NCBI GenBank assembly: GCA_035526825.1
Contig: DATLBT010000012.1
Coordinates: 1,414-65,413 of the forward strand
Direction of reading: 5' to 3'
Origin: Verrucomicrobiia bacterium
GTDB lineage: Bacteria > Pseudomonadota > Gammaproteobacteria > Nevskiales > Nevskiaceae
DNA: 64,000 nucleotides
Shown here: in pieces, positions 1 through 64,000 of the stretch
Layout of the letters: the number at the start of each line of letters is the position of its first letter
Numbering within the stretch: position 1 is the stretch's first letter
Notes under the pieces: generated by a model
What the model was told of the DNA's origin: nothing
Databases searched by the model: none
Seen by the model: only the letters and a program-made list of their open reading frames with translations
Position numbers and translations under genes: made by a program

Positions 1-1
1 T

Positions 2-553
2 GCGCCGCGCGCGCAGCTGGCCGAAGTCGGTGCGCGTCTGGCCGGCGCGCAGCCGCACGACGAGTTCGCGCTGGGTGATCGCGTCGGCAAGCGCGCGCTC
101 GATGCGTTGCTCGGTCGCTGGGCCGGCGCCGCCGGCACGCTCGCGGAAATCCATCCCGCGCCACCGGCGTCGGCGTTCGCGCCGCGTTTCGGCGCCGCCG
201 TCTACACGTTGCGCGGCACCGGTTTCGATGGCGTCGTGCTGGTCGAACACGACCTGTGCGACGTGCTCGCGCCGCCGCTGGCCGCCGTGCGCGCGCCGCT
301 GGCGACGCGCGACGTCGCGCTCGTCGAGGCGCCGGTGCAGTTGCAGGTGACGCTCGACCTGGGCGAGGCCGACCTGCGCGACGTGTCGCAACTGCAGGTC
401 GGCGACGTGCTGCTGGCCGATGCCGGCGTCGACGCGTTGTTCCACCTCGTGCATCCCGATGCGCGCCCGCTCGCGGACGCGCGCCTGTACCGTCGCGGCG
501 CGCAACTGGCGCTGCAGGTTCTTCCTTCTCATCAAGCGAAATCCAAGCCGTGA
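2..553 (+). CDS. fliM: Flagellar motor switch protein FliM, C-terminal part (5' end outside window)
   Basis: The frame is open from the window edge. It has a SpoA-like C-terminal segment (VQLQVTLDLGEADLRDVSQLQVGDVLLAD). Its stop overlaps the GTG start of the fliN-like gene (GTGA). It sits upstream of fliN-fliO-fliP. Confidence 0.5.
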   Translation, partial: APRAQLAEVGARLAGAQPHDEFALGDRVGKRALDALLGRWAGAAGTLAEIHPAPPASAFAPRFGAAVYTLRGTGFDGVVLVEHDLCDVLAPPLAAVRAPLATRDVALVEAPVQLQVTLDLGEADLRDVSQLQVGDVLLADAGVDALFHLVHPDARPLADARLYRRGAQLALQVLPSHQAKSKP

Positions 554-852
554 AAAAAGACCTCAACCGCATCCAGGCCGGCGAAGCTCCCGATAGCGCC
601 CCCGAGGGCGCCGCGCTCGTCGCCAAGGACATCAGCCTCGTCGGCCACGTGCCGGTCACCCTGACCGCGCTGGTGGGCAGCGTGTCGATCACCGTCGAGC
701 GGCTGTTCGCGCTGCGCAAGGGCGAAGTGCTCGAGATGAACGAATCGGTCGACGAGCCGGTGACGCTGCTGCTCAATGGCAAGGCGATCGCGCGCGGCGA
801 GCTGGTGGCCGTCGACGACAAGCTCGGTATCCGGATCACGGAACTGGCATGA
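550..852 (+). CDS. fliN: Flagellar motor switch protein FliN
   Basis: 100-aa product with a typical FliN/SpoA C-terminus (VPVTLTALVGSVSITVERLFALRKGEVLEMNESVDEPVTLLLNGKAIARGELVAVDDKLGIRITEL). GTG start overlaps the fliM stop. Confidence 0.85.
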   Translation: MKKDLNRIQAGEAPDSAPEGAALVAKDISLVGHVPVTLTALVGSVSITVERLFALRKGEVLEMNESVDEPVTLLLNGKAIARGELVAVDDKLGIRITELA

Positions 853-1241
853 GCACCGCGTCGACCGCGCCCGCGACGGCGACATCGCCTGCGGCCGCAC
901 CCGGCACACAGGCATCGCAGCCGGCGCCGATCCCGTTCCGCAACAGCGGCGTCACGTCCGGCGGCGAAGTGTTCGGCATCCTGGCGACGACGCTGCTGCT
1001 GCTCGCGGCGGTCGCCGCGGCCGCCTGGTACGCGCGCCGCAAGGGCTGGCTCGACCGTTGGGCGAATGCGCCTGCCGCATCGGGCAATGCACCCGCGACG
1101 CGCCTGCGCGTCGTCGACCGGCTGCGCCTGAGCCGGCGCACGACCGTGTTCCGCATCGCCGACGGGCAGGGCGAATACCTGCTCGTCGAATCCGATCACG
1201 GCGCGACGCTGGTTGCGGCGGCGACGGGAGCCGCGCCATGA
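849..1241 (+). CDS. fliO: Flagellar biosynthesis protein FliO
   Basis: Small protein with a single TM helix (VFGILATTLLLLAAVAAAAWYARRKGW). ATGA overlap with fliN, and its 3' end overlaps the fliP start. This is the canonical fliN-fliO-fliP position. Confidence 0.65.
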   Translation: MSTASTAPATATSPAAAPGTQASQPAPIPFRNSGVTSGGEVFGILATTLLLLAAVAAAAWYARRKGWLDRWANAPAASGNAPATRLRVVDRLRLSRRTTVFRIADGQGEYLLVESDHGATLVAAATGAAP

Positions 1242-1987
1242 CGCGCTCCTTGCTTCGCACGCTCGCCATCGGCGCCGTGCTGGCCGGTTCGCTGCTCGCC
1301 TGCGGCATCGCCGACGCCTCGCCGGTGACCGCCGCGCTCGATACGGCGGTCAAGCAGGATTTCTCGCCGGTGGTGCGCACGTTCGTGCTGCTCAGCCTGC
1401 TGGCGGTGCTGCCGGTCATCCTCATCGGGCTGACTTCGTTCACCCGCATCATCATCGTGCTGTCGCTGCTGCGGCACGCGCTGGGCCTGCCGGCCACGCC
1501 GCCCAACAGCGTGCTCATCACGCTGGCGGTGTTCCTGACGTTGTTCTCGATGGGGCCGGTGATGGAACGCGTCAATGCCGACGCGTTGCAGCCCTACCTC
1601 AAGGAAGAGATCACCGTCGCGAAGGCCATCGACATCGGCGCGGTTCCCGTGCGCGAGTTCATGGTGCGGCAGACGCGCGAGTCCGACCTCGCCGCGGTGC
1701 TCGACATGGCGCGCGCGCCGAAGCCCGAGACGATCGACGACATCAAGTTCACCCACCTGGCGCCGGCCTTCCTGCTCAGCGAACTGAAGACGGCGTTCCA
1801 GATCGGCTTCGTGATCTTCCTGCCGTTCCTGCTGGTCGACATCGTGGTGGCGGCGATCCTGATGGCGCTCGGCATGATCATGGTGCCGCCGGCGACGATC
1901 AGCCTGCCGATCAAGATATTGCTGTTCATCCTGGTCGACGGGTGGGTGCTGATCGCACGCGCCTTGCTCAACAGCTACTGGACCTAG
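1238..1987 (+). CDS. fliP: Flagellar type III export apparatus protein FliP
   Basis: Signal-like N-terminus followed by the conserved FliP/SctR core (FTRIIIVLSLLRHALGLPATPPNSVLITLAVFLTLFSMGPV ... FLLSELKTAFQIGFVIFLPFLLVDIVVAAILMALGMIMVPP). Confidence 0.9.
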   Translation: MTRSLLRTLAIGAVLAGSLLACGIADASPVTAALDTAVKQDFSPVVRTFVLLSLLAVLPVILIGLTSFTRIIIVLSLLRHALGLPATPPNSVLITLAVFLTLFSMGPVMERVNADALQPYLKEEITVAKAIDIGAVPVREFMVRQTRESDLAAVLDMARAPKPETIDDIKFTHLAPAFLLSELKTAFQIGFVIFLPFLLVDIVVAAILMALGMIMVPPATISLPIKILLFILVDGWVLIARALLNSYWT

Positions 1988-1997
1988 GCACGACGCC

Positions 1998-2705
1998 GTG
2001 GAGGCCCTGGCCGTCGACGACGAGCGAGCGCTGTGGTCGAGCCTGCGCATCGGCGGGAACGACGCCGCGTCGGCGCTGTTGTTCGCACGCTACGCGCCGT
2101 GGGCCCGCTCGGTGGCGCGCGACGTGTACCGGCGGCTGCGCAATCCATTGCTGGAGTGGGGCGACTACGCGCAGAACGCGAGCGTCGGCCTGCTCGAGGC
2201 GATGGGGCGCTTCGACGCGGAGCGGGGCATCGACTTCATCGCCTACGCCAAGCCGCGCGTGCGCGGCGCCGTCTTCAACGGCGTGCGCGTCTTCATGGAC
2301 CAGCAGGGCGACGCCCGCGAGGACCGCGTGCGCCAGCGCGTGCTGTCGATCGAGCCGAACGAGTCGGGCGGCTTGCTCGAGCAACTGATCGGCACCGTCA
2401 CGGGCCTGGCGATCGGCCACCTGCTGGATGCCGATGCGCACGGCAGCTGGAGCGACTCCGGCGAAGCCAGCGCCCTGGTCGAGCACCACCAGCTGCAGCA
2501 GGCGCTCGGCATTGCGCTGGATTCCCTGCCGGACAAGGAGCGCCTGGTGCTCACGCTGCACTACTACCAGCACCTGCCGTTCGTGCAGATCGCGCAGATG
2601 TTGTCGCTGACCAAGGGCCGGATCTCGCAATTGCACAAGGCGGGGCTGGAGCGCATGTCGGCGCGGCTGGCGTCGCGGCGGATGGGGGTTGGGCAGGTGT
2701 TTTGA
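1998..2705 (+). CDS. Sigma-70 family RNA polymerase sigma factor, FliA/sigma-28-like
   Basis: Region 2-like segment (GLLEAMGRFDAERGIDFIAYAKPRVRGAV) and region 4 HTH (LPDKERLVLTLHYYQHLPFVQIAQMLSLTKGRISQLHKAGLERM). Flagellar context. Confidence 0.75.
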   Translation: MEALAVDDERALWSSLRIGGNDAASALLFARYAPWARSVARDVYRRLRNPLLEWGDYAQNASVGLLEAMGRFDAERGIDFIAYAKPRVRGAVFNGVRVFMDQQGDAREDRVRQRVLSIEPNESGGLLEQLIGTVTGLAIGHLLDADAHGSWSDSGEASALVEHHQLQQALGIALDSLPDKERLVLTLHYYQHLPFVQIAQMLSLTKGRISQLHKAGLERMSARLASRRMGVGQVF

Positions 2706-2811
2706 CCCGCGTATTGCGCCGGACCGGCGCAGCAGGAGGACGGACATTGTCGTCTCACGCCTGCGATGCCCCGCTCACTGGCCAAAGGCCGGCCACAAGA
2801 GCGTTAAGTGG

Positions 2812-3915
2812 ATGACAGGGGCGGGGGAGGGCAGCGTGGATCTGCACGACACGGCACGACAGCTCGTAGTTCGATGGGTCAGGGACGTGATCGGGCAGCA
2901 TGGAGCCTCGATCCGGGGGGCGGTCTGGGGCCGGATGTCCGCGCTGGGGGCGCTTGACCTGAGCCTCTCGAACCTGCCGGAGGATCGATGGTTCGACGCA
3001 CTGCCACCCAATGGAGGCGCCAGGGTCTTTTTCGAAGGCACCCTGTTGCCCCAGCAACGTGCCGAGCGCCGGAATGATCAGGAAATGGCGGGGCTGGTGC
3101 TTCGCTGCATCCGTGGACTTCGCGATGACTGGATGCCGCTGCTTGTCATGCAATGGCAAACATTTGGCGAAGGAGAATCGCACAGCCTCGAAATCGACCT
3201 GGTGTTATCGACTCTCGACGGATCCGGGTTTAGCGCGAGTGGTCCGACCGAAATGTCGAGGCTCTATTTTGCGTTCGTCGAGGACGTCGAGCTCGTTCCT
3301 GCACGTCATGCAATCTATGGGCCCGACGGGTTGCCGATTTCCGGTCACGTCATGCACCGGGGACTTCGTCATCTTCGCTTCGCCGGCCTGCTTGCCGGTG
3401 ACTTCCTTCAACTGGTTGCGCGGATCAACGCGGTGGATCCGGATTCGGTCACGCCCACGCAACGCCAAATTCGAGGCGGACAGCTCCGCCGATTCCTGAC
3501 GGACACTCCATTGCCCATCCTGGAGTTTTTCATCGATCCCGAGAGCAAGGAGCTGGCCGGGATGGAGATCGCCTTCGGCAACTGGTGCGTACTGGGCATG
3601 GACGACTCGGCGACGAACGAGGATGTGATCGTTCGTGTCGTGGATCCGGATGCCGACGAGCCGGCATTGGAACAGGGCGGGCTGAAATTGCTGGCTCCCG
3701 CGCCTGGATTCTGGCGAGAGCGGCTGCTCGACATTTTCTCTCTCGTCCATGTGCCGGATGCGGATTTCGAAACCGACGAGCTAATCGGCGGCACGCCGGC
3801 AAATATTCCACCGATGGCCCCGCCCGCCGGCAAGTCGGATGAGGTAGCCCCGCCGGAGATCGAACAAGCCGAGGCGATGCCGTTCAGTCGTCGTGGCTAC
3901 TACGAGGCGCAGTGA
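2812..3915 (+). CDS. Hypothetical protein, no recognisable domain; coupled to the downstream MBL-fold gene
   Basis: Long ORF with protein-like composition and visibly lower GC than the flagellar genes. First ATG at 2812. Its stop overlaps the start of the next gene (GTGATGA at 3912-3918). Confidence 0.55.
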   Translation: MTGAGEGSVDLHDTARQLVVRWVRDVIGQHGASIRGAVWGRMSALGALDLSLSNLPEDRWFDALPPNGGARVFFEGTLLPQQRAERRNDQEMAGLVLRCIRGLRDDWMPLLVMQWQTFGEGESHSLEIDLVLSTLDGSGFSASGPTEMSRLYFAFVEDVELVPARHAIYGPDGLPISGHVMHRGLRHLRFAGLLAGDFLQLVARINAVDPDSVTPTQRQIRGGQLRRFLTDTPLPILEFFIDPESKELAGMEIAFGNWCVLGMDDSATNEDVIVRVVDPDADEPALEQGGLKLLAPAPGFWRERLLDIFSLVHVPDADFETDELIGGTPANIPPMAPPAGKSDEVAPPEIEQAEAMPFSRRGYYEAQ

Positions 3916-4799
3916 TGACAACGGCAAGAGTCCGGCAGAGGATCACCAATGCAGACGTCGTGAGCGTCAACGGCGTCGATCCAGCCATGGGAGTTCAATC
4001 GATTCGCGGCATTCGCGTCCATGACATCGGACAGGGCGACTCGATCAGCATTCTCGACGAGGCTGGAAGTCCATTCCTTCAAATCGACTACGGGGGCCGG
4101 GTTGGCAACCCGCTGGTCACTGCGCTCGACATCGACACCCAGATGAATGTTGCCGGCGCGGGATTGCTCATGCTCACGCATTGGGACGAAGACCACTGGT
4201 GTTCTGCGCGCAAGGGAACGGTGGCCCAGACGCTGAACTGGCTGGTTCCGCGCCAGATCACGTCGCCGCGGGCGGTCGAGTTTTCGGCAAGGCTGGCGAA
4301 CATCCACTGCGTACCCGAATCCATGGTCGGCAACGCCTACAAATTCGAGACCGCACTCGGGGATGAAATCTGGTGGGAGAAAATCGCCGCGGCGCCGGGG
4401 CCTGCGGCGACGGAAGAGAACTGCAACCACACCGGCATCGGTTTCTCGATCGTAAGGAACCGGCCCGATGGACGTCGGCAGGTCATCCTGCTGCCTGGAG
4501 ATGCTCCGTTCGACGACATCAGCCATTACAAGACGCATCTGGCCGCCGGCATCGAACTGCGTGGCGTCTTGGCATTTCACCACGGTACGAACCAGCACTG
4601 GTCGGCAGCCTCCGCCAACTTGCTTAAAGGGTGGAGCCCGACCTCGCGGTCTGTGGACGTCGTTTTTTCCTGCGCGCGTAACAACAGCTACGGCCACCCG
4701 CATAAGCTGTGGTACCAGCAGATGCCTTACGCAAGGAAGCTGCGAACGACACCCGGCCTGCGGCGCGCGGGATTGAAGCACTTCGACATGGTTTTTTGA
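3912..4799 (+). CDS. Metallo-beta-lactamase fold hydrolase, ComEC/Rec2-type MBL domain (stand-alone)
   Basis: VHDIGQGDSISIL resembles the ComEC MBL motif DVGQGDA. The HxDxDH-type metal motif is LTHWDEDHW. Later conserved His/Asp residues occur in LLPGDAPFDD and AFHHG. The start may be the ATG at 3915. Confidence 0.7.
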   Translation: MMTTARVRQRITNADVVSVNGVDPAMGVQSIRGIRVHDIGQGDSISILDEAGSPFLQIDYGGRVGNPLVTALDIDTQMNVAGAGLLMLTHWDEDHWCSARKGTVAQTLNWLVPRQITSPRAVEFSARLANIHCVPESMVGNAYKFETALGDEIWWEKIAAAPGPAATEENCNHTGIGFSIVRNRPDGRRQVILLPGDAPFDDISHYKTHLAAGIELRGVLAFHHGTNQHWSAASANLLKGWSPTSRSVDVVFSCARNNSYGHPHKLWYQQMPYARKLRTTPGLRRAGLKHFDMVF

Positions 4800-4954
4800 G
4801 GAGGGCACTGCTTGACGGTGTCGCGGAACGGGCGAAGTGCCGGTTACGTCGATTCTGTGGAGTGCGCATAATGTATATTATGTCACTTACAGGTTGAGAC
4901 TACCGCTCCCAACGGCGCCCCGCAGCCGCGCGACCTTCGTGCCCTCCAGCTAGA

Positions 4955-5100
4955 AATCTGTATCCCTTCTAGCCGCAATCTGTATCCCTTCCCGCAGTAA
5001 GCCTGTATCCAAAGCTACGGACCGGGCAATCAGGGATCGGCCAGGTTGGCCAACTGAACTCCGATCGCAGGCATCGGCGAGCCGCAATCTGTATCCTTTT
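4955..5100. repeat. Iteron-like direct repeats upstream of the recombinase paralogues
   Basis: The identical 15-mer AATCTGTATCCCTTC occurs at 4955-4969 and 4977-4991. A degenerate core CTGTATCC lies at 5003-5010. AATCTGTATCCTTTT lies at 5086-5100. The 17-mer AGCCGCAATCTGTATCC occurs at 4971-4987 and 5080-5096. Confidence 0.7.
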
Positions 5101-5188
5101 CGACCGCAACGATCGATCCCGATCGGCGGACGCACATTTCCCGGTCCCCCGACCCAGTGGCTGAAGCTCGATCGCATGCGGGCGCGCC

Positions 5189-6205
5189 ATGGCGGAATGG
5201 TTCGAGACGATTTGGAGTCAGGCGTTGGTGGCCGATGCCACCAAGATTCAGTATGCCTCTGGGCTGCGCTACTGGGATGCCTGGCATCGGCTGCGATACG
5301 GATCTCCCTTGCCGCTGGGTCTTCGGCCTCCAGCCCTGGTTCCCCCAGCCACGCTCGAAGACTTCATTTCTGACCACATGGCGATCGCCCAGGGCGGCCG
5401 CCTGCAGATGCGCATGCCTCCAAGGATCCTGGCCGGGCTTCAGGAGGCTCAATTCGTTCGAGCCGCAGCAGTTTCGCCACGAACGACAAACTGGAGGCTC
5501 GATGTCCTCGGGAAGGCGCACACCTTGCTTGGCCTCCCCTTCGATCGCGCCCAGATCCGATCTCGGCAAGCCGAGATCGCCGCGGTTTACGAGTCCGAGA
5601 AGGCGGCGCTGGGTACGCCCACCTCCGTGCCAATGTCGGCCAAGAATATCGTCCAAACACTGGTCGCTGCGTGCACGGATGATCGCGAGGGCATCCAGGA
5701 TGCGGCTCTCATCCACTTCCTTTGTCGATTGAAGCCGGATGACGTCGCACGCATTCGATTCAAGGACCTGGTACCGGGGCATCTGAAGGTCGACCCTGAT
5801 GTCGACATCGTTGCCCTATTACTCGATGAGCCCGCGGCGGGTCCGCTCACCTTCAGGTCCCAACTGCACTTCATTGGCGAGGAAGCAACAGACATCAAGT
5901 TCTGGGGCGCGATCCGAGAGGATGAAGCGTCGGGCGATGACTTGTTCTTCGTCCATTTGACGCGGTCGGGTGAACTCGTCCCACTCAACGCCCTGCGTAT
6001 CGCGCGCCGCCTTAAATTGTTGGCGCGCCGTGCGGGACTCGCCGATATGCGCAGCAATCGCGCTTGTTCACCGACGGGATTGCGGAAGGCCTTCGAACGC
6101 GAACACCACGAGTCCCTGCCCCTCACGAAGGTCGCTCGCGCTGCTCGCGTGAGCCTCCGGTCGGCGAAGCTGCTGACGCGTGGAATGAAGCCGGGCAACC
6201 GCTGA
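5189..6205 (+). CDS. Cre-like tyrosine recombinase paralogue, probably catalytically degenerate
   Basis: The N-terminal motif YASGLRYWDAWHRLRYG parallels YASALRYWAAWFQGRFG of the intact integrase at 10599. The C-terminal region aligns (DAALIHFLCRLKPDD; TGLRKAF), but the HxLR histidine is not evident and no Tyr aligns with the nucleophile position (VSLRSAKLL versus RSVKQAMDY). Confidence 0.6.
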   Translation: MAEWFETIWSQALVADATKIQYASGLRYWDAWHRLRYGSPLPLGLRPPALVPPATLEDFISDHMAIAQGGRLQMRMPPRILAGLQEAQFVRAAAVSPRTTNWRLDVLGKAHTLLGLPFDRAQIRSRQAEIAAVYESEKAALGTPTSVPMSAKNIVQTLVAACTDDREGIQDAALIHFLCRLKPDDVARIRFKDLVPGHLKVDPDVDIVALLLDEPAAGPLTFRSQLHFIGEEATDIKFWGAIREDEASGDDLFFVHLTRSGELVPLNALRIARRLKLLARRAGLADMRSNRACSPTGLRKAFEREHHESLPLTKVARAARVSLRSAKLLTRGMKPGNR

Positions 6206-6217
6206 GAAGATTGCGAA

Positions 6218-7270
6218 ATGGAGATCCCAGGCTGGATCAACGAGAGATTTGCTGTAGCGCGACTGGCACCCAAGTCGCGGGAGATGTACTGTCAATCCCT
6301 GGTGTATTGGGAGCTGTGGCATCGGCTTCGCTTGGGAGGGTCGTCCCCCTTGGCAGACGAGGTACCTCGACCTGTGTCTCCCGAGGCGGTAGATAAATTC
6401 GTCGACGATCATTGCGCGCTCGCTGTCGAGGGTCAGTTGCGAATGCGGATGCCGGAGGCCACTGACCGAGGCCTGCGCGAACAAGGATTCAACCGACGTA
6501 CCGGTTGCATCAGCCCCCGCACCCTTTTCGTCCGCATCGACGCACTGACGCAGTTCCATGCGCTGTGCGGCTTGCGATTCGATCGCCGGGCCGCCTTCAA
6601 ACGACGCCAAGAAGTGTTTTCGTTGTGGGAATCGGAACGGGCGCTGGCCGGCGCTCCCAGCGCCGTGCCAATGACGCTCAAGGCGGCGATCGATGCGTTG
6701 ATGGCGGTCTGCGGCGAGGATTACGAGGGCCGGCGAGATGCCGCCTTGATCTTGCTGGCGGCGCGCTTGTCCGTGACGCAGATCCGCGAGACGCGGTGTG
6801 GCGACGTCCGTACCGGCTGGGAGGAAGTTCGTGGCGTGTCGCGTTTCATTTCCACAGTGACCGTGGAACACCCTCTGGGCCTGCTGCAAGACTCGCGATT
6901 GCGCTACTGGGACGAGGACGCAGGGATCCTTAAAATCTGGATCGACCTGCGGCGCGCGGACGGCGCAACCGACGACGATCCATTGTTCCCGCGTCGTTTC
7001 ACCTGGACAGCCGTCGGAAAGCCCTCCGTTGCCATCTCGGCGAATTGGGTCCAAGCACGCTTTCGGTACCTCGGCGAACGCGCAGGCGTGGGTGAAATCA
7101 ATGGTCGCTCGGCGACGACCATGCTGGCGTTGCGCAAGGCCTTCGAGCATGAATATTGGGACCGTTCTTTGCTGGTGGGCGTGGCGACGACCACGGGAAT
7201 GAGTCTGAAAACCGTGCGCGGATATGCGCGTAGGCCAGCGCGCTCTAATGAGGACCGTAGCGGCGGGTGA
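6218..7270 (+). CDS. Cre-like tyrosine recombinase paralogue (second tandem copy)
   Basis: YCQSLVYWELWHRLRLGG N-terminal motif. DAALILLAARLSVTQIRE, LALRKAFEHEY and MSLKTVRGY keep candidate Arg/Arg/Tyr positions, but the HxLR His is replaced. Starts 13 nt after the previous paralogue. Confidence 0.6.
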   Translation: MEIPGWINERFAVARLAPKSREMYCQSLVYWELWHRLRLGGSSPLADEVPRPVSPEAVDKFVDDHCALAVEGQLRMRMPEATDRGLREQGFNRRTGCISPRTLFVRIDALTQFHALCGLRFDRRAAFKRRQEVFSLWESERALAGAPSAVPMTLKAAIDALMAVCGEDYEGRRDAALILLAARLSVTQIRETRCGDVRTGWEEVRGVSRFISTVTVEHPLGLLQDSRLRYWDEDAGILKIWIDLRRADGATDDDPLFPRRFTWTAVGKPSVAISANWVQARFRYLGERAGVGEINGRSATTMLALRKAFEHEYWDRSLLVGVATTTGMSLKTVRGYARRPARSNEDRSGG

Positions 7271-8654
7271 TATAGATCATTCCCCCCGCCATTTCTGCCT
7301 GCTCACGCAGGTCGTCCCACGTGGCACGCGACTCGTCGCTGCCTTCGGTGCGACCGCAAATGCGACGTAAGCCGTTGTCGGTGCGGACAATCGCATCGAA
7401 GGCCTCGGCCACGCGCGTTTCCGCGGAGGGGTGCGACAGGTCGTCGAGCGCAACTCGTCGCGCGATCGCGTTGTCCAGCAAGTCGAGCAAGAACGCTTCG
7501 TAATGCGAGCCCGCGGTGTGTGGGTCGGTTCCGCGAGCTAGCAATCGGCGCAAAGCCGTCAGCTCGTTGTTGGTGACCAGGTACGACGGGAAACTGAAGA
7601 CCGGGCCCAGAGGTGTCTCCTCCACCTGTGCACCCTTCCAGGCATCGGGCGTCGACGTCTCGCGCGCCAGCCATGCCCTGAAGCGTTGCAAGTTCACCAA
7701 GGGAACTGCGGTCTGGTAGGCGCCGCGGCGGAACGACCGTCGCATGGCGTCGAGTCGATCTTCATCGACGGAGATCGGCGCCGGGTCCCATGGTCGAACC
7801 TCCACGATCCATCGGCCTACGTTCTGCGTGTGATGTGGCAGCGGCGACGGCACGACAATGCCCTCGCGCGTGAGGGCCTGCAGCATCGCCGGCAATAGCC
7901 CAGGAGACGGCAGCGGCGGAACGCGCGGCGTGGCGACCGCCAGGTACGGCGGATAGGCGATGTGCACCGGACCGGACGTTATGGCTACCCGCTCTCTAAG
8001 AGCACTCACCCACGCCCATTCCTCGGCCAGGGCGGCGGACAACGCCTCCTCGTCGGGTATGTACAACCCGCTGCTTAGCCCGGCTTGCAGCGCGCAGCCG
8101 CCCGGGCAGTTGAAGGCGCTCTGCCCCGGCGAGCGGGATTGCCACAGCAGGGGCAGCCCGCAATTGGGACAACGGTGCACCAGTGCCTCGCCGTGAACGG
8201 GGCAGCGCTCTAGAAGATCCACCTGCATCGCGTAGCTGTGGGTTCCTGCAGCGATGCAGCTCGGGCACAAGCGCAAGCACTCAGACGGCGTGCTCGACAT
8301 CTCGGGATAGGGGTGCCAGGCCAGCGCGCGGAACTTGAGATCGGGGTTTGGCACCTGTTCTTGGAGCGGCTCCGGAAGTGCAATGTCAGCGACTTGCACC
8401 TGATGCGGGGAGAAGGCCCAACGCACCCACGTCGCCGGCAGCCGGTTCCGGATTTCGGCCTCGTTGAACAGGTTCGCGCGGATGAGACGGCACACATAGG
8501 CGTACCAGGACTCGAACGGCCGTTCCACAGTGTCGAAGCCGATCAGGCTCTCGATTGGCGCAGAGGCATCGGCACCCTGGAAACGCAGGTCGTCCGTGTA
8601 GTCCGCCGGGCTCGCGTCGTCGGGACCTCGTTGCGTCGAATGGGGCGCATTCAT
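7245..8654 (-). CDS. TniQ family protein (orphan, no adjacent tniA/tniB)
   Basis: TniQ-like N-terminus (ESWYAYVCRLIRANLF) and the typical Cys/His zinc-ribbon pattern (LRLCPSCIAAGTHSYAMQVDLLERCPVHGEALVHRCPNCGLPL). The ATG at 8654 follows GAGGTG by 9 nt. The 3' end overlaps the convergent recombinase paralogue by 26 nt. Confidence 0.65.
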   Translation of the reverse strand: MNAPHSTQRGPDDASPADYTDDLRFQGADASAPIESLIGFDTVERPFESWYAYVCRLIRANLFNEAEIRNRLPATWVRWAFSPHQVQVADIALPEPLQEQVPNPDLKFRALAWHPYPEMSSTPSECLRLCPSCIAAGTHSYAMQVDLLERCPVHGEALVHRCPNCGLPLLWQSRSPGQSAFNCPGGCALQAGLSSGLYIPDEEALSAALAEEWAWVSALRERVAITSGPVHIAYPPYLAVATPRVPPLPSPGLLPAMLQALTREGIVVPSPLPHHTQNVGRWIVEVRPWDPAPISVDEDRLDAMRRSFRRGAYQTAVPLVNLQRFRAWLARETSTPDAWKGAQVEETPLGPVFSFPSYLVTNNELTALRRLLARGTDPHTAGSHYEAFLLDLLDNAIARRVALDDLSHPSAETRVAEAFDAIVRTDNGLRRICGRTEGSDESRATWDDLREQAEMAGGMIYITRRYGPH

Positions 8655-8795
8655 AGCACGAATCACCTCTATACGATTCGCTCCAGATCCTCGTCCAGCT
8701 GGGCGGCGCTGACCTCCGCCTCCTCGAGCCACGCCGGCAATTTGTTTACCGCAGAGGAACCGGAGCATCTCCTGCGGAGATTCGGTACATCCGCT

Positions 8796-8877
8796 GCAGT
8801 AGTCCCTGCTCAGCGGATGACAGTTGCAGAACTTCCCGCTCAGCCGTCAACGCTAAGCAGAAGTCCTTGCACAGCGG
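8796..8877. repeat. Three phased imperfect 21-nt direct repeats upstream of the TniQ-like gene
   Basis: GCAGTAGTCCCTGCTCAGCGG (8796), GCAGAACTTCCCGCTCAGCCG (8826) and GCAGAAGTCCTTGCACAGCGG (8857), spaced 30 and 31 nt. Weaker related copies follow up to about 8940. Confidence 0.5.
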
Positions 8878-8959
8878 CTGTTAGTTGCACGTCCATCTGC
8901 GCGAATTCAGAAGGGCTCCGCAGACCTGAGCTCCACAGAATCCGCCGTGTGCGTACCTC

Positions 8960-9148
8960 CTACAGCCCTTCGATCAACGTACGCGTCGGCCGGTAGTCCT
9001 TCTCGAACTCACGCGTGCGTTCCTTCAGCCACTTCAACTGCGCCGGTGTGAAGTCCGGCGCATCGGCTATCGATTCAGCTCGTGCCTGGTTGAGGTCGTG
9101 CTGCCCAAGGGCGACGCGAGCCTTCTTTGGGTTCTCGACTTCTTTCAT
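8960..9148 (-). CDS. Small hypothetical protein (62 aa)
   Basis: ORF with charged, protein-like composition (MKEVENPKKARVALGQHDLNQARAES...). Same strand as the neighbouring island genes. Weak RBS. Confidence 0.35.
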   Translation of the reverse strand: MKEVENPKKARVALGQHDLNQARAESIADAPDFTPAQLKWLKERTREFEKDYRPTRTLIEGL

Positions 9149-9220
9149 GGCATCAGGGACCTATCACATGCCGCGCAGTTGCTTCGCTCGGCAAAACCAG
9201 CAGTTGAACCATCAGGAACG

Positions 9221-9574
9221 TCAGTAGAAATCACTCCGGCCCTGCTGAAAGCGATCGTACGCCTCCCGAATCTCCTCTTGGGTAGGCGTGTGGAACGAGG
9301 TGGGATGACGAATTCGCCAAGCGACGCGATACCACGGCTCGAATTCCTCGAACTCAAAGTGAAAACCGGCCCGGGCCGCGTCGTACTCCGGATCGATCGC
9401 GGTGTCCGGGTCGAGTGCCAAGGCGCGAAGACGTCCGACCGTGGTATCGGCCTGACGCGCGGCGTCGGCCGGATCGCCGCCGCTTTGAACAAAGGCCACG
9501 CACCACACCAGTCGCTCCCGCTCGGACAATCGGGCCCAGGGAAGGAACGAGTGCGATGCAGGATCGGGAGGCAT
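9221..9574 (-). CDS. Hypothetical protein (117 aa)
   Basis: ORF on the same strand and directly downstream of the kfrA-like gene. No recognisable domain. Confidence 0.45.
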   Translation of the reverse strand: MPPDPASHSFLPWARLSERERLVWCVAFVQSGGDPADAARQADTTVGRLRALALDPDTAIDPEYDAARAGFHFEFEEFEPWYRVAWRIRHPTSFHTPTQEEIREAYDRFQQGRSDFY

Positions 9575-9614
9575 GGTCGTCGGGTCCGGCGTGCTCGCGG
9601 GGAATGGCGCTACG

Positions 9615-10490
9615 TTACTTCGTCGATCGCACCCGCGGCGCTTGGGGCACCCTTTTGGCGGTGGCGACGGGGCGGGCTTTGGCAGGCTGAGTCAGGCGCT
9701 TCAGCTGCGCCCCGAGCGTCTCGGCCCGGGCCGCCTGCGCACTGGCCTCGCGTTGGGCGACGTGCATCGCGCGCTGTGCGTCGCGCAGCGCGGTGGCGTG
9801 GTGTCGCGACTGCGTGGCCGCCTCGGCCTTGAGCGCCCTGGCCTCCTGGCGCAGCCGATCGATCTCGGCGTGGGCGCGGTCCTCGACCTGGACCACGTGC
9901 GTCCGCAAGGCCTCGCGCTCGGTCGCGGCCGCCGTGCGCGCGTCCTCTGCCTGCTGCACGACTAAATGGTGGCGGGCCAAGGTGGCGTCCAAGCGCACGG
10001 AAAGGGCCTGCAGCTCGGCCTGCTGGTCGGCTCGCTCGCGCAGCAAGTCACTGTTGCGCTGTTCGCTGATGGCTAGGGCGGACTGGTAGGCCGTGGCTTC
10101 GCCCTGGGACCGAAGGAGCTGTGTCTCCAAGCGCGCGCGCTGGGCGCGCTCCTCGGCGCTGGCGGCTTCGGCCTTGGCCAGGACGTCGGCGACCGCGGCC
10201 CGCTCGGGCGCCACCAGGGCCTCGCCGTGCGCGCGCCCGGCCTCGAGGGCGGTATGCCAAGCGTGCGCGAAGGCCTCGCCCACCGGCGTCGGCACGGACG
10301 GAAGGCCTTGAACCTGCGTCAGCCGCTGCGCGAGCTGCGCCCACCAGCTCTCGAGCACCGGCGCCAGCGCGTTGGGCGAGCCGCGCCCGAGCGCCCCGCG
10401 CACGCGCTCGACCGTGGGTCGCTCGCCGTCGGCGAGCAACGCGTCGGCGGCCTGGAACACCTCGTCCTGCGGAACCCCTCTCCTGGCCAT
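9615..10490 (-). CDS. kfrA: KfrA-like DNA-binding coiled-coil protein
   Basis: The N-terminus (MARRGVPQDEVFQAADALLADGERPTVERVRGALGRGSPNALAPVLESWW) matches the KfrA_N DNA-binding domain pattern. The remainder is Ala/Glu/Arg/Gln-rich coiled coil. Confidence 0.75.
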   Translation of the reverse strand: MARRGVPQDEVFQAADALLADGERPTVERVRGALGRGSPNALAPVLESWWAQLAQRLTQVQGLPSVPTPVGEAFAHAWHTALEAGRAHGEALVAPERAAVADVLAKAEAASAEERAQRARLETQLLRSQGEATAYQSALAISEQRNSDLLRERADQQAELQALSVRLDATLARHHLVVQQAEDARTAAATEREALRTHVVQVEDRAHAEIDRLRQEARALKAEAATQSRHHATALRDAQRAMHVAQREASAQAARAETLGAQLKRLTQPAKARPVATAKRVPQAPRVRSTK

Positions 10491-10598
10491 GGATTGCCCT
10501 CCGACGCGACCGCCCTGCCCCGTTGACCGTCTACCGCCGATAAGGGATAGTTATCAGCAGTAGACACCCTATTTCATATAAACTAGTACATTCAACAT

Positions 10599-11690
10599 AT
10601 GAAATCTAACACATTTCAGCCCGTCTCCGCTCTGCACCCGACGCTCAAGCCCGACCGACTTGCGGCGCAGGCGGCCGAGGCCGTGCGCGAGCTGTTGGCC
10701 GAAGCGGCTGCCGCAAACACAACGCGCAGCTATGCCAGCGCCCTGCGCTACTGGGCGGCGTGGTTCCAGGGACGCTTCGGCGTGGCGATTTCGCTGCCGG
10801 TGCCGGAAACCGCGGTCGTGCAGTTCGTCGTTGACCACCTGCCGAGGCGGAACAAGGCCGGCGTGATGGCGTGGGAATTGCCGGAGACCCTGGATGCGCA
10901 ACTGGTCGACGCCGGTCTGAAGAAAAAGCCGGGCGCCTTCAAGCTCAACACCGTGGTCCATCGCGTCGCCGTGCTGTCGGCCGCGCACCAGGCCCACAAG
11001 GCCGCCAACCCGTGCGAGCAGCCCGCGGTGCGCCATTTGCTGGCGCGTGGCCGCCGCGCCGCGGTCAAGCGCGGCGATCGCCCGCACAAGAAGACCGCCA
11101 TCACCAAACCGGAGCTTGAGGCGCTGCTGGCCACGTGCGATGACTCGCTCGAGGGCGTGCGTGACCGGGCGATCCTGTATTTCGGCTTCGCCAGCGGCGG
11201 ACGCCGGCGCAGCGAGATCGCCGCGGCCGACTGGATGGACCTGCGACGTATCAATGCGACCGACTTCATCTACCGGCTCGAGCACAGCAAGACCCGCCAG
11301 ACCGGCGCCAGTGCAGCCGTCGACGACACGCCCGACAAGCCGGTGCTCGGCCGCGCCGGCGCCGCGCTCGACGCTTGGCTGCGCGCCGCGAATATCACTA
11401 CCGGCCCTCTCTTCCGCCGTCTCTGGGGCGATCGCGTGGGGCCGGCGTTGTCGGCCAAGGCGGTGGCGGCGATCGTGCAGCGTCGCGCCGCGCAGGCCGG
11501 CCTGGCCGGGGATTTTGGCGGGCACAGCCTGCGCTCGGGCTTCATCACCGAGGGCGGTCGCCAAGGCATCGCCCTGCCCGCGCTGATGGCCCTCACCGAC
11601 CATCGCTCCGTCAAGCAGGCGATGGACTACTTCCAATCTGGCAGCGCCACCACCAATCCGGCGGCGCGCATGCTTGAGGCCGAGTCGTGA
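10599..11690 (+). CDS. Tyrosine recombinase/integrase, Cre-like
   Basis: Catalytic signature is present: ASGGRRRSEI (Arg I), GHSLRSGF (His-x-x-Arg) and HRSVKQAMDYF (His/Tyr nucleophile). The N-terminal SAM-like domain carries SYASALRYWAAWF. Confidence 0.85.
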   Translation: MKSNTFQPVSALHPTLKPDRLAAQAAEAVRELLAEAAAANTTRSYASALRYWAAWFQGRFGVAISLPVPETAVVQFVVDHLPRRNKAGVMAWELPETLDAQLVDAGLKKKPGAFKLNTVVHRVAVLSAAHQAHKAANPCEQPAVRHLLARGRRAAVKRGDRPHKKTAITKPELEALLATCDDSLEGVRDRAILYFGFASGGRRRSEIAAADWMDLRRINATDFIYRLEHSKTRQTGASAAVDDTPDKPVLGRAGAALDAWLRAANITTGPLFRRLWGDRVGPALSAKAVAAIVQRRAAQAGLAGDFGGHSLRSGFITEGGRQGIALPALMALTDHRSVKQAMDYFQSGSATTNPAARMLEAES

Positions 11691-11775
11691 CCGGCCCCGG
11701 ACCACTAGCTAGACTTCACGCGCCGTCTCAGCGCCTGGGACAACTCACCACCATCCTGCAGAGAAGGACCAGCGC

Positions 11776-12525
11776 ATGACGACCACGTCCAAGATCGAAT
11801 GGACCGAGCAGACCTGGAACCCAATCGTCGGGTGCACCAAGATCTCGGCCGGCTGCAAGAACTGCTACGCCGAAACCCTCGCCCGCCGCCTCAAAGCCAT
11901 GGGCACGGCCGGCTACGAGAACGGTTTTGCCCTGACGCTGCTGCCGAATCGGCTCGAGGAGCCGCTCAAGCGCAAAAAGCCCACCACCTACTTCGTCAAT
12001 TCGATGTCGGACCTGTTCCACGAGAAGGTGCCCGACACCTACATCGAGCAAATCGTCGCGGTCATGGCCGCCACGCCGCAGCACTCCTACCAGGTGCTGA
12101 CCAAGCGGGCCGCGCGCATGGCGCGCTTCTTCCGTACGCGCCACGTGCCAGCCAACGTCTGGTTGGGCGTATCGGTCGAGAACCGTCGCCATGGCGTGCC
12201 GCGCATCGACTATCTGCGCACCATCAACGCCGGCATCCGCTTCCTGTCGGTCGAACCGCTGCTCGAGGACGTCGGGGCGCTGGACTTGACCGGGATCCAC
12301 TGGGTCATCGTGGGCGGCGAGTCCGGGCCCAAGGCGCGGCCGATGGCGCCCGAATGGGCCGAATCGGTCCGGCTGCAGTGCCAAGACCAGGAGGTCGCGT
12401 TCTTCTTCAAGCAGTGGGGCGGCTGGGGTGCCGACGGCAAGCGCCGGGCCAAGGCCAAAAACGGCCGGCTGCTCAATGGGCGCACCTGGGACGAGATGCC
12501 GGCCGCGGTCGCCGCCATGGCCTGA
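11776..12525 (+). CDS. DUF5131 (phage Gp37/Gp68 family) three-Cys-motif protein
   Basis: The N-terminus (IEWTEQTWNPIVGCTKISAGCKNCYAE) carries the characteristic Cys-x6-Cys-x2-Cys motif. Family hallmarks SMSDLFHE, VSVE and IVGGESGP are present. Confidence 0.8.
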   Translation: MTTTSKIEWTEQTWNPIVGCTKISAGCKNCYAETLARRLKAMGTAGYENGFALTLLPNRLEEPLKRKKPTTYFVNSMSDLFHEKVPDTYIEQIVAVMAATPQHSYQVLTKRAARMARFFRTRHVPANVWLGVSVENRRHGVPRIDYLRTINAGIRFLSVEPLLEDVGALDLTGIHWVIVGGESGPKARPMAPEWAESVRLQCQDQEVAFFFKQWGGWGADGKRRAKAKNGRLLNGRTWDEMPAAVAAMA

Positions 12526-12607
12526 AGACGGTCAAAAGCAGGTAGTTTTGCCGCTTTTCGTGCCCGGGCGCGTAAGCTGACCTGAGCTCCCGCGGACAGG
12601 ACGGTCG

Positions 12608-13891
12608 GTGGTCAAGAAAGCCTACGAATGGAAGGCCGACGGCGCCCCCGCGCAAATCGCCCAGCACAGCGTCGCCAAGCACGAGGTCCTCAAGGCCTAC
12701 CTGCTCGAGTACCTGCAGACCCTGGTCAGCTCGCCGCACCAGGACACCATGCGCGTCACCCTCGTCGACGGTTTCGCCGGCGGCGGCGTCTACGACCACG
12801 AAGACACCGGCGAGCGCGTGCTCGGCTCCCCGTTCGCTTTCCTCAACACCGTGCGCGAAGCCGAAGCGCTGATGAGCCTGCAGCGCAATAAGCCGCTGCA
12901 GATGCTGGTGGACTACATCTTCGTCGAGAAAAACCGCGACGGCTTTGCCTCGCTGGAGAAAACCTTGCGCGAGGAAGGTTTCGGTGGGCGGTTCGGCACC
13001 GACATCCACCTGCACGCCGGCGGCTTTGAAGACTACGCGCAGAAGATCATCGAGTTCATCAAGAGCAAGAGCCCGCGTGCGGGCCGCTCGCTGTTCCTGC
13101 TCGACCAGTACGGTTACAAGGACGTGCCGCTGCCGCTGATCCGCAACATCCTCAGCGAACTGCCGCGCTCGGAGGTCATCCTGACCTTCGCGGTCGACTC
13201 CTTCATCAACTTCGTCAGCGACACCCCGCAATCGCGCAAGACCCTGCAGGCCATGGGCATCCCCAACGTGTTCCAGGGCCGCTCGGTGCGCGAGATCAAG
13301 GACAGTGAGCCAGAATTTCGCCTCTTCATCCAGAGCAGCCTCTACCGCAGCCTCATTGATGCGACGGGCGCCAAGTACTACACGGTGTTCTTCATCCGCA
13401 CGACCGGCCACGGCGACTACTGGCTGGTGCACCTGTCGCAGCACCCCCGCGCCCGCGACGTCATGACCGGCGTGCACTGGAAGAGCAACAACGACTTCTT
13501 GCACTACGGCGGCGCCGGTATCGACATGTTCCAAGGCGCGATGCTGGGTTACCAGACGCGCAAGGACGACGACTTCATGGGTCAGAGCGCCCTGCCCTTC
13601 GGCTTCGATGATCCCGCCGGCGAGGCGAGCATCAAGGCGCTGATGGAGCAGCTGCCGCGTCTCATCTACGCGCGCGAAGAAGGGCTGACCTTCGGTGAGT
13701 TGTTCGCCACAACCTGCAATACCTCGCCGGCTGATAGTGGCAAGTACAAGGACGCTCTCGGACGGCTGATCGAGCTCAAGGAGATCGACGCGTTCTCGAT
13801 CGACGGCAAGCGTCGCCTGAAGGCCACGACCTTGACCGACGCGGACCGGCTCACGCCGACCCGGCAATCGAAGCTGTTCTCGGGCGACTAG
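12608..13891 (+). CDS. tcmP: Three-Cys-motif partner protein TcmP
   Basis: It sits immediately downstream of the DUF5131 gene. The N-terminus (HSVAKHEVLKAYLLEYLQTL ... LVDGFAGGGVY) fits my recollection of the TcmP (TIGR04474) family, which is defined by this pairing. Confidence 0.65.
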   Translation: MVKKAYEWKADGAPAQIAQHSVAKHEVLKAYLLEYLQTLVSSPHQDTMRVTLVDGFAGGGVYDHEDTGERVLGSPFAFLNTVREAEALMSLQRNKPLQMLVDYIFVEKNRDGFASLEKTLREEGFGGRFGTDIHLHAGGFEDYAQKIIEFIKSKSPRAGRSLFLLDQYGYKDVPLPLIRNILSELPRSEVILTFAVDSFINFVSDTPQSRKTLQAMGIPNVFQGRSVREIKDSEPEFRLFIQSSLYRSLIDATGAKYYTVFFIRTTGHGDYWLVHLSQHPRARDVMTGVHWKSNNDFLHYGGAGIDMFQGAMLGYQTRKDDDFMGQSALPFGFDDPAGEASIKALMEQLPRLIYAREEGLTFGELFATTCNTSPADSGKYKDALGRLIELKEIDAFSIDGKRRLKATTLTDADRLTPTRQSKLFSGD

Positions 13892-14397
13892 TTGACCCAG
13901 ACCGCCTGCGCGACGCCCGGATCCGGGCCGACACGCAGCTCGATAAAGATCGCATGCACGTACTGCAGCCGCGGATCGTGCTTGTAGGCCTCCAGCTTCT
14001 GGAAGTCGACATGATCGTCCACCTGGCTGCTCGTCTTCTTAAATTCCATCACCAGGTAGTTGTCCGTGGTGTCACGGTGGTGAGCGATCACGTCCGGATA
14101 CACGGTCTTCCCATCGGTATCGGCGATGTCCCCTTGCAGTTCAAGCAGCTTAAGCCTTTCGAGCAGCATCATGATGCGCTTGGGGTCAGGCCCGTTGCGG
14201 TAGTACTCGCAGTCGACGTGCCAGTTGGGCAGCGCGGCTTGCAGGTACATGCCGAAGCGATGGGTCAGCGAGCGCTCGTTCGCGTCGACACGCAACAGGT
14301 GTTCGTCGCGCTCCAACAGGGCATTCAGTGCCTGCGCGATCGCCGCGCCGGGCTCGCGTTGCATAAGAATCTCGCGGATATCGTCGGAGATCGGCAT
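13888..14397 (-). CDS. Small PD-(D/E)XK nuclease-fold protein
   Basis: Candidate motif E (VDCEY) ... PD (VYPDVIAHH) ... ExK (LVMEFKK). Last gene of the minus-strand cluster headed by the Type IIG RM gene. Its 3' end overlaps TcmP by 4 nt (convergent). Confidence 0.55.
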   Translation of the reverse strand: MPISDDIREILMQREPGAAIAQALNALLERDEHLLRVDANERSLTHRFGMYLQAALPNWHVDCEYYRNGPDPKRIMMLLERLKLLELQGDIADTDGKTVYPDVIAHHRDTTDNYLVMEFKKTSSQVDDHVDFQKLEAYKHDPRLQYVHAIFIELRVGPDPGVAQAVWVN

Positions 14398-14410
14398 AGC
14401 GCAGGGACGG

Positions 14411-14713
14411 CTAGTCGCCGGCGTTCGCCGGGGTCCTCAAGTGCTTGGCCAACTCGCTCGCGCACAGCGGCTCGCCGTCGGGCCGCACGTTGGCGACTAT
14501 ATCGGCCGCGGACAGGATGGCGCCCAGCAGTTCCGCCTTACTGCGCCCTGCGTCGGTCCAATCTCCCGGTAGTGCCGTAATCGCCGCAATGGCCGTCTTG
14601 CCCGACAGGTACTGCACGCCACTGAGGAAGGTCCACTGCAAGCCGATCGCCTCGCGCAAACGCAGGCCGGCCGCGGTGGCGTCGAGCAGTTCGTCCCGCA
14701 CATCGAGCAGCAC
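14411..14713 (-). CDS. Hypothetical protein (100 aa), GTG start
   Basis: ORF between the Type IIG gene and the PD-(D/E)XK gene on the same strand. No domain recognised. Start uncertain. Confidence 0.3.
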   Translation of the reverse strand: MLLDVRDELLDATAAGLRLREAIGLQWTFLSGVQYLSGKTAIAAITALPGDWTDAGRSKAELLGAILSAADIVANVRPDGEPLCASELAKHLRTPANAGD

Positions 14714-14790
14714 CTGCGCGGCAACGACAGCCTGGCCTGTTCGCTGAGCCGGGACTTGCGCTTGGGAAAAGGCGATCGCATAGGTCGGCG

Positions 14791-16368
14791 CTACTCGTAC
14801 CGCGACGCCGAATCCAGGCCCTTGCGGAAGCCCATCTTGCGCGTGACCGTGCCCGGGTAGCGCGGGCGAATGTTGCGCAGGAATGGGTCGGTCGCCAGAT
14901 CCTGCTGCAGGCTTGTGATGTCAGTCGAATCCAGACCCAGGCAACTACCGACTAATGCATCCAGCGCGGAGATCGCGTCGTCCATGGCTTGGGCCAGGGC
15001 CTGCTCTCCGTGCTCGGCCACCACCTCGCGCCAGCGGTCGCGCTCGGCCGCGGTTCCGGGAATAGGCAGGTTGAGCAGCACGCTCTTGGTGACTTCGTCG
15101 CCCACGCGCTGGCCCAGCGCCAAGGCCAGACCTTCGGCGATGTCTGGACGGTTGGAGTCGACCCAGTCGAACAAATCCGAAGAAAGCGACACGCGCACGC
15201 CTTCGTCCGTCGGCGCCACCGCGATTTCGGCGACTACGGCCTCGTAGCCGCCGTCGGAGAAGTTGTCTCCAAACACCACCCGTGCGTCGGCGTCGGCCTG
15301 CAGGCGTACCTTGACCGTGGCATATCCCAGCCCTGTCAGTGCGGCCCGCAGCGACTCGGCGGCGGCCAAGCGGTGAGTGCACGCGTCCACCACGGACGCT
15401 CGCATGGCTTCGATCTCGGCCGTTCGCGCGGCGAGCGCGTCATTCCACGGCAAGAACGCCAGGTTGGTGGGATACACGTGGCTGCGCTGTGTTCGAAGTA
15501 CGCCCATGCGCGCGGCCAGAGCATAGAACCAGACGTACACATTGGACAGCAGCAACAAGTCAAATGGAACGTGGGCCAATTCATCGCGCGGAAGCAGGAT
15601 CGTCGCGGTATTGGTGAACGATTGAGTCGCCGGATCAAACATCACCCCGTTGGGGCAATGCGCCATTGCCGCCACCGCCAAGCCACGTGCCGGATGGATG
15701 TTCCGGTAGCGCCACAGGCTGATGTCGTCGATTTCATCGAAGTCTGCGTTGGTCAGCGCCGGATCGCCTTGCAGCTCGGTGGCAATAATGTTTTCGCCCT
15801 TGAACACATCGATGCCGCCGGCGCGCTGCGCCTTGTTGCCACGGAAGGCGACGCCGCCGGCGACCATACGACGTAGCTCCCACAGCGCAGGCTGCGTCGG
15901 CGGCTGGTCAACCCACTCCACGATCTTGCTCTTGTCTTTTCGCACCCAGTACGGCTTGGCGACGTCAGCAAAGGTTTGCTGCTTCCAGAGTTTGCGCAGG
16001 ATAGCCAGCCGAGCGGGCGTCACTCGCGTGAGGATGCGTCCGTCCGGCGAGAACAGGTCCGCATACGGCACCACCGCTTCCGGTATTGCCGCCAAGTTAA
16101 ATTCGGGAAGCGAATCGGCGTCGTGCGGCAACACGCAGGACGGATCGGCGAAGCGAATCGAAACGCTGTCCTCGGTCGTGGCAGGCCGGTTCTCGACGAT
16201 AATGATCGCGGGCAGCACGTCGGCGTCGAATACCTGGCGATAGATGATCTCCAGGTCGATCAGTTCGCGGATGACCCAACGCCCGCCCGGTTCAAACAGC
16301 TTGCGCAGCGGTCCCGTCTCGTTACCGTCGAACAGCGACCGGCAGGATGAAACCGACTTTGCCGGCAT
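14791..16368 (-). CDS. Type IIG restriction-modification enzyme, C-terminal (target-recognition) portion, separated from the N-terminal part by a frameshift
   Basis: The frame begins inside the overlap with the upstream ORF. The sequence SLFDGNETGPLRKLF continues the methyltransferase domain that ends ...GKVGFILPV in the other frame. Confidence 0.7.
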   Translation of the reverse strand: MPAKSVSSCRSLFDGNETGPLRKLFEPGGRWVIRELIDLEIIYRQVFDADVLPAIIIVENRPATTEDSVSIRFADPSCVLPHDADSLPEFNLAAIPEAVVPYADLFSPDGRILTRVTPARLAILRKLWKQQTFADVAKPYWVRKDKSKIVEWVDQPPTQPALWELRRMVAGGVAFRGNKAQRAGGIDVFKGENIIATELQGDPALTNADFDEIDDISLWRYRNIHPARGLAVAAMAHCPNGVMFDPATQSFTNTATILLPRDELAHVPFDLLLLSNVYVWFYALAARMGVLRTQRSHVYPTNLAFLPWNDALAARTAEIEAMRASVVDACTHRLAAAESLRAALTGLGYATVKVRLQADADARVVFGDNFSDGGYEAVVAEIAVAPTDEGVRVSLSSDLFDWVDSNRPDIAEGLALALGQRVGDEVTKSVLLNLPIPGTAAERDRWREVVAEHGEQALAQAMDDAISALDALVGSCLGLDSTDITSLQQDLATDPFLRNIRPRYPGTVTRKMGFRKGLDSASRYE

Positions 16369-18262
16369 TCCCCTGCTCGTCCGGCGGCCGCGCCCAGCGA
16401 TCCAGGGCGCGATACAGGAACAACGCGTAGGCGTTGAGCTTGCTTGACACGCCAGGGAAATTGGCGCGACCCCGTTCGAATTCTTTCTGCGAGCGCGGAT
16501 CTAGGGCTTGGGCACTGCGCTCGGAACGCACATACGGTGGATTGCCCACGACCGCGTCGTAGTCGGCCTGATCGATCTCTGAGAATCGGTCCAGCGCGCT
16601 CCATTGATCGCGCTCCACGAGCGAGTTGACCTTGGCCGTGACCAGGACGTCCGGGAAGCCCTGCTTCTCGATCTCGTCCTTCATAGAGAGGATCTGCCAG
16701 AGCATCTGGATTTGGGTCAGCACCGCCGAGAAGGTGTTTAGATCGTTGCCGGCGATGCGGGAGAACGTGGCCAGCACGTCGGAGTATTCGGCCGCACCGC
16801 GTTCCACGTCGTTGCCGACCATGACGCGGTAACTCTCGATCAAAAAAGTACCCGAGCCGCAGGCCGGGTCGAGCACCCGACTATCGCGGGTGACGCCCAT
16901 GCGCTCAATCATGTAACGCGCGATCGACGGCGGCGTGTAGAACTCGCCCAGCTTCTTGCGCTGGTCGCGATCCATGAAGCGGTCGTAGATACCGGTCAGG
17001 ATGTCGCCGCGGATCGTGGTGAAGTCCGGTCGGGCGAACCGGAACAGCGTCAGCTCGATGGCACTGGAGAGCGCCTCATCCTGTGCGCCAAAGATCCAGT
17101 CCAGTTCGGTCGCCTCGAACGCGGTCGCGTACAACCGGCTGCCTTCCTTATAGGCGTGCTCGAGAAGTTCGGAGTAACTGGACTTGAAGTAGCTGCGCAT
17201 GTTCTGGAACGCAGCCACACCGCCGTTGCAGACATAGCGGGTGTCGCCGAAGAACTTGTGGTCCTCGAAAAAACGCAGCAATAGGACGCGAGCTAGGATC
17301 AGGTTCGCTGTTTCGATGGCGAACAGCTCCTTGAGCTTGGCGTCCTCCACGCCGGTTCGTGCCTGGAACTCCGGCAATCCGCTGACTGCTAGGCGCGCCA
17401 CGTGAGGCGATTTGCTGAAGGCGCGTTTGAGCTTCGCCGAGTCGCGATCGTGCTTTCGCACCGCCTCGGGACCCATGGGCGCGCCGCGCAACGACAAGGC
17501 ATGCGTGTCGAAGCCATCGTCGGTCTTGCCGAACTCAGCCCAGAATTCCTGCGCGGCCGCAGCAAAGGTCTTGATCTCCGGTTCCAGGCGATTGAAGGCG
17601 CCAAGAACGGCCGACTGCAGGTGGACGGTGGACTCGCGGATTTGCTGGAAGAAGCGCTTGCGGTTCAGGCGTACGCGGTTGACCAGACGCTTGGTCGGCG
17701 TCGGATCGGTGATCGACAGCTTCTCGATGGCGATCATCGAGGTATCGCCGGCACGGAAGCGCTCGAGCTGGACCGACACGCCCGCGCGGCTGGCCAGCAA
17801 AGCGACCGCGATTTCCTTGAGCTGGGGCTCGGTCAGCCCTGCGGTGTCGATCTCGATGTCGGCATCGGCGGTGAGCACCCCACCGCCCACCGCGCGCAGC
17901 ACCCAGAAGTCGGGCTCGACCATGACGAACCAAGCCGTATGGGCACCGACGTACTTGGCCTTCTTCTCGAAGATCGCTTCCCGCTTGGCCGGGTCGCGAA
18001 AACTGCCGTGTTCGTCCTTGGCCTCGACCACAACCCAGTCGATGCGGGCCAGCTTGCCGCTCGCGTCCTTAAACCCCGCGGGTGCACGAACCGTGACATC
18101 CGGTCGGCCCCCTTCGCCGGTGGTATCGATATCGACGTCGGCGGCCAGGTACCCCAGCACATGCACGAACACGTCGCGGATCGGCCCATACATCGACGCC
18201 TCTTTGCCAGGCGGCGTGCTCTTCAGCTTCGCAAGGGTGTCCGCAAACGAAAATTTCGCCAT
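16322..18262 (-). CDS. Type IIG (MmeI-like) restriction-modification enzyme, N-terminal endonuclease plus N6-adenine methyltransferase portion
   Basis: N-terminal PD-ExK motif (GGRPDVTVRAP ... DWVVVEAKD). Gamma-class MTase motifs: motif I RVLDPACGSGTFL and motif IV VVGNPPY. The likely start is the ATG at 18262 (MAKFSFADTL). The ORF ends prematurely at 16322. Confidence 0.8.
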   Translation of the reverse strand: MAKFSFADTLAKLKSTPPGKEASMYGPIRDVFVHVLGYLAADVDIDTTGEGGRPDVTVRAPAGFKDASGKLARIDWVVVEAKDEHGSFRDPAKREAIFEKKAKYVGAHTAWFVMVEPDFWVLRAVGGGVLTADADIEIDTAGLTEPQLKEIAVALLASRAGVSVQLERFRAGDTSMIAIEKLSITDPTPTKRLVNRVRLNRKRFFQQIRESTVHLQSAVLGAFNRLEPEIKTFAAAAQEFWAEFGKTDDGFDTHALSLRGAPMGPEAVRKHDRDSAKLKRAFSKSPHVARLAVSGLPEFQARTGVEDAKLKELFAIETANLILARVLLLRFFEDHKFFGDTRYVCNGGVAAFQNMRSYFKSSYSELLEHAYKEGSRLYATAFEATELDWIFGAQDEALSSAIELTLFRFARPDFTTIRGDILTGIYDRFMDRDQRKKLGEFYTPPSIARYMIERMGVTRDSRVLDPACGSGTFLIESYRVMVGNDVERGAAEYSDVLATFSRIAGNDLNTFSAVLTQIQMLWQILSMKDEIEKQGFPDVLVTAKVNSLVERDQWSALDRFSEIDQADYDAVVGNPPYVRSERSAQALDPRSQKEFERGRANFPGVSSKLNAYALFLYRALDRWARPPDEQGNAGKVGFILPVAVRR

Positions 18263-18474
18263 TCGTCCCGCCAGAAGTGGATGCCAGGCGCCGCGCAACC
18301 GGCGCCCTCCCCCATACGGTTTCCCGCGTTCCGTACTGAAGCCTAACCAGAATAACTGGTTACGTCGGTTTTGAGGGGACGTCCCCCAGGAATTTGAGCG
18401 GCGCATTCCAGCCAGCCCCTTGTCCTGCACCCAAGCGCCTCCGCGTCTAGCCAGCGGCCTGAGGAGAGCAGCGG

Positions 18475-18756
18475 ATGACGGTCGAATCGACCCGCATGGA
18501 CATCGAGGAGCCGGTCGAGTTTCCTATGCTCGACGCCCGCACTTATGAAGAAGCCTTGGCCGAGATGGAGGGCATCCCGCCCAATCAGTATCGCAAGGAG
18601 GCCGACGACGCGCGCAACAGCGAGTTTGCCGACGTGCTGCCGACGTGGAGCCGCTCTCCTCTTCGCACGAGGCTGGTGTTTCTTGCGATAACTACGCGGC
18701 GCCAGAACGAGGCGGCCTCCACACCGCCGTCACTCGACTTTAGCTGCCCGTCGTGA
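18475..18756 (+). CDS. Hypothetical acidic small protein
   Basis: The ATG follows GAGGAG by 8 nt. The first ~55 residues look protein-like (MTVESTRMDIEEPVEFPMLDARTYEEALAEMEGIPPNQYRKEADDARNSEF). The C-terminal part is low quality, so it may be truncated. Confidence 0.3.
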   Translation: MTVESTRMDIEEPVEFPMLDARTYEEALAEMEGIPPNQYRKEADDARNSEFADVLPTWSRSPLRTRLVFLAITTRRQNEAASTPPSLDFSCPS

Positions 18757-18813
18757 GCTCAGGCGACAGTTGTGCCATCGTCTCGCCCTGCAGGTGACAG
18801 GATCGCCACCCCA

Positions 18814-19314
18814 TCAGCGGGGAGGATCGAAGACGCGTAGCGTCACGGCCATCGGTGTTCGACGGGTCAGCCAACGCTTCGGCCCCAACGTGAACCCCGC
18901 GAGCGTCCAGGATTCCGGCGAACCGGCGGCAACGAGCATCAACGGGTTCTCGCATCGCGCAGACCTCGCGCGTGCGATGGCACGCAGCGTACGCACATCC
19001 AATGCGCTTAGGCCCGCGACGCCGTTGGGATGGGTATGCCAGTCGCCCAGGTAGCCGAACCGCCCTTCCGACTCGGCGTAAACGCGCGCCATCTCGGCGG
19101 CGTGGTAAGGCCCGTCCGGCGTAAACGACATCGGCGTGCTCGTCGAGGCCGCCCCCGGCCCGATCAGCACCGCGACGACGGCATCCACTCCGTTCTGGTA
19201 GCCAGTGAGGATGCCGCCGACTTCATCGGGATAGACTCGCGATGCATGCGCCAACAGGTCATCGCGCAGCGGACCGGCCAACCACAGGCGCTCAATGATT
19301 GGGGCACGCGGCAT
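18814..19314 (-). CDS. JAB/MPN (JAMM) metallopeptidase, Cap3-like
   Basis: JAMM motif: Glu in YPDEVGGILTG, then GDWHTHPNGVAGLSALD (H-x-H-x7-S-x2-D). Overlaps the 3' end of the E2-E1 gene by 23 nt. Confidence 0.8.
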   Translation of the reverse strand: MPRAPIIERLWLAGPLRDDLLAHASRVYPDEVGGILTGYQNGVDAVVAVLIGPGAASTSTPMSFTPDGPYHAAEMARVYAESEGRFGYLGDWHTHPNGVAGLSALDVRTLRAIARARSARCENPLMLVAAGSPESWTLAGFTLGPKRWLTRRTPMAVTLRVFDPPR

Positions 19315-21019
19315 GGGGCGCCAAGGTATGCGGGGTCCACACCGGGAGCTGCGGTCTCCCGTGGTCGTCGCGCAGGCGCAACGTCGCCAGATTCCATCGG
19401 TGCGCGCGCTGCGCGTGGGCGCCCACGCGGTGGAGCACGGCGTCCAGCGTGGCTCGCGCGCCCATCAGTGACACCTCCATCAAATCCGCCTGCGCGCCGA
19501 CGAAGGTGGGGTCCATGCAACCGGCCGGTTGCACGAACTCGGCCTCGGGCGCGGCGGCCAGCGGCGGGACCGGTCCCTGGGTCTCATTGAGATAGTGCAG
19601 GTGGCACTCCCAGCAAAAGTCTTCCTGGTTCGGACCGGCGTAGCCCACCAGCCCACCCCACGCGCCGTTGGTGGCATGCGCCCAGAGGTAGGGAATTCCC
19701 CGACGCCGGGCCTGCTCTGACAAGAAGTGGGCGACGCGCACCGAAGCGCTCGTATCGAGCAGGCACGATACGTCGCGAAACATCAGATCTTGGATCTGGC
19801 GTTCCTCAGGGGTGCCTGCCATCGACGCGTCACCCAGTCGCGCATGCGCGATTCCGACCCGGCAGTAGGGAAAATGCTGACTCAAATGGGACTGCAGGAC
19901 TTGCACCTTGGAATACCCCGCCGCGCCCCGACCGAGCTCCCAGCGGATGGCGTTGCCGGCATCCAGGACATCGTGGTCAATCAGTCGCAGCCGTCCCAAG
20001 CCGGCCTGCGCCATCAGCTTCGCCGCCGGTGAGCCGACGCTGCCAGCTCCGATCTGGCACACGATGCCTTGCTGCAGTCCGCTTGCCGCGGGATCGCGTA
20101 CGAAGTAGTGCTGCTGGCTCTCCAACTCCGCCCGATTCACTCGAGTAAGGACCTTGCGCTGCGCCTCACTCGCGGCCTTCGGTTCGTGGCTCTTGCTGAC
20201 GAGGATCACGTTGCCGCCCCACCCCTGCCACGCGAGCTCGTCCTGAAATAGCAACGCAACCAAATCCACGCGAGCGCCGGTGCCGCCAGGCAGTGCCTGC
20301 CAGGACGGACGCTCCAGGCTCGGGACTTCGGCCGCTGCCAACGCGTAGTAGGCCTTGGCATCGAGCATCTCCGGCCGCGTCCCAAGCCGGATCCAGCGCC
20401 CCGTGACGATCGGCAAGCCGCGTTCCTCGAACGTCGGCCCCGCAGTCGCATCCGCCGACGCAATCACCTGGCCATGGCTATCGAGCACCTGAAAAACGGT
20501 GCCGCGAAGCGGCCTCACCGACTCCAGGACGGCGCGAAATGTCCCGGTCGGTGTCAGTGCGGCAAAAGCGTAGGCCGGAAAGCCGACGAACGACCCCGGG
20601 TCAAAGGTGATGTATCCCGTAATGGGGACGCCTTCGTGCGCCTCGTGATCACCCGCGATCGCTTCGTTACCCGGCTGGCTGGCGAAGACGTGAGGCAACT
20701 GGGACAGCAACAGGCCGGCCAGCGTGTCGGTGCCCGGCTGCCACTCGTCTCCGCCGCGGCGCAACAGGCACAGCATCTTTGAACCGGGCGTCTGGTGGCG
20801 AACCAGAGCGAGATCCGGGGCGGCCACCGCGGGCGGAAACGAGGGATAGTCCGACGGAAAATGCGCGATCAGTCGGTGTCGCTGACCGTCCAGTTCCAGC
20901 TCCAACTTCAAGCGCATGAGGTCCGCCACCGGCTCGCGCTCGTAGCGGATCCTTGCTTGTTCCAGGGCTTGCTGTTCGCTAGCCCATCGGCCGGGGTCGC
21001 GCTCCCACCACCCGGCCAT
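19292..21019 (-). CDS. E2 (UBC-like) - E1 (ThiF/MoeB adenylation) fusion protein, Cap2-like
   Basis: The E2 segment (HFPSDYPSFPPAV ... GSKMLCLLRRGGDEWQPGTDTLAGLL) parallels eukaryotic FPxDYPFxPPKV ... ICLDIL..W.P, including the catalytic Cys. The E1 Rossmann motif is IGAGSVGSPAAKLMAQAGLGRLRLIDHDVLDAGNAIR. A Cys cluster FCWECH is present. Confidence 0.8.
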   Translation of the reverse strand: MAGWWERDPGRWASEQQALEQARIRYEREPVADLMRLKLELELDGQRHRLIAHFPSDYPSFPPAVAAPDLALVRHQTPGSKMLCLLRRGGDEWQPGTDTLAGLLLSQLPHVFASQPGNEAIAGDHEAHEGVPITGYITFDPGSFVGFPAYAFAALTPTGTFRAVLESVRPLRGTVFQVLDSHGQVIASADATAGPTFEERGLPIVTGRWIRLGTRPEMLDAKAYYALAAAEVPSLERPSWQALPGGTGARVDLVALLFQDELAWQGWGGNVILVSKSHEPKAASEAQRKVLTRVNRAELESQQHYFVRDPAASGLQQGIVCQIGAGSVGSPAAKLMAQAGLGRLRLIDHDVLDAGNAIRWELGRGAAGYSKVQVLQSHLSQHFPYCRVGIAHARLGDASMAGTPEERQIQDLMFRDVSCLLDTSASVRVAHFLSEQARRRGIPYLWAHATNGAWGGLVGYAGPNQEDFCWECHLHYLNETQGPVPPLAAAPEAEFVQPAGCMDPTFVGAQADLMEVSLMGARATLDAVLHRVGAHAQRAHRWNLATLRLRDDHGRPQLPVWTPHTLAPHAACPNH

Positions 21020-21025
21020 GCCCGG

Positions 21026-21154
21026 TCAGCCGACCGGACGGTGGCCGGGCGGCACCGGGGGATTGTGGGGCGGACGGTTGTCCGGAGGGCCCGGCGGTAC
21101 GTTGGGGTGCTCCGGGTGCGGCGGGTGGTCGGGGTGTTCGGGACGCTGGGGCAT
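21026..21154 (-). CDS. 42-aa Pro/His-rich micro-ORF ending in Gly, translationally adjacent to the E2-E1 gene
   Basis: Sequence is MPQRPEHPDHPPHPEHPNVPPGPPDNRPPHNPPVPPGHRPVG. AGGAG lies 8 nt upstream of the ATG (AGGAGTGACAGCTATG). The TGA stop is 6 nt before the E2-E1 ATG. Nearly all third codon positions are G/C, as in neighbouring genes. It could still be a non-coding leader. Confidence 0.4.
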   Translation of the reverse strand: MPQRPEHPDHPPHPEHPNVPPGPPDNRPPHNPPVPPGHRPVG

Positions 21155-21275
21155 AGCTGTCACTCCTACTCGGTTGAATCTGTGGGGAGTCCGAGATGTT
21201 GGGTGGGTTCGTTGCACGCCACACAACATGTTCGGGCGAGGCCAAATTAGCACTCGATGGTGCCTTCTGCCAAGT

Positions 21276-21320
21276 AGATTCTAACATGAACACGGATATA
21301 GAAACTTGCCTTTAGAATTC
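21276..21320. promoter_or_regulatory. AT-rich divergent promoter region with an inverted repeat (candidate WYL-regulator operator)
   Basis: ATTCTAA (21278-21284) and TTAGAAT (21312-21318) form a perfect 7-bp inverted repeat within the ~200-bp AT-rich gap between the micro-ORF/E2-E1 operon and the WYL gene. Confidence 0.35.
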
Positions 21321-21357
21321 ATTCATACTTACTTTCTTACCTCGCCGCGAAACCGCT

Positions 21358-22251
21358 ATGGCCGAGCACCGCCCTGCCCCTCCGCGCTGGGGCCAGCTCC
21401 AGCGCTACGTCTTCCTCGAGCACCGCCTGTTCTGGGAGGGATGGATCAGCCGAGCCGACCTGATGGACCGTTTCGCGATCTCGGCGCCACAAGCCTCGGA
21501 AGACATCGCCAACTACCTGGAGAAATTTCCAGACAGCCTCGAGTACGACCGGAGTCGAAAGGCCTACAGCCCGACGTCGGCGTTCTCGCCCCGCTACTTC
21601 AAGCCCAATGCGCGCCAGTACTTGACCCAGCTGCTCCTGGTGGCCGACGAAGCGATCGCATCCGAGGATTCCTGGCTCGGGTTGATTCCGATGCACCAGG
21701 CCATGCCGCGCCTACGTCGACGCCTCGACGTGGACACACTGCGTCCGGTCATCACGGCGATGCATCAACGGCGCGCGGTAGAAGTCGTTTACCAGTCGAT
21801 GTCGACTCCGGACCCAACACGGCGCTGGATCGCCCCACACGCGCTGATTTACGACGGCGCGCGCTGGCACGCGCGATCCTGGTGTTTCAATCGTTCGTCG
21901 TTTGTCGACTTTGTGCTCGCGCGATTCATTGCGGTCGGCGAAACGCGCCATGCCGGCATTGACCCCACGCTGGATCGCGAATGGCAGGAGTCCTTCACCG
22001 TCGAACTCGCCCCCAATCCCTCTTTGACCGGGCCGCAGCGGCAGGTCGTGGAGATGGATTACGGCATGGAAGACGGCATCCTCCGCGTGCCCATGCGCCT
22101 GTGCATGACCTATTACTTTGAGCGCCATTTCGGACTCGATCTGCCCAGCGACCTTCTTCCGGCCTCCCGCTGCCAAGTGGTCATGCAGAATCGATCCGAG
22201 CTGGAACAGGTCCGCGCGATCATTGGCGCGAGAACCGAACTGAGCCCATGA
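21358..22251 (+). CDS. WYL-domain transcriptional regulator (CapW/BrxR-like)
   Basis: N-terminal wHTH (ISRADLMDRFAISAPQASEDIANYLEKFP). WYL-type segment (RRWIAPHALIYDGARWHARSWCFNRSSFVDFVLARFIAV). Divergent from the E2-E1/JAB operon. Confidence 0.75.
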   Translation: MAEHRPAPPRWGQLQRYVFLEHRLFWEGWISRADLMDRFAISAPQASEDIANYLEKFPDSLEYDRSRKAYSPTSAFSPRYFKPNARQYLTQLLLVADEAIASEDSWLGLIPMHQAMPRLRRRLDVDTLRPVITAMHQRRAVEVVYQSMSTPDPTRRWIAPHALIYDGARWHARSWCFNRSSFVDFVLARFIAVGETRHAGIDPTLDREWQESFTVELAPNPSLTGPQRQVVEMDYGMEDGILRVPMRLCMTYYFERHFGLDLPSDLLPASRCQVVMQNRSELEQVRAIIGARTELSP

Positions 22252-22379
22252 GACTGGCGAGCGCGAGCCGGCGTCCGCTAGGCACGATTGGGCGATATGT
22301 GTCGGCAAGTCGCCGCCGCAGCGCCTAAGCGAAAACTGCGCCCTTTCTGGCGCTGTGTTTCTGGGTATCGTCCACGTTC

Positions 22380-22841
22380 TCAGTGGCAGCTGTCGCGCTC
22401 CACGCCACCGAGATCGTCGAGAATCGGGCAGTCCGGTCGCTGGTCGCCGTGGCAATGTTTGGCCAGGTTCTCGAGCGTGCGTTGCATCGCCTGCAGTTCG
22501 CGCACCTTCTGCGCCAGCTCGTCGGCATGTGCCTTGGCGAGCTTCTTGACCTGGGCGCTGGCGCGCCCCGGGTTGTTCCACAGGCCGAGCAGCGCCTCGA
22601 TCTGCTTCATCGAGAACCCGAGGTTGCGCGATCGCTTGATGAAGCGAAGCCGGTGGATGTCGGCATCGTTGTAGAGCCGGTAGTTGGCGAACGTGCGACT
22701 GGCAGCGGGGATCAGGCCGATGCCTTCGTAGTGCCGGATCATCTTCGACGACACGCCGGTGAGCTCGGAGGCCTCGCCGATGTTGTGGAAGCCCTGCTCG
22801 CGGGCTTCGTACATCTCGGGGCGGATGACATGACGAGCCAT
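22380..22841 (-). CDS. cueR: MerR-family Cu(I)-responsive regulator CueR
   Basis: MerR HTH (FHNIGEASELTGVSSKMIRHYEGIGLIP) and a C-terminal Cys-x8-Cys metal loop (CHGDQRPDCP). Immediately downstream of copA. Confidence 0.85.
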   Translation of the reverse strand: MARHVIRPEMYEAREQGFHNIGEASELTGVSSKMIRHYEGIGLIPAASRTFANYRLYNDADIHRLRFIKRSRNLGFSMKQIEALLGLWNNPGRASAQVKKLAKAHADELAQKVRELQAMQRTLENLAKHCHGDQRPDCPILDDLGGVERDSCH

Positions 22842-22853
22842 GGGAATCCTCCT

Positions 22854-25292
22854 TCAGGCGACCAGGTTGGGCTGCCAGCGGCGCAGCAACAGGGTATTGG
22901 CGATCACGCCCACGCTGGAAAAGGCCATTGCGGCGCCCGCGAAGACGGGGTCAAGCAGACCTGCGGCAGCCAATGGAATGCCGACCAGGTTGTAGATGAA
23001 AGCCCAGAACAGGTTCTGCCAGATCTTGCGCGTCGTGCGGCGGGAAATATCGATGGCGGCCGGCATCAGGCGCGGGTCTGAGCGCATGAGCGTCACGCCC
23101 GCGGTCTGCATCGCCACGTCGGTGCCGCTGCCCATTGCGATGCCAACGTCGGCGGCAGCCAGCGCTGGCGCGTCGTTGATGCCATCCCCGATCATCGCCA
23201 CACGACCCTCGGCGCCCAGCTGGCGCACGACGTCGGCCTTGTCGCCGGGCAGCACATTCGCGTGGACATCGGCGGGCGCAAAGCCGAGCGTCTTCGCCAC
23301 GGAGGCCGCAGCGCCGGCGTTGTCGCCGGTCAGCATCACCGTGCGCAGGCCCATCGCCTGCAATGCGGCAACGGCCGCAACGCTTTCGGGACGGGGCTGA
23401 TCACCGAAGGCAAGGATGCCGAGCGCAACGATGCCCTGGCCGCGATCCTGCGCGACCCACGACACGGTGCGGCCCTGGGCCTCGTTGAGATCCGCGGCGC
23501 CCTGCAGCGGCCCGATGTCGACGCCGAGCTCGTCCATCAGGCGCCGGCTACCCAACCAGGTGGGACGACCGCCCACCTCGCCCTTCAGGCCGCGGCCCGG
23601 AAGAGCGGTGATGTCGGCGGCCGCGTCATTGCGCACGCCGGCCGTCTCGGCGGACGCGAGTACCGCACGTGCCAGCGGATGCTCGCTGCCCGCCTGCAGA
23701 GCGGCCGCGATCGCGAGCAGGCCCGTCGTGTCGTCGTCGGCCGCATCCACGTCCACGAGCGTCGGCTTGCCCACCGTCAACGTGCCGGTCTTGTCGAAGG
23801 CCACGGTGCGGACATTGCGCAGCGTCTCAAGCGCTTCGGCATCGCGGATGAGGATGCCGGCGCGTGCGGCGACACCGGTGCCGGCCATGATCGCGGTCGG
23901 CGTGGCAAGGCCCAGCGCGCACGGGCATGCGATGACGAGCACGGCCACCGCATTCAACGTCGCCTGGCTCCAATCCCCGCTCGTCAGGCCCCAGCCGATC
24001 CAGGTCAACGCAGCAATGCCGATGACGATCGGCACGAAGATGCCACTGACCTTGTCGACCAGGCGCTGGATTGGCGCCTTCTTCGCCTGCGCGTCCTCCA
24101 CCAGGCGGATGATGTGCGCCAGCGCGCTCTCGGCGCCGACCGCACGCGTGCGCAGTTGCTGGCGGCCTTCGGCATTGATGGCGCCGCCAGTGACCTTGTC
24201 GCCCGGCTCCTTGGCGACGGGCAAGGATTCGCCAGTGAGCATCGACTCGTCGTGGTGACTGCGGCCGTCGACGACCTCACCATCGACCGGGACTCGCTCG
24301 CCCGGCAACACGACGACGAGATCGCCCACCTGCACGCGACCGATCGGGACTTCCTGTTCCTCGCCCTCGACGACAACCCGCGCCGTCTGCGGCCGCAGTG
24401 CCTGCAACGCGCGCAACGCGGCCGTGGTCTGACGCTTGGCGCGCGCATCGAGCCATTTGCCCAGCAGCACGAGCGCGATGACCAGCGAGGCGGCTTCGAA
24501 ATACGTTTCTGCGGCGGCTCCGGCGAACACGTGATAGACGCTGAGTCCGTAGCCGGCACTGGTGCCCAGGGCAACGAGCAGATCCATGTTGCCGGTGCGC
24601 GCCTTCAGAGCCTTCCAGGCGGCCCGGTAGAAGCGCGCGCCCAGCCAGAACTGCACTGGCGTGGCGAGTGCGAGCTGCACGAGGCCCGGCAGCATCCAGT
24701 GCTCGCCGAAGATTGCGCCGATCATCGGCAGGCCGAGCGGAATCGACAGTGCGAGCGCGATCAATGCATGGCGCAACCCCTGGCTCGCGTGGGCCGTGGC
24801 CGACGCCTCGGCCGCTGCTGAGGCGGAACCGGCGTCGTCGTCGCGATCCTGCGGTCGCGCGTCGTAGCCGGCGCTCTTGACCGCCTCGACAAGCGCCTGT
24901 GGCGTGGTCGTAGCATCCATCCGGACGCGGGCCAGACCGGTGGCGAGGTTGACGCTGGCGTCCTGCACGCCGGGCACGGCATGCAGCGCCTTTTCGACGC
25001 GGTTGACGCACGACGCGCAGGTTATGCCCTCGATCACTAGCGATGCTTCGATGGGCGCCACCGAATAGCCCGCGGCTTGCACGGCCTTCGCGACCTCCGC
25101 GGCAGGCACGTAGCCATCGGTGCGCACGTCCGCCGTTTCGGTGGCGAGATTGACGGTCGCGGCGAGTACGCCCGGCATCCTGGCGAGGGCCTTCTCGACC
25201 CGACCTACGCACGACGCGCAGGTCATGCCTTCCACACCGAAGCGGAAGCGCGTTGCGGCGTCCTGGGCTGGGATCGACAGTGTGGCGTTCAT
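22854..25292 (-). CDS. copA: Copper-translocating P1B-type ATPase CopA
   Basis: Two N-terminal HMA domains ([15 protein letters not shown]; [15 protein letters not shown]). CPC in the transmembrane region, DKTGTLT phosphorylation site, GDGINDAP. The ATG at 25292 follows GGAG. An alternative upstream ATG lies at 25304. Confidence 0.95.
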
Positions 25293-25319
25293 GGCGGACT
25301 CCAAATGGGATTACCCAGG

Positions 25320-25350
25320 AGCTTCGGGCTTCCCACCATGGGAAGGTCAA
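25320..25350 (-). promoter_or_regulatory. MerR/CueR-type promoter of copA (19-bp spacer with dyad operator)
   Basis: The minus strand reads TTGACC-TTCCCATGGTGGGAAGCCC-GAAGCT. The dyad CTTCCCA/TGGGAAG lies in the 19-nt spacer. The architecture mirrors E. coli PcopA (TTGACCTTCCCCTTGCTGGAAGGTTTAACCT). Confidence 0.65.
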
Positions 25351-25363
25351 CGTGAAGCGGACG

Positions 25364-25474
25364 CTAGCGTTCGGCGCGGCGCAGCGCCAGCAGGAACAGG
25401 CCTACGACGAGCAATGCCAGCGGTCGGTCGAGCCGGTCGAGGGCGGATTGGAACCGGTGGGTGACAGTGGCCAT
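25364..25474 (-). CDS. Possible 36-aa hydrophobic micro-protein between the two copA-proximal CueR-type promoters
   Basis: MATVTHRFQSALDRLDRPLALLVVGLFLLALRRAER. It sits about 30 nt downstream of the second CueR-type promoter. No clear RBS, so this is speculative. Confidence 0.2.
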   Translation of the reverse strand: MATVTHRFQSALDRLDRPLALLVVGLFLLALRRAER

Positions 25475-25502
25475 GGTGGCGTTCTCGGGTCGGGGGAGCG
25501 CC

Positions 25503-25533
25503 AGCCTCACGACTCCCACCGTGGGAAAGTCCA
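25503..25533 (-). promoter_or_regulatory. Second MerR/CueR-type promoter-like element
   Basis: The minus strand reads TGGACT-TTCCCACGGTGGGAGTCGT-GAGGCT. It has the same 19-nt spacing and the dyad TCCCAC/GTGGGA. Confidence 0.5.
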
Positions 25534-25759
25534 GTGCCATCAAGGCTTGAGCTTGCCCCCGGTCAAGCTTCAACGTGCCGACCTCCGATGCCGCTGCTCC
25601 CTCAGCGCGCAGACCCGCCCCGGGGGTTGGCACCATTCGACGTCATCCCCCGCGTCGACGCCGGCCGTGCCGGGGCTTCTTCACAACAGAGAGTTGAACC
25701 GGGCCGCAGCAAGCGCCACTCTTCGTGTCGGTATTCGAGGCAATTACGCGGGGATATGC

Positions 25760-26725
25760 ATGCGGAATGGCCCACTTCAAACGAATCTGCTCTGCAGCCT
25801 ATTAGCAGTCATGCTCCTGGCGAGCGCGGCGAGCGCTCAGGAGAACGCGGCTCTCGTGTACTCAGACGCCACTAGACCTACTAGCGGTGCGGAGAATGCA
25901 GCGTTCGTTTGGCACCCGACCGACAAGGAGTTGCTCGCTTTCCAAGCAGCGCGGCTTGATGCGGACGCCCGATTCCTTCTGCTCAAAAGGCAGCGCGACG
26001 CAGGTCTCATCGACAAGGCGACGTTTGAACTGGCATCCGAGCAACATGCTCGTGCGTCCAATGCCTACTTCACCCTGGTGGATCGAGGAGGTCAGATTTC
26101 AGCCGCTAGTGCGAACAACTACCTGACGGACCTCTTCTTGTTCACCGCATCGCCGCGCAGCGTTGGCGGGCCTTCGGTTCTTTCTGCGGCGCTTATTAGT
26201 CGCGGAGAAGACGGGGCAATTCGAGTCGACGCCGACTCGCTTCAGACCAGCCTGGAGAATCGCTTCCAGCAACTCCGGGGCGACATTCCAATCGAAAGCG
26301 ATGCTCGCCCCCTCAATGCATACCTCGATGAGCTCAAAACGAGCTCAACAGAAGCCGTAGATACCAGCCGAGGACAAGATGGGTTCGTTTCTTTCCAGCG
26401 TGCGATCGAGATTGCCACCCCGGTGCAGCAATATCAGTTGACGCTGATGAGGGCCTCGCCTTGGCAGTTGCATCTCTCCCTTCGCACGACACCCTCACAA
26501 GCGAGCGTTGTATTCACTACTCCCAGTGGGTACAGGGCCGATTTCACAACAAATACATCACGAACGACAATGCGTGGACTTGTCGACTACACGGTACAAA
26601 AAGCCGGATACAAGACGATTCGCGCTTCGAATCTAGACTTGGTCAATGCCGTGGAAGGCACATTTTCTTGTGTGCTGATTCCTGTCGCAGACCAGCAGCC
26701 CGCCCAAGCCTGCAATATTCGATAA
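25760..26725 (+). CDS. Secreted hypothetical protein (signal peptide; possible PEGA-like C-terminal beta domain)
   Basis: MRNGPLQTNLLCSLLAVMLLASAASAQ is a signal peptide. GC is visibly lower than the flanks. The upstream part of the 25253 ORF is an unlikely extension. Confidence 0.55.
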   Translation: MRNGPLQTNLLCSLLAVMLLASAASAQENAALVYSDATRPTSGAENAAFVWHPTDKELLAFQAARLDADARFLLLKRQRDAGLIDKATFELASEQHARASNAYFTLVDRGGQISAASANNYLTDLFLFTASPRSVGGPSVLSAALISRGEDGAIRVDADSLQTSLENRFQQLRGDIPIESDARPLNAYLDELKTSSTEAVDTSRGQDGFVSFQRAIEIATPVQQYQLTLMRASPWQLHLSLRTTPSQASVVFTTPSGYRADFTTNTSRTTMRGLVDYTVQKAGYKTIRASNLDLVNAVEGTFSCVLIPVADQQPAQACNIR

Positions 26726-26728
26726 AAC

Positions 26729-27328
26729 ATGACTCAGTCCCCATCTCGATCAGGAACTGCTGCAAAGTGGGGGCGAGTGCTGCTCGCAATCGGCGTCACG
26801 ATCCCAATTGGCCTCGCGCCGTTGCTGGGAACATGGGACGTTCCTGGGTTCCGCGCCTTGCTCTCCCTGTTCCCAGAAGGCCTTCAGGAATCATCCATCC
26901 GCTTTTCCACATTCGGAATGGCGGTCGTGGCGGCAAGCGTGCAATTTCTGTCTCAGGATACCTTCACTCGCAAAACGCTGAGACAAACATTCATTGGCGT
27001 AGTGGTCGCATTGTTCGCATTATTGTTCCTTCTCGCCAAATCCCACAACGAGCATGTCGTTCGAATTCCAGTAGGAGACGGTAGCGTGTCTGTTTCTTAC
27101 GTCGTCGGCTCGGAGCGAAAAGTGGGCTGTAGCTGTGCGGCTTCTGAAGGTGACGCACAATGCGTGAAGAGGATTGGGCTTGATGCTGCTCTCCTTCCGA
27201 GTTGCTGGAACGAGAAGGAGCTCAGGGGCATTGCATTTGCGCTTCAGGCCAAATACGTCTTGTTGATGATTGGGCTGGGCGCGCTTGTAGGCCTGATCGT
27301 CTTGGCCCCTGCGCGAAGTCGCCGATAG
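26729..27328 (+). CDS. Hypothetical integral membrane protein
   Basis: Starts 4 nt after the previous gene. Several hydrophobic helices (VLLAIGVTIPIGLAPLL; FIGVVVALFALLFLLA; YVLLMIGLGALVGLIVLA) and a Cys-rich loop (CSCAASEGDAQC). Lower GC. Confidence 0.55.
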   Translation: MTQSPSRSGTAAKWGRVLLAIGVTIPIGLAPLLGTWDVPGFRALLSLFPEGLQESSIRFSTFGMAVVAASVQFLSQDTFTRKTLRQTFIGVVVALFALLFLLAKSHNEHVVRIPVGDGSVSVSYVVGSERKVGCSCAASEGDAQCVKRIGLDAALLPSCWNEKELRGIAFALQAKYVLLMIGLGALVGLIVLAPARSRR

Positions 27329-27359
27329 CCAAAGGGTTATTTCCGTCGCTAAGGGCGAC

Positions 27360-27390
27360 TTGACCTTCCCACAGGGGTAAGCCCCAACCT
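27360..27390 (+). promoter_or_regulatory. MerR/CueR-type promoter of copZ
   Basis: TTGACC-TTCCCACAGGGGTAAGCCC-CAACCT. 19-nt spacer. Very close to E. coli PcopA, whose -35 is TTGACC and -10 is TAACCT. Confidence 0.65.
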
Positions 27391-27422
27391 GCTTCGCATG
27401 TCCACCATCGAGGCGAAGACGT

Positions 27423-27629
27423 ATGCGCTTTTGCGTTGAAAGCATGACCTGCGGCCACTGTGACCGCACCATCCGCAAGGCGATTTCGGCGCTGTCGCCG
27501 CAGGCGACCGTCATCATCGACTTGCGCGCCAAGACCGTCGAGATCGACGGCGCGCTTACTGCAGTGCAAGTCGTCGCTGCGCTCGCCGATGAAGGCTATT
27601 CGGCGGTGCAAACCAGCGAAATGGCCTGA
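27423..27629 (+). CDS. copZ: HMA-domain copper chaperone CopZ
   Basis: 68-aa protein with a MTCGHC metal-binding motif (MRFCVESMTCGHCDRTIRKAI). Confidence 0.8.
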   Translation: MRFCVESMTCGHCDRTIRKAISALSPQATVIIDLRAKTVEIDGALTAVQVVAALADEGYSAVQTSEMA

Positions 27630-27647
27630 GGCCGCGCTCGAGGCAGG

Positions 27648-27685
27648 AAAGAGGCCAGCCCTTGCGGCTGGCCTCTTCGTTTTTG
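27648..27685. terminator. Bidirectional rho-independent terminator between copZ and cusF
   Basis: Perfect 12-bp stem AAGAGGCCAGCC / GGCTGGCCTCTT with a 5-nt loop (CTTGC), followed by CGTTTTT. Confidence 0.8.
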
Positions 27686-27686
27686 G

Positions 27687-28058
27687 TCACTGCTTGGTGA
27701 TAGAGACGATCGTGCCGTCCATGCCGGTCGAGTCGAATTCGAAAGTGACGTTGTCGCCCGCCTTGATTGCCGACAAGTCCGTGTTCGGAGCCTGGAACGC
27801 CATCGTCATGCCGGGCCAGCCGAGTGCGTCGACGGGGCCGTGCGCGATGGTGATCGTCTTCGCTGTCGCGTCGATGGATTCCACGACGCCCGTGGCCGTG
27901 GCGCGCTTGGATTCCGCTGGCGCGGGAGGTGGGGTCGCCGGCGACGCGGGCTCGGCGGCCGCAGGTGCAGGTGCTTGCGCGGCTGGCACGGCCGGCTCCG
28001 GAGTGCGGTTGCAGCCGGCAATGCTCAACACGGCAAGAAGAAGGACGAAACGCTTCAT
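27687..28058 (-). CDS. cusF: Periplasmic Cu(I)/Ag(I)-binding lipoprotein CusF
   Basis: Lipobox LSIAGC, Pro/Ala-rich linker, and a CusF fold segment ([33 protein letters not shown]). The cusA stop overlaps its start (ATGA). Confidence 0.75.
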
Positions 28059-31000
28059 GGTGAACTCCTCGGGGTAGTAGCCCGCGTGCGGGCGAGATGG
28101 CGTTGTTGCAATAGTCGATATGCCGCGGGAATCACGAGCATCGACAGCAGCGGCGCGCTGAGCATGCCGCCGACCATCGGCGCGGCGATGCGCTGCATGA
28201 CCTCGGCGCCGGCGCCGCCGCCGAGAAGGATCGGTAGCAGACCCGCGAGGATCACCGCCACGGTCATTGCCTTGGGGCGTACGCGTTGTACCGCGCCTTC
28301 GCGGATGGCCGCGTCAAGCTCGGCGAGTCCAGCATTTGGATTCTCGGCGAGCTGCCGCTCCCACGCGTGTTGCAGGTACAGCAGCATGATGATGCCGAAC
28401 TCGGCGGCGACGCCGGCCAGCGCGATGAAGCCGATCAGTGTGGCCACCGACACTGCGTGGCCCATCAGCCAGATCAGCCACAGCCCACCCACCAGCGCGA
28501 ACGGCAGGCTGAGCATGATCAGCCCGGCCTCCGACGCGCGACGGAACACCAGGAAGATCAGCCCGAAGATGATCACCAGCGTGGCCGGCACGACCCAGCG
28601 CAGGCGCGCCGTGGCGCGCGCCAGGTATTCGTACTGGCCCGACCAGGCGATCGCGTAGCCCGCGGGCAGCTCGACCTGCTTGGCTACGGCCGCCTGCAGA
28701 TCCGCAACGACCGAGCCAAGATCGCGCCCGGCCACATCCACGTACACGTAGGTCACGAGCCGGCCGTTGTCGCTCCGGAGCATGGGCGGCCCGGGGGCGA
28801 ACGACAGATCCGCGAGCTGGCCCAGCGTCACCTGCGCGCCGCCGGGGGCGACGCACGGCAACTGCGCGAGCGCCGCCGGCGAATCGCGCCAAGTCGCGGG
28901 ATAGCGCACGACGATCGGATAGCGCTCGCGCCCCTGGATGGTCTCGCCAATCGGCTCGCCGCCGATGACGGTGGCGATGATCCGTTGTACGTCAGCCTGG
29001 CTCAGGCCGTAGCGCATCGCGGCATCGGGCCGGACGCGCACGTCGAGGTAGCGGCCGCCTTCCACGCGCTCGGCGAGCGCGGAGCTCACACCGGGCACCG
29101 TACGCGCGATCTGCTCGACGCGGTCACCAAGCTGCGCGAGCGTCGCCAGGTCCGGTCCCGACACCTTGATGCCGATCGGGCTCTTGATGCCGGTGGCGAG
29201 CATGTCGATGCGGTTTCGGATCGGCGGCACCCACAGGTTGGTCAGGCCCGGCACCTGCACCGCGCGGTCGAGTTCGGCGCGCAGCTTCTCCGGCGTCATG
29301 CCCGCGCGCCACTGGTCGCGCGGCTTGAAGGTCACCGTGGTCTCGAACATCTCCAGCGGCGCCGGGTCGGTGGCGGTTTCGGCGCGACCGGCCTTGCCGA
29401 AAACGTGTTCCACCTCGGGCACGGTCTTGATCATGCGATCCGTCAGTTGCAGCAGTTCGCTGGCCTTGCCCGCCGACAGCCCCGGCAATGCCGTGGGCAT
29501 GTACAACAACGTGCCCTCCTCCAGCGGCGGCATGAACTCGCTGCCCATGCGCAGCAGCGGCACCAGGCTCAGCAGCAGCACGACGCCCGCCATGAGCAGC
29601 ACGCTCTTGGGAAAGCGCAGCACCGCGCCGATCACCGGTTTGTAGATTGCGATCAGGCTGCGGTTGATCGGGTTTTCCTGCTCCGAGCGAATTCGCCCCC
29701 GGATCAGGTAACCCATGAGAACCGGCACGAGGGTGATCGCCAGGCCCGCGGCGGCGGCCATCGCGTAGGTCTTGGTGAAGGCCAGCGGCGAGAACAACCG
29801 GCCCTCCTGCGCCTGCAGGGCGAACACCGGCACGAAGGAGAGCGTGATGACCAGCAGGCTGATGAACAACGCGGGTCCGACCTCGGAGGCGGCGGTTGCT
29901 ACCAGCGCCCAGCGCTCGGCCCCATCCGGGTCGCGCCCTGCCCTGGCGCGGAAATGCTCGAGGTGCTTGTGCGCGTTCTCGATCATTACCACCGCCGCGT
30001 CGACCATCGCGCCGATGGCGATGGCGATGCCACCGAGCGAGAGCAGGTTGGCGCTGATGCCCTGCTGGTGCATCACCACGAACGCGGCGAGGATGCCCAG
30101 TGGCAGGGTAACGACCGCCACCAGCGCCGATCGCAGGTGCCATAGGAACAGCGCGCACACCACGAGCACGACCAGGAATTCTTCCACCAGTTTCCCGCTG
30201 AGGTTGCGCACCGCCTCGCGGATAAGGCCCGAGCGGTCGTACACGGGGACGATCTCGACGCCGGGTGGCAGGCTCGACTTGAGCGCCGCGAGTTTGGCCT
30301 TCACCGCATCGATGGCGACCAGCGCGTTCTTGCCCGAGCGCAGGATCACCACGCCCCCGGCGACCTCTCCCTCCCCGTCGAGTTCGGCGATGCCCCGGCG
30401 CAGCGTTGGACCGCGTTGCACGCGCGCCACATCCTGCAGCAACACCGGCACGCCATCGGCGCCGCTGCGGATCGGCACGCGCTCGAAGTCGGCGGCCTCG
30501 CGCAGGTAGCCTTCGCTGCGCACCATCACTTCGGCCTCGCCCAGTTCGATCACCGAGCCCCCGGTGGCGCCGTTGGCGGCACAAATGGCCTCCACGAGTT
30601 CGTCGATCGTGATGCCGCGTGCTGCGAGGGCATTGGGGTCGGGCACGACCTGCCAGGCCTGCACCATGCCGCCCATCGTCGCGACCTCGGCGACATCCGG
30701 AATGGTTTTCAGCTCGTAGCGCAGGAACCAGTCCTGCAGCGAACGCAGCTGGCCCAAGTCGTGCGTGCCGCTGCGATCGACGATCGCGTACTCGTAGATC
30801 CAGCCCAATCCAGTCGCATCCGGCCCCAGCGTCGGCGTGGCGGCGGGCGGCAAGCGGTCGCGCGCCTGGCTCAACACTTCGAGCACGCGCGATCGTGCCC
30901 AGTACAGGTCGGTGTCGTCGTCGAACAGGACGTACACGAACGAGTCGCCGAAAAAGGAGAAGCCGCGCACTGCGGTCACGCCCGGCACCGACAGCAGCGT

Positions 31001-31213
31001 CGTGGTGAGCGGATAAGTGACCTGGTCCTCGACGATGCGCGGCGTCTGCCCGGGCCACGAGGTGCGAATGATCACCTGCGTGTCGGACAGGTCGGGCAGC
31101 GCATCGAGTGGTGTGCGCAGGACGGACCACACACCGGCGATGGCGAGCACGAGCGCGGCCAGCAGCACCAGGCCGCGGTGGGCGATCGAGGCGTGGATGA
31201 TGCGGGCGATCAC
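28055..31213 (-). CDS. cusA: Heavy-metal efflux RND transporter CusA
   Basis: 1052-aa RND protein with the HME-type N-terminus ([23 protein letters not shown]) and conserved RND transmembrane motifs. Operon order is cusC-cusB-cusA-cusF. Confidence 0.95.
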
Positions 31214-32433
31214 GGCGTGTCGTCCTTTGCGCCGAGCCGTTCGAGCGCGCCCGACAGGTTGGCTTCCGAATCGATGAGGAACTGACCCGACGCGACGACC
31301 TGCTCGCCGCCTGACAGCCCCGACACGATCTCGGTCATGCCGCCGCCGCTGCGGCCCGTGCGCACGATCGTCAGCACGAAGCGGTCATTCGCGAGCACGA
31401 TGACGCGCGGTTGCGTGCCGTCGTCGATGATCGCGCCGGAAGGCACCAGCACCGCATCACCGGACGCAGCTGGGCGCAATGCCACCTGCACGAACTGGCC
31501 GGGCACGAGGCGCCCTTCGGGGTTGTCGAGCACGATTCGGGCGCGCTGCGTGCGCGTGCCTGCATCCACCTGGGGTAGCAAAGCTTCGATCGTGCCTGTG
31601 AACGTCTCGCCCGGCAGCGCATCGACGCTCACATCCACCGGCGTGCCGGTGCCCGCGGAGCTCGCCGCTAGCGGCGGCAACGCGGCCTCGACCCACACGC
31701 TGCCCGTGCCATTGAGGCGCAGCAGCGGCATGCCCGCCGCGACGGCCTGGCCTTCGCGCACAACGATCTCACTCACCACACCTGCCGCCGGCGCGGTCAG
31801 CACGATCGCGCCGCGTGCATCGACCTTGGCGCCGGCCGGCAGTCCCAACGCCCGCAGCCGTCCGCCGGTGGCGGCTTGCAGGCTGCGCCCTTCCACCGAC
31901 TGCGCATTGCGCAGCGCCCCGGCCTCGGCGAGCGCGGCGCTCCACGTGGGCGAACGCACGGCCATTAGCACCTGGCCGGATCGCACCGGCTCGAATGGCG
32001 TGCGCACGAACAATCGCTCGACCACCGCATCGACCGGCAGGCTGATCACCCGCTCCTCGCGCAGGTTCCAGCCGATCGTGCCGGGCACGCGCTGGGTCGC
32101 CGGCAAACGACCGCGCGTGGCGACGACGGTGCGGATGCCGAGGTTCTGGCGCACTTCGGGGGCGATGCGTACGCCGGCGGAACCTGGCGCGTCGTCGGCG
32201 TACTTCGGCACCAGCTGCATGTCCATGAAGGGTGACTTGCCAGGCTTGTCGAAGTGCTGGTTCGGCACCATCGGGTCGTACCAGTACAGGACCTTTTTCT
32301 CTGCGGACGTGGCGGACGTGGCCGGCGCCGGGCCCGCGTCGCCGGCGTTACCCCAGAGATACCCCAGGCCCAACGCGCCGGCGAGCAGAAGGCCACCGGC
32401 GGCGATGACGGCGACGCGTTCGTTGCGGGTCAT
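31210..32433 (-). CDS. cusB: Efflux RND periplasmic adaptor CusB
   Basis: The [27 protein letters not shown] segment is typical of CusB. Membrane-fusion-protein barrel and hairpin regions are present. Both ends overlap the neighbouring genes by 4 nt. Confidence 0.85.
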
Positions 32434-33680
32434 GGCGCGTTCTCCGGCAGCAGGAAGGCGAGCGCGGCCCAGACGCGGCCGAGCTCACCGAGGTGCTCGG
32501 CGTGCGAGCGATGGACTTCGAGCTCGGCGACGCGCGCATCGAACCACGGCTGCAGCTCGCCACCGGCACGGTAGGCAGCCAGTGCCGCGGCGCTGCGATC
32601 CCGCGCCAGTGGCAGAAGGCGGCGTTCGTGCAGCGCCACCTGACGCTTCAATGCCTCCCAACGCACGAAGGCGGCATCGATCTCGGCAGCCAGAGCACGC
32701 CGCTCGTCCTCGCGTAACGCCAGCGCTTGTCGGTATTCGGCTTCCCGCGCCAGCACGCCGCGATCCTGGCGGCTGCGCTGGAACAGCGGCAGCGCGATGC
32801 CGACTTCGACGCTGAGCATGTCGCTGCGATCGCGGTCACGTTGGCCGTAGGCGGCGGTGAGGCTCCAGTCCGGGCGCTTGTCGGCACGCGAGGCATCGAC
32901 GGCCGCCGCGGCGGTCTCCACGCGGGCGCGGCTGCCCAGCAAGGGCGCGATCTCATCGAGCCGCGCCTGCAACTGGGAACGCGAGAAAGGCAGTGCATCG
33001 AACACCGGCGTGTTGGCGAGCGATGGTGCGCCTGCGCCCGGCACCCAGCGTCGCAGCGACGCCAGGGCGGCGTCACGTTGTCCTCGTGCGTCCTCGAGCT
33101 GGTTTTCGAGTTCCAGCCCTGCGGACTCGACAGCCAATGCGTCGGCGAGCGAGCCGGCGCCTCCGCCCGCGCGGGCCCGCGCCAGCTTCGCGGCCAGGCG
33201 CGCCTGCTCGCGCAGCTGCTCGAACGCATGCACCTCGTGGTTCACCGCCCACGCATCGATCCAGGCATCGGCCGCGGCGCGCTGCACGGCGAGCCGTTCG
33301 ACCGCCGCTTGCGCACGCGCTTCGTCCACCTGCCTCAGTGCCAATGTGCGCTGCGCATTGCGCTTGGCGGCGGCCGGGAATTCCTGGCGCACGCCGATGC
33401 GCTTCATGGTCATGTCGTCGAACGTGGGATCGAACGCATCGCCGCCGGTGACCGGCAGGTTCTCGATGCCGACCATGAGCATCGGATCGGGCAGCACGCC
33501 CGCGCGAGAGGCTTCGGCTTCGGCCGCGGCGACGACGGCATCCTGCGCTTCGAGTCGCGGTGCCTGCACGCCCGCGAGGCGCACGGCTTCGGCCAGGGTT
33601 AGCGGCGACTCGGCAGCGTGGGCGATGACCGGGCCGCATGCGGCCGCGATCAGGATGACTAGCGAGAGATAACGAGGCAT
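32430..33680 (-). CDS. cusC: Outer membrane efflux protein CusC (TolC family)
   Basis: Signal sequence MPRYLSLVILIAAACG. Two OEP repeats. The ATG at 33680 follows GGGAGG. Confidence 0.85.
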   Translation of the reverse strand: MPRYLSLVILIAAACGPVIAHAAESPLTLAEAVRLAGVQAPRLEAQDAVVAAAEAEASRAGVLPDPMLMVGIENLPVTGGDAFDPTFDDMTMKRIGVRQEFPAAAKRNAQRTLALRQVDEARAQAAVERLAVQRAAADAWIDAWAVNHEVHAFEQLREQARLAAKLARARAGGGAGSLADALAVESAGLELENQLEDARGQRDAALASLRRWVPGAGAPSLANTPVFDALPFSRSQLQARLDEIAPLLGSRARVETAAAAVDASRADKRPDWSLTAAYGQRDRDRSDMLSVEVGIALPLFQRSRQDRGVLAREAEYRQALALREDERRALAAEIDAAFVRWEALKRQVALHERRLLPLARDRSAAALAAYRAGGELQPWFDARVAELEVHRSHAEHLGELGRVWAALAFLLPENAP

Positions 33681-33755
33681 GGTGCCTCCCGACGAGAGCG
33701 ACGGAACGCACGCACGGCGCAAGGCGCCAGCGTGGCCAGTGGCAACGTCGGGTGG

Positions 33756-34133
33756 CTAAATGAGAAGGCTGCAGTAGCGCAATCGCGGGGGCGGGTCCGA
33801 CCGGACGATCGGCACCCCCACCTGTTGCGTGACATGCGACGCAGGAGGAGTGAGAACGAGCGAGAACGCGGGCGGCAACGCCAGCATCGGCACGCTAGGG
33901 GCACTGGCATCGGTCAGCAGCGTCAGGTCCGGCACGCAGTGCTTTTCGCACAGCATCAGCGATTCCGCCTGGACCGGCGCCATGTCCATCTGCGCGCAAT
34001 GCTCCATGCCGGCCGGCATCGGCGGCGGCGCCGCTTCGACCAGCTCGCAGGCATACGCCGCCATCGCTACCTGCTGGAACAGCAGGCTGGCGAGCACCAG
34101 CAGGCTCAGTCGAATATGGGCGCGGCGGAACAT
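33756..34133 (-). CDS. Small exported Cys/His/Met-rich protein upstream of cusC (DUF2946-like?)
   Basis: Signal/TM segment (IRLSLLVLASLLFQQVAMAAYA) followed by MPAGMEHCAQMDM and LMLCEKHCVPD. It is the first gene of the cus cluster. Confidence 0.45.
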   Translation of the reverse strand: MFRRAHIRLSLLVLASLLFQQVAMAAYACELVEAAPPPMPAGMEHCAQMDMAPVQAESLMLCEKHCVPDLTLLTDASAPSVPMLALPPAFSLVLTPPASHVTQQVGVPIVRSDPPPRLRYCSLLI

Positions 34134-34276
34134 ACGAGGATCCTACCGGCTCACGCCCGGCCGAGCCACCCGCCGGGGCACCCGATTCCACCGCAGACCG
34201 GCCCTGGAGTCTCCGGGGCGGGTCATGATCTTCCGCGGTGGCCGTTGTTGGATGGGATGGCGGCGACGCCGCCGCC

Positions 34277-34402
34277 CTAGTGCGGTACTTGTGCCGTCTC
34301 GTCCGATGCCACGGATCTTCCCTCGCGCGAGCGGTCCCGGAAGGCCAGCAGACGCAGGGCATTGGCAACAACCAGCAACGTTGATCCTTCGTCGAAAAGC
34401 GA
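34277..34402 (-). pseudogene. Remnant of the C-terminus of a heavy-metal P-type ATPase
   Basis: SLFDEGSTLLVVANALRLLAFRD resembles the copA C-terminus ([21 protein letters not shown]). Nothing upstream of it is in frame. Confidence 0.4.
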
Positions 34403-34689
34403 TGCCGGGGGTGCGGGAAACACCGCTCGAGAACCTGCAATGGCGCCTGACCTGGCCCGCTTACGATGAGTCGCAGTTGGCCGCGGCACTGGAGGATTAC
34501 CTGGGCGGCATCGGCCGGGATGACTTTGCGACCGCCGTTCGCCTTCGGCTGTGGAACGAGTTGAACGCTGCGCGCTACTGGAATGCTAATGCCTTGTTTG
34601 CCCTGGAGCGGCCATCTCGGTGCAGCCTGGAGGCGTGCGTCAGCGAACGACGCTTGGCACGCCTGCTTGTGGCTGAGCACGGTGTTTAA
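34402..34689 (+). pseudogene. Internal fragment paralogous to the hypothetical gene at 61154..61927
   Basis: TPLENLQWRLTWPAYDESQLAAALEDYLGGIGRDDFATAVRLRLWNELNAA aligns with TPIEQLQWRYAWGAYSRDALPEAIEEYLQSVPRDDYGLACRLKLWEELASA. It lacks the N- and C-terminal parts. Confidence 0.55.
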
Positions 34690-34712
34690 TCATTGCACGG
34701 CGCCGCTCGGCC

Positions 34713-36167
34713 TCAAGAGATCGCAACCAGCAGCAGGGCCGCCAGTGCGGCCAGCACGGCTACCGGCAGCAGGTTGAGCACATGCGGCGCGCTCACTCGG
34801 TACAGAAGTTCGTCGATTGCGCCGACTCGCCGAAGCCACCCCGGCCTGTGCTGTGGCAGCACTGTGACGTCGGGCTCGACCAGCTGCGCGGCTCGTCGGC
34901 CGCTCTCGACAGCCGCTTCGATGCTCCAGACGTCAGCGGCAGTCCGGGTGTGTGCGCCGGCCAGCAGCAGGTTGGGCACCGGGGTCGCCTGGGTCGGCTG
35001 CCACGGTTGGGTATGGGTGGTATTGACCCACTTCGGCTGCTTTGGTCGGATGCCGTCGGGTGAGAAAATCCACTCGTGCCAGACTTCGATCTGCCGGATC
35101 GGAAACTCTGCTAGCGACCTGCCACCGTTACCTTCGCGGATCAGCGCATCGAGTGCGCCACAGCGCAAGAGCTGCGCCTTGACCTCCTCGATGAATTGCG
35201 GCTCGGTGCAACGTTCCACCGGCACGCCGTACAGCCGACCCGGCACGCTGGACACACAGGAGGTTCCGGTCCATAGCGACCCGTTGCCCTCACCGAGGTC
35301 GACGTCCCTGGCCCAGACCTGATCCTCGGCGAACAACGTCAGGTTGAACTCGGAATCGGCAACCACGAGAGCGCAGCGTTTGCGCGGCCAGCGGATGCGT
35401 TCGGCGAACGCGATGCGGAACGAAACCTGGGTATGTGGGCCGTCCTGGATCAGCGGCTGGAACAGGCACAGCTGGTCGAGCCGGGCGAGCGCCGGCGTGC
35501 GCTGGATGATCTCGGCCGCCGCAAACGGATTGGTCGCCAACACATGAATCGCTGCCTCGACCCGTGCACCCGATTCCAGGTGCGCGCCGCTGATCCGGGT
35601 GCCGTCGTAGTCGAAGTGATGCAGCTTCTGTTGCCCATGGAACTGCACACCGCTGGTAACCAGGTGCCGCAACCAATGTTCGAACCAGAATTCGCTGCTT
35701 GGACCGCGCAGCAACAGCCAGCCGGAACCTGCACCGTGGCTCCAGGCTGGGCCCTGCGCATCAGCTGGGTGTGGATGCGCCGGCTTGCTGGTCAACTGCT
35801 TGAGAAAAAACTGGCCTGCCTGGTGCAATGAGACGCGGGTCCAGTCGCAACCGATCCACGGGCCGAAGCAGGCAACCCAGGTCGACCATGCGGTCGGGGT
35901 CAGCAGTGGCCGCCACTGCGCGGCGGCGTTCAGGCCCGAATAGTGCTCGACACTGCGCCGGTTCGCCGTCCACGTCTTCAGCATCAGCCAGGCCCAGCGC
36001 AGCCGGTCGCGCCGGGTCATGCGAAACATCTTGCAGACATCGACCATCCATCCAGCGATGTCGTCGAATTCGGCTTTACCGTGGTCCGGCGCAACCCCGA
36101 AATCGATTGGCCGCGACAGCGCGCAGTCATACACGCTGCCGCCATCCGCGAAAGGAATCTGCCGCAT
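34713..36167 (-). CDS. FAD-dependent oxidoreductase (amine oxidase/phytoene desaturase superfamily), apparently missing its N-terminal dinucleotide-binding segment
   Basis: The C-terminal signature LLLAGAHTRTAADVWSIEAAVESGRRAA is typical of the family. No GxGxxG is present. The open frame stops at a TAG about 27 nt upstream of the ATG, next to an unrelated lower-GC fragment. Confidence 0.5.
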   Translation of the reverse strand: MRQIPFADGGSVYDCALSRPIDFGVAPDHGKAEFDDIAGWMVDVCKMFRMTRRDRLRWAWLMLKTWTANRRSVEHYSGLNAAAQWRPLLTPTAWSTWVACFGPWIGCDWTRVSLHQAGQFFLKQLTSKPAHPHPADAQGPAWSHGAGSGWLLLRGPSSEFWFEHWLRHLVTSGVQFHGQQKLHHFDYDGTRISGAHLESGARVEAAIHVLATNPFAAAEIIQRTPALARLDQLCLFQPLIQDGPHTQVSFRIAFAERIRWPRKRCALVVADSEFNLTLFAEDQVWARDVDLGEGNGSLWTGTSCVSSVPGRLYGVPVERCTEPQFIEEVKAQLLRCGALDALIREGNGGRSLAEFPIRQIEVWHEWIFSPDGIRPKQPKWVNTTHTQPWQPTQATPVPNLLLAGAHTRTAADVWSIEAAVESGRRAAQLVEPDVTVLPQHRPGWLRRVGAIDELLYRVSAPHVLNLLPVAVLAALAALLLVAIS

Positions 36168-36405
36168 CAGGTCGAAGGTGTTGTGGTACCAAGGCTACCG
36201 AGTACCAGGGACTACGCGGACGTGATTGAACGTGGCGGTTATTCAACTCAAGAAATCGAAGCCATGCGAAGTTGCGGCCAGAAGTTCTACGAGACACAAC
36301 GACGAGATTTCTTCTTCGGCAATGTTGAAAGCACTCGCAAGTGAATGTGGCAGGCGCAATAGGGTCGCAGCCAACTGCGCGTTCCCATTAGAGCTGCTCT
36401 GTGTT

Positions 36406-37026
36406 TCATGGCTCTCCGAATAGGCACGTCTGCATCGTCGCCGGAACCAGATCCGGTTCGAAGTCCGGATCGTCGAGTCGTGGATCGTCATCGGACAGGT
36501 CGTCCCAGCCCTGATCCATCACGACCGTCGCGCGTTCCCGCCGCAACGGCAGGCTGGCCCGATCGAAGCATTGGCGGACAAGGCTGGCCTCGAGCTGTTC
36601 CGCAATGCCGACCCATCGCGGATCGGGATCGATCCGGCAGTCGGGGTCGAGGTACCCGGTGTCCCCTCGGGGATGCCAATGGTTGAAGAACACAAGGTAG
36701 TAGTCCGCGACCCGGCTGACCTTCAGCCACAACGCGACGTACACCCGGTCGTGCTGGCGAATCCAGTCGATCTTGCTCGCGTTGTCCATGCGCCACAGCC
36801 ACGTCGCGAAATCCGGCGCCATGGCATCGGTGATGACGCGCTCCCTGGCAAGCCGGGGCGGAGCGAAGGTGGATTCCACGCGCATCCCGGTCGTGCGCAC
36901 GAACGCTTCCAGGGCCGCGTCGAGCCGATCGTCCTGCGCATTGGCGCCCAATGCCGACATATCGGCGTCCCAGGCCACGCCGCCGGGATAGACAATCCTC
37001 AGTCGGTGCTCCAACCAGGTTTCCAA
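36406..37026 (-). CDS. Hypothetical protein (206 aa), last gene of the SAH operon
   Basis: Same strand, 24 nt downstream of the preceding ORF. Acidic C-terminus. No recognisable domain. Confidence 0.5.
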   Translation of the reverse strand: METWLEHRLRIVYPGGVAWDADMSALGANAQDDRLDAALEAFVRTTGMRVESTFAPPRLARERVITDAMAPDFATWLWRMDNASKIDWIRQHDRVYVALWLKVSRVADYYLVFFNHWHPRGDTGYLDPDCRIDPDPRWVGIAEQLEASLVRQCFDRASLPLRRERATVVMDQGWDDLSDDDPRLDDPDFEPDLVPATMQTCLFGEP

Positions 37027-37049
37027 GACAGGCCCCCGTTATTCCTGGC

Positions 37050-37346
37050 TCACGCGCACTCGTCAGGCAAATCGGCGACCTGCGCATCCCACCAGGGACG
37101 AAGTGCCAACTGGACGAAGGCCTCCATCACATCCGGCAGCAGTGAATGCGCGCCCTCCTCGAGCTGCAGGCGACATAGCGTGCGAAATACGTCCAGCTGC
37201 ATCGGCGTAAGGGTGCGTATGACCGGCGTGGTCAGGCACAGCGCGATGGCCACGGCGCTGGAGCTGCCATCGACGGAAATGCGCGCACTCCCGCGCGGCA
37301 AGCCGTCACCGCTGGTTTCCAGCCACTGGGCAACGGACATGCCCAT
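37050..37346 (-). CDS. Hypothetical protein (98 aa)
   Basis: The ATG at 37346 lies 2 nt after the SAH stop (TGAAATG), with GGAGGA 8 nt upstream. Confidence 0.45.
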   Translation of the reverse strand: MGMSVAQWLETSGDGLPRGSARISVDGSSSAVAIALCLTTPVIRTLTPMQLDVFRTLCRLQLEEGAHSLLPDVMEAFVQLALRPWWDAQVADLPDECA

Positions 37347-37347
37347 T

Positions 37348-37917
37348 TCAGGATCCTCCGGGACGGTGGGCGTACTCGGCGTCAAACAGGGCTTCGAGAA
37401 CGCCGTGCGTTCCTCGCACCTGATCGATGACCAGCCTGGCCCAGTCGAAGTAGGCCTGCCGCCTTTCGAGCGACCAATCCGCGGGTGGCGTCGCGTTGAT
37501 GTCGCGCAGGTTCGCGATCTTGTCGGCCAATTTCACCAGCCTGGCAGACGGAGATGCCTGTGCGGCATGTTCGACCTGGAGGCGCTTGCGCTCCTCCTTC
37601 GGCAACGACTTGTCGTCACTGACGGCTTCGACATGAGCCAGGACATCCGGGCCGAAGGCGTTACGGATCTTGGTGCGCCCTTCCTCCAGCGTCGGCTGGC
37701 CGGGACCCCCGCAGCAGTCTTCCAGGTAGTCATGCAACGCCGCAGCGCACAGGACGTCTTCGTCCTCGACCGATCCTTCGACGGCAAGGATCCTGACCAG
37801 CGCAATGGGGTGGTTGATATAGGGCGATGCCTCAGCATCCTTCCGCCGCTGGTTCCGGTGGGCATCCGCAGCGAACCCCAGGGCATCGATGACGATCGCC
37901 AGGGAACCCGTATCCAT
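37348..37917 (-). CDS. HD-domain (p)ppGpp hydrolase, small alarmone hydrolase (SpoT/Mesh1-like)
   Basis: FAADAHRNQRRKDAEASPYINHPIALV plus AAALHDYLED (HD motif) plus VKLADKIANLRD. This matches the RelA/SpoT hydrolase domain, and there is no synthetase domain. Confidence 0.75.
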   Translation of the reverse strand: MDTGSLAIVIDALGFAADAHRNQRRKDAEASPYINHPIALVRILAVEGSVEDEDVLCAAALHDYLEDCCGGPGQPTLEEGRTKIRNAFGPDVLAHVEAVSDDKSLPKEERKRLQVEHAAQASPSARLVKLADKIANLRDINATPPADWSLERRQAYFDWARLVIDQVRGTHGVLEALFDAEYAHRPGGS

Positions 37918-38235
37918 GTCGCCTCCGGCTTCGTTTGGACTATGGAATTATGCGACTGCCCGGTCTCAAGCCACGAGATTGGGGCGCTGGACCTTCTCGA
38001 CCAAAATTCCAACTCGGGTTGATCAGGGCGCCAGTGCTGATCCACTTCCGGGAAGGCGACCGCGTGGGAGACCTGCAACCAGTACTCGGAGCACATCCGG
38101 CGCGGATCGACGGCGGCACGCCGGGCCTGCAACAGATGGATCGCCCAGGCAAGGCGGCGTGAATAGATCGCCGCAGGCGCGCCACAGGTGCGGTGTTAGC
38201 GCACCATCGGCTGCTGCCATTACGTGGAGAGTTTT

Positions 38236-38463
38236 CTAGACGGCGAATGGACCGTAGGTCACATGCGTGCTCCATTCCCCGTGCGGATCCAAGACCCGAA
38301 CGGCGCTGGGCTCGTGCCACTCTTCCCAATGTCTGCGGCAGCGTTGCCTCGCCAAGGACAGTGCCTCATCTTGGGTAGGTACAGACTGGATTCGTTCTTT
38401 CGCGCTGAGGATCTCCCATTGCCCGGTCGAAGGTATCCGCCGCACGTAGAAGGTGTATTCCAT
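38236..38463 (-). CDS. Small DUF2188-like protein
   Basis: 75 aa. The GQWEILSAKERIQSVPTQDEALSLARQRC pattern resembles DUF2188 (W-x-V ... S-x-H-x-T-x-x-E-A-I-x-x-A-R). Confidence 0.45.
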   Translation of the reverse strand: MEYTFYVRRIPSTGQWEILSAKERIQSVPTQDEALSLARQRCRRHWEEWHEPSAVRVLDPHGEWSTHVTYGPFAV

Positions 38464-38649
38464 GGCATTAGTACGGCGCTGTACGAAGAGGATCCTGGAT
38501 CCACATTGTCAAGTGGCTTCGGACCGCGCGTCAAAGGGCGGAGTGGTGGCGAAGAAGTGCGGCAACCTCCTGCGGGAGAGTAGTTTCCTGCCGATTTCAT
38601 GGCGACACGCCAGGACGCATCCACTGCAGTCGGATGTTAGGGGGCATTT

Positions 38650-39000
38650 TTCGGATTCACTTCAACCTGAAATTCGCTGCGTGAATGACGGCCCTTTATA
38701 TTTTTTGTCTCGGCTGCGATGAGGGCCGCGAAAGCGACAGAGCCAGGCATAACCATTCCACCAAGCCCTGCGACGCGCGTCCGACTCGTGGGTCGGCGAG
38801 CCCGGCATTTATTTCAGTGTTCAGGCGCATGGTGATTTCTGGCGGCGAGCCGCGTGGTGCGTCAATGCCGAACCATGAGCCTGCCTCTTACCCTGGAGGA
38901 AAACGCTCATTGGTGGTACCGGCATTAGTGCCTCCGAGCGCTTCGACGTAGTCACGGCAAGGGGCCTCGTCGGCACAGCTGGCGGCGACAAGCGGCTTAG
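38650..39000 (-). pseudogene. Decayed 3' fragment of a Bug/TctC-family binding protein gene
   Basis: The minus-strand reading EAGSWFGIDAPRGSPPEITMRLNTEINAGLADPRV matches the C-terminus of the intact Bug protein (EADSWFGIGAPCGTPSSIIARLNTEINAGLADAEI). It carries an in-frame TAA at the Tyr codon (GGGTAAGAG versus GGGTACGAG) and a later frameshift. Confidence 0.6.
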
Positions 39001-39272
39001 TCGCGGAGAGAAAAGACGGGGTACCCGTCAGTGAGTACCGCTCTACGTCATGGATAATGAACGGGCGGTGCAGGATTGTGAGCAGGACGTCAAATGTTTG
39101 GCAGCACCAGACCATCGCCGAGGTGTATTCCCGAAATCGCGTTCCGGCGGCAACCCAGTGCCGCCCGTCGGATTCGATTAAGGGCTGGGAATTCGAGCGG
39201 CGAATGGCAGGCACCAGGGAAGCCCTCCTGTTCTGCCGAGGGCATTGCAATTTCCCTTCCTTGATCCTTGAA

Positions 39273-41981
39273 ATGGCAAGTGGGGCGGTTGTATACGGAG
39301 GAATGGTCGCCAAGCTCACATCGCCGCTGCCCGCAGACGAGTCCGCCCGGCTGGCGGACCTGGCCTCGTTCCGGGTCATCGACACTGCGGCAGAGCGCGA
39401 TCTGGACGAGATCGCGGCACTCGCGGCCCAGATTTGCGCCACGCCCATCGCGACGATCACGTTCGTTGATCGCGACCGGCAATGGTTCAAGGCCAAGGTC
39501 GGGCTCGACATCGACCAGACGGCGCGGGAGATCGCCTTTTGTGCCCACACCGTGCTGGAGGAGGAAGCACTTGTCGTGTGCGACGCGCGGGTGGACGCGC
39601 GATTCGCCGACAACCCACTGGTCACCGGGGAACCGCACCTGCGCTTTTATGCCGGCTTTCCTCTGGTTACCTCCGAGGGGTCCGCGATTGGCACGCTCGC
39701 CGTCATGGATCGCATTCCGCGCCAGCTCGAACCGCACCAGCACTTTGCCTTGCGGGTGATGGCCAAGCAAGTCGTGAAATGGCTGGAGCTGCGCCGCGCG
39801 GTGCTTGGACTCGAAGATGCCGCCACTGAGCGCGAAAGGGTCAACCGCGAACTGACGCGGGCCAAGCGTGCCCTTGAAAAGGAAGTCTCGAGCAAATCGA
39901 GGGCCCTGGACCGGGCCACGACCGATCACAGCAGGGTCGAGCGCCTGTACCGAGCACTGTGGGAAACCACCACCGACGCCGTCCTGATCGTGGATCGCGC
40001 CAGCATCATCCGCTTCGCGAGTCCCAGTTCGGAAGTGATGTTCGGGCATCCACCCGAATCCCTCGTAGGCCACCCCCTTTCCATCGTTCAACCGGAGCGA
40101 TTGCGCGCGTTGCACGAAGCCGGCATGGCTCGCTACTTGCAGAGCGGCATTCGCCGCCTGGACTGGCGTTCGACCGAGGCCGTAGCGCTGACACGAAGCG
40201 GTACCGAGATTCCCGTCGAGATTGCATTTTCGGAAATGGACCTCGACGGCACGGCACATTTCGTCGGCATGTTCCGCGACATCACCGACCGCAAGCGGTC
40301 GGCACAGGTATTGTTTGAAGAGAAGGAGCGAGCCCAGGCGACATTGCGGGCCATCGCCGACGGCGTCATCGTCGTCGACGAAATCGGGCGCATAACATTC
40401 ATGAACCCGATGGCGGAAGCGCTGACCGGGTGGCGCGCCGAGGAGGCCATCGGTCGCAGCCATGATGAGGTGCTGGTCTTCGTCGGGCCCGATGGCGACC
40501 AGCCAATCGTGTTCGGTCCGTTACCCGACGAGGCCGATGTGGCGGTGCCGCTCGTCGACAAGCCGCTTCTGCTCGTGCGCAACACGGGCCAGACGCTATC
40601 GATCGAAGGCAACATCACCCGGCTGCGCGATCACACCGGTCGCCGGGCCGGCTCGGTGGTCGCCTTCCGGGACGTTTCCCAATGGCGGCAGCTTACCGCG
40701 CAGTTGTCGCACCAGGCCGCGCACGATTCGCTGACCGGACTGGTCAATCGCGCGGAGCTCGAGCGTCGGCTGCAGCACGCCATCGACGCCGGCCCGCAGG
40801 TCGGCGATGCCCATTCACTGCTGTACCTGGATCTCGACCAGTTCAAAGTCATCAATGACACGTGCGGGCACATCGCCGGCGACGAGTTGTTGCGCCAGCT
40901 GTCCGTCATGCTGCGGGCACAACTGCGCAGCCATGACACCCTGGCCCGCCTGGGCGGGGACGAGTTTGGCGTCCTGCTCGAGGACTGCCCGCCGGAGCGT
41001 GCGCTCGCAATCGCCGAAAAGCTGCGGCACGCGATCGCGGAATTTCCCTTCATCTGGGAAGGGCTGCAATTTTCCGTCGGCGTGAGCGTGGGCCACGTCA
41101 GTTTCGCCGACCGGTCGATGACGCTGGGCGAGATCCTCAGCAAGGCGGACGAGGCCTGCTACCTGGCCAAGGACCTGGGGCGAAACCGCATCCACAGCTA
41201 CCAGCCCGGCGACGAGGAACTTGCCAAGCGGCATGGCGAGATGGAGTGGGTGGGCCTGATCCGCAAGGCGCTGAAGGAGGATCGCTTCGTCCTTTACGTA
41301 CAACCGATCGTCGATCTGCAGGACCCGGCGACCCCCCCGCATTTCGAAGTCCTGCTTCGCTTGCGCGGTGAAACCGGCGAACTGGTTCCGCCCATGAATT
41401 TCATTCCGGCCGCCGAACGCTACAACCTGATGCCAGCCATCGATCGTTGGGTCATCGCACAGGTTTGTCGTCACCTCGGTTCCGAGACAACAGGACCGGA
41501 GCGCCATTGCACCAACTACGCCATCAACCTCTCCGGCGGTTCGGTAACCGATGCGCACCTCGCGGACTATGTGGGCGAACAGCTAGCCGGCAATGGCGTA
41601 CAAGGAAGCCGCATCTGCTTCGAGATCACCGAGACCGCGGCCATCGGTAATTTGACCCATGCCGTCAAGCTTATGCATTCGCTCAAGGCACTGGGGTGTC
41701 GCTTTGCCCTCGACGATTTCGGTAGCGGCATGTCGTCGTTCGCCTACCTGAAGAGCCTGCCGGTCGACCTGCTCAAGATCGATGGCGGGTTCGTGCGCAA
41801 TATCCTCGAAAATCCGGTGGACAGGGCAATGGTTGCTTCCATCCATCAGATTGGCGAACTGATGGGTCTGCAGACCGTGGCCGAGTTCGTCGAGAACGAG
41901 CACATCGCGGCAGAGTTGCGTCTGATCGGCGTGAACTACGGTCAAGGATACGGGCTCGGTAGGCCTGTCCCCCTCGAATAA
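39273..41981 (+). CDS. GAF-PAS-PAS-GGDEF-EAL c-di-GMP signalling protein
   Basis: N-terminal GAF (FVDRDRQWFKAKVGLD ... YAGFPLVTSEGSAIGTLAVMD), two PAS segments, GGDEF (LARLGGDEFGVLL) and EAL (HFEVLLRL ... FEITETAAI ... DDFGSGMSSFAYLK). Start uncertain (39273 or 39303). Confidence 0.9.
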   Translation: MASGAVVYGGMVAKLTSPLPADESARLADLASFRVIDTAAERDLDEIAALAAQICATPIATITFVDRDRQWFKAKVGLDIDQTAREIAFCAHTVLEEEALVVCDARVDARFADNPLVTGEPHLRFYAGFPLVTSEGSAIGTLAVMDRIPRQLEPHQHFALRVMAKQVVKWLELRRAVLGLEDAATERERVNRELTRAKRALEKEVSSKSRALDRATTDHSRVERLYRALWETTTDAVLIVDRASIIRFASPSSEVMFGHPPESLVGHPLSIVQPERLRALHEAGMARYLQSGIRRLDWRSTEAVALTRSGTEIPVEIAFSEMDLDGTAHFVGMFRDITDRKRSAQVLFEEKERAQATLRAIADGVIVVDEIGRITFMNPMAEALTGWRAEEAIGRSHDEVLVFVGPDGDQPIVFGPLPDEADVAVPLVDKPLLLVRNTGQTLSIEGNITRLRDHTGRRAGSVVAFRDVSQWRQLTAQLSHQAAHDSLTGLVNRAELERRLQHAIDAGPQVGDAHSLLYLDLDQFKVINDTCGHIAGDELLRQLSVMLRAQLRSHDTLARLGGDEFGVLLEDCPPERALAIAEKLRHAIAEFPFIWEGLQFSVGVSVGHVSFADRSMTLGEILSKADEACYLAKDLGRNRIHSYQPGDEELAKRHGEMEWVGLIRKALKEDRFVLYVQPIVDLQDPATPPHFEVLLRLRGETGELVPPMNFIPAAERYNLMPAIDRWVIAQVCRHLGSETTGPERHCTNYAINLSGGSVTDAHLADYVGEQLAGNGVQGSRICFEITETAAIGNLTHAVKLMHSLKALGCRFALDDFGSGMSSFAYLKSLPVDLLKIDGGFVRNILENPVDRAMVASIHQIGELMGLQTVAEFVENEHIAAELRLIGVNYGQGYGLGRPVPLE

Positions 41982-42114
41982 GGTTGGGTGTTGGCTATGG
42001 CCTATCGCGCAAGGATCCATGCCCGGCGGCCCGTATAGGAGTAGAAGGGATGAAGCACATGGCCGAGCGAACCCGGTCGTGGGCTGGAACGCGTCAGACT
42101 CCGTGGAACCAGCC

Positions 42115-43092
42115 ATGACTATCGCTCGTCGCCGCTTCCTCCAGATTGCCGTAGGCGCGCTCGGCTCAAGCTTTGTGTACAAAGCGGCAGTGGCTGAGAC
42201 CTACCCGTCCCGGACGGTCCGGCTGCTCGTTGGCTTTCCTGGTGGCGGTCCGGTGGACATTGCCGGACGCACGATTGGCGCATGGCTCTCCGCCAGGCTT
42301 GGTCAACCGTGCATCGTGGAGAACCAACCCGGCGAAAGCGGCAACATCGCCACGCGCGCGGTGGTCAATGCCGCCGCGGACGGCTACACACTCCTCGTGT
42401 GCGGTCCTGTGAACGTGATCAATGCTGAGTTGTTCGATGGAATTGATTTCGACTTTGGGCGAGACGTTGCCGCCGTCGCCGGGCTGTACCGCGTCCCTCT
42501 CGTCGTCGAGGTCAACCCTTCCCTGCCGATCAGCACAGTTCCGGAGTTCCTGACCTACGCAAGGGCGAAGCCCGGCAGGCTTAAGGTGGCCTACGCTGGG
42601 ATAGGCACGCCCCAGCACTTGGGCATCGAACTCTTCAAGGCCATGGCTGGCGTCAATCTCTCCCTCGTGCCCTACGCTGGATCAACACCCGCACTCGAAG
42701 CGCTACTCGCCGGAGAGGCCGACGCGATGTTCGACCCGATGCCTTCGAGTATCGGGTTTATCAACAGCGGCAGATTGAGACCCCTTGCCGTCACCACGTC
42801 GGGGCGCTCGGAGGCACTACCCCAGGTCCCACCTATGAGCGATTTCGTTCCTGGGTACGAGGCAGACTCATGGTTTGGCATTGGCGCTCCCTGCGGGACG
42901 CCCTCGTCAATCATTGCGCGACTGAACACGGAGATTAATGCCGGGCTCGCCGACGCGGAGATTCGGTCGCGCGTCGCACAGCTTGGTGGAATGGTTATGC
43001 CCGGCTCTCCTGCCGCTTTCGCGGCCTTCTTGGCAGCTGAGACTGAAAAGTACAGGACCATCATCCGCGCAGCGAACATCAGTGTGCAATGA
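42115..43092 (+). CDS. Bug-family (TctC) tripartite tricarboxylate transporter substrate-binding protein
   Basis: Tat-like signal (MTIARRRFLQIAVGALG), then the hallmark YPSRTVRLLVGFPGGGPVDIAGR and the C-terminal SWFGIGAP.GTP motif. Confidence 0.85.
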   Translation: MTIARRRFLQIAVGALGSSFVYKAAVAETYPSRTVRLLVGFPGGGPVDIAGRTIGAWLSARLGQPCIVENQPGESGNIATRAVVNAAADGYTLLVCGPVNVINAELFDGIDFDFGRDVAAVAGLYRVPLVVEVNPSLPISTVPEFLTYARAKPGRLKVAYAGIGTPQHLGIELFKAMAGVNLSLVPYAGSTPALEALLAGEADAMFDPMPSSIGFINSGRLRPLAVTTSGRSEALPQVPPMSDFVPGYEADSWFGIGAPCGTPSSIIARLNTEINAGLADAEIRSRVAQLGGMVMPGSPAAFAAFLAAETEKYRTIIRAANISVQ

Positions 43093-43391
43093 TCCGACGT
43101 GCGGCTGCAGCGGAGCGCGCCGATCAGCGTCCGCTTGCTCGCATCGTGGCTTTTGCGAACGAACCTCATTGACCACGTCCTGCTTGGCCTGACGAGGTAT
43201 TCAATGCTCCGTGCCGCGACGTTTTGGTGTTCGTGTCGGCAACATCGACCACGAGAATCACCTCAATTCGCCAGCGGTGGTGCCGTAGCGAGAAGCTAGG
43301 ATGCTCTCCAAGCCTGGACCCATGCAGCTGGGCTCCGACCTGCGGCGCTTCCGGAGTGCAACGGTACGATGACCTAAGTGGAACCTCGAGG

Positions 43392-46300
43392 TTAGCGCCG
43401 GACTTGATGCACCAATTGCTCGAGTTGATCCATGTCCACTGGCTTGACCAGGTGCGCGTCGAACCCAGCTTCTTCTGAACGCCGGCGATCCTCTTCCTGG
43501 CCCCAGCCGGTCAGGGCCACGACAATGGCGCCATCGGCCCACGTCTCCTTGCGCATCGCCCTGCAGACATCGTAGCCGCTCATCGTCGGCAGGCCGATGT
43601 CGAGCAATACCAGCTGCGGGCGGAAGTCACGCGCCATGGCTATCGCCTGGGGGCCGTCGTCGCTGGTGCGCACCTCGTGGCCCATCAGCCCGAGCATCAT
43701 CTCGAGGCTACTCGCGGCATCCAGATTGTCGTCAACGACGAGGATGCGTCGCGAGGCGCCAGGAATGGATTGCGACGTGGCGACCGCAGGTTCGACTGCC
43801 TGTCCGTCGGGAAGCACCGGCAGGCGCACGATGAACTCGCTGCCGGTTCCGGGCCCCTCGCTGCGTGCCTCCACCGATCCACCGTGGAGCTCGACCAGCC
43901 GCTTGACCAGCGTCAAGCCGATACCGAGCCCCCCCTGCGCATGGGCGGTGTCGCGGTGCACCTGGGTGAACATCTCGAAGATCGAGTCGAGGCTGTCGCT
44001 GGGAATCCCCAGTCCGCTGTCACGCACCCGGATCACGGCTTCGGAGCCGTCGACGGAGGCGCTCAGCGCGATTTCCCCGCCGCTGGGGGTGTACTTGGCC
44101 GCGTTGTTCAGCAGGTTGGAAAACACCTGGGCAAGGCGCACGCGATCGGCGATGACATTGATGGGGTAGGACGGAAGCTCGATCGTCAGTGCATTGCCGG
44201 ACCGCTGGATCAACGGCCCACTCGTTTCGGCTGCGCTGTGTATCGCTTCGGTAAGCGGGACCACTTCCTTGCGAAGCTCGATGCGATTGCGGGTGATCCG
44301 GGAGACATCGAGCAGGTCGTCGACCAGCCGCACGAGGTGCTCCACCTGCCGCTCCATCATTACGCGGGCCTGCGCCACGACCGGCTTTTCGGGGCCCGCG
44401 AGGCTGAGGACGTGCAGGCCGCTGCGGATCGGCGCGAGTGGATTCCGGAGTTCGTGGGCGAGGGTTGCCAGGAACTCGTCCTTGCGCCGGTCGGCTTGCA
44501 GCATTTCCTCGTAGAGTTCGGCGTTCTCGATCGCAACCGCGGTGCGATGCGCGAGCTCCTGCGCCACGGCCAGGTCGGTCTCGTCGTACGTGTGGCCTGA
44601 CTCGGCCATCACGAAGGTCATCACCCCGCGCACGTTGCCACGCAGGGTGAGCGGAACGCCGATGTAGGACCGGAGGCCGAGCCGCCTGATCGCCTCGAGC
44701 GCGTCCGTGTCCCTGATCGATGCCTCGAGCAGTTGCTCGGTGATCTGCGGGAACAGCTCCGGCTCGCCGGTACGCGCGATGTGCCATGCGCCCGTGGGCG
44801 AATCCGGTGGCGAAGGCCACTTCTGCTGGACTTCGATCGCCAGCCGGACCCGGGCTGGATCCACGTGCGATACCGCCACCCGCCGCAGGTCGCCATTGGC
44901 TTCGATGACATCCACGGCCGCCCAGTCGGCGAACGACGGAACCGCGAGGGCAGCGACCTTCTGCAGCGTGCTGTCGAAGTCGACGATTTCGGCCAGCGCC
45001 GCGCTGGCCGCCGACAGGAACCGGGCCGTCTGTTCGTCACGCCTGCGTGCGGTGACGTCGAGGCCGATGCCGATCATCCGCGCCGGCGCGCCCGCCTCGT
45101 CGGTGAACACCTTCCCCGAACCGGCGATCCAGTGGACGCTGCCGTCGGCCCGCATGTTCCGGAACTCGGTGTAGAACGACCCGCGGCGCTGCAGTGCTTC
45201 GTCTATCGCCGCGCGCACTCCATCGCGGTCGTCGGGATGGATGAGTTGCTGGAAGTGCTGCATCGTGCCTTCGAATTCGCCAGGCGCCAGGCCGTGCAGC
45301 GGTTCCAGGCTGTCCGACCATTGCAGCACGCCGGTCCGCACGTTCCAGTCCCATACGCCCATCTGGCCCGCGTCCAGGGCGAGGCGCAGTCGCTCTTCGC
45401 TTTCCCGCAAGGCATCCTCGGCACGCCGACGTGCCGTGACATCGTCGTGTACCAGTACAACTTCCTGCACTACGCCCGCATCGTCCTTGATCGGGTAAGC
45501 CATCGCGGCGACCCAACGGACCGGGTCCGAATGGCGGGAACGGTCCGGTAGTGTTTCGTTGGGGTCGTAGCGGATGGCGGGCACCAAGGCCGGCGTGCCC
45601 TCGAAAGCGGAACGGATCTGCGCCATGACGCCACGTTTTTCAAGCTGCTCGTCTTCCAGGATGTTGTAGTCGCCGAGCTGGTCGATGGTCACTCCCCACA
45701 GGTCCTCCCAGCTCTTGTTGACGCGCACGGTGCGACCGTCCGGCGAGATCACCTGGATGCTGAAGGGCGCCTGCTCCATGAGGCTGCGGAACCGCGCTTC
45801 GCTGTCACTGAGGGACTGCTCGAGGCGCTTGCGCTGGCTGACGTCCTGCACCACGCCATACATTCCCGTTACCCGGCCGGCTTCGTCGTACACGGCACGG
45901 CCGAGGGCGCCGACCCAGGCGGGGCCTGCGCCTTCCTGCACCACGCGGTATTCGATGGCGTAGGGAAGGCGATGCTCGATGACATGCTCGACCTCGGAAC
46001 GCGCACGCTCGCGGTCATCCGGGTGCAGTAGGGCCTGCATGTCGGTCCAGGTCATGCGTGGCCCGGGCTCGACCCCGAAAATGGCGGCTGCGCGCTCGGA
46101 CAACGTCACGACGCCGGTCTTGGCGTCCCAGCTCCAGTCGCCGAGTTCGGCGGCGCCGAGCGCGAGGTTGAGCCGCTCAGCTGCATTCTGCGCACTCTGG
46201 AAAAGCCTCGCGTTGTCGATCGCGATGGCGGCCTGTCCGGCCACGCCCCGGAGCAGGCGCTCGTGGTGCTCGGTGAACACCCCGACATCTTCATGGCCGA

Positions 46301-48458
46301 AGAACAATCCGCCGTGGACTTCCCCCGAACGCGAAACGACGGACGCGGCCAGGTAACTGCGCACCGGCAGGTGGCCCGCCGGCATGCCGTGGTAGGGCGC
46401 GTTTTTCGCGTAGCGGGGATCCTGCGTGACATCGTCCAGGCGGACCATCTCTTCGCCACGGAAGGTCGGTCCGAACACGGCGGTATTGCGGGGCATCGGA
46501 AAGCCCTCGAACGCCGTCCGCGGTACGCCCGACAGCGTGTAGAGCATGAACGACTCGCCGGCCTCGTCCACCAGGTTGTAGAAGAACGCGCCGAACCTCG
46601 CGCCGCACAGTCGGGTAGCTTCGTCCGTCACCACCTGCACGAGGCGGTGCAGATCCGTTTCCTCGCCCAGGAGCCTGCCGACGCGCAGCAGGGCTTCCGC
46701 AATGACGGTCTGCTGGCGCAGGGCCTCCTCGGCTTGCCTTCGCTCGATGAATTGACCCAGCCCACCCGCGAGGGTGGCAGTCATCTCGAGCAGTTCGGGG
46801 TCGGGCTCGCGCAGGCGGCGGGTAAAGAACTCGATGACGCCGAGGAACCTGTCGCCGACATGCACCGGGCAGCCGAATGCGCTGTGGAGGCCCGCGGCAA
46901 GGGCAGCCCCGGCCCTTGGAAGGCTCGCATCCTGGGTGAAATCGATCACCCAGCATGGCTCGCATGCGGCGCGGATCCTCCCCGGCAGCCCCTCTCCTGT
47001 CGACAGCGGACGCTCGGAGCTCGCCTCGAGGAGCGAAGCGATCTCCGGATCGCCGTTGGACCAGGCGCCGGTGCAGACCAGTGCATCGGACGCCGGGGTC
47101 GGCGACCAGAACAGTCCCGCCTCCCACCGCATGTGTTCGCAGATCGCCGCCAGGACGCCGCTGATTCCCTGCGCCACGCTTTCCGCCACCGCAAGTGCCT
47201 GCGTGGCGGCGGAGCGCGCGTTGCGCTGACGCTCGGCGCGCCGACGTGCCCCGATGTCGCGGAAGACGAGCACGCTGCCGACCACGTTTCCGTCTGCGTC
47301 GCGAATCGGTGCCGCGCTGTCATCGATGGCCCGCTCGCTGCCATCCCGTGCGATCAACAGGGTGTGGTTCGCGAGCCCGATGATCGATCCGTGTTCCAGC
47401 GCGCGCAGCGCCGGGTTGTCGACTGGCGCCCGCGTGGTTTCGTTGATGATGCGGAACACCTCGACCAGTGGCATGCCCGATGCTTCCGCCGACGTCCAAC
47501 CGGTGAGGTCCTCAGCGATCGGGTTCATGAACTGGATCCGCGCGAGGCGATCAGTGCTGATCACGGCGTCACCGATGCTGGCCAGCGTGACGCGCAGCCT
47601 TTCCTTCTGTTCCGCGAGTTTGGCGGCGTGTGCCTCGGCCGTGCGCCGGGAGGCTGCCTCCTCCGCCAACTGCCGCGCCGCCTCCTCCGCCTGCCTGCGT
47701 GACGTCAGGTCACGCGTCACTTTCGCGTAGCCACGCAGCGAACCATCATCGTCGCGCAGCGCGGTGATCACCACGTTGGCCCAGAAGCGCGAGCCATCCT
47801 TGCGGACGCGCCAGCCCTCGTCCTCGAAACGACCTGCATCGGCGGCAACGCGCAGCTCGTGTTCGACCCACCCGGTGGCGACCACTTCCGGGGGATAGAA
47901 AAGCGACAGGTGGCGACCCAGTACATCCGCCTCGTCATAGCCCTTGAGGACCCGGGCGCCGGCATTCCAGCTGGCGACACGGCCCTCCGGATCGAGCATG
48001 AATATCGCGTAGTCCTTGGTCCCCTGGACGATCAGCCGCAACTGTTCCGCTTCCCGATCGGCACGCTCGGTAAGGCGGAACAGGTCGACGAACCCGCGCA
48101 CCTTCGCCTTCAGGGCAACGAAGTCCAGCGGCTTGCTCAGTATGTCCACCGCGCCGAGGCCGTAGGCCTTTTCGAGGAAGCCCGGCGCGAGGTCGGCAGG
48201 AACGAGGAGCACGACCGGCGTGATCCGGGATCGCGTCGCCGAGCGGATGGCCTCCACAACCTGCAGTTCATCCAATGCGCCGCGCCCGATGTCGACGAGT
48301 ATCAGCGCGAAAAGCTGTGCGCGTGCCTTTTCGGGTTCCACTCCAAGGCGGCCATGCACCACTTCCACCGCTTCGTTGCCCAGGACTTCCCGGAGCTGCG
48401 CCGCAGCAGACTCGGTGTCCGCCAAAACCAGCACTGCGATGGGGGCGGGAAAATTCAT
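43392..48458 (-). CDS. Giant hybrid sensor histidine kinase (REC - multiple PAS/GAF - HisKA - HATPase - REC), 1688 aa
   Basis: N-terminal receiver-like domain, repeated PAS and GAF segments, H-box FLATLAHELRNPLAPI, G-boxes (DSGLGIPSD; GGLGIGLTLVKRLVELHGG) and a C-terminal receiver (ILVVDDNLDAA ... LVLLDIGLPTMSG). Confidence 0.9.
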   Translation of the reverse strand: MNFPAPIAVLVLADTESAAAQLREVLGNEAVEVVHGRLGVEPEKARAQLFALILVDIGRGALDELQVVEAIRSATRSRITPVVLLVPADLAPGFLEKAYGLGAVDILSKPLDFVALKAKVRGFVDLFRLTERADREAEQLRLIVQGTKDYAIFMLDPEGRVASWNAGARVLKGYDEADVLGRHLSLFYPPEVVATGWVEHELRVAADAGRFEDEGWRVRKDGSRFWANVVITALRDDDGSLRGYAKVTRDLTSRRQAEEAARQLAEEAASRRTAEAHAAKLAEQKERLRVTLASIGDAVISTDRLARIQFMNPIAEDLTGWTSAEASGMPLVEVFRIINETTRAPVDNPALRALEHGSIIGLANHTLLIARDGSERAIDDSAAPIRDADGNVVGSVLVFRDIGARRRAERQRNARSAATQALAVAESVAQGISGVLAAICEHMRWEAGLFWSPTPASDALVCTGAWSNGDPEIASLLEASSERPLSTGEGLPGRIRAACEPCWVIDFTQDASLPRAGAALAAGLHSAFGCPVHVGDRFLGVIEFFTRRLREPDPELLEMTATLAGGLGQFIERRQAEEALRQQTVIAEALLRVGRLLGEETDLHRLVQVVTDEATRLCGARFGAFFYNLVDEAGESFMLYTLSGVPRTAFEGFPMPRNTAVFGPTFRGEEMVRLDDVTQDPRYAKNAPYHGMPAGHLPVRSYLAASVVSRSGEVHGGLFFGHEDVGVFTEHHERLLRGVAGQAAIAIDNARLFQSAQNAAERLNLALGAAELGDWSWDAKTGVVTLSERAAAIFGVEPGPRMTWTDMQALLHPDDRERARSEVEHVIEHRLPYAIEYRVVQEGAGPAWVGALGRAVYDEAGRVTGMYGVVQDVSQRKRLEQSLSDSEARFRSLMEQAPFSIQVISPDGRTVRVNKSWEDLWGVTIDQLGDYNILEDEQLEKRGVMAQIRSAFEGTPALVPAIRYDPNETLPDRSRHSDPVRWVAAMAYPIKDDAGVVQEVVLVHDDVTARRRAEDALRESEERLRLALDAGQMGVWDWNVRTGVLQWSDSLEPLHGLAPGEFEGTMQHFQQLIHPDDRDGVRAAIDEALQRRGSFYTEFRNMRADGSVHWIAGSGKVFTDEAGAPARMIGIGLDVTARRRDEQTARFLSAASAALAEIVDFDSTLQKVAALAVPSFADWAAVDVIEANGDLRRVAVSHVDPARVRLAIEVQQKWPSPPDSPTGAWHIARTGEPELFPQITEQLLEASIRDTDALEAIRRLGLRSYIGVPLTLRGNVRGVMTFVMAESGHTYDETDLAVAQELAHRTAVAIENAELYEEMLQADRRKDEFLATLAHELRNPLAPIRSGLHVLSLAGPEKPVVAQARVMMERQVEHLVRLVDDLLDVSRITRNRIELRKEVVPLTEAIHSAAETSGPLIQRSGNALTIELPSYPINVIADRVRLAQVFSNLLNNAAKYTPSGGEIALSASVDGSEAVIRVRDSGLGIPSDSLDSIFEMFTQVHRDTAHAQGGLGIGLTLVKRLVELHGGSVEARSEGPGTGSEFIVRLPVLPDGQAVEPAVATSQSIPGASRRILVVDDNLDAASSLEMMLGLMGHEVRTSDDGPQAIAMARDFRPQLVLLDIGLPTMSGYDVCRAMRKETWADGAIVVALTGWGQEEDRRRSEEAGFDAHLVKPVDMDQLEQLVHQVRR

Positions 48459-48760
48459 CGACGAGCTCGCGGTCGTTGTCGTGCGGCAGTGCTATCAGAG
48501 TGGCGCAATTGACACGACCGCGAACGACACGCGCACCGATTCACGCGCTGCCGCCAGGCTGGAGACTTACGCATGGCCGGCGAATCGATCGCAACTGTAC
48601 GAAGTCGCTTTGTCAGCACCACGTGAAAATGGGTTCGCGCCCGCCAAGTCCATCCGTGCGGGCCCACACGATCCAGCAATACCGCCGAAAGCTTTGACTT
48701 GGCCTTCACCTTGGCCGAGAGCAAAAATACGTCTTCCAGACATCTATCGGGAACGAAGCC

Positions 48761-49408
48761 ATGGGCATTTCGGCGGAACCGGTGAAACTGGCAGGCTCTG
48801 CACTGCATCGCTCCTGCCACGTATGTGCCTTCTTCCATTCCCAGGAAGAGCTGTACGAGGTGCTCATGCCCTTCATCAAGGAAGGGTTCGAAAGCGGCGA
48901 CCGGGCATTTCACGTGGTCGATCCGGCGCAACGGGAGGCGCACCTGGCCCGGCTGCGCAATGAGGGCATCGATGTGACCGATGCGGAGGCGACCGGCCAG
49001 CTCGAGGTGCGGCGCTGGCAGGAGGCCTACATCAAGGACAACCACTTCGACCAGTTCCGGATGATCGAGACGATCAAGCAGGCGCTCGACCCTGCATTGA
49101 AGGGTCCGGGCAAGCGGACCCGACTGGTCGCGAACATGGAGTGGGCACTGGAAGACCTGCCCGGGGTGCATGACATCCTCGAGTACGAAACCCGGCTCAA
49201 CCACGTGCTCCCGGACTTCGATGACCCGGTGATCTGCACCTACGATGTCTCCCGCTTCGATGCCAGCGTCGTGATCGACATCCTGCGCACACACCCCATG
49301 GTGATCATCGGCGGCATGCTCCAGGAAAACCCGTTTTACGTGCCGCCCGACGAGATGCTCAAGGAGCTCAGGGAACGCGAGGCGGCCAAGTCCGCAACCG
49401 CTGCCTGA
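48761..49408 (+). CDS. MEDS-domain protein
   Basis: HVCAFFHSQEELYEVLMPFIKEGFESGDRAFHVV and the later DDPVICTYD are typical of the MEDS (DcmR-like sensory) domain. Immediately upstream of a hybrid kinase. Confidence 0.65.
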   Translation: MGISAEPVKLAGSALHRSCHVCAFFHSQEELYEVLMPFIKEGFESGDRAFHVVDPAQREAHLARLRNEGIDVTDAEATGQLEVRRWQEAYIKDNHFDQFRMIETIKQALDPALKGPGKRTRLVANMEWALEDLPGVHDILEYETRLNHVLPDFDDPVICTYDVSRFDASVVIDILRTHPMVIIGGMLQENPFYVPPDEMLKELREREAAKSATAA

Positions 49409-49416
49409 GTCATACC

Positions 49417-51864
49417 GTGAACCTCGGGCGGGCTACCGTCGATGTGGACGGCGCGGACCTGCTCGCGGAGAACCTGCGGCTGCGAAAAGCGATGCGCGAC
49501 GTCGTGGCGATGGCCACGCTGCCTGCCGTCTGGATCGGCCAGGGTACGGACGCGATCGCACGGAGCCTCGCATCCGCGCTGCTGACCACCTTGCCGGTGG
49601 ACATCGTCTACGTCTGCATCGGCAACCGGTCAGGACAGGGCCACGGGGCTACGTTGAAGTCGCGCCACGTACTCGACGACGTCCAGGCGCAGGCGACGCG
49701 ACTGGCCGTGGAGGCCCTGCTTGCCAGCGAGGCCAATGCGCCGCCTGCCATCCCCGATCCCGCCGGCAACGGGCTGCTGCGGGTAGCGATCACCCGCTTC
49801 GGCGCCCAGGACCGCAGTGGCGTCCTGGTGACGGCGTCACGGCACTCGGATTTTCCATCGGAGAGCGACCGGGCGATCCTCGGGGTCGGCGCCAACCAGA
49901 CCGCGATCGTGTTGCAACGCCTCCACGCCGAACGACAATCGGAAGAAAGCCGCGAGAATCTGGATGCCGCCCTGCTGGCGGCCGACCTGGGCCATTGGCG
50001 CCTCACGCTGGCCGACGAACGCATCGACCGCAACGCGCGCCACGACCAGATTTTCGGCTTCCAGGCAATGGCGCCCCACTGGGATTACCCGACCTTCCTT
50101 GACCACCTCATCGCCGAAGACATGGAGCGGGTAGACGCGGCGCGCCAGCACGCCGTGGCGAGCCGCACGCCCTGGGAAGTGGAGTGCCGGATCCGGACCG
50201 AGGAAGGGCGGGTGCGATGGGCATGGATCAAGGGCAGCGTGCTCGAAGGACGTGACGGCGAACCGGAAGTCCTGACCGGTGTCATCGCCGACATCACCCG
50301 GCGCAAGAACATCGAGCGCGAATTGCGCGATGCGCGCAGCCGGCTGCAAGCAGCGCTCACCGCCGGCGCCATCGTCACCTGGACCTGGGACATTCCCGGC
50401 AACCGCATGTGGGCGGACGAAGCTCTGGCGACCTTGTTCGGACTGGAGGCGGCGGCCGCTTCGGGCGGGAGCCTGGACCCCTATCTCGAGGCCATCCATC
50501 CAGACGACCGCGAGCGAGTGACGGGCACGCTGCGCCGCGCAGTGGACACCGATGGCGACTACTCGGCCGACTATCGCGTGATGCAGCCCGACGGCTCGGT
50601 GCGCTGGGTGGCAGCGCGCGGACAAGTCGAACGGGATGCCGAGGGCCGGCCGCTGCGCATGCCCGGCGTGCTGGTGGACATCACGCAACGCAAGGCGCTG
50701 GAGAACGAGCTCAGCGTGCGCGTAGCGGAAATGGCGGTCATGGACCAGCGCAAGGACGAGTTCCTGGCCACGCTGGCGCACGAGTTGCGCAATCCACTGG
50801 CACCGATCCGCAATTCGCTGCAGATTCTGAAGATGCCCCGCGTCGAGGCCGAGATGGCCAACCGCGTGCGCGAGGTGATGGAGCGGCAGGTCAACCAGCT
50901 CGTCCGGCTGGTGGATGACCTCCTGGACGTGTCGCGCGTCATGCGCGGGAAGATCGACCTACGCCGCGAGCCCACGGAATTGTCCATGGTCGTCGCGCGG
51001 GCCGTGGAAACCGTGCAGCCGCTCATCGAGGCGCACGGTCACACGCTGGATATCGACCTGCCGCAGGAATCGCTGCTGCTCGATGTCGATCCGGTCCGCC
51101 TCGCACAGGTCGTCGGGAACCTCCTGGCCAATGCCGCCAAGTACACGGACAGCGGTGGGACGATCCGCGTCAAGGCGCGACGCGATGGGGACCATGCCAT
51201 TTTCAGCGTCATCGACAACGGCATCGGCATCCCGGCCGACATGCTCCCGCGGGTTTTCGACCTGTTCGTGCAGGTGGACCAGGCGAGCAACAAGAGCCAC
51301 GGTGGCCTCGGCATCGGCCTGACCCTGGTGCGCAACCTCGTGGAGATGCATGGCGGGGGGGTCGACGTACGCAGCGAGGGGCTCGGTCGAGGCAGCGAGT
51401 TCCGCGTGCGCCTGCCCGTACTGCAGCCCGCTATCCTGGATCAGCCACTGGTGTTCGAGCCACGACCCGTCGCTGCCGTCGGCCGACGCGTGCTGGTGGT
51501 GGACGACAACCGCGACGCTGCCGAAAGTCTGGCCGTGTTGCTGAAATTGCAGGGGCATGACGTACGCACCGCGCACGATGGCGAGTCCGCCTTGGCTTAC
51601 GCCCGGGAGTTCGGGCCCAGTCTGGTGTTGCTTGACCTGGGAATGCCCGGCATGGACGGCCATGAGGTCGCGCGGAGGATTCGAAGCGATCCTTCTATCA
51701 AGCCCTGCGTGCTCGCCGCGCTGACGGGGTGGGGCCAGGAGAAGGATCGGGCGCGTACCGCTGCGTCCGGTTTCCACGCGCACCTTGTAAAGCCTGTCGA
51801 TGCCGCTGAGCTTGAGGCGCTTTTAGGAACGCTTGACCAACACGGCGCACTCTTCCCTCGGTGA
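49417..51864 (+). CDS. Hybrid sensor histidine kinase (GAF/PAS - HisKA - HATPase - REC)
   Basis: H-box FLATLAHELRNPLAPI, N/G boxes (NLLANAAKYT; DNGIGIPAD; GGLGIGLTLVRNLVEMHGG) and a C-terminal receiver (VLVVDDNRDAAES ... LVLLDLGMPGMDG). Confidence 0.9.
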   Translation: MNLGRATVDVDGADLLAENLRLRKAMRDVVAMATLPAVWIGQGTDAIARSLASALLTTLPVDIVYVCIGNRSGQGHGATLKSRHVLDDVQAQATRLAVEALLASEANAPPAIPDPAGNGLLRVAITRFGAQDRSGVLVTASRHSDFPSESDRAILGVGANQTAIVLQRLHAERQSEESRENLDAALLAADLGHWRLTLADERIDRNARHDQIFGFQAMAPHWDYPTFLDHLIAEDMERVDAARQHAVASRTPWEVECRIRTEEGRVRWAWIKGSVLEGRDGEPEVLTGVIADITRRKNIERELRDARSRLQAALTAGAIVTWTWDIPGNRMWADEALATLFGLEAAAASGGSLDPYLEAIHPDDRERVTGTLRRAVDTDGDYSADYRVMQPDGSVRWVAARGQVERDAEGRPLRMPGVLVDITQRKALENELSVRVAEMAVMDQRKDEFLATLAHELRNPLAPIRNSLQILKMPRVEAEMANRVREVMERQVNQLVRLVDDLLDVSRVMRGKIDLRREPTELSMVVARAVETVQPLIEAHGHTLDIDLPQESLLLDVDPVRLAQVVGNLLANAAKYTDSGGTIRVKARRDGDHAIFSVIDNGIGIPADMLPRVFDLFVQVDQASNKSHGGLGIGLTLVRNLVEMHGGGVDVRSEGLGRGSEFRVRLPVLQPAILDQPLVFEPRPVAAVGRRVLVVDDNRDAAESLAVLLKLQGHDVRTAHDGESALAYAREFGPSLVLLDLGMPGMDGHEVARRIRSDPSIKPCVLAALTGWGQEKDRARTAASGFHAHLVKPVDAAELEALLGTLDQHGALFPR

Positions 51865-52156
51865 CCACAGGATGAGGATCATTCGCCGCGACCGCGAATC
51901 CGCTGGTAGATGTTTGCTCGGCTGCCGATTCTCCGTCGCCAGAGGCTTCGTCGCCATGAGCAAGCCCGCGGATGGCTGCGCAGCGCAGGGGTGGTCAGGT
52001 GCTCATTGCTCCCCCTCTCCATGGTGACCAGCGAGTGTCCAATTGGCTGCGCGATAGCCCCGCCGCCCGATTCAGCCGGCGCCACCGTGCCATCACGCAT
52101 CTTTGCCTAACCTCCTGCCGCTCCGCGCCGGGTGGAGTCATACCAGAGGTGAAACC

Positions 52157-53320
52157 GTGACCGAAATCGCAGCCGCACACACCCTTCTACCCGATACCCG
52201 GGCAGCCGCCGAAGACCTGGCTCGCCAGATCAACGCGTCGCTCTCGGGCCCCGCGGACGCGGTCATCGTGTTCGCTTCCGCACGCTTCGACTACGAAACA
52301 CTGCTCGAAACACTCCAGGCGGCCTGCACCCCGGGCGTGCTGATCGGCTCCTCGTCGGCGGGCGAATTCACCCACGCCGCGCAAGGTACCGGCACCGCGA
52401 GCGCGCTCGCACTGAAATCGGACACCCTGAAGTTCTCCGCTGGCCTGGGGCGTGACGTGGCGCGCGACAGCCGCGCTGCCGCGCGCCAGCTGGTTTCCGG
52501 ATTCAATGGCATGGGCGGCACCCGGCACGCCTATCGCGCGGCGCTGATCATGACCGATGCGCTGGCCGGCCATGCCGAAGAATTCGTCGACGAGATGACG
52601 CTGCGCACTTCAGGTCGCTATCTGCTCGCGGGCGGAGGTGCCGGCGACGATGCCAACTTCAGCCGTACCCACGTCTTCCACGGAACCCATGCCTACACCG
52701 ATGCGGCCGTCGCCCTGGAGATCCTGTCAGACAAGCCGATCGGCGTGGGCGTTGGACACGGTTGGGAGCCGGCCGGAGTGCCGTTGCGCGCAACCGAAGT
52801 CGATGGCATGCGCGTGGTCGGTTTCAATGGATTCCCCGCCTTCGAAGCGTTCGAGCAGCACGCGCTCGCCACTGGCCAGGTGTTCGACCGCAACGATCCC
52901 ATGCCATTTTTCCTGCACAACATCCTGGGCGTGGACACGGGCAACGGTTATCGCCTGCGCGTGCCGCTGGCCATCGGCGAGGACGGCTCAATCCATTGTG
53001 CCGCCGAGATTCCCGAGCAGGCCAGCGTGCGGATCATGAGCACCAACTCCGAATCGGCCGCCATCGCAGCCAGGCGCGCCACCTGCGCCGCTGTGGCCGC
53101 CCTGGGTGAGTCGCAGCCGGGCGGCGCGCTGTTCTTCGACTGCGTCGCCACCCGCCTGCGGCTCGGCGACGCCTTCCGCTTCGAGCTGGGCATGGTGGCG
53201 GACTCGCTCGCCGGCGCACCGTTCGTGGGCTGCAATACCTACGGTCAGATCGCGCGCTCGGACAGCCAATTCAGCGGCTTCCACAACTGTACGGCGGTCG
53301 TGCTGGCACTCCCGGCCTGA
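52157..53320 (+). CDS. FIST-domain signal transduction protein
   Basis: FIST_N pattern (ADAVIVFASARFDYETLLETLQAACTPGVLIGSSSAGEF) and FIST_C (GALFFDCVATRLRLG ... FVGCNTYGQI). The GTG start at 52157 follows AGAGG. Confidence 0.7.
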   Translation: MTEIAAAHTLLPDTRAAAEDLARQINASLSGPADAVIVFASARFDYETLLETLQAACTPGVLIGSSSAGEFTHAAQGTGTASALALKSDTLKFSAGLGRDVARDSRAAARQLVSGFNGMGGTRHAYRAALIMTDALAGHAEEFVDEMTLRTSGRYLLAGGGAGDDANFSRTHVFHGTHAYTDAAVALEILSDKPIGVGVGHGWEPAGVPLRATEVDGMRVVGFNGFPAFEAFEQHALATGQVFDRNDPMPFFLHNILGVDTGNGYRLRVPLAIGEDGSIHCAAEIPEQASVRIMSTNSESAAIAARRATCAAVAALGESQPGGALFFDCVATRLRLGDAFRFELGMVADSLAGAPFVGCNTYGQIARSDSQFSGFHNCTAVVLALPA

Positions 53321-53321
53321 C

Positions 53322-55025
53322 ATGGACGCGCTGGAGGCGATCCAGCTATTCGTCGACCTCGTGGACTGCGAGGATCGTGAATCGGCGAAGGGCCGGCTGG
53401 CGGCGGCGGCGGGCGCCGAGGACTTGCTGGTTTTCCTCGGTGAGCCGGGGACGGATGCGATGCTCCCGGCGCCCGGCTGGCGCAAGACGCTGCCGGGCGG
53501 CGAGGCCTGGCGTGGGTTGCTCGCGCGCGCACGCTTGCCCGGCGTGCACCGGGGCATGGTCCCTTGGGAGCGTGGCAAGCCGGATGTGGAGGCGGTCGGT
53601 TGCGTCGGCGATGGCGTTGGCATCGTATTGATCGGTGGATCGGTATGCGAGGCCGACGCGCAATTGTTGTGCGCGATGGCGCCGCTGTTGAAGGGTGCGT
53701 TCCGCGCACAACAGGCGCTGGCCGCAAGTGCCGGTGAATTGCAGGCGGCGCGCTCCGAAGTGCGCCATGTCTCGACGCTAATGATGGCGCTCGACGAGAC
53801 CCGCGCGCAGCTCGATCGGTCATTGTCCGAGCTCGATCGTCAGGCGCGCTCGCTCGAGCAGGCGCGCCACCGCGCCGAGCAGGCCACGCGTTCGAAGGAC
53901 GAGTTCATGGCGATGCTCGGCCATGAGCTGCGCAATCCGCTCGCGCCGATCAAGACGGCGCTCGACCTGCTGAAGTTTCGTGGCGTCTGGTCGCAGGAAC
54001 ACGAGGTGATGCAGCGCCAGCTCGCCCACATGATCCGGTTGGTGGACGATCTCCTCGACGTCGCGCGCATCGTCGGCGGAAAGCTGTCGCTGCAGCTGGC
54101 GCCGGTCGAAATCGGAGACGTCGTCGCCAGGGCGCTGGAAACGGCCTCGCCGCTGCTGACCCAACGCGCCCAGTCCGTGTGCGTGGACGTGCCGCCCGAC
54201 GGCTTGCTCGTCCACGGCGAAGGGCCGCGGCTGGAGCAGGTATTCGCGAACCTGCTGACCAACGCCTCGAAGTACAGCGATCCGCGTACGCACATCGACC
54301 TCGTCGCCCGTCGCGAAGGCGACTCGGTGCGGATAGAGGTGCGCGACCAGGGCATTGGTATCGATGCCTCACTATTGGAGGACGTGTTCGAGCTATTCAA
54401 CCAGCAAGGCCGCGGGCTCGACCGCGCACAGGGGGGGCTGGGCCTGGGCCTTGCTATCGTGCGCAATCTCGTGGCGTTGCACCAGGGCACGGTTGCGGCC
54501 TACAGCGACGGTCCGGGGCGCGGCAGCCGCTTCGTGGTCACCCTGCCGCTGATGGGCAGCAATCCCGCGCCGGTGACGTCTCCCAACGCGCATGTCGTCT
54601 CGCGATCCGATGGTGCCGGCGGAAGCCGGGCCGCCCGCATCCTGCTGGTCGATGACAATGCTGATGGCCGCGACACGCTCGCCCTGGCGCTGACTGCGCT
54701 GGGCCATGAGGTGCACACCGCCGCCGATGCGTTCGAGGCGCTGAACATCGCGCCCAGCTGCCGCCCAGATGTCGCCGTGCTCGATATCGGCCTGCCGGTG
54801 ATGGACGGCTACGAGCTGGCCAACCGATTGCGCGAATTGGACGGCCGACCGATCCGCATGATCGCAGTCACCGGCTACGGACAGCCGAGCGACAAGGCGC
54901 GGACGCGGGCCGCCGGATTCAGCGCCCACTTCGTCAAGCCCGTAGACCTCGACACGCTGGTGTATGCCGTTGAGCGGCTTGCAGAGGATGAAATGTCCGC
55001 GCTGCCGGCAACTTGGGAGCCGTAG
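53322..55025 (+). CDS. Hybrid sensor histidine kinase (HisKA - HATPase - REC), partner of the FIST protein
   Basis: The ATG lies 2 nt after the FIST stop. H-box FMAMLGHELRNPLAPI, G boxes (DQGIGIDAS; GGLGLGLAIVRNLVALHQG) and receiver (ILLVDDNADGRD ... VAVLDIGLPVMDG). Confidence 0.85.
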   Translation: MDALEAIQLFVDLVDCEDRESAKGRLAAAAGAEDLLVFLGEPGTDAMLPAPGWRKTLPGGEAWRGLLARARLPGVHRGMVPWERGKPDVEAVGCVGDGVGIVLIGGSVCEADAQLLCAMAPLLKGAFRAQQALAASAGELQAARSEVRHVSTLMMALDETRAQLDRSLSELDRQARSLEQARHRAEQATRSKDEFMAMLGHELRNPLAPIKTALDLLKFRGVWSQEHEVMQRQLAHMIRLVDDLLDVARIVGGKLSLQLAPVEIGDVVARALETASPLLTQRAQSVCVDVPPDGLLVHGEGPRLEQVFANLLTNASKYSDPRTHIDLVARREGDSVRIEVRDQGIGIDASLLEDVFELFNQQGRGLDRAQGGLGLGLAIVRNLVALHQGTVAAYSDGPGRGSRFVVTLPLMGSNPAPVTSPNAHVVSRSDGAGGSRAARILLVDDNADGRDTLALALTALGHEVHTAADAFEALNIAPSCRPDVAVLDIGLPVMDGYELANRLRELDGRPIRMIAVTGYGQPSDKARTRAAGFSAHFVKPVDLDTLVYAVERLAEDEMSALPATWEP

Positions 55026-55516
55026 TTGACATGTCAGTGTGGAGTGTGTCGTTTGCGCCGACCGACCCCTGGGGGCTGGACGCGACCGGGCCGTCGAACA
55101 CTGGGTCACTTGGACACACACAATGCGACGGACGAAGGCGGCATTTATCGTCGAGCCAAGAAGCTTGGGGCAGTACGGCTGCGATACCGTCACAGCGCTG
55201 CGTGACCATGAAAAAGTGGACGCTCGCATTTTGCGTGCGAGCGCCCAGAGTGGATGGCGGGGCTTTGATCGACAAGCCCTCGCACTCGTCGTATCGCCCC
55301 TTCCCCACGTCCTGCCACGGATTGCTCCCTTCGCGGACGCGCAGCACGTGCCAGACTTCGATCGGGGCCCTCGGCTGCTAGCGTAGGACGTGCGCGTTGG
55401 GTGGCGCGCGGGGGTGGGGCGTCAAACGTGGTTGGCCCGACTTCCTCCGGAGATCTATGGGTTGCCGCTCCGATTGGGGGAGCACCCATAGCCTTCGAAT
55501 TGCTTGCCCTGGAACG

Positions 55517-55774
55517 CTAGTCCGCCGGGCGTGTCGCAGGCCGCTTGTTCTTGAACGCGTCTTCGGCCTGTTTGAGCAGCTTCTTGCGCTGCGCTGGACT
55601 GGCGTCGGCCCAAAGCAACAACAGCTTCGCGAGCTGCTCGTCTTCGGCGAACAGGAAGGCGGTGGGGACTCCGAGCACCTTGGCGAGGCGCTTGGCCGTC
55701 GTGTGGTGCGGCACGTGCTGGCCCTTCTCGTACTGGTTGATGCGCGGACTGGCCACCAACGGGTCCAAGCCGGC
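55517..55774 (-). pseudogene. 3' remnant of an XRE-family HTH gene (paralogue of 60718..61053)
   Basis: AGLDPLVASPRINQYEKGQHVPHHTTAKRLAKVLGVPTAFLFAEDEQLAKLLLLWADASPAQRKKLLKQAE aligns with the intact XRE protein. The N-terminal HTH half is replaced by IS3 transposase sequence in the same frame. Confidence 0.7.
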
Positions 55775-56400
55775 GCTTTCGTGCGTCGCGTCGCCGAAAA
55801 TGGTCAGGCACTTGATGACCCGGCCGTCCGCGGTGCGGTCGAACACGAAATCCATCGACCACACCTGGATGGGCGCGAGCGGCCGCCCCAGCGGTTGCCG
55901 CTCGCCGAGCAGGACTTTCTTGCGCTTGCGCCGCCGCACCTGCAGCTTCGCCTCCTGGTACAGCCGTTCCACGCGCTAGTAGTTCACGAGCATCCCTGCC
56001 TGCCGCAGCTTGAGGTGGATCATCCCGACGCCGTAGCGCTTGTGCCGATGCGCCAGCGCCTGGATGCGTTCGCGCAGCTCGCCGTTGCCGTCCGGACGCG
56101 GCTGGTACCGGAACGCGCTGGCACTCATGCCCGCGACGGCCAACGCCCGCCGCTCGCTCAATCGCGTCACCAGTGACCGCACCAGCTCCCGACGGGCCGG
56201 TGCGGTCACCACTATTTTCGCAGCGCCTCGCGGGTCACCTCGTTCTCGAGCAGCGACTCGGCCAGCAACTTCTTGAGCCGCGTGTTCTCCGTCTCCAGCT
56301 CACGCAGGCGCTTGGCGTCCGAGACGCTCATGCCGCCGAACTTGGTGCGCCACAGGTAAAAGGCCGCATCGCTGAAGGCGTGCTTGCGGCACAACTCCCT
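55775..56400 (-). mobile_element. IS3-family (IS407-like) remnant: 5'-truncated orfA plus an N-terminal orfB fragment with a nonsense codon
   Basis: OrfA tail: ELCRKHAFSDAAFYLWRTKFGGMSVSDAKRLRELETENTRLKKLLAE. OrfB fragment: RRELVRSLV ... RYGVGMIHLKLRQAGMLVNY-TAG-RVERLYQEAKLQVRRRKRKK ... VWSMDFVFDRTADGRVIKCLTI, which ends before the DDE core. I found no terminal inverted repeats. Confidence 0.7.
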
Positions 56401-56470
56401 GCGGTGCAGCTCCGAGCCCGCCAGTTTCACCGGTTCGATGGACGTACCCTTGTCGCTTCCCGCCGGGGTT
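56401..56470 (-). pseudogene. 5' remnant of a MEDS-gene paralogue
   Basis: SIEPVKLAGSELHR and its DNA (gaaccggtgaaactggcgggctcggagctgcaccgc) match the start of the MEDS gene at 48761 (SAEPVKLAGSALHR; gaaccggtgaaactggcaggctctgcactgcatcgc). The start codon is lost, and the fragment is fused to the IS3 orfA remnant. Confidence 0.55.
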
Positions 56471-56653
56471 GGGAGGAGCAGATGAACGCCGTCGGCGCGT
56501 GAACGCGACGTCAAGTTCATGCGCCAAATCCTGGTAAAGACCATGCGCGGGATACGCGGCGGATGGCGGGTGGCAATTGGTATTGCCGACAAGACACCGA
56601 CTTCGGCACGGCAACTCGCGGAGCGCGGCGTGCCAAAGATGCCTCGATCCGGC

Positions 56654-58264
56654 CTAATGTCGAAAGCAGCTTGCGTCGGCGCGATCGGCCAAGCGGAACT
56701 GCACCACGTGGCGGCCGTCGATGCGCTCACGCGCACCGGCCAGGCAAGGGGCGAAGCTCGCGGGGTCGAGCGGCGCGTCGCCACCGCGCAGCACGAACCC
56801 GCGCATGCGCGCGGCGTCTTCGGCCGGCAAGGCGCGGTCGAAGTACGCGAGCAGGAATGCATTGTCGATGCGAAAGCCAGGCTCGGCCCGCGCGCGGGCC
56901 ACCAGTTCGCGCACGACGTCGTCGAGGCTGCGCTTGCCCTGGGATGCCCGGCTCAGGGCGAGGTCGGCCTGCCACGCGGCGAGGTAGCCGCGCACGTAAG
57001 GGATCTGCTCCGCGTCCGCGTCCGTCCAGAAGCGCTTACCCGCGGTCGCGAGCTCCAGGTCCCGCCGCGGGTTGGCCGCGTGGCGGCGCAGACGGTCGTT
57101 CAGCACCGCCACCGACAGCGACGGCGCCTGCAGTCCGGCACGCGTGAGCAGGCGCATCGTGTAGAACTCGGCGACACCTTCGCTGAACCAGTAGGCCGAA
57201 GCATCGTCGCGCCGCGTCGCCGGGTCGGTGGCCACGCGCAGGGTCAGGCCGTCCCAGTTGTGGAAATACTCGTGCGCGAGGACCCAGCGCAGCTGCTCGC
57301 GGTGCTGTTCGCCGTGAGCCAGGTCCAGCCCGGACCAGGCGAACACCGCGAGCGCGTGGTGGAGCCCGGTGCCGCCGCCGATGTTGATGTCGGGATCGCG
57401 GCGCGCACCGCCGCGCAGGCTCACCAGGTACCAGGGATCCGCGTCGTGGAAGAACCCGCGCTCGGCTGCGACGATCGCGAGCACGTCGTTGTGCAGGTCC
57501 TGTACGCGCACGCCGGGGTCCATCGCGTCGTGCACGATGCCGATGCGGCCGGAAGGCGTGTCACGCACCTGCATCGACACAGCGCCGCCCACGAACAGCG
57601 AGCGGCCGAGCATCGTGCGGGACACGACCGCGCGTTCGACGACGTTGCCCGGCGCGAACGAGGAAGCGAAGTGCGCGGCATCGGCCACCCGCGTGGCGTC
57701 AACCGTCACCGCGACCACATCGGTGGAAGTCCGTCCGGCCGGCAACAACAGCGCGGAGTCGCCGATGAGCTGGAACGAGTCGCCCTGCACGATCGGCCGG
57801 AACTGGTCGAGCGGACCTGCGTCGATGGTCAGCACGCCGCTCGGCACAAGCCGGTAGCTGACGGTCAACGGCGCGCGCGGCGCGTGCCGCAGTGTCCAGC
57901 CAGTGCGGCCACGCTGCGCGGGTAGCGGCTGTCCGTCCAACGCGAAGCGCACGTCCGCGACGAACCGCTGCGCATCGGCAATGCCGCAACAGCCCGGAAC
58001 GCGGAAGGTGGTTTCGCCATCCGCATCGCCGACGACGGCGAGCGTCAATGCCAGGCCGGCGGCCGGCGACAACGCATCGAAGCGGACGCCGACCGAGTCG
58101 GTGGCGACTGGCGCAGGCGTGGGCGCAGGCGACGTTGCGGCCGACACGGGCACGACGACGGCAGCCGCCGCGGGGGGGCGCCCGGGCGCGGGGTCGCTGC
58201 ACGCGCCGGCCACGCCGGCCAGCGCGAGCAGGACGAAACGCGCACAGAGCGCCCCGGGCGTCAT
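56654..58264 (-). CDS. M61-like zinc metallopeptidase lipoprotein
   Basis: Lipoprotein signal (FVLLALAGVAGAC), HExxH motif LAHEYFHNW and downstream WFSEGVAEFY, as in M61 glycyl aminopeptidases. Start taken at the ATG at 58264. Confidence 0.65.
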   Translation of the reverse strand: MTPGALCARFVLLALAGVAGACSDPAPGRPPAAAAVVVPVSAATSPAPTPAPVATDSVGVRFDALSPAAGLALTLAVVGDADGETTFRVPGCCGIADAQRFVADVRFALDGQPLPAQRGRTGWTLRHAPRAPLTVSYRLVPSGVLTIDAGPLDQFRPIVQGDSFQLIGDSALLLPAGRTSTDVVAVTVDATRVADAAHFASSFAPGNVVERAVVSRTMLGRSLFVGGAVSMQVRDTPSGRIGIVHDAMDPGVRVQDLHNDVLAIVAAERGFFHDADPWYLVSLRGGARRDPDINIGGGTGLHHALAVFAWSGLDLAHGEQHREQLRWVLAHEYFHNWDGLTLRVATDPATRRDDASAYWFSEGVAEFYTMRLLTRAGLQAPSLSVAVLNDRLRRHAANPRRDLELATAGKRFWTDADAEQIPYVRGYLAAWQADLALSRASQGKRSLDDVVRELVARARAEPGFRIDNAFLLAYFDRALPAEDAARMRGFVLRGGDAPLDPASFAPCLAGARERIDGRHVVQFRLADRADASCFRH

Positions 58265-58698
58265 GCGGCGACGCACGGCGACACCGGTCCGAGCCGGGAA
58301 CGCCCGTCGAACCGTGGCCCGGCGAATTCGCCGTCGGCGTCGACGGAGGGGAAGAACGGCTGGCACCAGAGGTCGGACCCCAGCGGAGAACCGCCACGAA
58401 GCGGTGGCCCGATTTCGCGAGTGCTGCAGTCGGTCGGAGTTCTGAGATCGCTCATGGAAACGGTGATCGACTGGAGGCGGTAATGCGTTCGTCTCCCGGG
58501 CACGGAAGAGGCTGATACTTGACTTTACCTGTGGGCGTTACTGACCAGCCAGCAGTTCCGACTTCCGGTCGCCCCAACGCGCCGCCGAAGCCCTGTTCAG
58601 CGCAGTCAATCGACTTTTCTAGCAGCATTGTTCGGCGAAGGCGACACGTTGAGCGCGATGCTGCGGTAGTTGGTAGAGACGTCGCAGCGGTCGAAGCG

Positions 58699-59145
58699 TC
58701 AGCGAACGAAGCGAGGATCCACCCAGAAGGGACCTTGGTCGACTTCTGTCAGGTGAGTGGCCGCTTGTCGGTGCGCGGGATTGATGAGGTAGTTGAAAGC
58801 ATGAGGCAACACCGCCGAAGGCAGCTTGACCAGCAACGCGCCCTGACCATCGAGCCAGGCATTGCCAACAGCTTGGCTGGTGGGCTGGTTGGCCTGCCAG
58901 CCACTCGGCAAGGTCGGACTGGGGGAGACTTTTGCGCCCTTGCCGACCTCGACCGCAATTAACCGCAGTGAGGTCGGAATCGTCGCGGCGGTCAAGCGCA
59001 TATGCGCCAGGACCTCCACCATCGCCAATGCCGGATGCTCGGCAACATAGATCACGTGGCGTGGTTTGGTATGCCATCGCCCGTCGACAAACGTGCCGCC
59101 CAGGCCCGACAGCCCCGGGTACTGGGAAATGCGCCACAAGCGCAT
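58699..59145 (-). CDS. RES-domain toxin
   Basis: MRLWRISQYPGLSGLGGTFVDGRWHTKPRHVIYVAEHPALAMVEVLAH is the typical RES N-terminus. Its ATG shares one base with the antitoxin stop (TGATG). Confidence 0.8.
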   Translation of the reverse strand: MRLWRISQYPGLSGLGGTFVDGRWHTKPRHVIYVAEHPALAMVEVLAHMRLTAATIPTSLRLIAVEVGKGAKVSPSPTLPSGWQANQPTSQAVGNAWLDGQGALLVKLPSAVLPHAFNYLINPAHRQAATHLTEVDQGPFWVDPRFVR

Positions 59146-59687
59146 CAGAAGATGCCGTGGGCGGTCTGCAGCATCAAGCCTTCGACCAGGCGCGCACCGG
59201 AATCGGTTTGCGACAACTCCAAGGGAGAGATCGGCTCCGAATCGGGCAGGTAGTTCGTTTGCGCGCGCAACCACGCCGCGGCCGCCTGCGTGTCGCCAAA
59301 CAGCTCCTCGGCCATGGAGGTTATGCGCGCGAGACGCACCAGGCGTTCGGACTCGTCCACCGTGAATTGCTGCTTGTTCTGCATCCGCCGACGCACGGTG
59401 GTTTCCGGGCCGATCAAGCGCACATCGATGTCGATTTCATCGATGAGTCGATCGAGCGCCGTGGAGGGCAGTCCCACTCCAACAATCCTGACCAGATCCC
59501 TCTCGGACTCGATTCGCTCGCCCAGCAAACGCCCCATCCGAGTGTAGAGAGTCAGCTTGCCGACCTTCGGGGCGCGCTTGCCCACATCCGGGATCACTGT
59601 CATCGCTGCCGACTTGGCCAAGGTGGCCCCACGGCGCTTGGCGCCCCCGACCCTTCCCTTTGATCCGGATTTTTCAAGTGTGGCCAT
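59145..59687 (-). CDS. Xre-like antitoxin with a DUF2384 (MbcA/ParS) toxin-binding domain
   Basis: The C-terminus (FGDTQAAAAWLRAQTNYLPDSEPISPLELSQTDSGARLVEGLMLQTAHGIF) matches DUF2384. The start is uncertain; an internal ATG lies at 59603. Confidence 0.75.
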   Translation of the reverse strand: MATLEKSGSKGRVGGAKRRGATLAKSAAMTVIPDVGKRAPKVGKLTLYTRMGRLLGERIESERDLVRIVGVGLPSTALDRLIDEIDIDVRLIGPETTVRRRMQNKQQFTVDESERLVRLARITSMAEELFGDTQAAAAWLRAQTNYLPDSEPISPLELSQTDSGARLVEGLMLQTAHGIF

Positions 59688-59761
59688 GACGCCTCCAATT
59701 GGAGGAAATTATACGCCAATTGGCGGAGGCGGTCAATTGGCGACAGGGCTGGCAGCGTTGC

Positions 59762-60031
59762 TCATTCTCCCAAAATCCGTGTCCAGTCGCGCCGGAAGAA
59801 TCGGTAGGCCAGCGACCAGAACATGACCAGTACGACGAATGCGCCCTTCTCGCTGCGCGCCAGGATCCTCTCGCGAGCCAGCTCGTGCAGCGGTGCCAAC
59901 GCTCCCTCGATCGCGACCTGGCTGGCCATGTGGTGGCCCAGCCACAGCAGCGACACGAACCCCACCAGGCCCAGCACCAGCGCGACGTGCGTCCGCGTCG
60001 ATCGTTCGAATACGAGCATGAACTCCTCCAC
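59762..60031 (-). CDS. Small hypothetical membrane protein
   Basis: Two hydrophobic helices (HVALVLGLVGFVSLLWLG; AFVVLVMFWSLAY). No homology recognised. Confidence 0.35.
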   Translation of the reverse strand: MEEFMLVFERSTRTHVALVLGLVGFVSLLWLGHHMASQVAIEGALAPLHELARERILARSEKGAFVVLVMFWSLAYRFFRRDWTRILGE

Positions 60032-60284
60032 TTTCGCTCTCCTTTGGCACTTCTACCCGACTCTGCCGATGTTGCGTCTCAGAAACTGAGAAGCCCCTTC
60101 AACCCCCGGCTTCGCCTCGCAGCATCGCCACCTGCAGCTCCACGCGCTTGAGTTCGCGCATCAGGCGATTGGCTTTCATGTGGCTGCCCATGTAGCTCTT
60201 GGTCACCACGCTCACCTGACGAGCAGCAGCGCGCCAATGCCCACTTCACCGCCTCGAGCACCTCGGTCGTCGCGCCGCCTGCAA

Positions 60285-60670
60285 ATATCGGGTTCGAAGT
60301 CACGGAAACGGCCGCGATCGCCAACTTCGCATCCGCGGTCCTCATGATCGACGCGCTGCGGGATCTCGGATGCAAGTTCTCGCTAGACGACTTCGGCAGC
60401 GGCAAGTCGTCCTTTGCCTATCTCAAGAAGCTGCGCATCGATTACCTCAAGATCGACGGCGCCTTCGTCCGCGACATCGCCACCAACGACGTTGACGCGG
60501 CCATGGTCGAGGCCATTCACCGCGTTGGCCGGGTGATGGGGCTCGAGACGATCGCGGAATTCGTGGAAAACGACGCCGCCGTTCGGCGTCTTCGGGCCAT
60601 CGGCGTGGACTATGCGCAGGGATACGGCATCCATGTGCCGCAGCCGCTGGCAATCGTGCTGAACGGCTAG
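60285..60670 (+). pseudogene. C-terminal fragment of an EAL-domain gene
   Basis: IGFEVTETAAIANFASAVLMIDALRDLGCKFSLDDFGSGKSSFAYLKKLRIDYLKIDGAFVRDI... aligns with the second half of the EAL domain of 39273..41981. No upstream EAL, GGDEF or sensor part is present. Confidence 0.65.
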
Positions 60671-60717
60671 AGGGCGCGGGGATAGCGCTCGGACTGGTAG
60701 CGCCGCCTCACCCGCAC

Positions 60718-61053
60718 CTACTTTTCCGGGGCCTTCCGGGCCGCCTCAGCTTGCTTGAGGAGTTTCTTGCGCTCACCCGGGCTCATGTCGGCCCAGCACA
60801 ACAGCAGCTTGGCGAGCTGGTCGTCCTCGGCGAACAGGAAGGCCGCCGGCACGCCAAGCACCTTGGCCAGTCGCTTGACTGTCGTGTGGTGCGGCACGTG
60901 CAGGCCCTTCTCGTACTGGTTGATCCTCGGGCTGGCCACGGCCGGATCCAGACCCGCGCGGCGGCCCAATTCGATCTGGGTGATGCCCAGCCGCTCCCGC
61001 GCCTGCACCAGGCGCGTCGCGAAGATCGGGCGTTCCTTGGCGGCTGCGGTCAC
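60718..61053 (-). CDS. XRE-family HTH transcriptional regulator
   Basis: FATRLVQARERLGITQIELGRRAGL ... INQYEKG is a Cro/C1-type HTH. Divergent from 61154..61927. Confidence 0.75.
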   Translation of the reverse strand: MTAAAKERPIFATRLVQARERLGITQIELGRRAGLDPAVASPRINQYEKGLHVPHHTTVKRLAKVLGVPAAFLFAEDDQLAKLLLCWADMSPGERKKLLKQAEAARKAPEK

Positions 61054-61153
61054 TTCCCACCCCTGAGGCTCAGCCGCATAGGGTGTGGAAGTTCGCGTCG
61101 GGGCGATACTAAGTTATTCTTAGAGGCGGAACAATCGCGGCGAATAGCCGGAC

Positions 61154-61927
61154 ATGGCGCCGCAGCCCCCTCCAACCATCGACGATCTCGGCGTTCGCGG
61201 CTCCCTCTACCTGGGCGCGCTGCTGCTGGGCCAGGGCGGCCGCCTTCCTGTCGCCCCGACAATGCGCGCGACGCTGGCCGTCCTGGATCTGCTGAAGGAA
61301 TTCGGCCTGATCGAAGTGCCGTGGCCCGAAGCGCGCTGGCCGGTCCGCCCTGACGCCGAAGAGACACCGATCGAGCAGCTCCAATGGCGTTACGCCTGGG
61401 GTGCCTACTCGCGCGACGCCCTGCCAGAAGCAATCGAGGAGTACTTGCAGTCGGTGCCGCGCGACGACTACGGGCTCGCGTGCCGCCTCAAGCTTTGGGA
61501 GGAACTGGCGTCGGCGGAGGCTGAGTCGTTCTTCGAACATCAGCTGGTCAAGCACCGGTTCCCGGCCGACTGGGCCCGCGATCTGGCCTTCGTCCAGCGC
61601 CAAAGCCCGCAGAACCTTTCCGTCTCGCAATGGCGCTATTGCGTGTGGGCTGCGGTGCGCCACGGCGGTGCCCTGGCTCAACAGCAATACACCCCCGATC
61701 CTGCGGTCTTGCGCGAGGGGATCTTCGTCGAACTTCGTCGGCGCGTGAGCCATGTGGCCGGCGGTCAATGGGGCGCCTGCTCTTTGCCTCCCTTCCAGCG
61801 CCTGCCTCAAAGCGCTCTCGGACGAGTCTTTGTCCGCCACCTCACCGGCCCCGAATTCGATTTCTGGTCGGCGGCTCCGTCGCTCACCGGGCTGCTCTTC
61901 CGCAGGCAGGCGCGACAAGAGCCATAG
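61154..61927 (+). CDS. Hypothetical protein adjacent to the tniB end (partial paralogue at 34402..34689)
   Basis: Protein-like composition, in contrast to the Arg-rich antisense ORF. It is conserved as a second partial copy in the window. No recognisable domain. Confidence 0.55.
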   Translation: MAPQPPPTIDDLGVRGSLYLGALLLGQGGRLPVAPTMRATLAVLDLLKEFGLIEVPWPEARWPVRPDAEETPIEQLQWRYAWGAYSRDALPEAIEEYLQSVPRDDYGLACRLKLWEELASAEAESFFEHQLVKHRFPADWARDLAFVQRQSPQNLSVSQWRYCVWAAVRHGGALAQQQYTPDPAVLREGIFVELRRRVSHVAGGQWGACSLPPFQRLPQSALGRVFVRHLTGPEFDFWSAAPSLTGLLFRRQARQEP

Positions 61928-61961
61928 CCTGGGTCCAACCAGCTTCGGGGATCTCAGCCCG

Positions 61962-62900
61962 CTAGACCGACAGCAGCGCCTCCTGCGACTCGAAGATCAT
62001 GCAATTCGTCTGCTCGATCGACTCATCGACCATCTCCTTCGTGAGTCGGTCGCCAGCCTTCAGTTTCGGGAGCTGCTTGGTGAGGATATGGTTCATGAGT
62101 GTCGTGAAGCCTTGCATGGTCATCCCCGAGCTCTCCGGCAGGCTCATCTCTTGCCGCGCATTGGTGATGCGCTCGTAGATGAGCTGGTCGTCGGACTTGA
62201 GTCGATAGCCCGCCGCCCAAGCCACCGGAGCATAGTGCTCGGTGAAGAACGGCCCATTCAGGGGATGCCGCAGGAGCTGGTCGAAGCACTCCAGCGCATA
62301 GGTGAAATCGTCGAATCCAAGTAGCGGCTGGAACACGTACGTATCAGACATGAATCGGCCCACGATCTGGCGCTTGCCCTCGGCGATGTAGGTCGCCGCC
62401 ACGGTCTCGAGCTCGGGCTGGCCTACCAGGATCCACGCGCACTTGATGTGGTAGACGCGCCACATCTCGTTGTGCACGCCGATCAGCAGCTTGAACAACA
62501 TGTCATCGAGCAGCTGCGCTTCGTCGAGGAAGATCACCACCTTCTTCTGGGCTGAACGCGCACCGGCCGCGACCAGCCGGCCGATGAACAGGCTTCGCCG
62601 ATCTTCGGGGTTACGCTTGGTGGTGGGATGCCCCATCGTGCGCAGCAGGTCGCCCCAGAAAAGGGTCTCGGTAATGATCTTGTGGGGTAGGACTTCCGCG
62701 GAAACCATGCCGACAGAGTCACCGAGCCATTTGCGGAAGTTCTTGATGTAGTAGGCAACCGCCCAGCTCTTGCCGATACGCTGCCTGCCGGGAACCAGCG
62801 CGCCGACCACGTTTGAGCGGATCCAGGTGTTGATGATGTTGACGAACGCCTCCAGCGCATTCGTAGGAATGACGTATCGGTCTTCTTCAACAGGATGCAT
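61962..62900 (-). CDS. tniB: TniB/TnsC-like AAA+ transposition ATPase
   Basis: Walker A GRQRIGKSW and Walker B VVIFLDEAQ. Located directly downstream of the transposase gene. Confidence 0.8.
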   Translation of the reverse strand: MHPVEEDRYVIPTNALEAFVNIINTWIRSNVVGALVPGRQRIGKSWAVAYYIKNFRKWLGDSVGMVSAEVLPHKIITETLFWGDLLRTMGHPTTKRNPEDRRSLFIGRLVAAGARSAQKKVVIFLDEAQLLDDMLFKLLIGVHNEMWRVYHIKCAWILVGQPELETVAATYIAEGKRQIVGRFMSDTYVFQPLLGFDDFTYALECFDQLLRHPLNGPFFTEHYAPVAWAAGYRLKSDDQLIYERITNARQEMSLPESSGMTMQGFTTLMNHILTKQLPKLKAGDRLTKEMVDESIEQTNCMIFESQEALLSV

Positions 62901-62909
62901 GGAGGCCCC

Positions 62910-64000
62910 CTACCTGAGCTTGACCCAATCCTTCTTCGGCACGCGAGCGCGCGCATCCGGCTCTCGTGTCGGCCCTTGCACATCCGGGATGTGGCCGGCC
63001 CGGGCAAGTTGATTGGCTGCGGAGGCGCGTTCCTGCGCTTCGCGCAGCTTGATCTGCTTGAACGTCTGGACGATGTCGCTGCCAGGCTTCACCACGATCT
63101 TGGAAATCTTGTTGGCCTGGCGAATCTGCTGTCGCAGGTCCAGGTTGTGGGGCGTCAGGTGCCAAGGCGGCCCAGCCTTGAGGATGCCCAGAGGCAGTTC
63201 CTTGCGTCCCCGGCGCAGAAAGGCACGGATCAGGCGAACGTCGCCGTCGACGTCGACGATGACGCGAACTTTCTTTCCGATGGAGTCCGTCATCTTGCGA
63301 AGTACGTCGTTGCGATAGCGCGCCCCCAGCAGTTCCACGTAAGGCGACCGGCTTGACTCGCCGCCGCCCCGGATGGTCTTGATGTACTCCAGCCGGAGGA
63401 GCGAGCGCGCCAGTACTTCAGGATTCTCCACGCGCCGCAGCGGCGTCACGGTCTGGCTGTCCCACATGCGGATGAACTCGTTCGGGCTGCGATTGACGAG
63501 GCCGGAATGCGGGTCCGCGTTGTAGTTGGCCAGCATCACGTCGAGCACCTGGCCGATTTCGTCCGGCGTCACCGCATGCTCCGCGGCCGCCTTGAGCGCA
63601 CGTTCCCGCTCCTCTTTCGGGCCCTTCGGGTTGAACCCCACCGGCAAGCGCCGGAACCCATGCGTTTCCAGCGTCTGGTTCAAACGCTCGATGAAGGGAC
63701 GGGCGATCGGATGTGCCACCCGACCGTAATTCAAGGTCGCGCCCACCACCGTTGTCAGGGCCTTCATCGTCTGCTTGGCCGTATTGGCCTTGGCGTTGTC
63801 GAAGCAGACCAGGTCCACGAGTCGACCCCGGGCCTTGGGCGCGATGCCTGAAGGGAACCCTGCCCCGTCCTTGTAGACGAGGCCGGTGAGCGTCAGGGCC
63901 AGAGGCTTCCACGGCGTCAGCGCGTGCACGAACGAGCGCATCACCGCGATCGCCGGATAGTTGGTGCTCCCCAGCCGATAGCTGTAGCCGAGGATCGCGC
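62910..64000 (-). CDS. tniA: TniA/TnsB-like DDE transposase (Mu/rve integrase core), 5' end outside window
   Basis: rve-core segments (VCFDNAKANTAKQ; PFIERLNQTLE; HSGLVNRSPNEFIRMW). The frame stays open upstream of the listed start to the window edge (…AILGYSYRLGSTNYPAIAV). Confidence 0.8.
   Translation of the reverse strand, partial: AILGYSYRLGSTNYPAIAVMRSFVHALTPWKPLALTLTGLVYKDGAGFPSGIAPKARGRLVDLVCFDNAKANTAKQTMKALTTVVGATLNYGRVAHPIARPFIERLNQTLETHGFRRLPVGFNPKGPKEERERALKAAAEHAVTPDEIGQVLDVMLANYNADPHSGLVNRSPNEFIRMWDSQTVTPLRRVENPEVLARSLLRLEYIKTIRGGGESSRSPYVELLGARYRNDVLRKMTDSIGKKVRVIVDVDGDVRLIRAFLRRGRKELPLGILKAGPPWHLTPHNLDLRQQIRQANKISKIVVKPGSDIVQTFKQIKLREAQERASAANQLARAGHIPDVQGPTREPDARARVPKKDWVKLR

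Follow-up and report, generated by a model that had tools for sequence, protein, structure and literature searches.

A recurrent cyclase-less E2-E1/JAB module with a short proline-rich peptide as its candidate modifier

Introduction

Several bacterial systems built around E1 and E2 domains have been described. Bub operons are often controlled by CapW/BrxR or by CapH together with CapP, and 6A-MBL, a cyclase-less Cap2-like system, is reported to be anti-phage. In the Bil system, conjugation to a phage tail protein is itself the defence output (PMC11601603). In the survey of Iyer et al. (2006; PMC1779556), E2+E1/JAB genes from the NGR234a plasmid and from Arthrobacter sp. share row 6b with nucleotidyltransferase operons. 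Here we analyze a related module on contig DATLBT010000012.1 (assembly GCA_035526825.1), within a stretch of 64,000 nucleotides referred to below as the window (Table 1). In the literature searched, no description of a system composed of a Pro-rich peptide, an E2-E1 fusion and a JAB peptidase was found.

Table 1. Features of the module and its flanks (positions in the window)
Feature	Position	Strand	Details	Basis
capW/brxR-type wHTH-WYL-WCX transcriptional repressor gene	21358..22251	+	divergent from operon	Pfam, phmmer
Divergent intergenic/promoter region	21155..21357	.		sequence read
Micro-gene for 42-aa Pro/His-rich peptide MPQRPEHPDHPPHPEHPNVPPGPPDNRPPHNPPVPPGHRPVG	21026..21154	-	proposed conjugated modifier, C-terminal Gly42	
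E2-linker-E1 fusion ligase (Cap2-like)	19292..21019	-	575 aa	profile, fold, conservation
E2 domain, ~aa 1-115	20675..21019	-	catalytic Cys84 at 20768..20770	
E1 adenylation domain, ~aa 300-575	19295..20122	-	crossover-loop Cys501 at 19517..19519	
Zn site in E2-E1			C469/C472/C572/H575	
JAMM/JAB metallo-isopeptidase (Cap3-like)	18814..19314	-	166 aa	Pfam, PADLOC, NCBIfam
JAMM motif HxH-x7-S-x2-D	18997..19038	-	within JAB gene	
N6-MTase/type IIG-like gene	16322..18430		flank	
PD-Lambda-3_A homologue	13888..14397		flank	5.5e-53
Tyrosine integrase	10599..11690	+	flank	

Results

The initial annotation had read the central gene as one polypeptide with an E2 and an E1 domain, and Pfam, PADLOC, the family profile and the predicted fold all agree with this reading. 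The Pfam match to ThiF is clear (1.5e-15) and that to Prok-E2_B is weak (0.0036, below the cut-off), while the PADLOC E1-E2 model is matched at 8.8e-33 with 112 bits, a low value for CBASS models. The top NCBIfam match for the E1 part, NF058523, reaches 80.8 bits, far under its cut-off of 320. The E1 part of the family profile aligns with Cap2 (7TSQ, 1e-12) and residues 9-124 with human UBE2L3 (1.5e-5), and the AF2 model (pLDDT 81.6) has Cap2 7TO3_A as its top full-length fold match (E 3.6e-20). MccB and PaaA are among both the profile and the fold matches of the E1 domain. The motifs quoted in the annotation, including the catalytic Cys, are present in the translation (FPSDYPSFPPAV, HQ..., LC84LL, W93 and GAGSVGSPAA), and the E2 domain retains the canonical FPxxYPxxPP, a His nine residues before the Cys, and the Trp. 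At 50% identity the family falls into at least 150 clusters, all of them full length; across 150 representatives His-75, Cys-84, Trp-93, Gly-326, Gly-329, Arg-359, Lys-371, Cys-469, Cys-472, Cys-501 and Cys-572 are invariant, with one exception each at Gly-324 and Asp-422. A search of phage records and viral contigs gave no match to the E2-E1 gene. The JAB gene shares 23 nt with the 3' end of the E2-E1 gene and carries a complete JAMM motif (E31, H93-x-H95-x7-S103-x2-D106), both as annotated. It matches Pfam Prok-JAB (2e-12) and JAB (5.8e-5) as well as PADLOC JAB (2.5e-23), and scores 51 bits against NCBIfam Cap3, below the cut-off of 200. A JAB homologue lies directly 3' of E2-E1 wherever the locus sequence extends that far, with the exception of one locus (L046).

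The survey covered 29 distinct homologous loci, the window and 28 further ones, from Gamma- and Alphaproteobacteria, Actinomycetota, Bacteroidota and metagenomes, representing at least four phyla. The recurring genes are those for the peptide, the E2-E1 fusion and the JAB peptidase; regulators and flanks differ, and in an all-against-all comparison of flanking ORFs no gene other than that of the WYL regulator is common to more than four loci. The arrangement without a cyclase, whose recurrence the initial annotation had suggested checking, is found again in the 28 further loci; its WYL gene is not constant. Scanned with Pfam, PADLOC and NCBIfam, the window's neighbouring ORFs yielded neither a cyclase nor a beta-grasp protein nor any known effector, as had been read from the sequence. 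A cyclase is absent from 28 of the 29 loci, L008 being the sole one with SMODS genes nearby (SLATT/SMODS, downstream). The restriction-modification and integrase genes noted in the flanks are also borne out (Table 1), and neighbours in the window and the homologous loci include integrases, KfrA, Wadjet, RM, SLFN_AlbA_2, RES-Xre and PD-Lambda-3_A genes. On its opposite flank the window module adjoins a copper-resistance cluster with MerR/CueR, CopA and CusA genes. Metal-resistance clusters host four loci, and copies from Arthrobacter FB24, Hymenobacter and a Sphingobium plasmid lie amid Cu/Cd/RND resistance genes; metal genes are absent from most loci.

The slot before E2-E1, in which the initial annotation saw only a 42-codon ORF and which it treated as empty, is filled by a conserved gene under selection in every locus read (29/29). 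In the window this ORF is preceded by a Shine-Dalgarno sequence (AGGAG, 21163..21167, minus strand) 8 nt before its ATG, and an SD-like 4-mer precedes the peptide ORF in 19 of 25 loci. The homologous peptides are 40-69 aa long, contain ~38% proline, often carry HPxHP repeats and follow the end pattern ...PPxPPxHRPVG. The last residue is Gly in 24 and Ala in 5 of the 29, and HRPVG/A forms the C-terminus in 25. Over 190 pairwise comparisons pN is 0.22 and pS 0.69 (pN/pS ~0.32), with pN below pS in all 190 pairs, and the pattern is inverted in both shifted frames, indicating a frame-specific signal; the micro-ORF is therefore coding and under purifying selection at the amino acid level. The conserved residues are encoded by 2-4 synonymous codons, and conservation peaks in the C-terminal ~12 residues. 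RPVG-type ends persist where E2-E1 identity falls to 26-31% (Arthrobacter, Hymenobacter, Sinorhizobium, Indioceanicola and Iamia). In two homologues the Gly is followed by a dipeptide (Hymenobacter ...DRPVG-QQ and L047 ...HRPVG-TA), as in Ubl precursors. His is nearly absent from the peptides of L010, Iamia, Indioceanicola and Hymenobacter. Across loci the peptide stop codon falls at -8 to +6 nt relative to the E2-E1 start, and the micro-ORF contains no separate SD for E2-E1 in its 3' end, which makes it probable that translation of E2-E1 is coupled to that of the peptide. Among the accessory genes of the system the micro-ORF is the most conserved, and its product is the obvious substrate candidate.

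The regulator had been described as a WYL protein of the CapW/BrxR class about 200 bp away, and this holds: it matches Pfam WYL at 5e-11 and, in phmmer against the PDB, CapW 9C5G (5.9e-60), S. maltophilia CapW 7TB6 (6.8e-56) and BrxR 7T8K (1.5e-39), all spanning residues ~10-285, indicating a full-length homologue. The earlier Cap2/Cap3-like and CapW-like assignments are correct. The WYL ATG lies 338 nt from that of E2-E1 and 203 nt from that of the micro-ORF. In most loci of the close clade a WYL orthologue with 38-46% identity sits divergently at this position; 11 loci contribute to the cluster of these orthologues, and L018, L024, L034 and L047 likewise have one. Other clades instead carry an AraC gene, an M78/IrrE-like peptidase gene (at the regulator position in the distant locus L035) or no recognizable regulator, so the WYL regulator is a non-defining part of the system. 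Homologous intergenic regions are ~100 nt long, with a conserved TTGAC...17 nt...TATAGT promoter and a palindrome overlapping the -10 element (for example L014 7928-7967, 20-nt arms, 85%). This is where CapW has been shown to have its operator (PMC9122588). The window's own region is ~100 nt longer, just the right half-site AAGTTTCTATAT is recognizable (~21296..21307), and a consensus scan gave no sigma-70 site. The promoter/operator of the window has diverged from the family consensus, and expression of this copy is putative.

Discussion

Of the two interpretations offered initially, a distinct ubiquitin-like conjugation system or a decayed CBASS, the recurrent module and its invariant catalytic residues favor the former. 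We consider it reasonably probable that the four genes of the locus form a self-contained system for protein conjugation that is induced under stress or by phage, with the disordered Pro-rich peptide as its modifier; the peptide is probably the tag that the E2-E1 and JAB enzymes attach to other proteins. By analogy with CapW biology, the CapW/BrxR-type repressor would keep the divergent operon silent until a signal of stress or infection. The first gene would then yield the 42-aa, intrinsically disordered peptide ending in ...HRPVG, with E2-E1 made by the likely coupled translation. The E1 domain may bind the C-terminal tail and adenylate Gly-42, after which a peptide thioester would pass from Cys-501 of the crossover loop to Cys-84 of E2 and from there to an amine, probably of a lysine, on a target protein. 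These transfer steps are suggested by the invariant catalytic residues and the chemistry of Cap2, and by the fact that, among conserved partners, the peptide alone has a free Gly or Ala at its C-terminus. The Cap2 adenylation site takes just the extreme C-terminal ~7 residues of its substrate (10.1101/2022.03.31.486616), so a peptide would suffice, and the MccB and PaaA matches provide a precedent for E1-like enzymes with short ribosomal peptides as substrates. The JAB peptidase would strip the tag off and may also mature precursors in variants with residues past the Gly. The system has no effector gene, and, as in Bil, the tag itself would thus act as the output. From the mobile-element and defence-island context and the CapW/CapP-type regulators, a role against phage or in stress appears most likely. 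If true, this would be a ubiquitin-like system with a short unstructured peptide as its "ubiquitin."

The micro-ORF could instead act in cis as a leader, which we regard as unlikely. PPG, PPP and PPD are classic EF-P-dependent pause motifs, and the polyproline stretches of the peptide (VPPGPP, PPxPP) would stall ribosomes unless both EF-P and translation capacity are adequate; termination-reinitiation would then gate E2-E1 and JAB, and the true E1 substrate would be encoded elsewhere or be phage-borne. The proximity of the stop codon to the E2-E1 start, the missing SD and the conservation peak in the part that would occupy the exit tunnel fit this. However, Pro-richness and purifying selection extend over the entire peptide in four phyla, the QQ or TA extensions displace the motif from the stop, the inter-ORF gap is too small for a regulatory RNA structure, and without exception the last residue is Gly or Ala, as an E1 requires. 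A leader would also leave the system without a conserved substrate despite its invariant catalytic residues. An arrest leader peptide would likewise show conserved C-terminal residues beside the stop codon, and the leader and modifier roles are mutually compatible.

It is very unlikely that the peptide is a RiPP-like precursor, adenylated by the E1 domain at its C-terminus to give a bioactive Pro-rich product that is modified or exported, with no protein tagging. Pro-rich peptides can have antimicrobial action, MccB (acting on MccA) and PaaA (on PaaP) are relatives of the E1 domain, and, as in microcin C clusters, the gene for the E1-like enzyme directly follows that for the peptide. C-terminal adenylation, however, needs neither an E2 domain with invariant Cys, His and Trp nor an isopeptidase; the flanking-ORF comparison showed no conserved gene for export, immunity or further tailoring, the peptide ends in Gly/Ala rather than Asn, and in place of the N-terminal peptide-clamp domain of MccB there is a UBC fold. 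Also highly improbable is a function in metal (copper) homeostasis, with the His-ladder peptide as a metal-binding tag or chaperone that targets would gain or lose under metal stress. The neighboring metal genes of the window and of the three copies named above favor it, as does HPxHPxHP, which would place a His at every third residue on one face of a polyproline-II helix. Against it, the majority of loci lack metal genes, four peptides are nearly His-free, the regulators are of CapW/BrxR, AraC and M78 types with no metal sensors, and the same mobile elements collect both metal and defence cargo. A decayed or truncated type II CBASS, a non-functional or vanishing Cap2/Cap3/CapW remnant minus CD-NTase and effector, is barely credible: the homology of the enzymes and regulator to Cap2, Cap3 and CapW, the SLATT/SMODS genes at L008 alone and the row 6b grouping (PMC1779556) would agree with it, but it is rejected by the neighbourhood survey (no cyclase in 28/29 loci, at least four phyla), with catalytic residues not lost in the 28 further loci and invariant or nearly so in at least 150 full-length clusters, a selected gene in the 5' slot, and canonical E2 motifs reported missing from Cap2.

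Comparison with known systems

The module shares with type II CBASS the single-chain E2-linker-E1 protein (Cap2 7TO3 as top full-length match) followed by a JAB gene, a CapW homologue as divergent regulator, a flexible substrate C-terminal tail with a Gly/Ala end, and the absence of a beta-grasp Ubl. It differs in having neither CD-NTase nor cyclic-nucleotide effector, in the gene for a 40-69 aa Pro-rich peptide in the upstream slot, in the FPxxYPxxPP, His and Trp of its E2, which Cap2 is reported to lack, and in its low model scores (PADLOC E1-E2 112 bits; NCBIfam Cap3 51/200). 6A-MBL (Iyer 2006 row 6a; NCBIfam NF058523 "cap2_3") has related E2 and E1 domains, but here JAB is a gene of its own and the MBL is not conserved. 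Bil (BilABCD, ISG15-like) likewise combines a modifier with E1, E2 and JAB and is free-standing without a separate effector. Bil, however, relies on a beta-grasp Ubl and has E1 and E2 as individual proteins; the present module fuses E2 with E1 and has a disordered Pro-rich peptide as its candidate modifier. Type II BubBD of Bub (6E/DUF6527) is also an E2-E1 fusion; Bub differs by Ser/oxyester intermediates, a beta-grasp Ubl, a DUF6527 serine protease and a usually missing JAB, whereas invariant Cys residues and a JAB are present here. In the microcin C (MccA/MccB) and pantocin (PaaP/PaaA) systems, too, an E1/ThiF-like enzyme works at the C-terminus of a short ribosomal peptide whose gene lies just before its own, but these systems have neither E2 domain nor isopeptidase, the C-terminal Asn or internal residues are modified, and the product is an exported antibiotic. 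Pup is a 64-aa, intrinsically disordered bacterial protein tag joined via its C-terminal residue. It has no sequence similarity to the Pro-rich peptide, and its ligase PafA is glutamine-synthetase-like, using a side-chain carboxylate after deamidation with no E1/E2 thioester, but as a small disordered tag it provides a functional precedent for a non-beta-grasp modifier.

A conserved peptide gene precedes the E2-E1 gene

The slot 5' of the E2-E1 gene, in which the initial annotation had seen only a 42-codon ORF, holds a short open reading frame with AGGAG 8 nt upstream of its ATG and a TGA 6 nt upstream of the E2-E1 ATG. A same-strand ORF of 40–69 codons occupies this position in all 29 distinct loci that include upstream sequence, with its stop lying -8 to +6 nt from the E2-E1 start. 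The loci come from the genomes of Noviluteimonas gilva and Dyella lutea, from five genomes of Sinorhizobium/Ensifer, from metagenome contigs and four more distant representatives, and from annotated plasmids of Arthrobacter sp. FB24, Hymenobacter, Indioceanicola, S. fredii NGR234, Sphingobium and Iamia. The encoded peptides (40–69 aa) can be aligned over their entire length, have a mean proline content of 38% with 0–1 hydrophobic residues, and usually consist of an N-terminal (HPx)n stretch, a near-invariant VPPGPP and a C-terminal PPxPPxHRPVG. Extensions aside, Gly terminates 24 of the 29 peptides and Ala the other 5. The C-terminal pentapeptide is HRPVG/A in 25/29 and PRPVG, DRPVG, PRQVG or PKHVG in the remainder, and the motif is kept at E2-E1 identities of only 26–31%. 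Two homologues carry a dipeptide after the Gly, DRPVG-QQ in Hymenobacter and HRPVG-TA in locus L047. Such a length and composition would be incompatible with a beta-grasp fold.

The coding test gave pS = 0.69 and pN = 0.22, with pN < pS in 190/190 pairs. The relation is inverted in the two shifted frames, and invariant residues are encoded by 2–4 synonymous codons (Val GTA/GTC/GTG/GTT; Arg CGA/CGC/CGG/CGT). Because pN is below pS in a frame-specific manner and synonymous codons vary, the ORF is, as judged from these substitution patterns, a translated gene under purifying selection, and with its presence in every locus the slot can no longer be called empty. The initial observation holds in each point that could be checked, and its interest exceeds what was first proposed because a candidate for the missing substrate stood in plain view.

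Residues 7–17 of the window peptide (21104..21136, -) place a histidine at every third position (H7, H10, H13 and H16). The same HPxHPxHP spacing occurs in the Arthrobacter FB24 locus and in loci L049 and L050, with the L049 peptide reading PHPPHPPHPPHPPHP. A polyproline-II helix, with three residues per turn, would set all of these histidines on one face. The ladder is missing from the L010, Iamia, Indioceanicola and Hymenobacter peptides and is thus dispensable for the family. The peptide ORF, the TGA and the E2-E1 ATG are in one frame in the window (...RPVG-TGA-CCG-GGC-ATG...), an arrangement that is probably incidental, since the spacing differs in other loci. A read-through fusion of peptide and E2-E1 was rejected for the same variation in spacing.

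Coordinates of the module and its flanking genes in the window
Feature	Position	Strand	Remarks
KfrA_N protein	9615..10490	-	flank
Tyrosine integrase	10599..11690	+	flank
DUF5131 gene	11776..12525	+	flank; 4e-111
GMT-wHTH protein	12608..13891	+	flank
PD-Lambda-3_A homologue	13888..14397	-	flank; 5.5e-53
N6-adenine MTase / type IIG-like gene, two ORFs	16322..18430 and 14791..16368	-	47-nt overlap
JAB gene	18814..19314	-	166 aa; 23-nt overlap with E2-E1 gene
E2-E1 gene	19292..21019	-	575 aa; from ORF map
Peptide gene	21026..21154	-	42 codons; between capW and E2-E1 genes
capW gene	21358..22251	+	297 aa; divergent from operon
MerR/CueR-like gene	22380..22841		metal cluster
CopA-like P-type ATPase	22854..25304		metal cluster
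CusA-type RND	28055..31213		metal cluster

Annotation of the peptide gene

A word-indexed search with the peptide found just three called proteins among 5.8 billion protein clusters. The Hymenobacter plasmid record lists the peptide as a hypothetical protein, and gene calls on the contigs of L046 and L049 include it. N-terminal extensions of at least 25 aa are present in 7/150 E2-E1 representatives; those of P0056, P0058, P0104, P0109, P0156 and P0158 are 50–60 aa long, with many Arg, Ala, Ser and Thr residues. Where examined, the extensions have the look of the Pro-rich peptide gene translated in a wrong frame, and in the DNA encoding P0109 (locus L050) the E2-E1 gene as annotated contains the peptide ORF in a different frame. 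These extended calls are a systematic annotation error that masks the micro-gene. Because nearly all records lack this gene and some E2-E1 starts appear to be misread, the peptide is invisible to surveys of protein catalogues. The Iamia plasmid annotation divides E2-E1 (4889..6687) between two ThiF-family CDSs, 4889..6019 and 6016..6687, for which a frameshift is the probable cause; the JAB match there is likewise in two pieces.

The E2-E1 fusion and the JAB peptidase

The reading of the large protein as an E2-E1 fusion is borne out by Pfam matches to ThiF (1.5e-15) and, weakly, Prok-E2_B, and by its predicted structure. The AF2 model (mean pLDDT 81.6) has E. cloacae Cap2 (7TO3_A, E 3.6e-20) as its best full-length fold match, whereas the next matches, UBA5, ThiF, MoeB, ATG7, BubCD and MccB, cover the E1 half only. 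The best match to the PADLOC E1-E2 models is 8.8e-33 (112 bits), and with the NCBIfam 6A-MBL cap2_3 model (NF058523) the protein reaches 80.8 bits, where the cut-off is 320. A profile built from the family aligned the E1 part with Cap2 chains and residues 9–124 with human UBE2L3. The E2 domain contains FPSDYPSFPP, a His 9 residues N-terminal of the Cys and a Trp C-terminal of it.

When a diverse E2-E1 alignment was used in a word-indexed protein search, it recovered the close clade only; the size of the family was revealed by an exhaustive HMM search, which at E <= 1e-30 found 874 representatives, each standing for a 50%-identity cluster. The top 150 of these 874 are all full length (at least 377 bits), and H75, C84, W93, G326, G329, R359, K371, C469, C472, C501 and C572 are invariant among them, with one exception each for D422 and G324. 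Conservation thus extends to the adenylation, E1-Cys, E2-Cys and Zn-site positions. Given 874 clusters and, in the top 150, full-length proteins with invariant catalytic residues, E2-E1 is, by its conservation, a large family of active enzymes and not a decaying remnant. No E2-E1 homologue was found in the viral contigs or phage records searched. The nearest genome homologues are from Xanthomonadales-type bacteria; the contig is labeled as a Verrucomicrobiae MAG.

The overlapping gene encodes a JAB peptidase, as initially assigned, with a complete JAMM motif (E31, H93-x-H95-x7-S103-x2-D106). It matches Prok-JAB in Pfam (2e-12) and scores 51 bits with the NCBIfam Cap3 equivalog, for which the cut-off is 200, and so ranks as a homologue but no equivalog. 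By tblastn, JAB is present in every locus that reaches past the E2-E1 gene, L046 excepted.

Module membership and neighborhood

In an all-against-all comparison of flanking ORFs from 24 loci, the only recurrent genes were E2-E1 (24 loci), JAB and the CapW-like regulator, and together with the peptide gene these almost certainly form a conserved four-gene module. The initial annotation had reported neither a cyclase nor an effector, and among the window ORFs tested none was detected with Pfam, PADLOC or NCBIfam, including no CD-NTase/SMODS match. In the neighborhood survey, the cyclase is absent from 28/29 distinct homologous loci. SMODS genes with SLATT partners lie near one locus only, L008, where two SLATT + SMODS pairs, one with an AGS-C domain, are found directly 3' of JAB on the same strand (10448..14088); a caspase-like (Peptidase_C14) gene and an MBL gene lie upstream of capW in this locus. 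The SLATT/SMODS genes were rejected as parts of the system, as they occur in this one locus and the peptide is present there too. No PADLOC or Pfam effector family was found beside the module, no flanking gene recurs across loci, and no conserved transporter emerged from the 24-locus comparison.

The flanks are heterogeneous mobile-element cargo, comprising Wadjet JetABC, DUF2779, SbcCD-like, RM, SLFN_AlbA_2 and SIR2-like genes as well as helicases, integrases, KfrA, MobA and metal resistance. In the window, many flanking ORFs have no match in PADLOC and Pfam, several of them being wrong-strand ORFs of GC-rich DNA; the integrase, DUF5131 and GMT-wHTH genes were found on the strand opposite to such ORFs. 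The stretch 9615..14397 is integrative-element and defense cargo adjoining the module. KfrA-like genes also stand beside the module in L002 and L008. The N6-adenine MTase-like gene matches N6_Mtase, Eco57I and MmeI_Mtase and has an NPPY motif; its second ORF has no family match, and the split could stem from a frameshift in a pseudogene, from an error in the sequence or from an enzyme made of two subunits. Copper/heavy-metal resistance genes adjoin the module in four unrelated replicons, the window and the Arthrobacter FB24, Hymenobacter and Sphingobium plasmids, the latter three carrying Cu/Cd/RND genes. Module and metal genes may travel as cargo of the same mobile elements, or the metal genes may be functionally tied to the His-rich peptide.

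Regulators and promoter region

The divergent gene, first read as a WYL regulator, encodes a full-length homologue of CapW (9C5G, 5.9e-60) and BrxR (7T8K, 1.5e-39). The CapW-like regulators of 11/24 loci cluster together, and L018, L024, L034 and L047 also carry one; by clade, the CapW-like type belongs to the gammaproteobacterial clade and L047. Sinorhizobium has an AraC regulator, and L035 has an M78/IrrE-type peptidase gene, the class of CapH+CapP regulators. In NGR234 and Sphingobium a divergent RES-Xre toxin-antitoxin pair has the position of capW in the window, and no regulator was recognized in the remaining loci. The RES / Xre-MbcA-ParS pair is directly 5' of the peptide gene on pNGR234a (3594..4679) and in the Sphingobium locus (4618..5705), and a similar pair is found a few kb away in L015 (197..1311).

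The homologous loci share a TTGAC-N17-TATAGT promoter with a palindrome over its -10 element, and CapW operators occupy the same position, overlapping the promoter (PMC9122588). The capW/peptide intergenic region of the window (21155..21357) is 203 nt long compared with ~100 nt in homologues, does not contain this promoter, and has an operator palindrome that is only partly recognizable. A consensus scan of the region found no sigma-70 promoter, and an Rfam search over 18300..22400 returned nothing but a spurious sub-threshold lncRNA match. An 11-nt inverted repeat is located at 21196-21206 / 21219-21229. Because its promoter/operator region is ~100 nt longer and diverged, the window copy may be regulated differently from the family.

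Proposed mechanism and alternatives

We consider it probable that the peptide is the conjugated modifier. It would be activated at its C-terminal Gly, passed from E1 to E2 as a thioester and conjugated to proteins, from which the JAB isopeptidase would remove it. An E1-to-E2 relay requires a protein or peptide whose C terminus is a free small residue, which among the conserved products is true of the peptide alone; its gene also takes the position of the Cap2 substrate gene in CBASS. Residues past the Gly are a hallmark of Ubl precursors, which are matured by their own isopeptidase, and the post-Gly dipeptide of two homologues therefore argues for the same assignment. So does the existence of E1-like enzymes acting on short peptides (MccB, PaaA). 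The size of the peptide is no obstacle, since the Cap2 adenylation site holds just the ~7 final residues of its substrate (10.1101/2022.03.31.486616). The start of E2-E1 lies next to the peptide stop and is not preceded by a separate Shine-Dalgarno sequence, so translation of the two is probably coupled and the peptide would be at least equimolar with the enzyme. As no conserved effector is present, tagging would in itself constitute the output, a situation known from Bil. We lean slightly toward a fuller reading, in which the disordered Pro-rich peptide, often with a His ladder, represents a new modifier class that is conjugated through its C-terminal Gly by E1-to-E2 thioester transfer and removed by JAB, and that has spread on mobile elements over at least four phyla with its gene near-universally missed. 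From the regulator type and the context, the chance of an anti-phage or stress function is about even.

The strongest alternative is that the peptide is a cis-acting, EF-P-sensitive leader, a role that may coexist with tagging. Its polyproline content and the tight spacing between its stop and the E2-E1 start are consistent with a leader, which however does not readily explain why selection acts along the entire peptide, why it ends in Gly/Ala, why extensions follow the Gly and why no other substrate is present. A RiPP-like product is less likely, as is a metal-related role of the system, for which the resistance genes beside the module and the histidines of the peptide would be the points of contact. 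The decayed CBASS offered in the initial annotation is excluded by the lack of a cyclase in nearly all loci and the invariance of the family residues.

To our knowledge, every modifier on which E1/E2 machinery acts has a beta-grasp fold, with the CD-NTase tail in CBASS as the sole exception. If conjugation of the peptide is true, the machinery needs only a C-terminal tail, and the definition of ubiquitin-like tagging is widened to a 'ubiquitin system without a ubiquitin fold'. The module would then be a minimal, compact tagging system of ~2.4 kb, usable as a tool, and would account for a set of "orphan" Cap2/Cap3 pairs grouped with CBASS since 2006.

Comparison with known systems

Row 6b of Iyer et al. 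2006 places E2+E1/JAB genes of the NGR234a plasmid and Arthrobacter sp. alongside nucleotidyltransferase operons; these two members are listed, but the peptide is not (PMC1779556). The searched literature yielded no description of the cyclase-less subgroup or the peptide. The enzyme pair has thus been known since 2006, whereas the subgroup and its peptide are apparently undescribed in the literature found.

The system would work like type II CBASS Cap2/Cap3 and Bil but belongs to neither, since the CD-NTase and effector of the former and the beta-grasp Ubl of the latter were tested for and are absent. In type II CBASS the CD-NTase encoded in the operon is the Cap2 substrate and a further gene encodes an effector activated by cyclic oligonucleotides; the E2-E1 fusion with a Cys in both domains is shared (C84 and C501 here). 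The E2 domain is, by its motifs, closer to canonical eukaryotic E2s than is Cap2, in which, according to Ledvina et al., the HPN motif, the Trp and the Pro-rich motif are all missing. As in CapW/BrxR systems, the regulator is a divergent wHTH-WYL-WCX protein, and the palindrome over TATAGT in the homologous loci, partial in the window, is a predicted operator. Bil has separate E1 and E2 genes and the beta-grasp Ubl BilA, whereas here E2 and E1 are fused and no beta-grasp ORF is present. Bub uses Ser oxyester residues, a DUF6527 protease and the beta-grasp BubA, in contrast to the invariant Cys84/Cys501, the JAB and the absence of a Ubl in this family. In 6A-MBL, E2, E1 and JAB form a single polypeptide with an MBL partner; here JAB is a separate ORF, and MBL genes lie near only L008/L009 and Sphingobium. 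Microcin C differs in the C-terminal Asn of MccA, where the present peptides end in Gly/Ala, in the N-terminal peptide-clamp domain of MccB, where E2-E1 has a UBC fold, and in its export/immunity genes, which have no conserved transporter as counterpart here. With Ubl modifiers the peptide would not share the beta-grasp fold, but it does share their free or processed C-terminal Gly or small residue.
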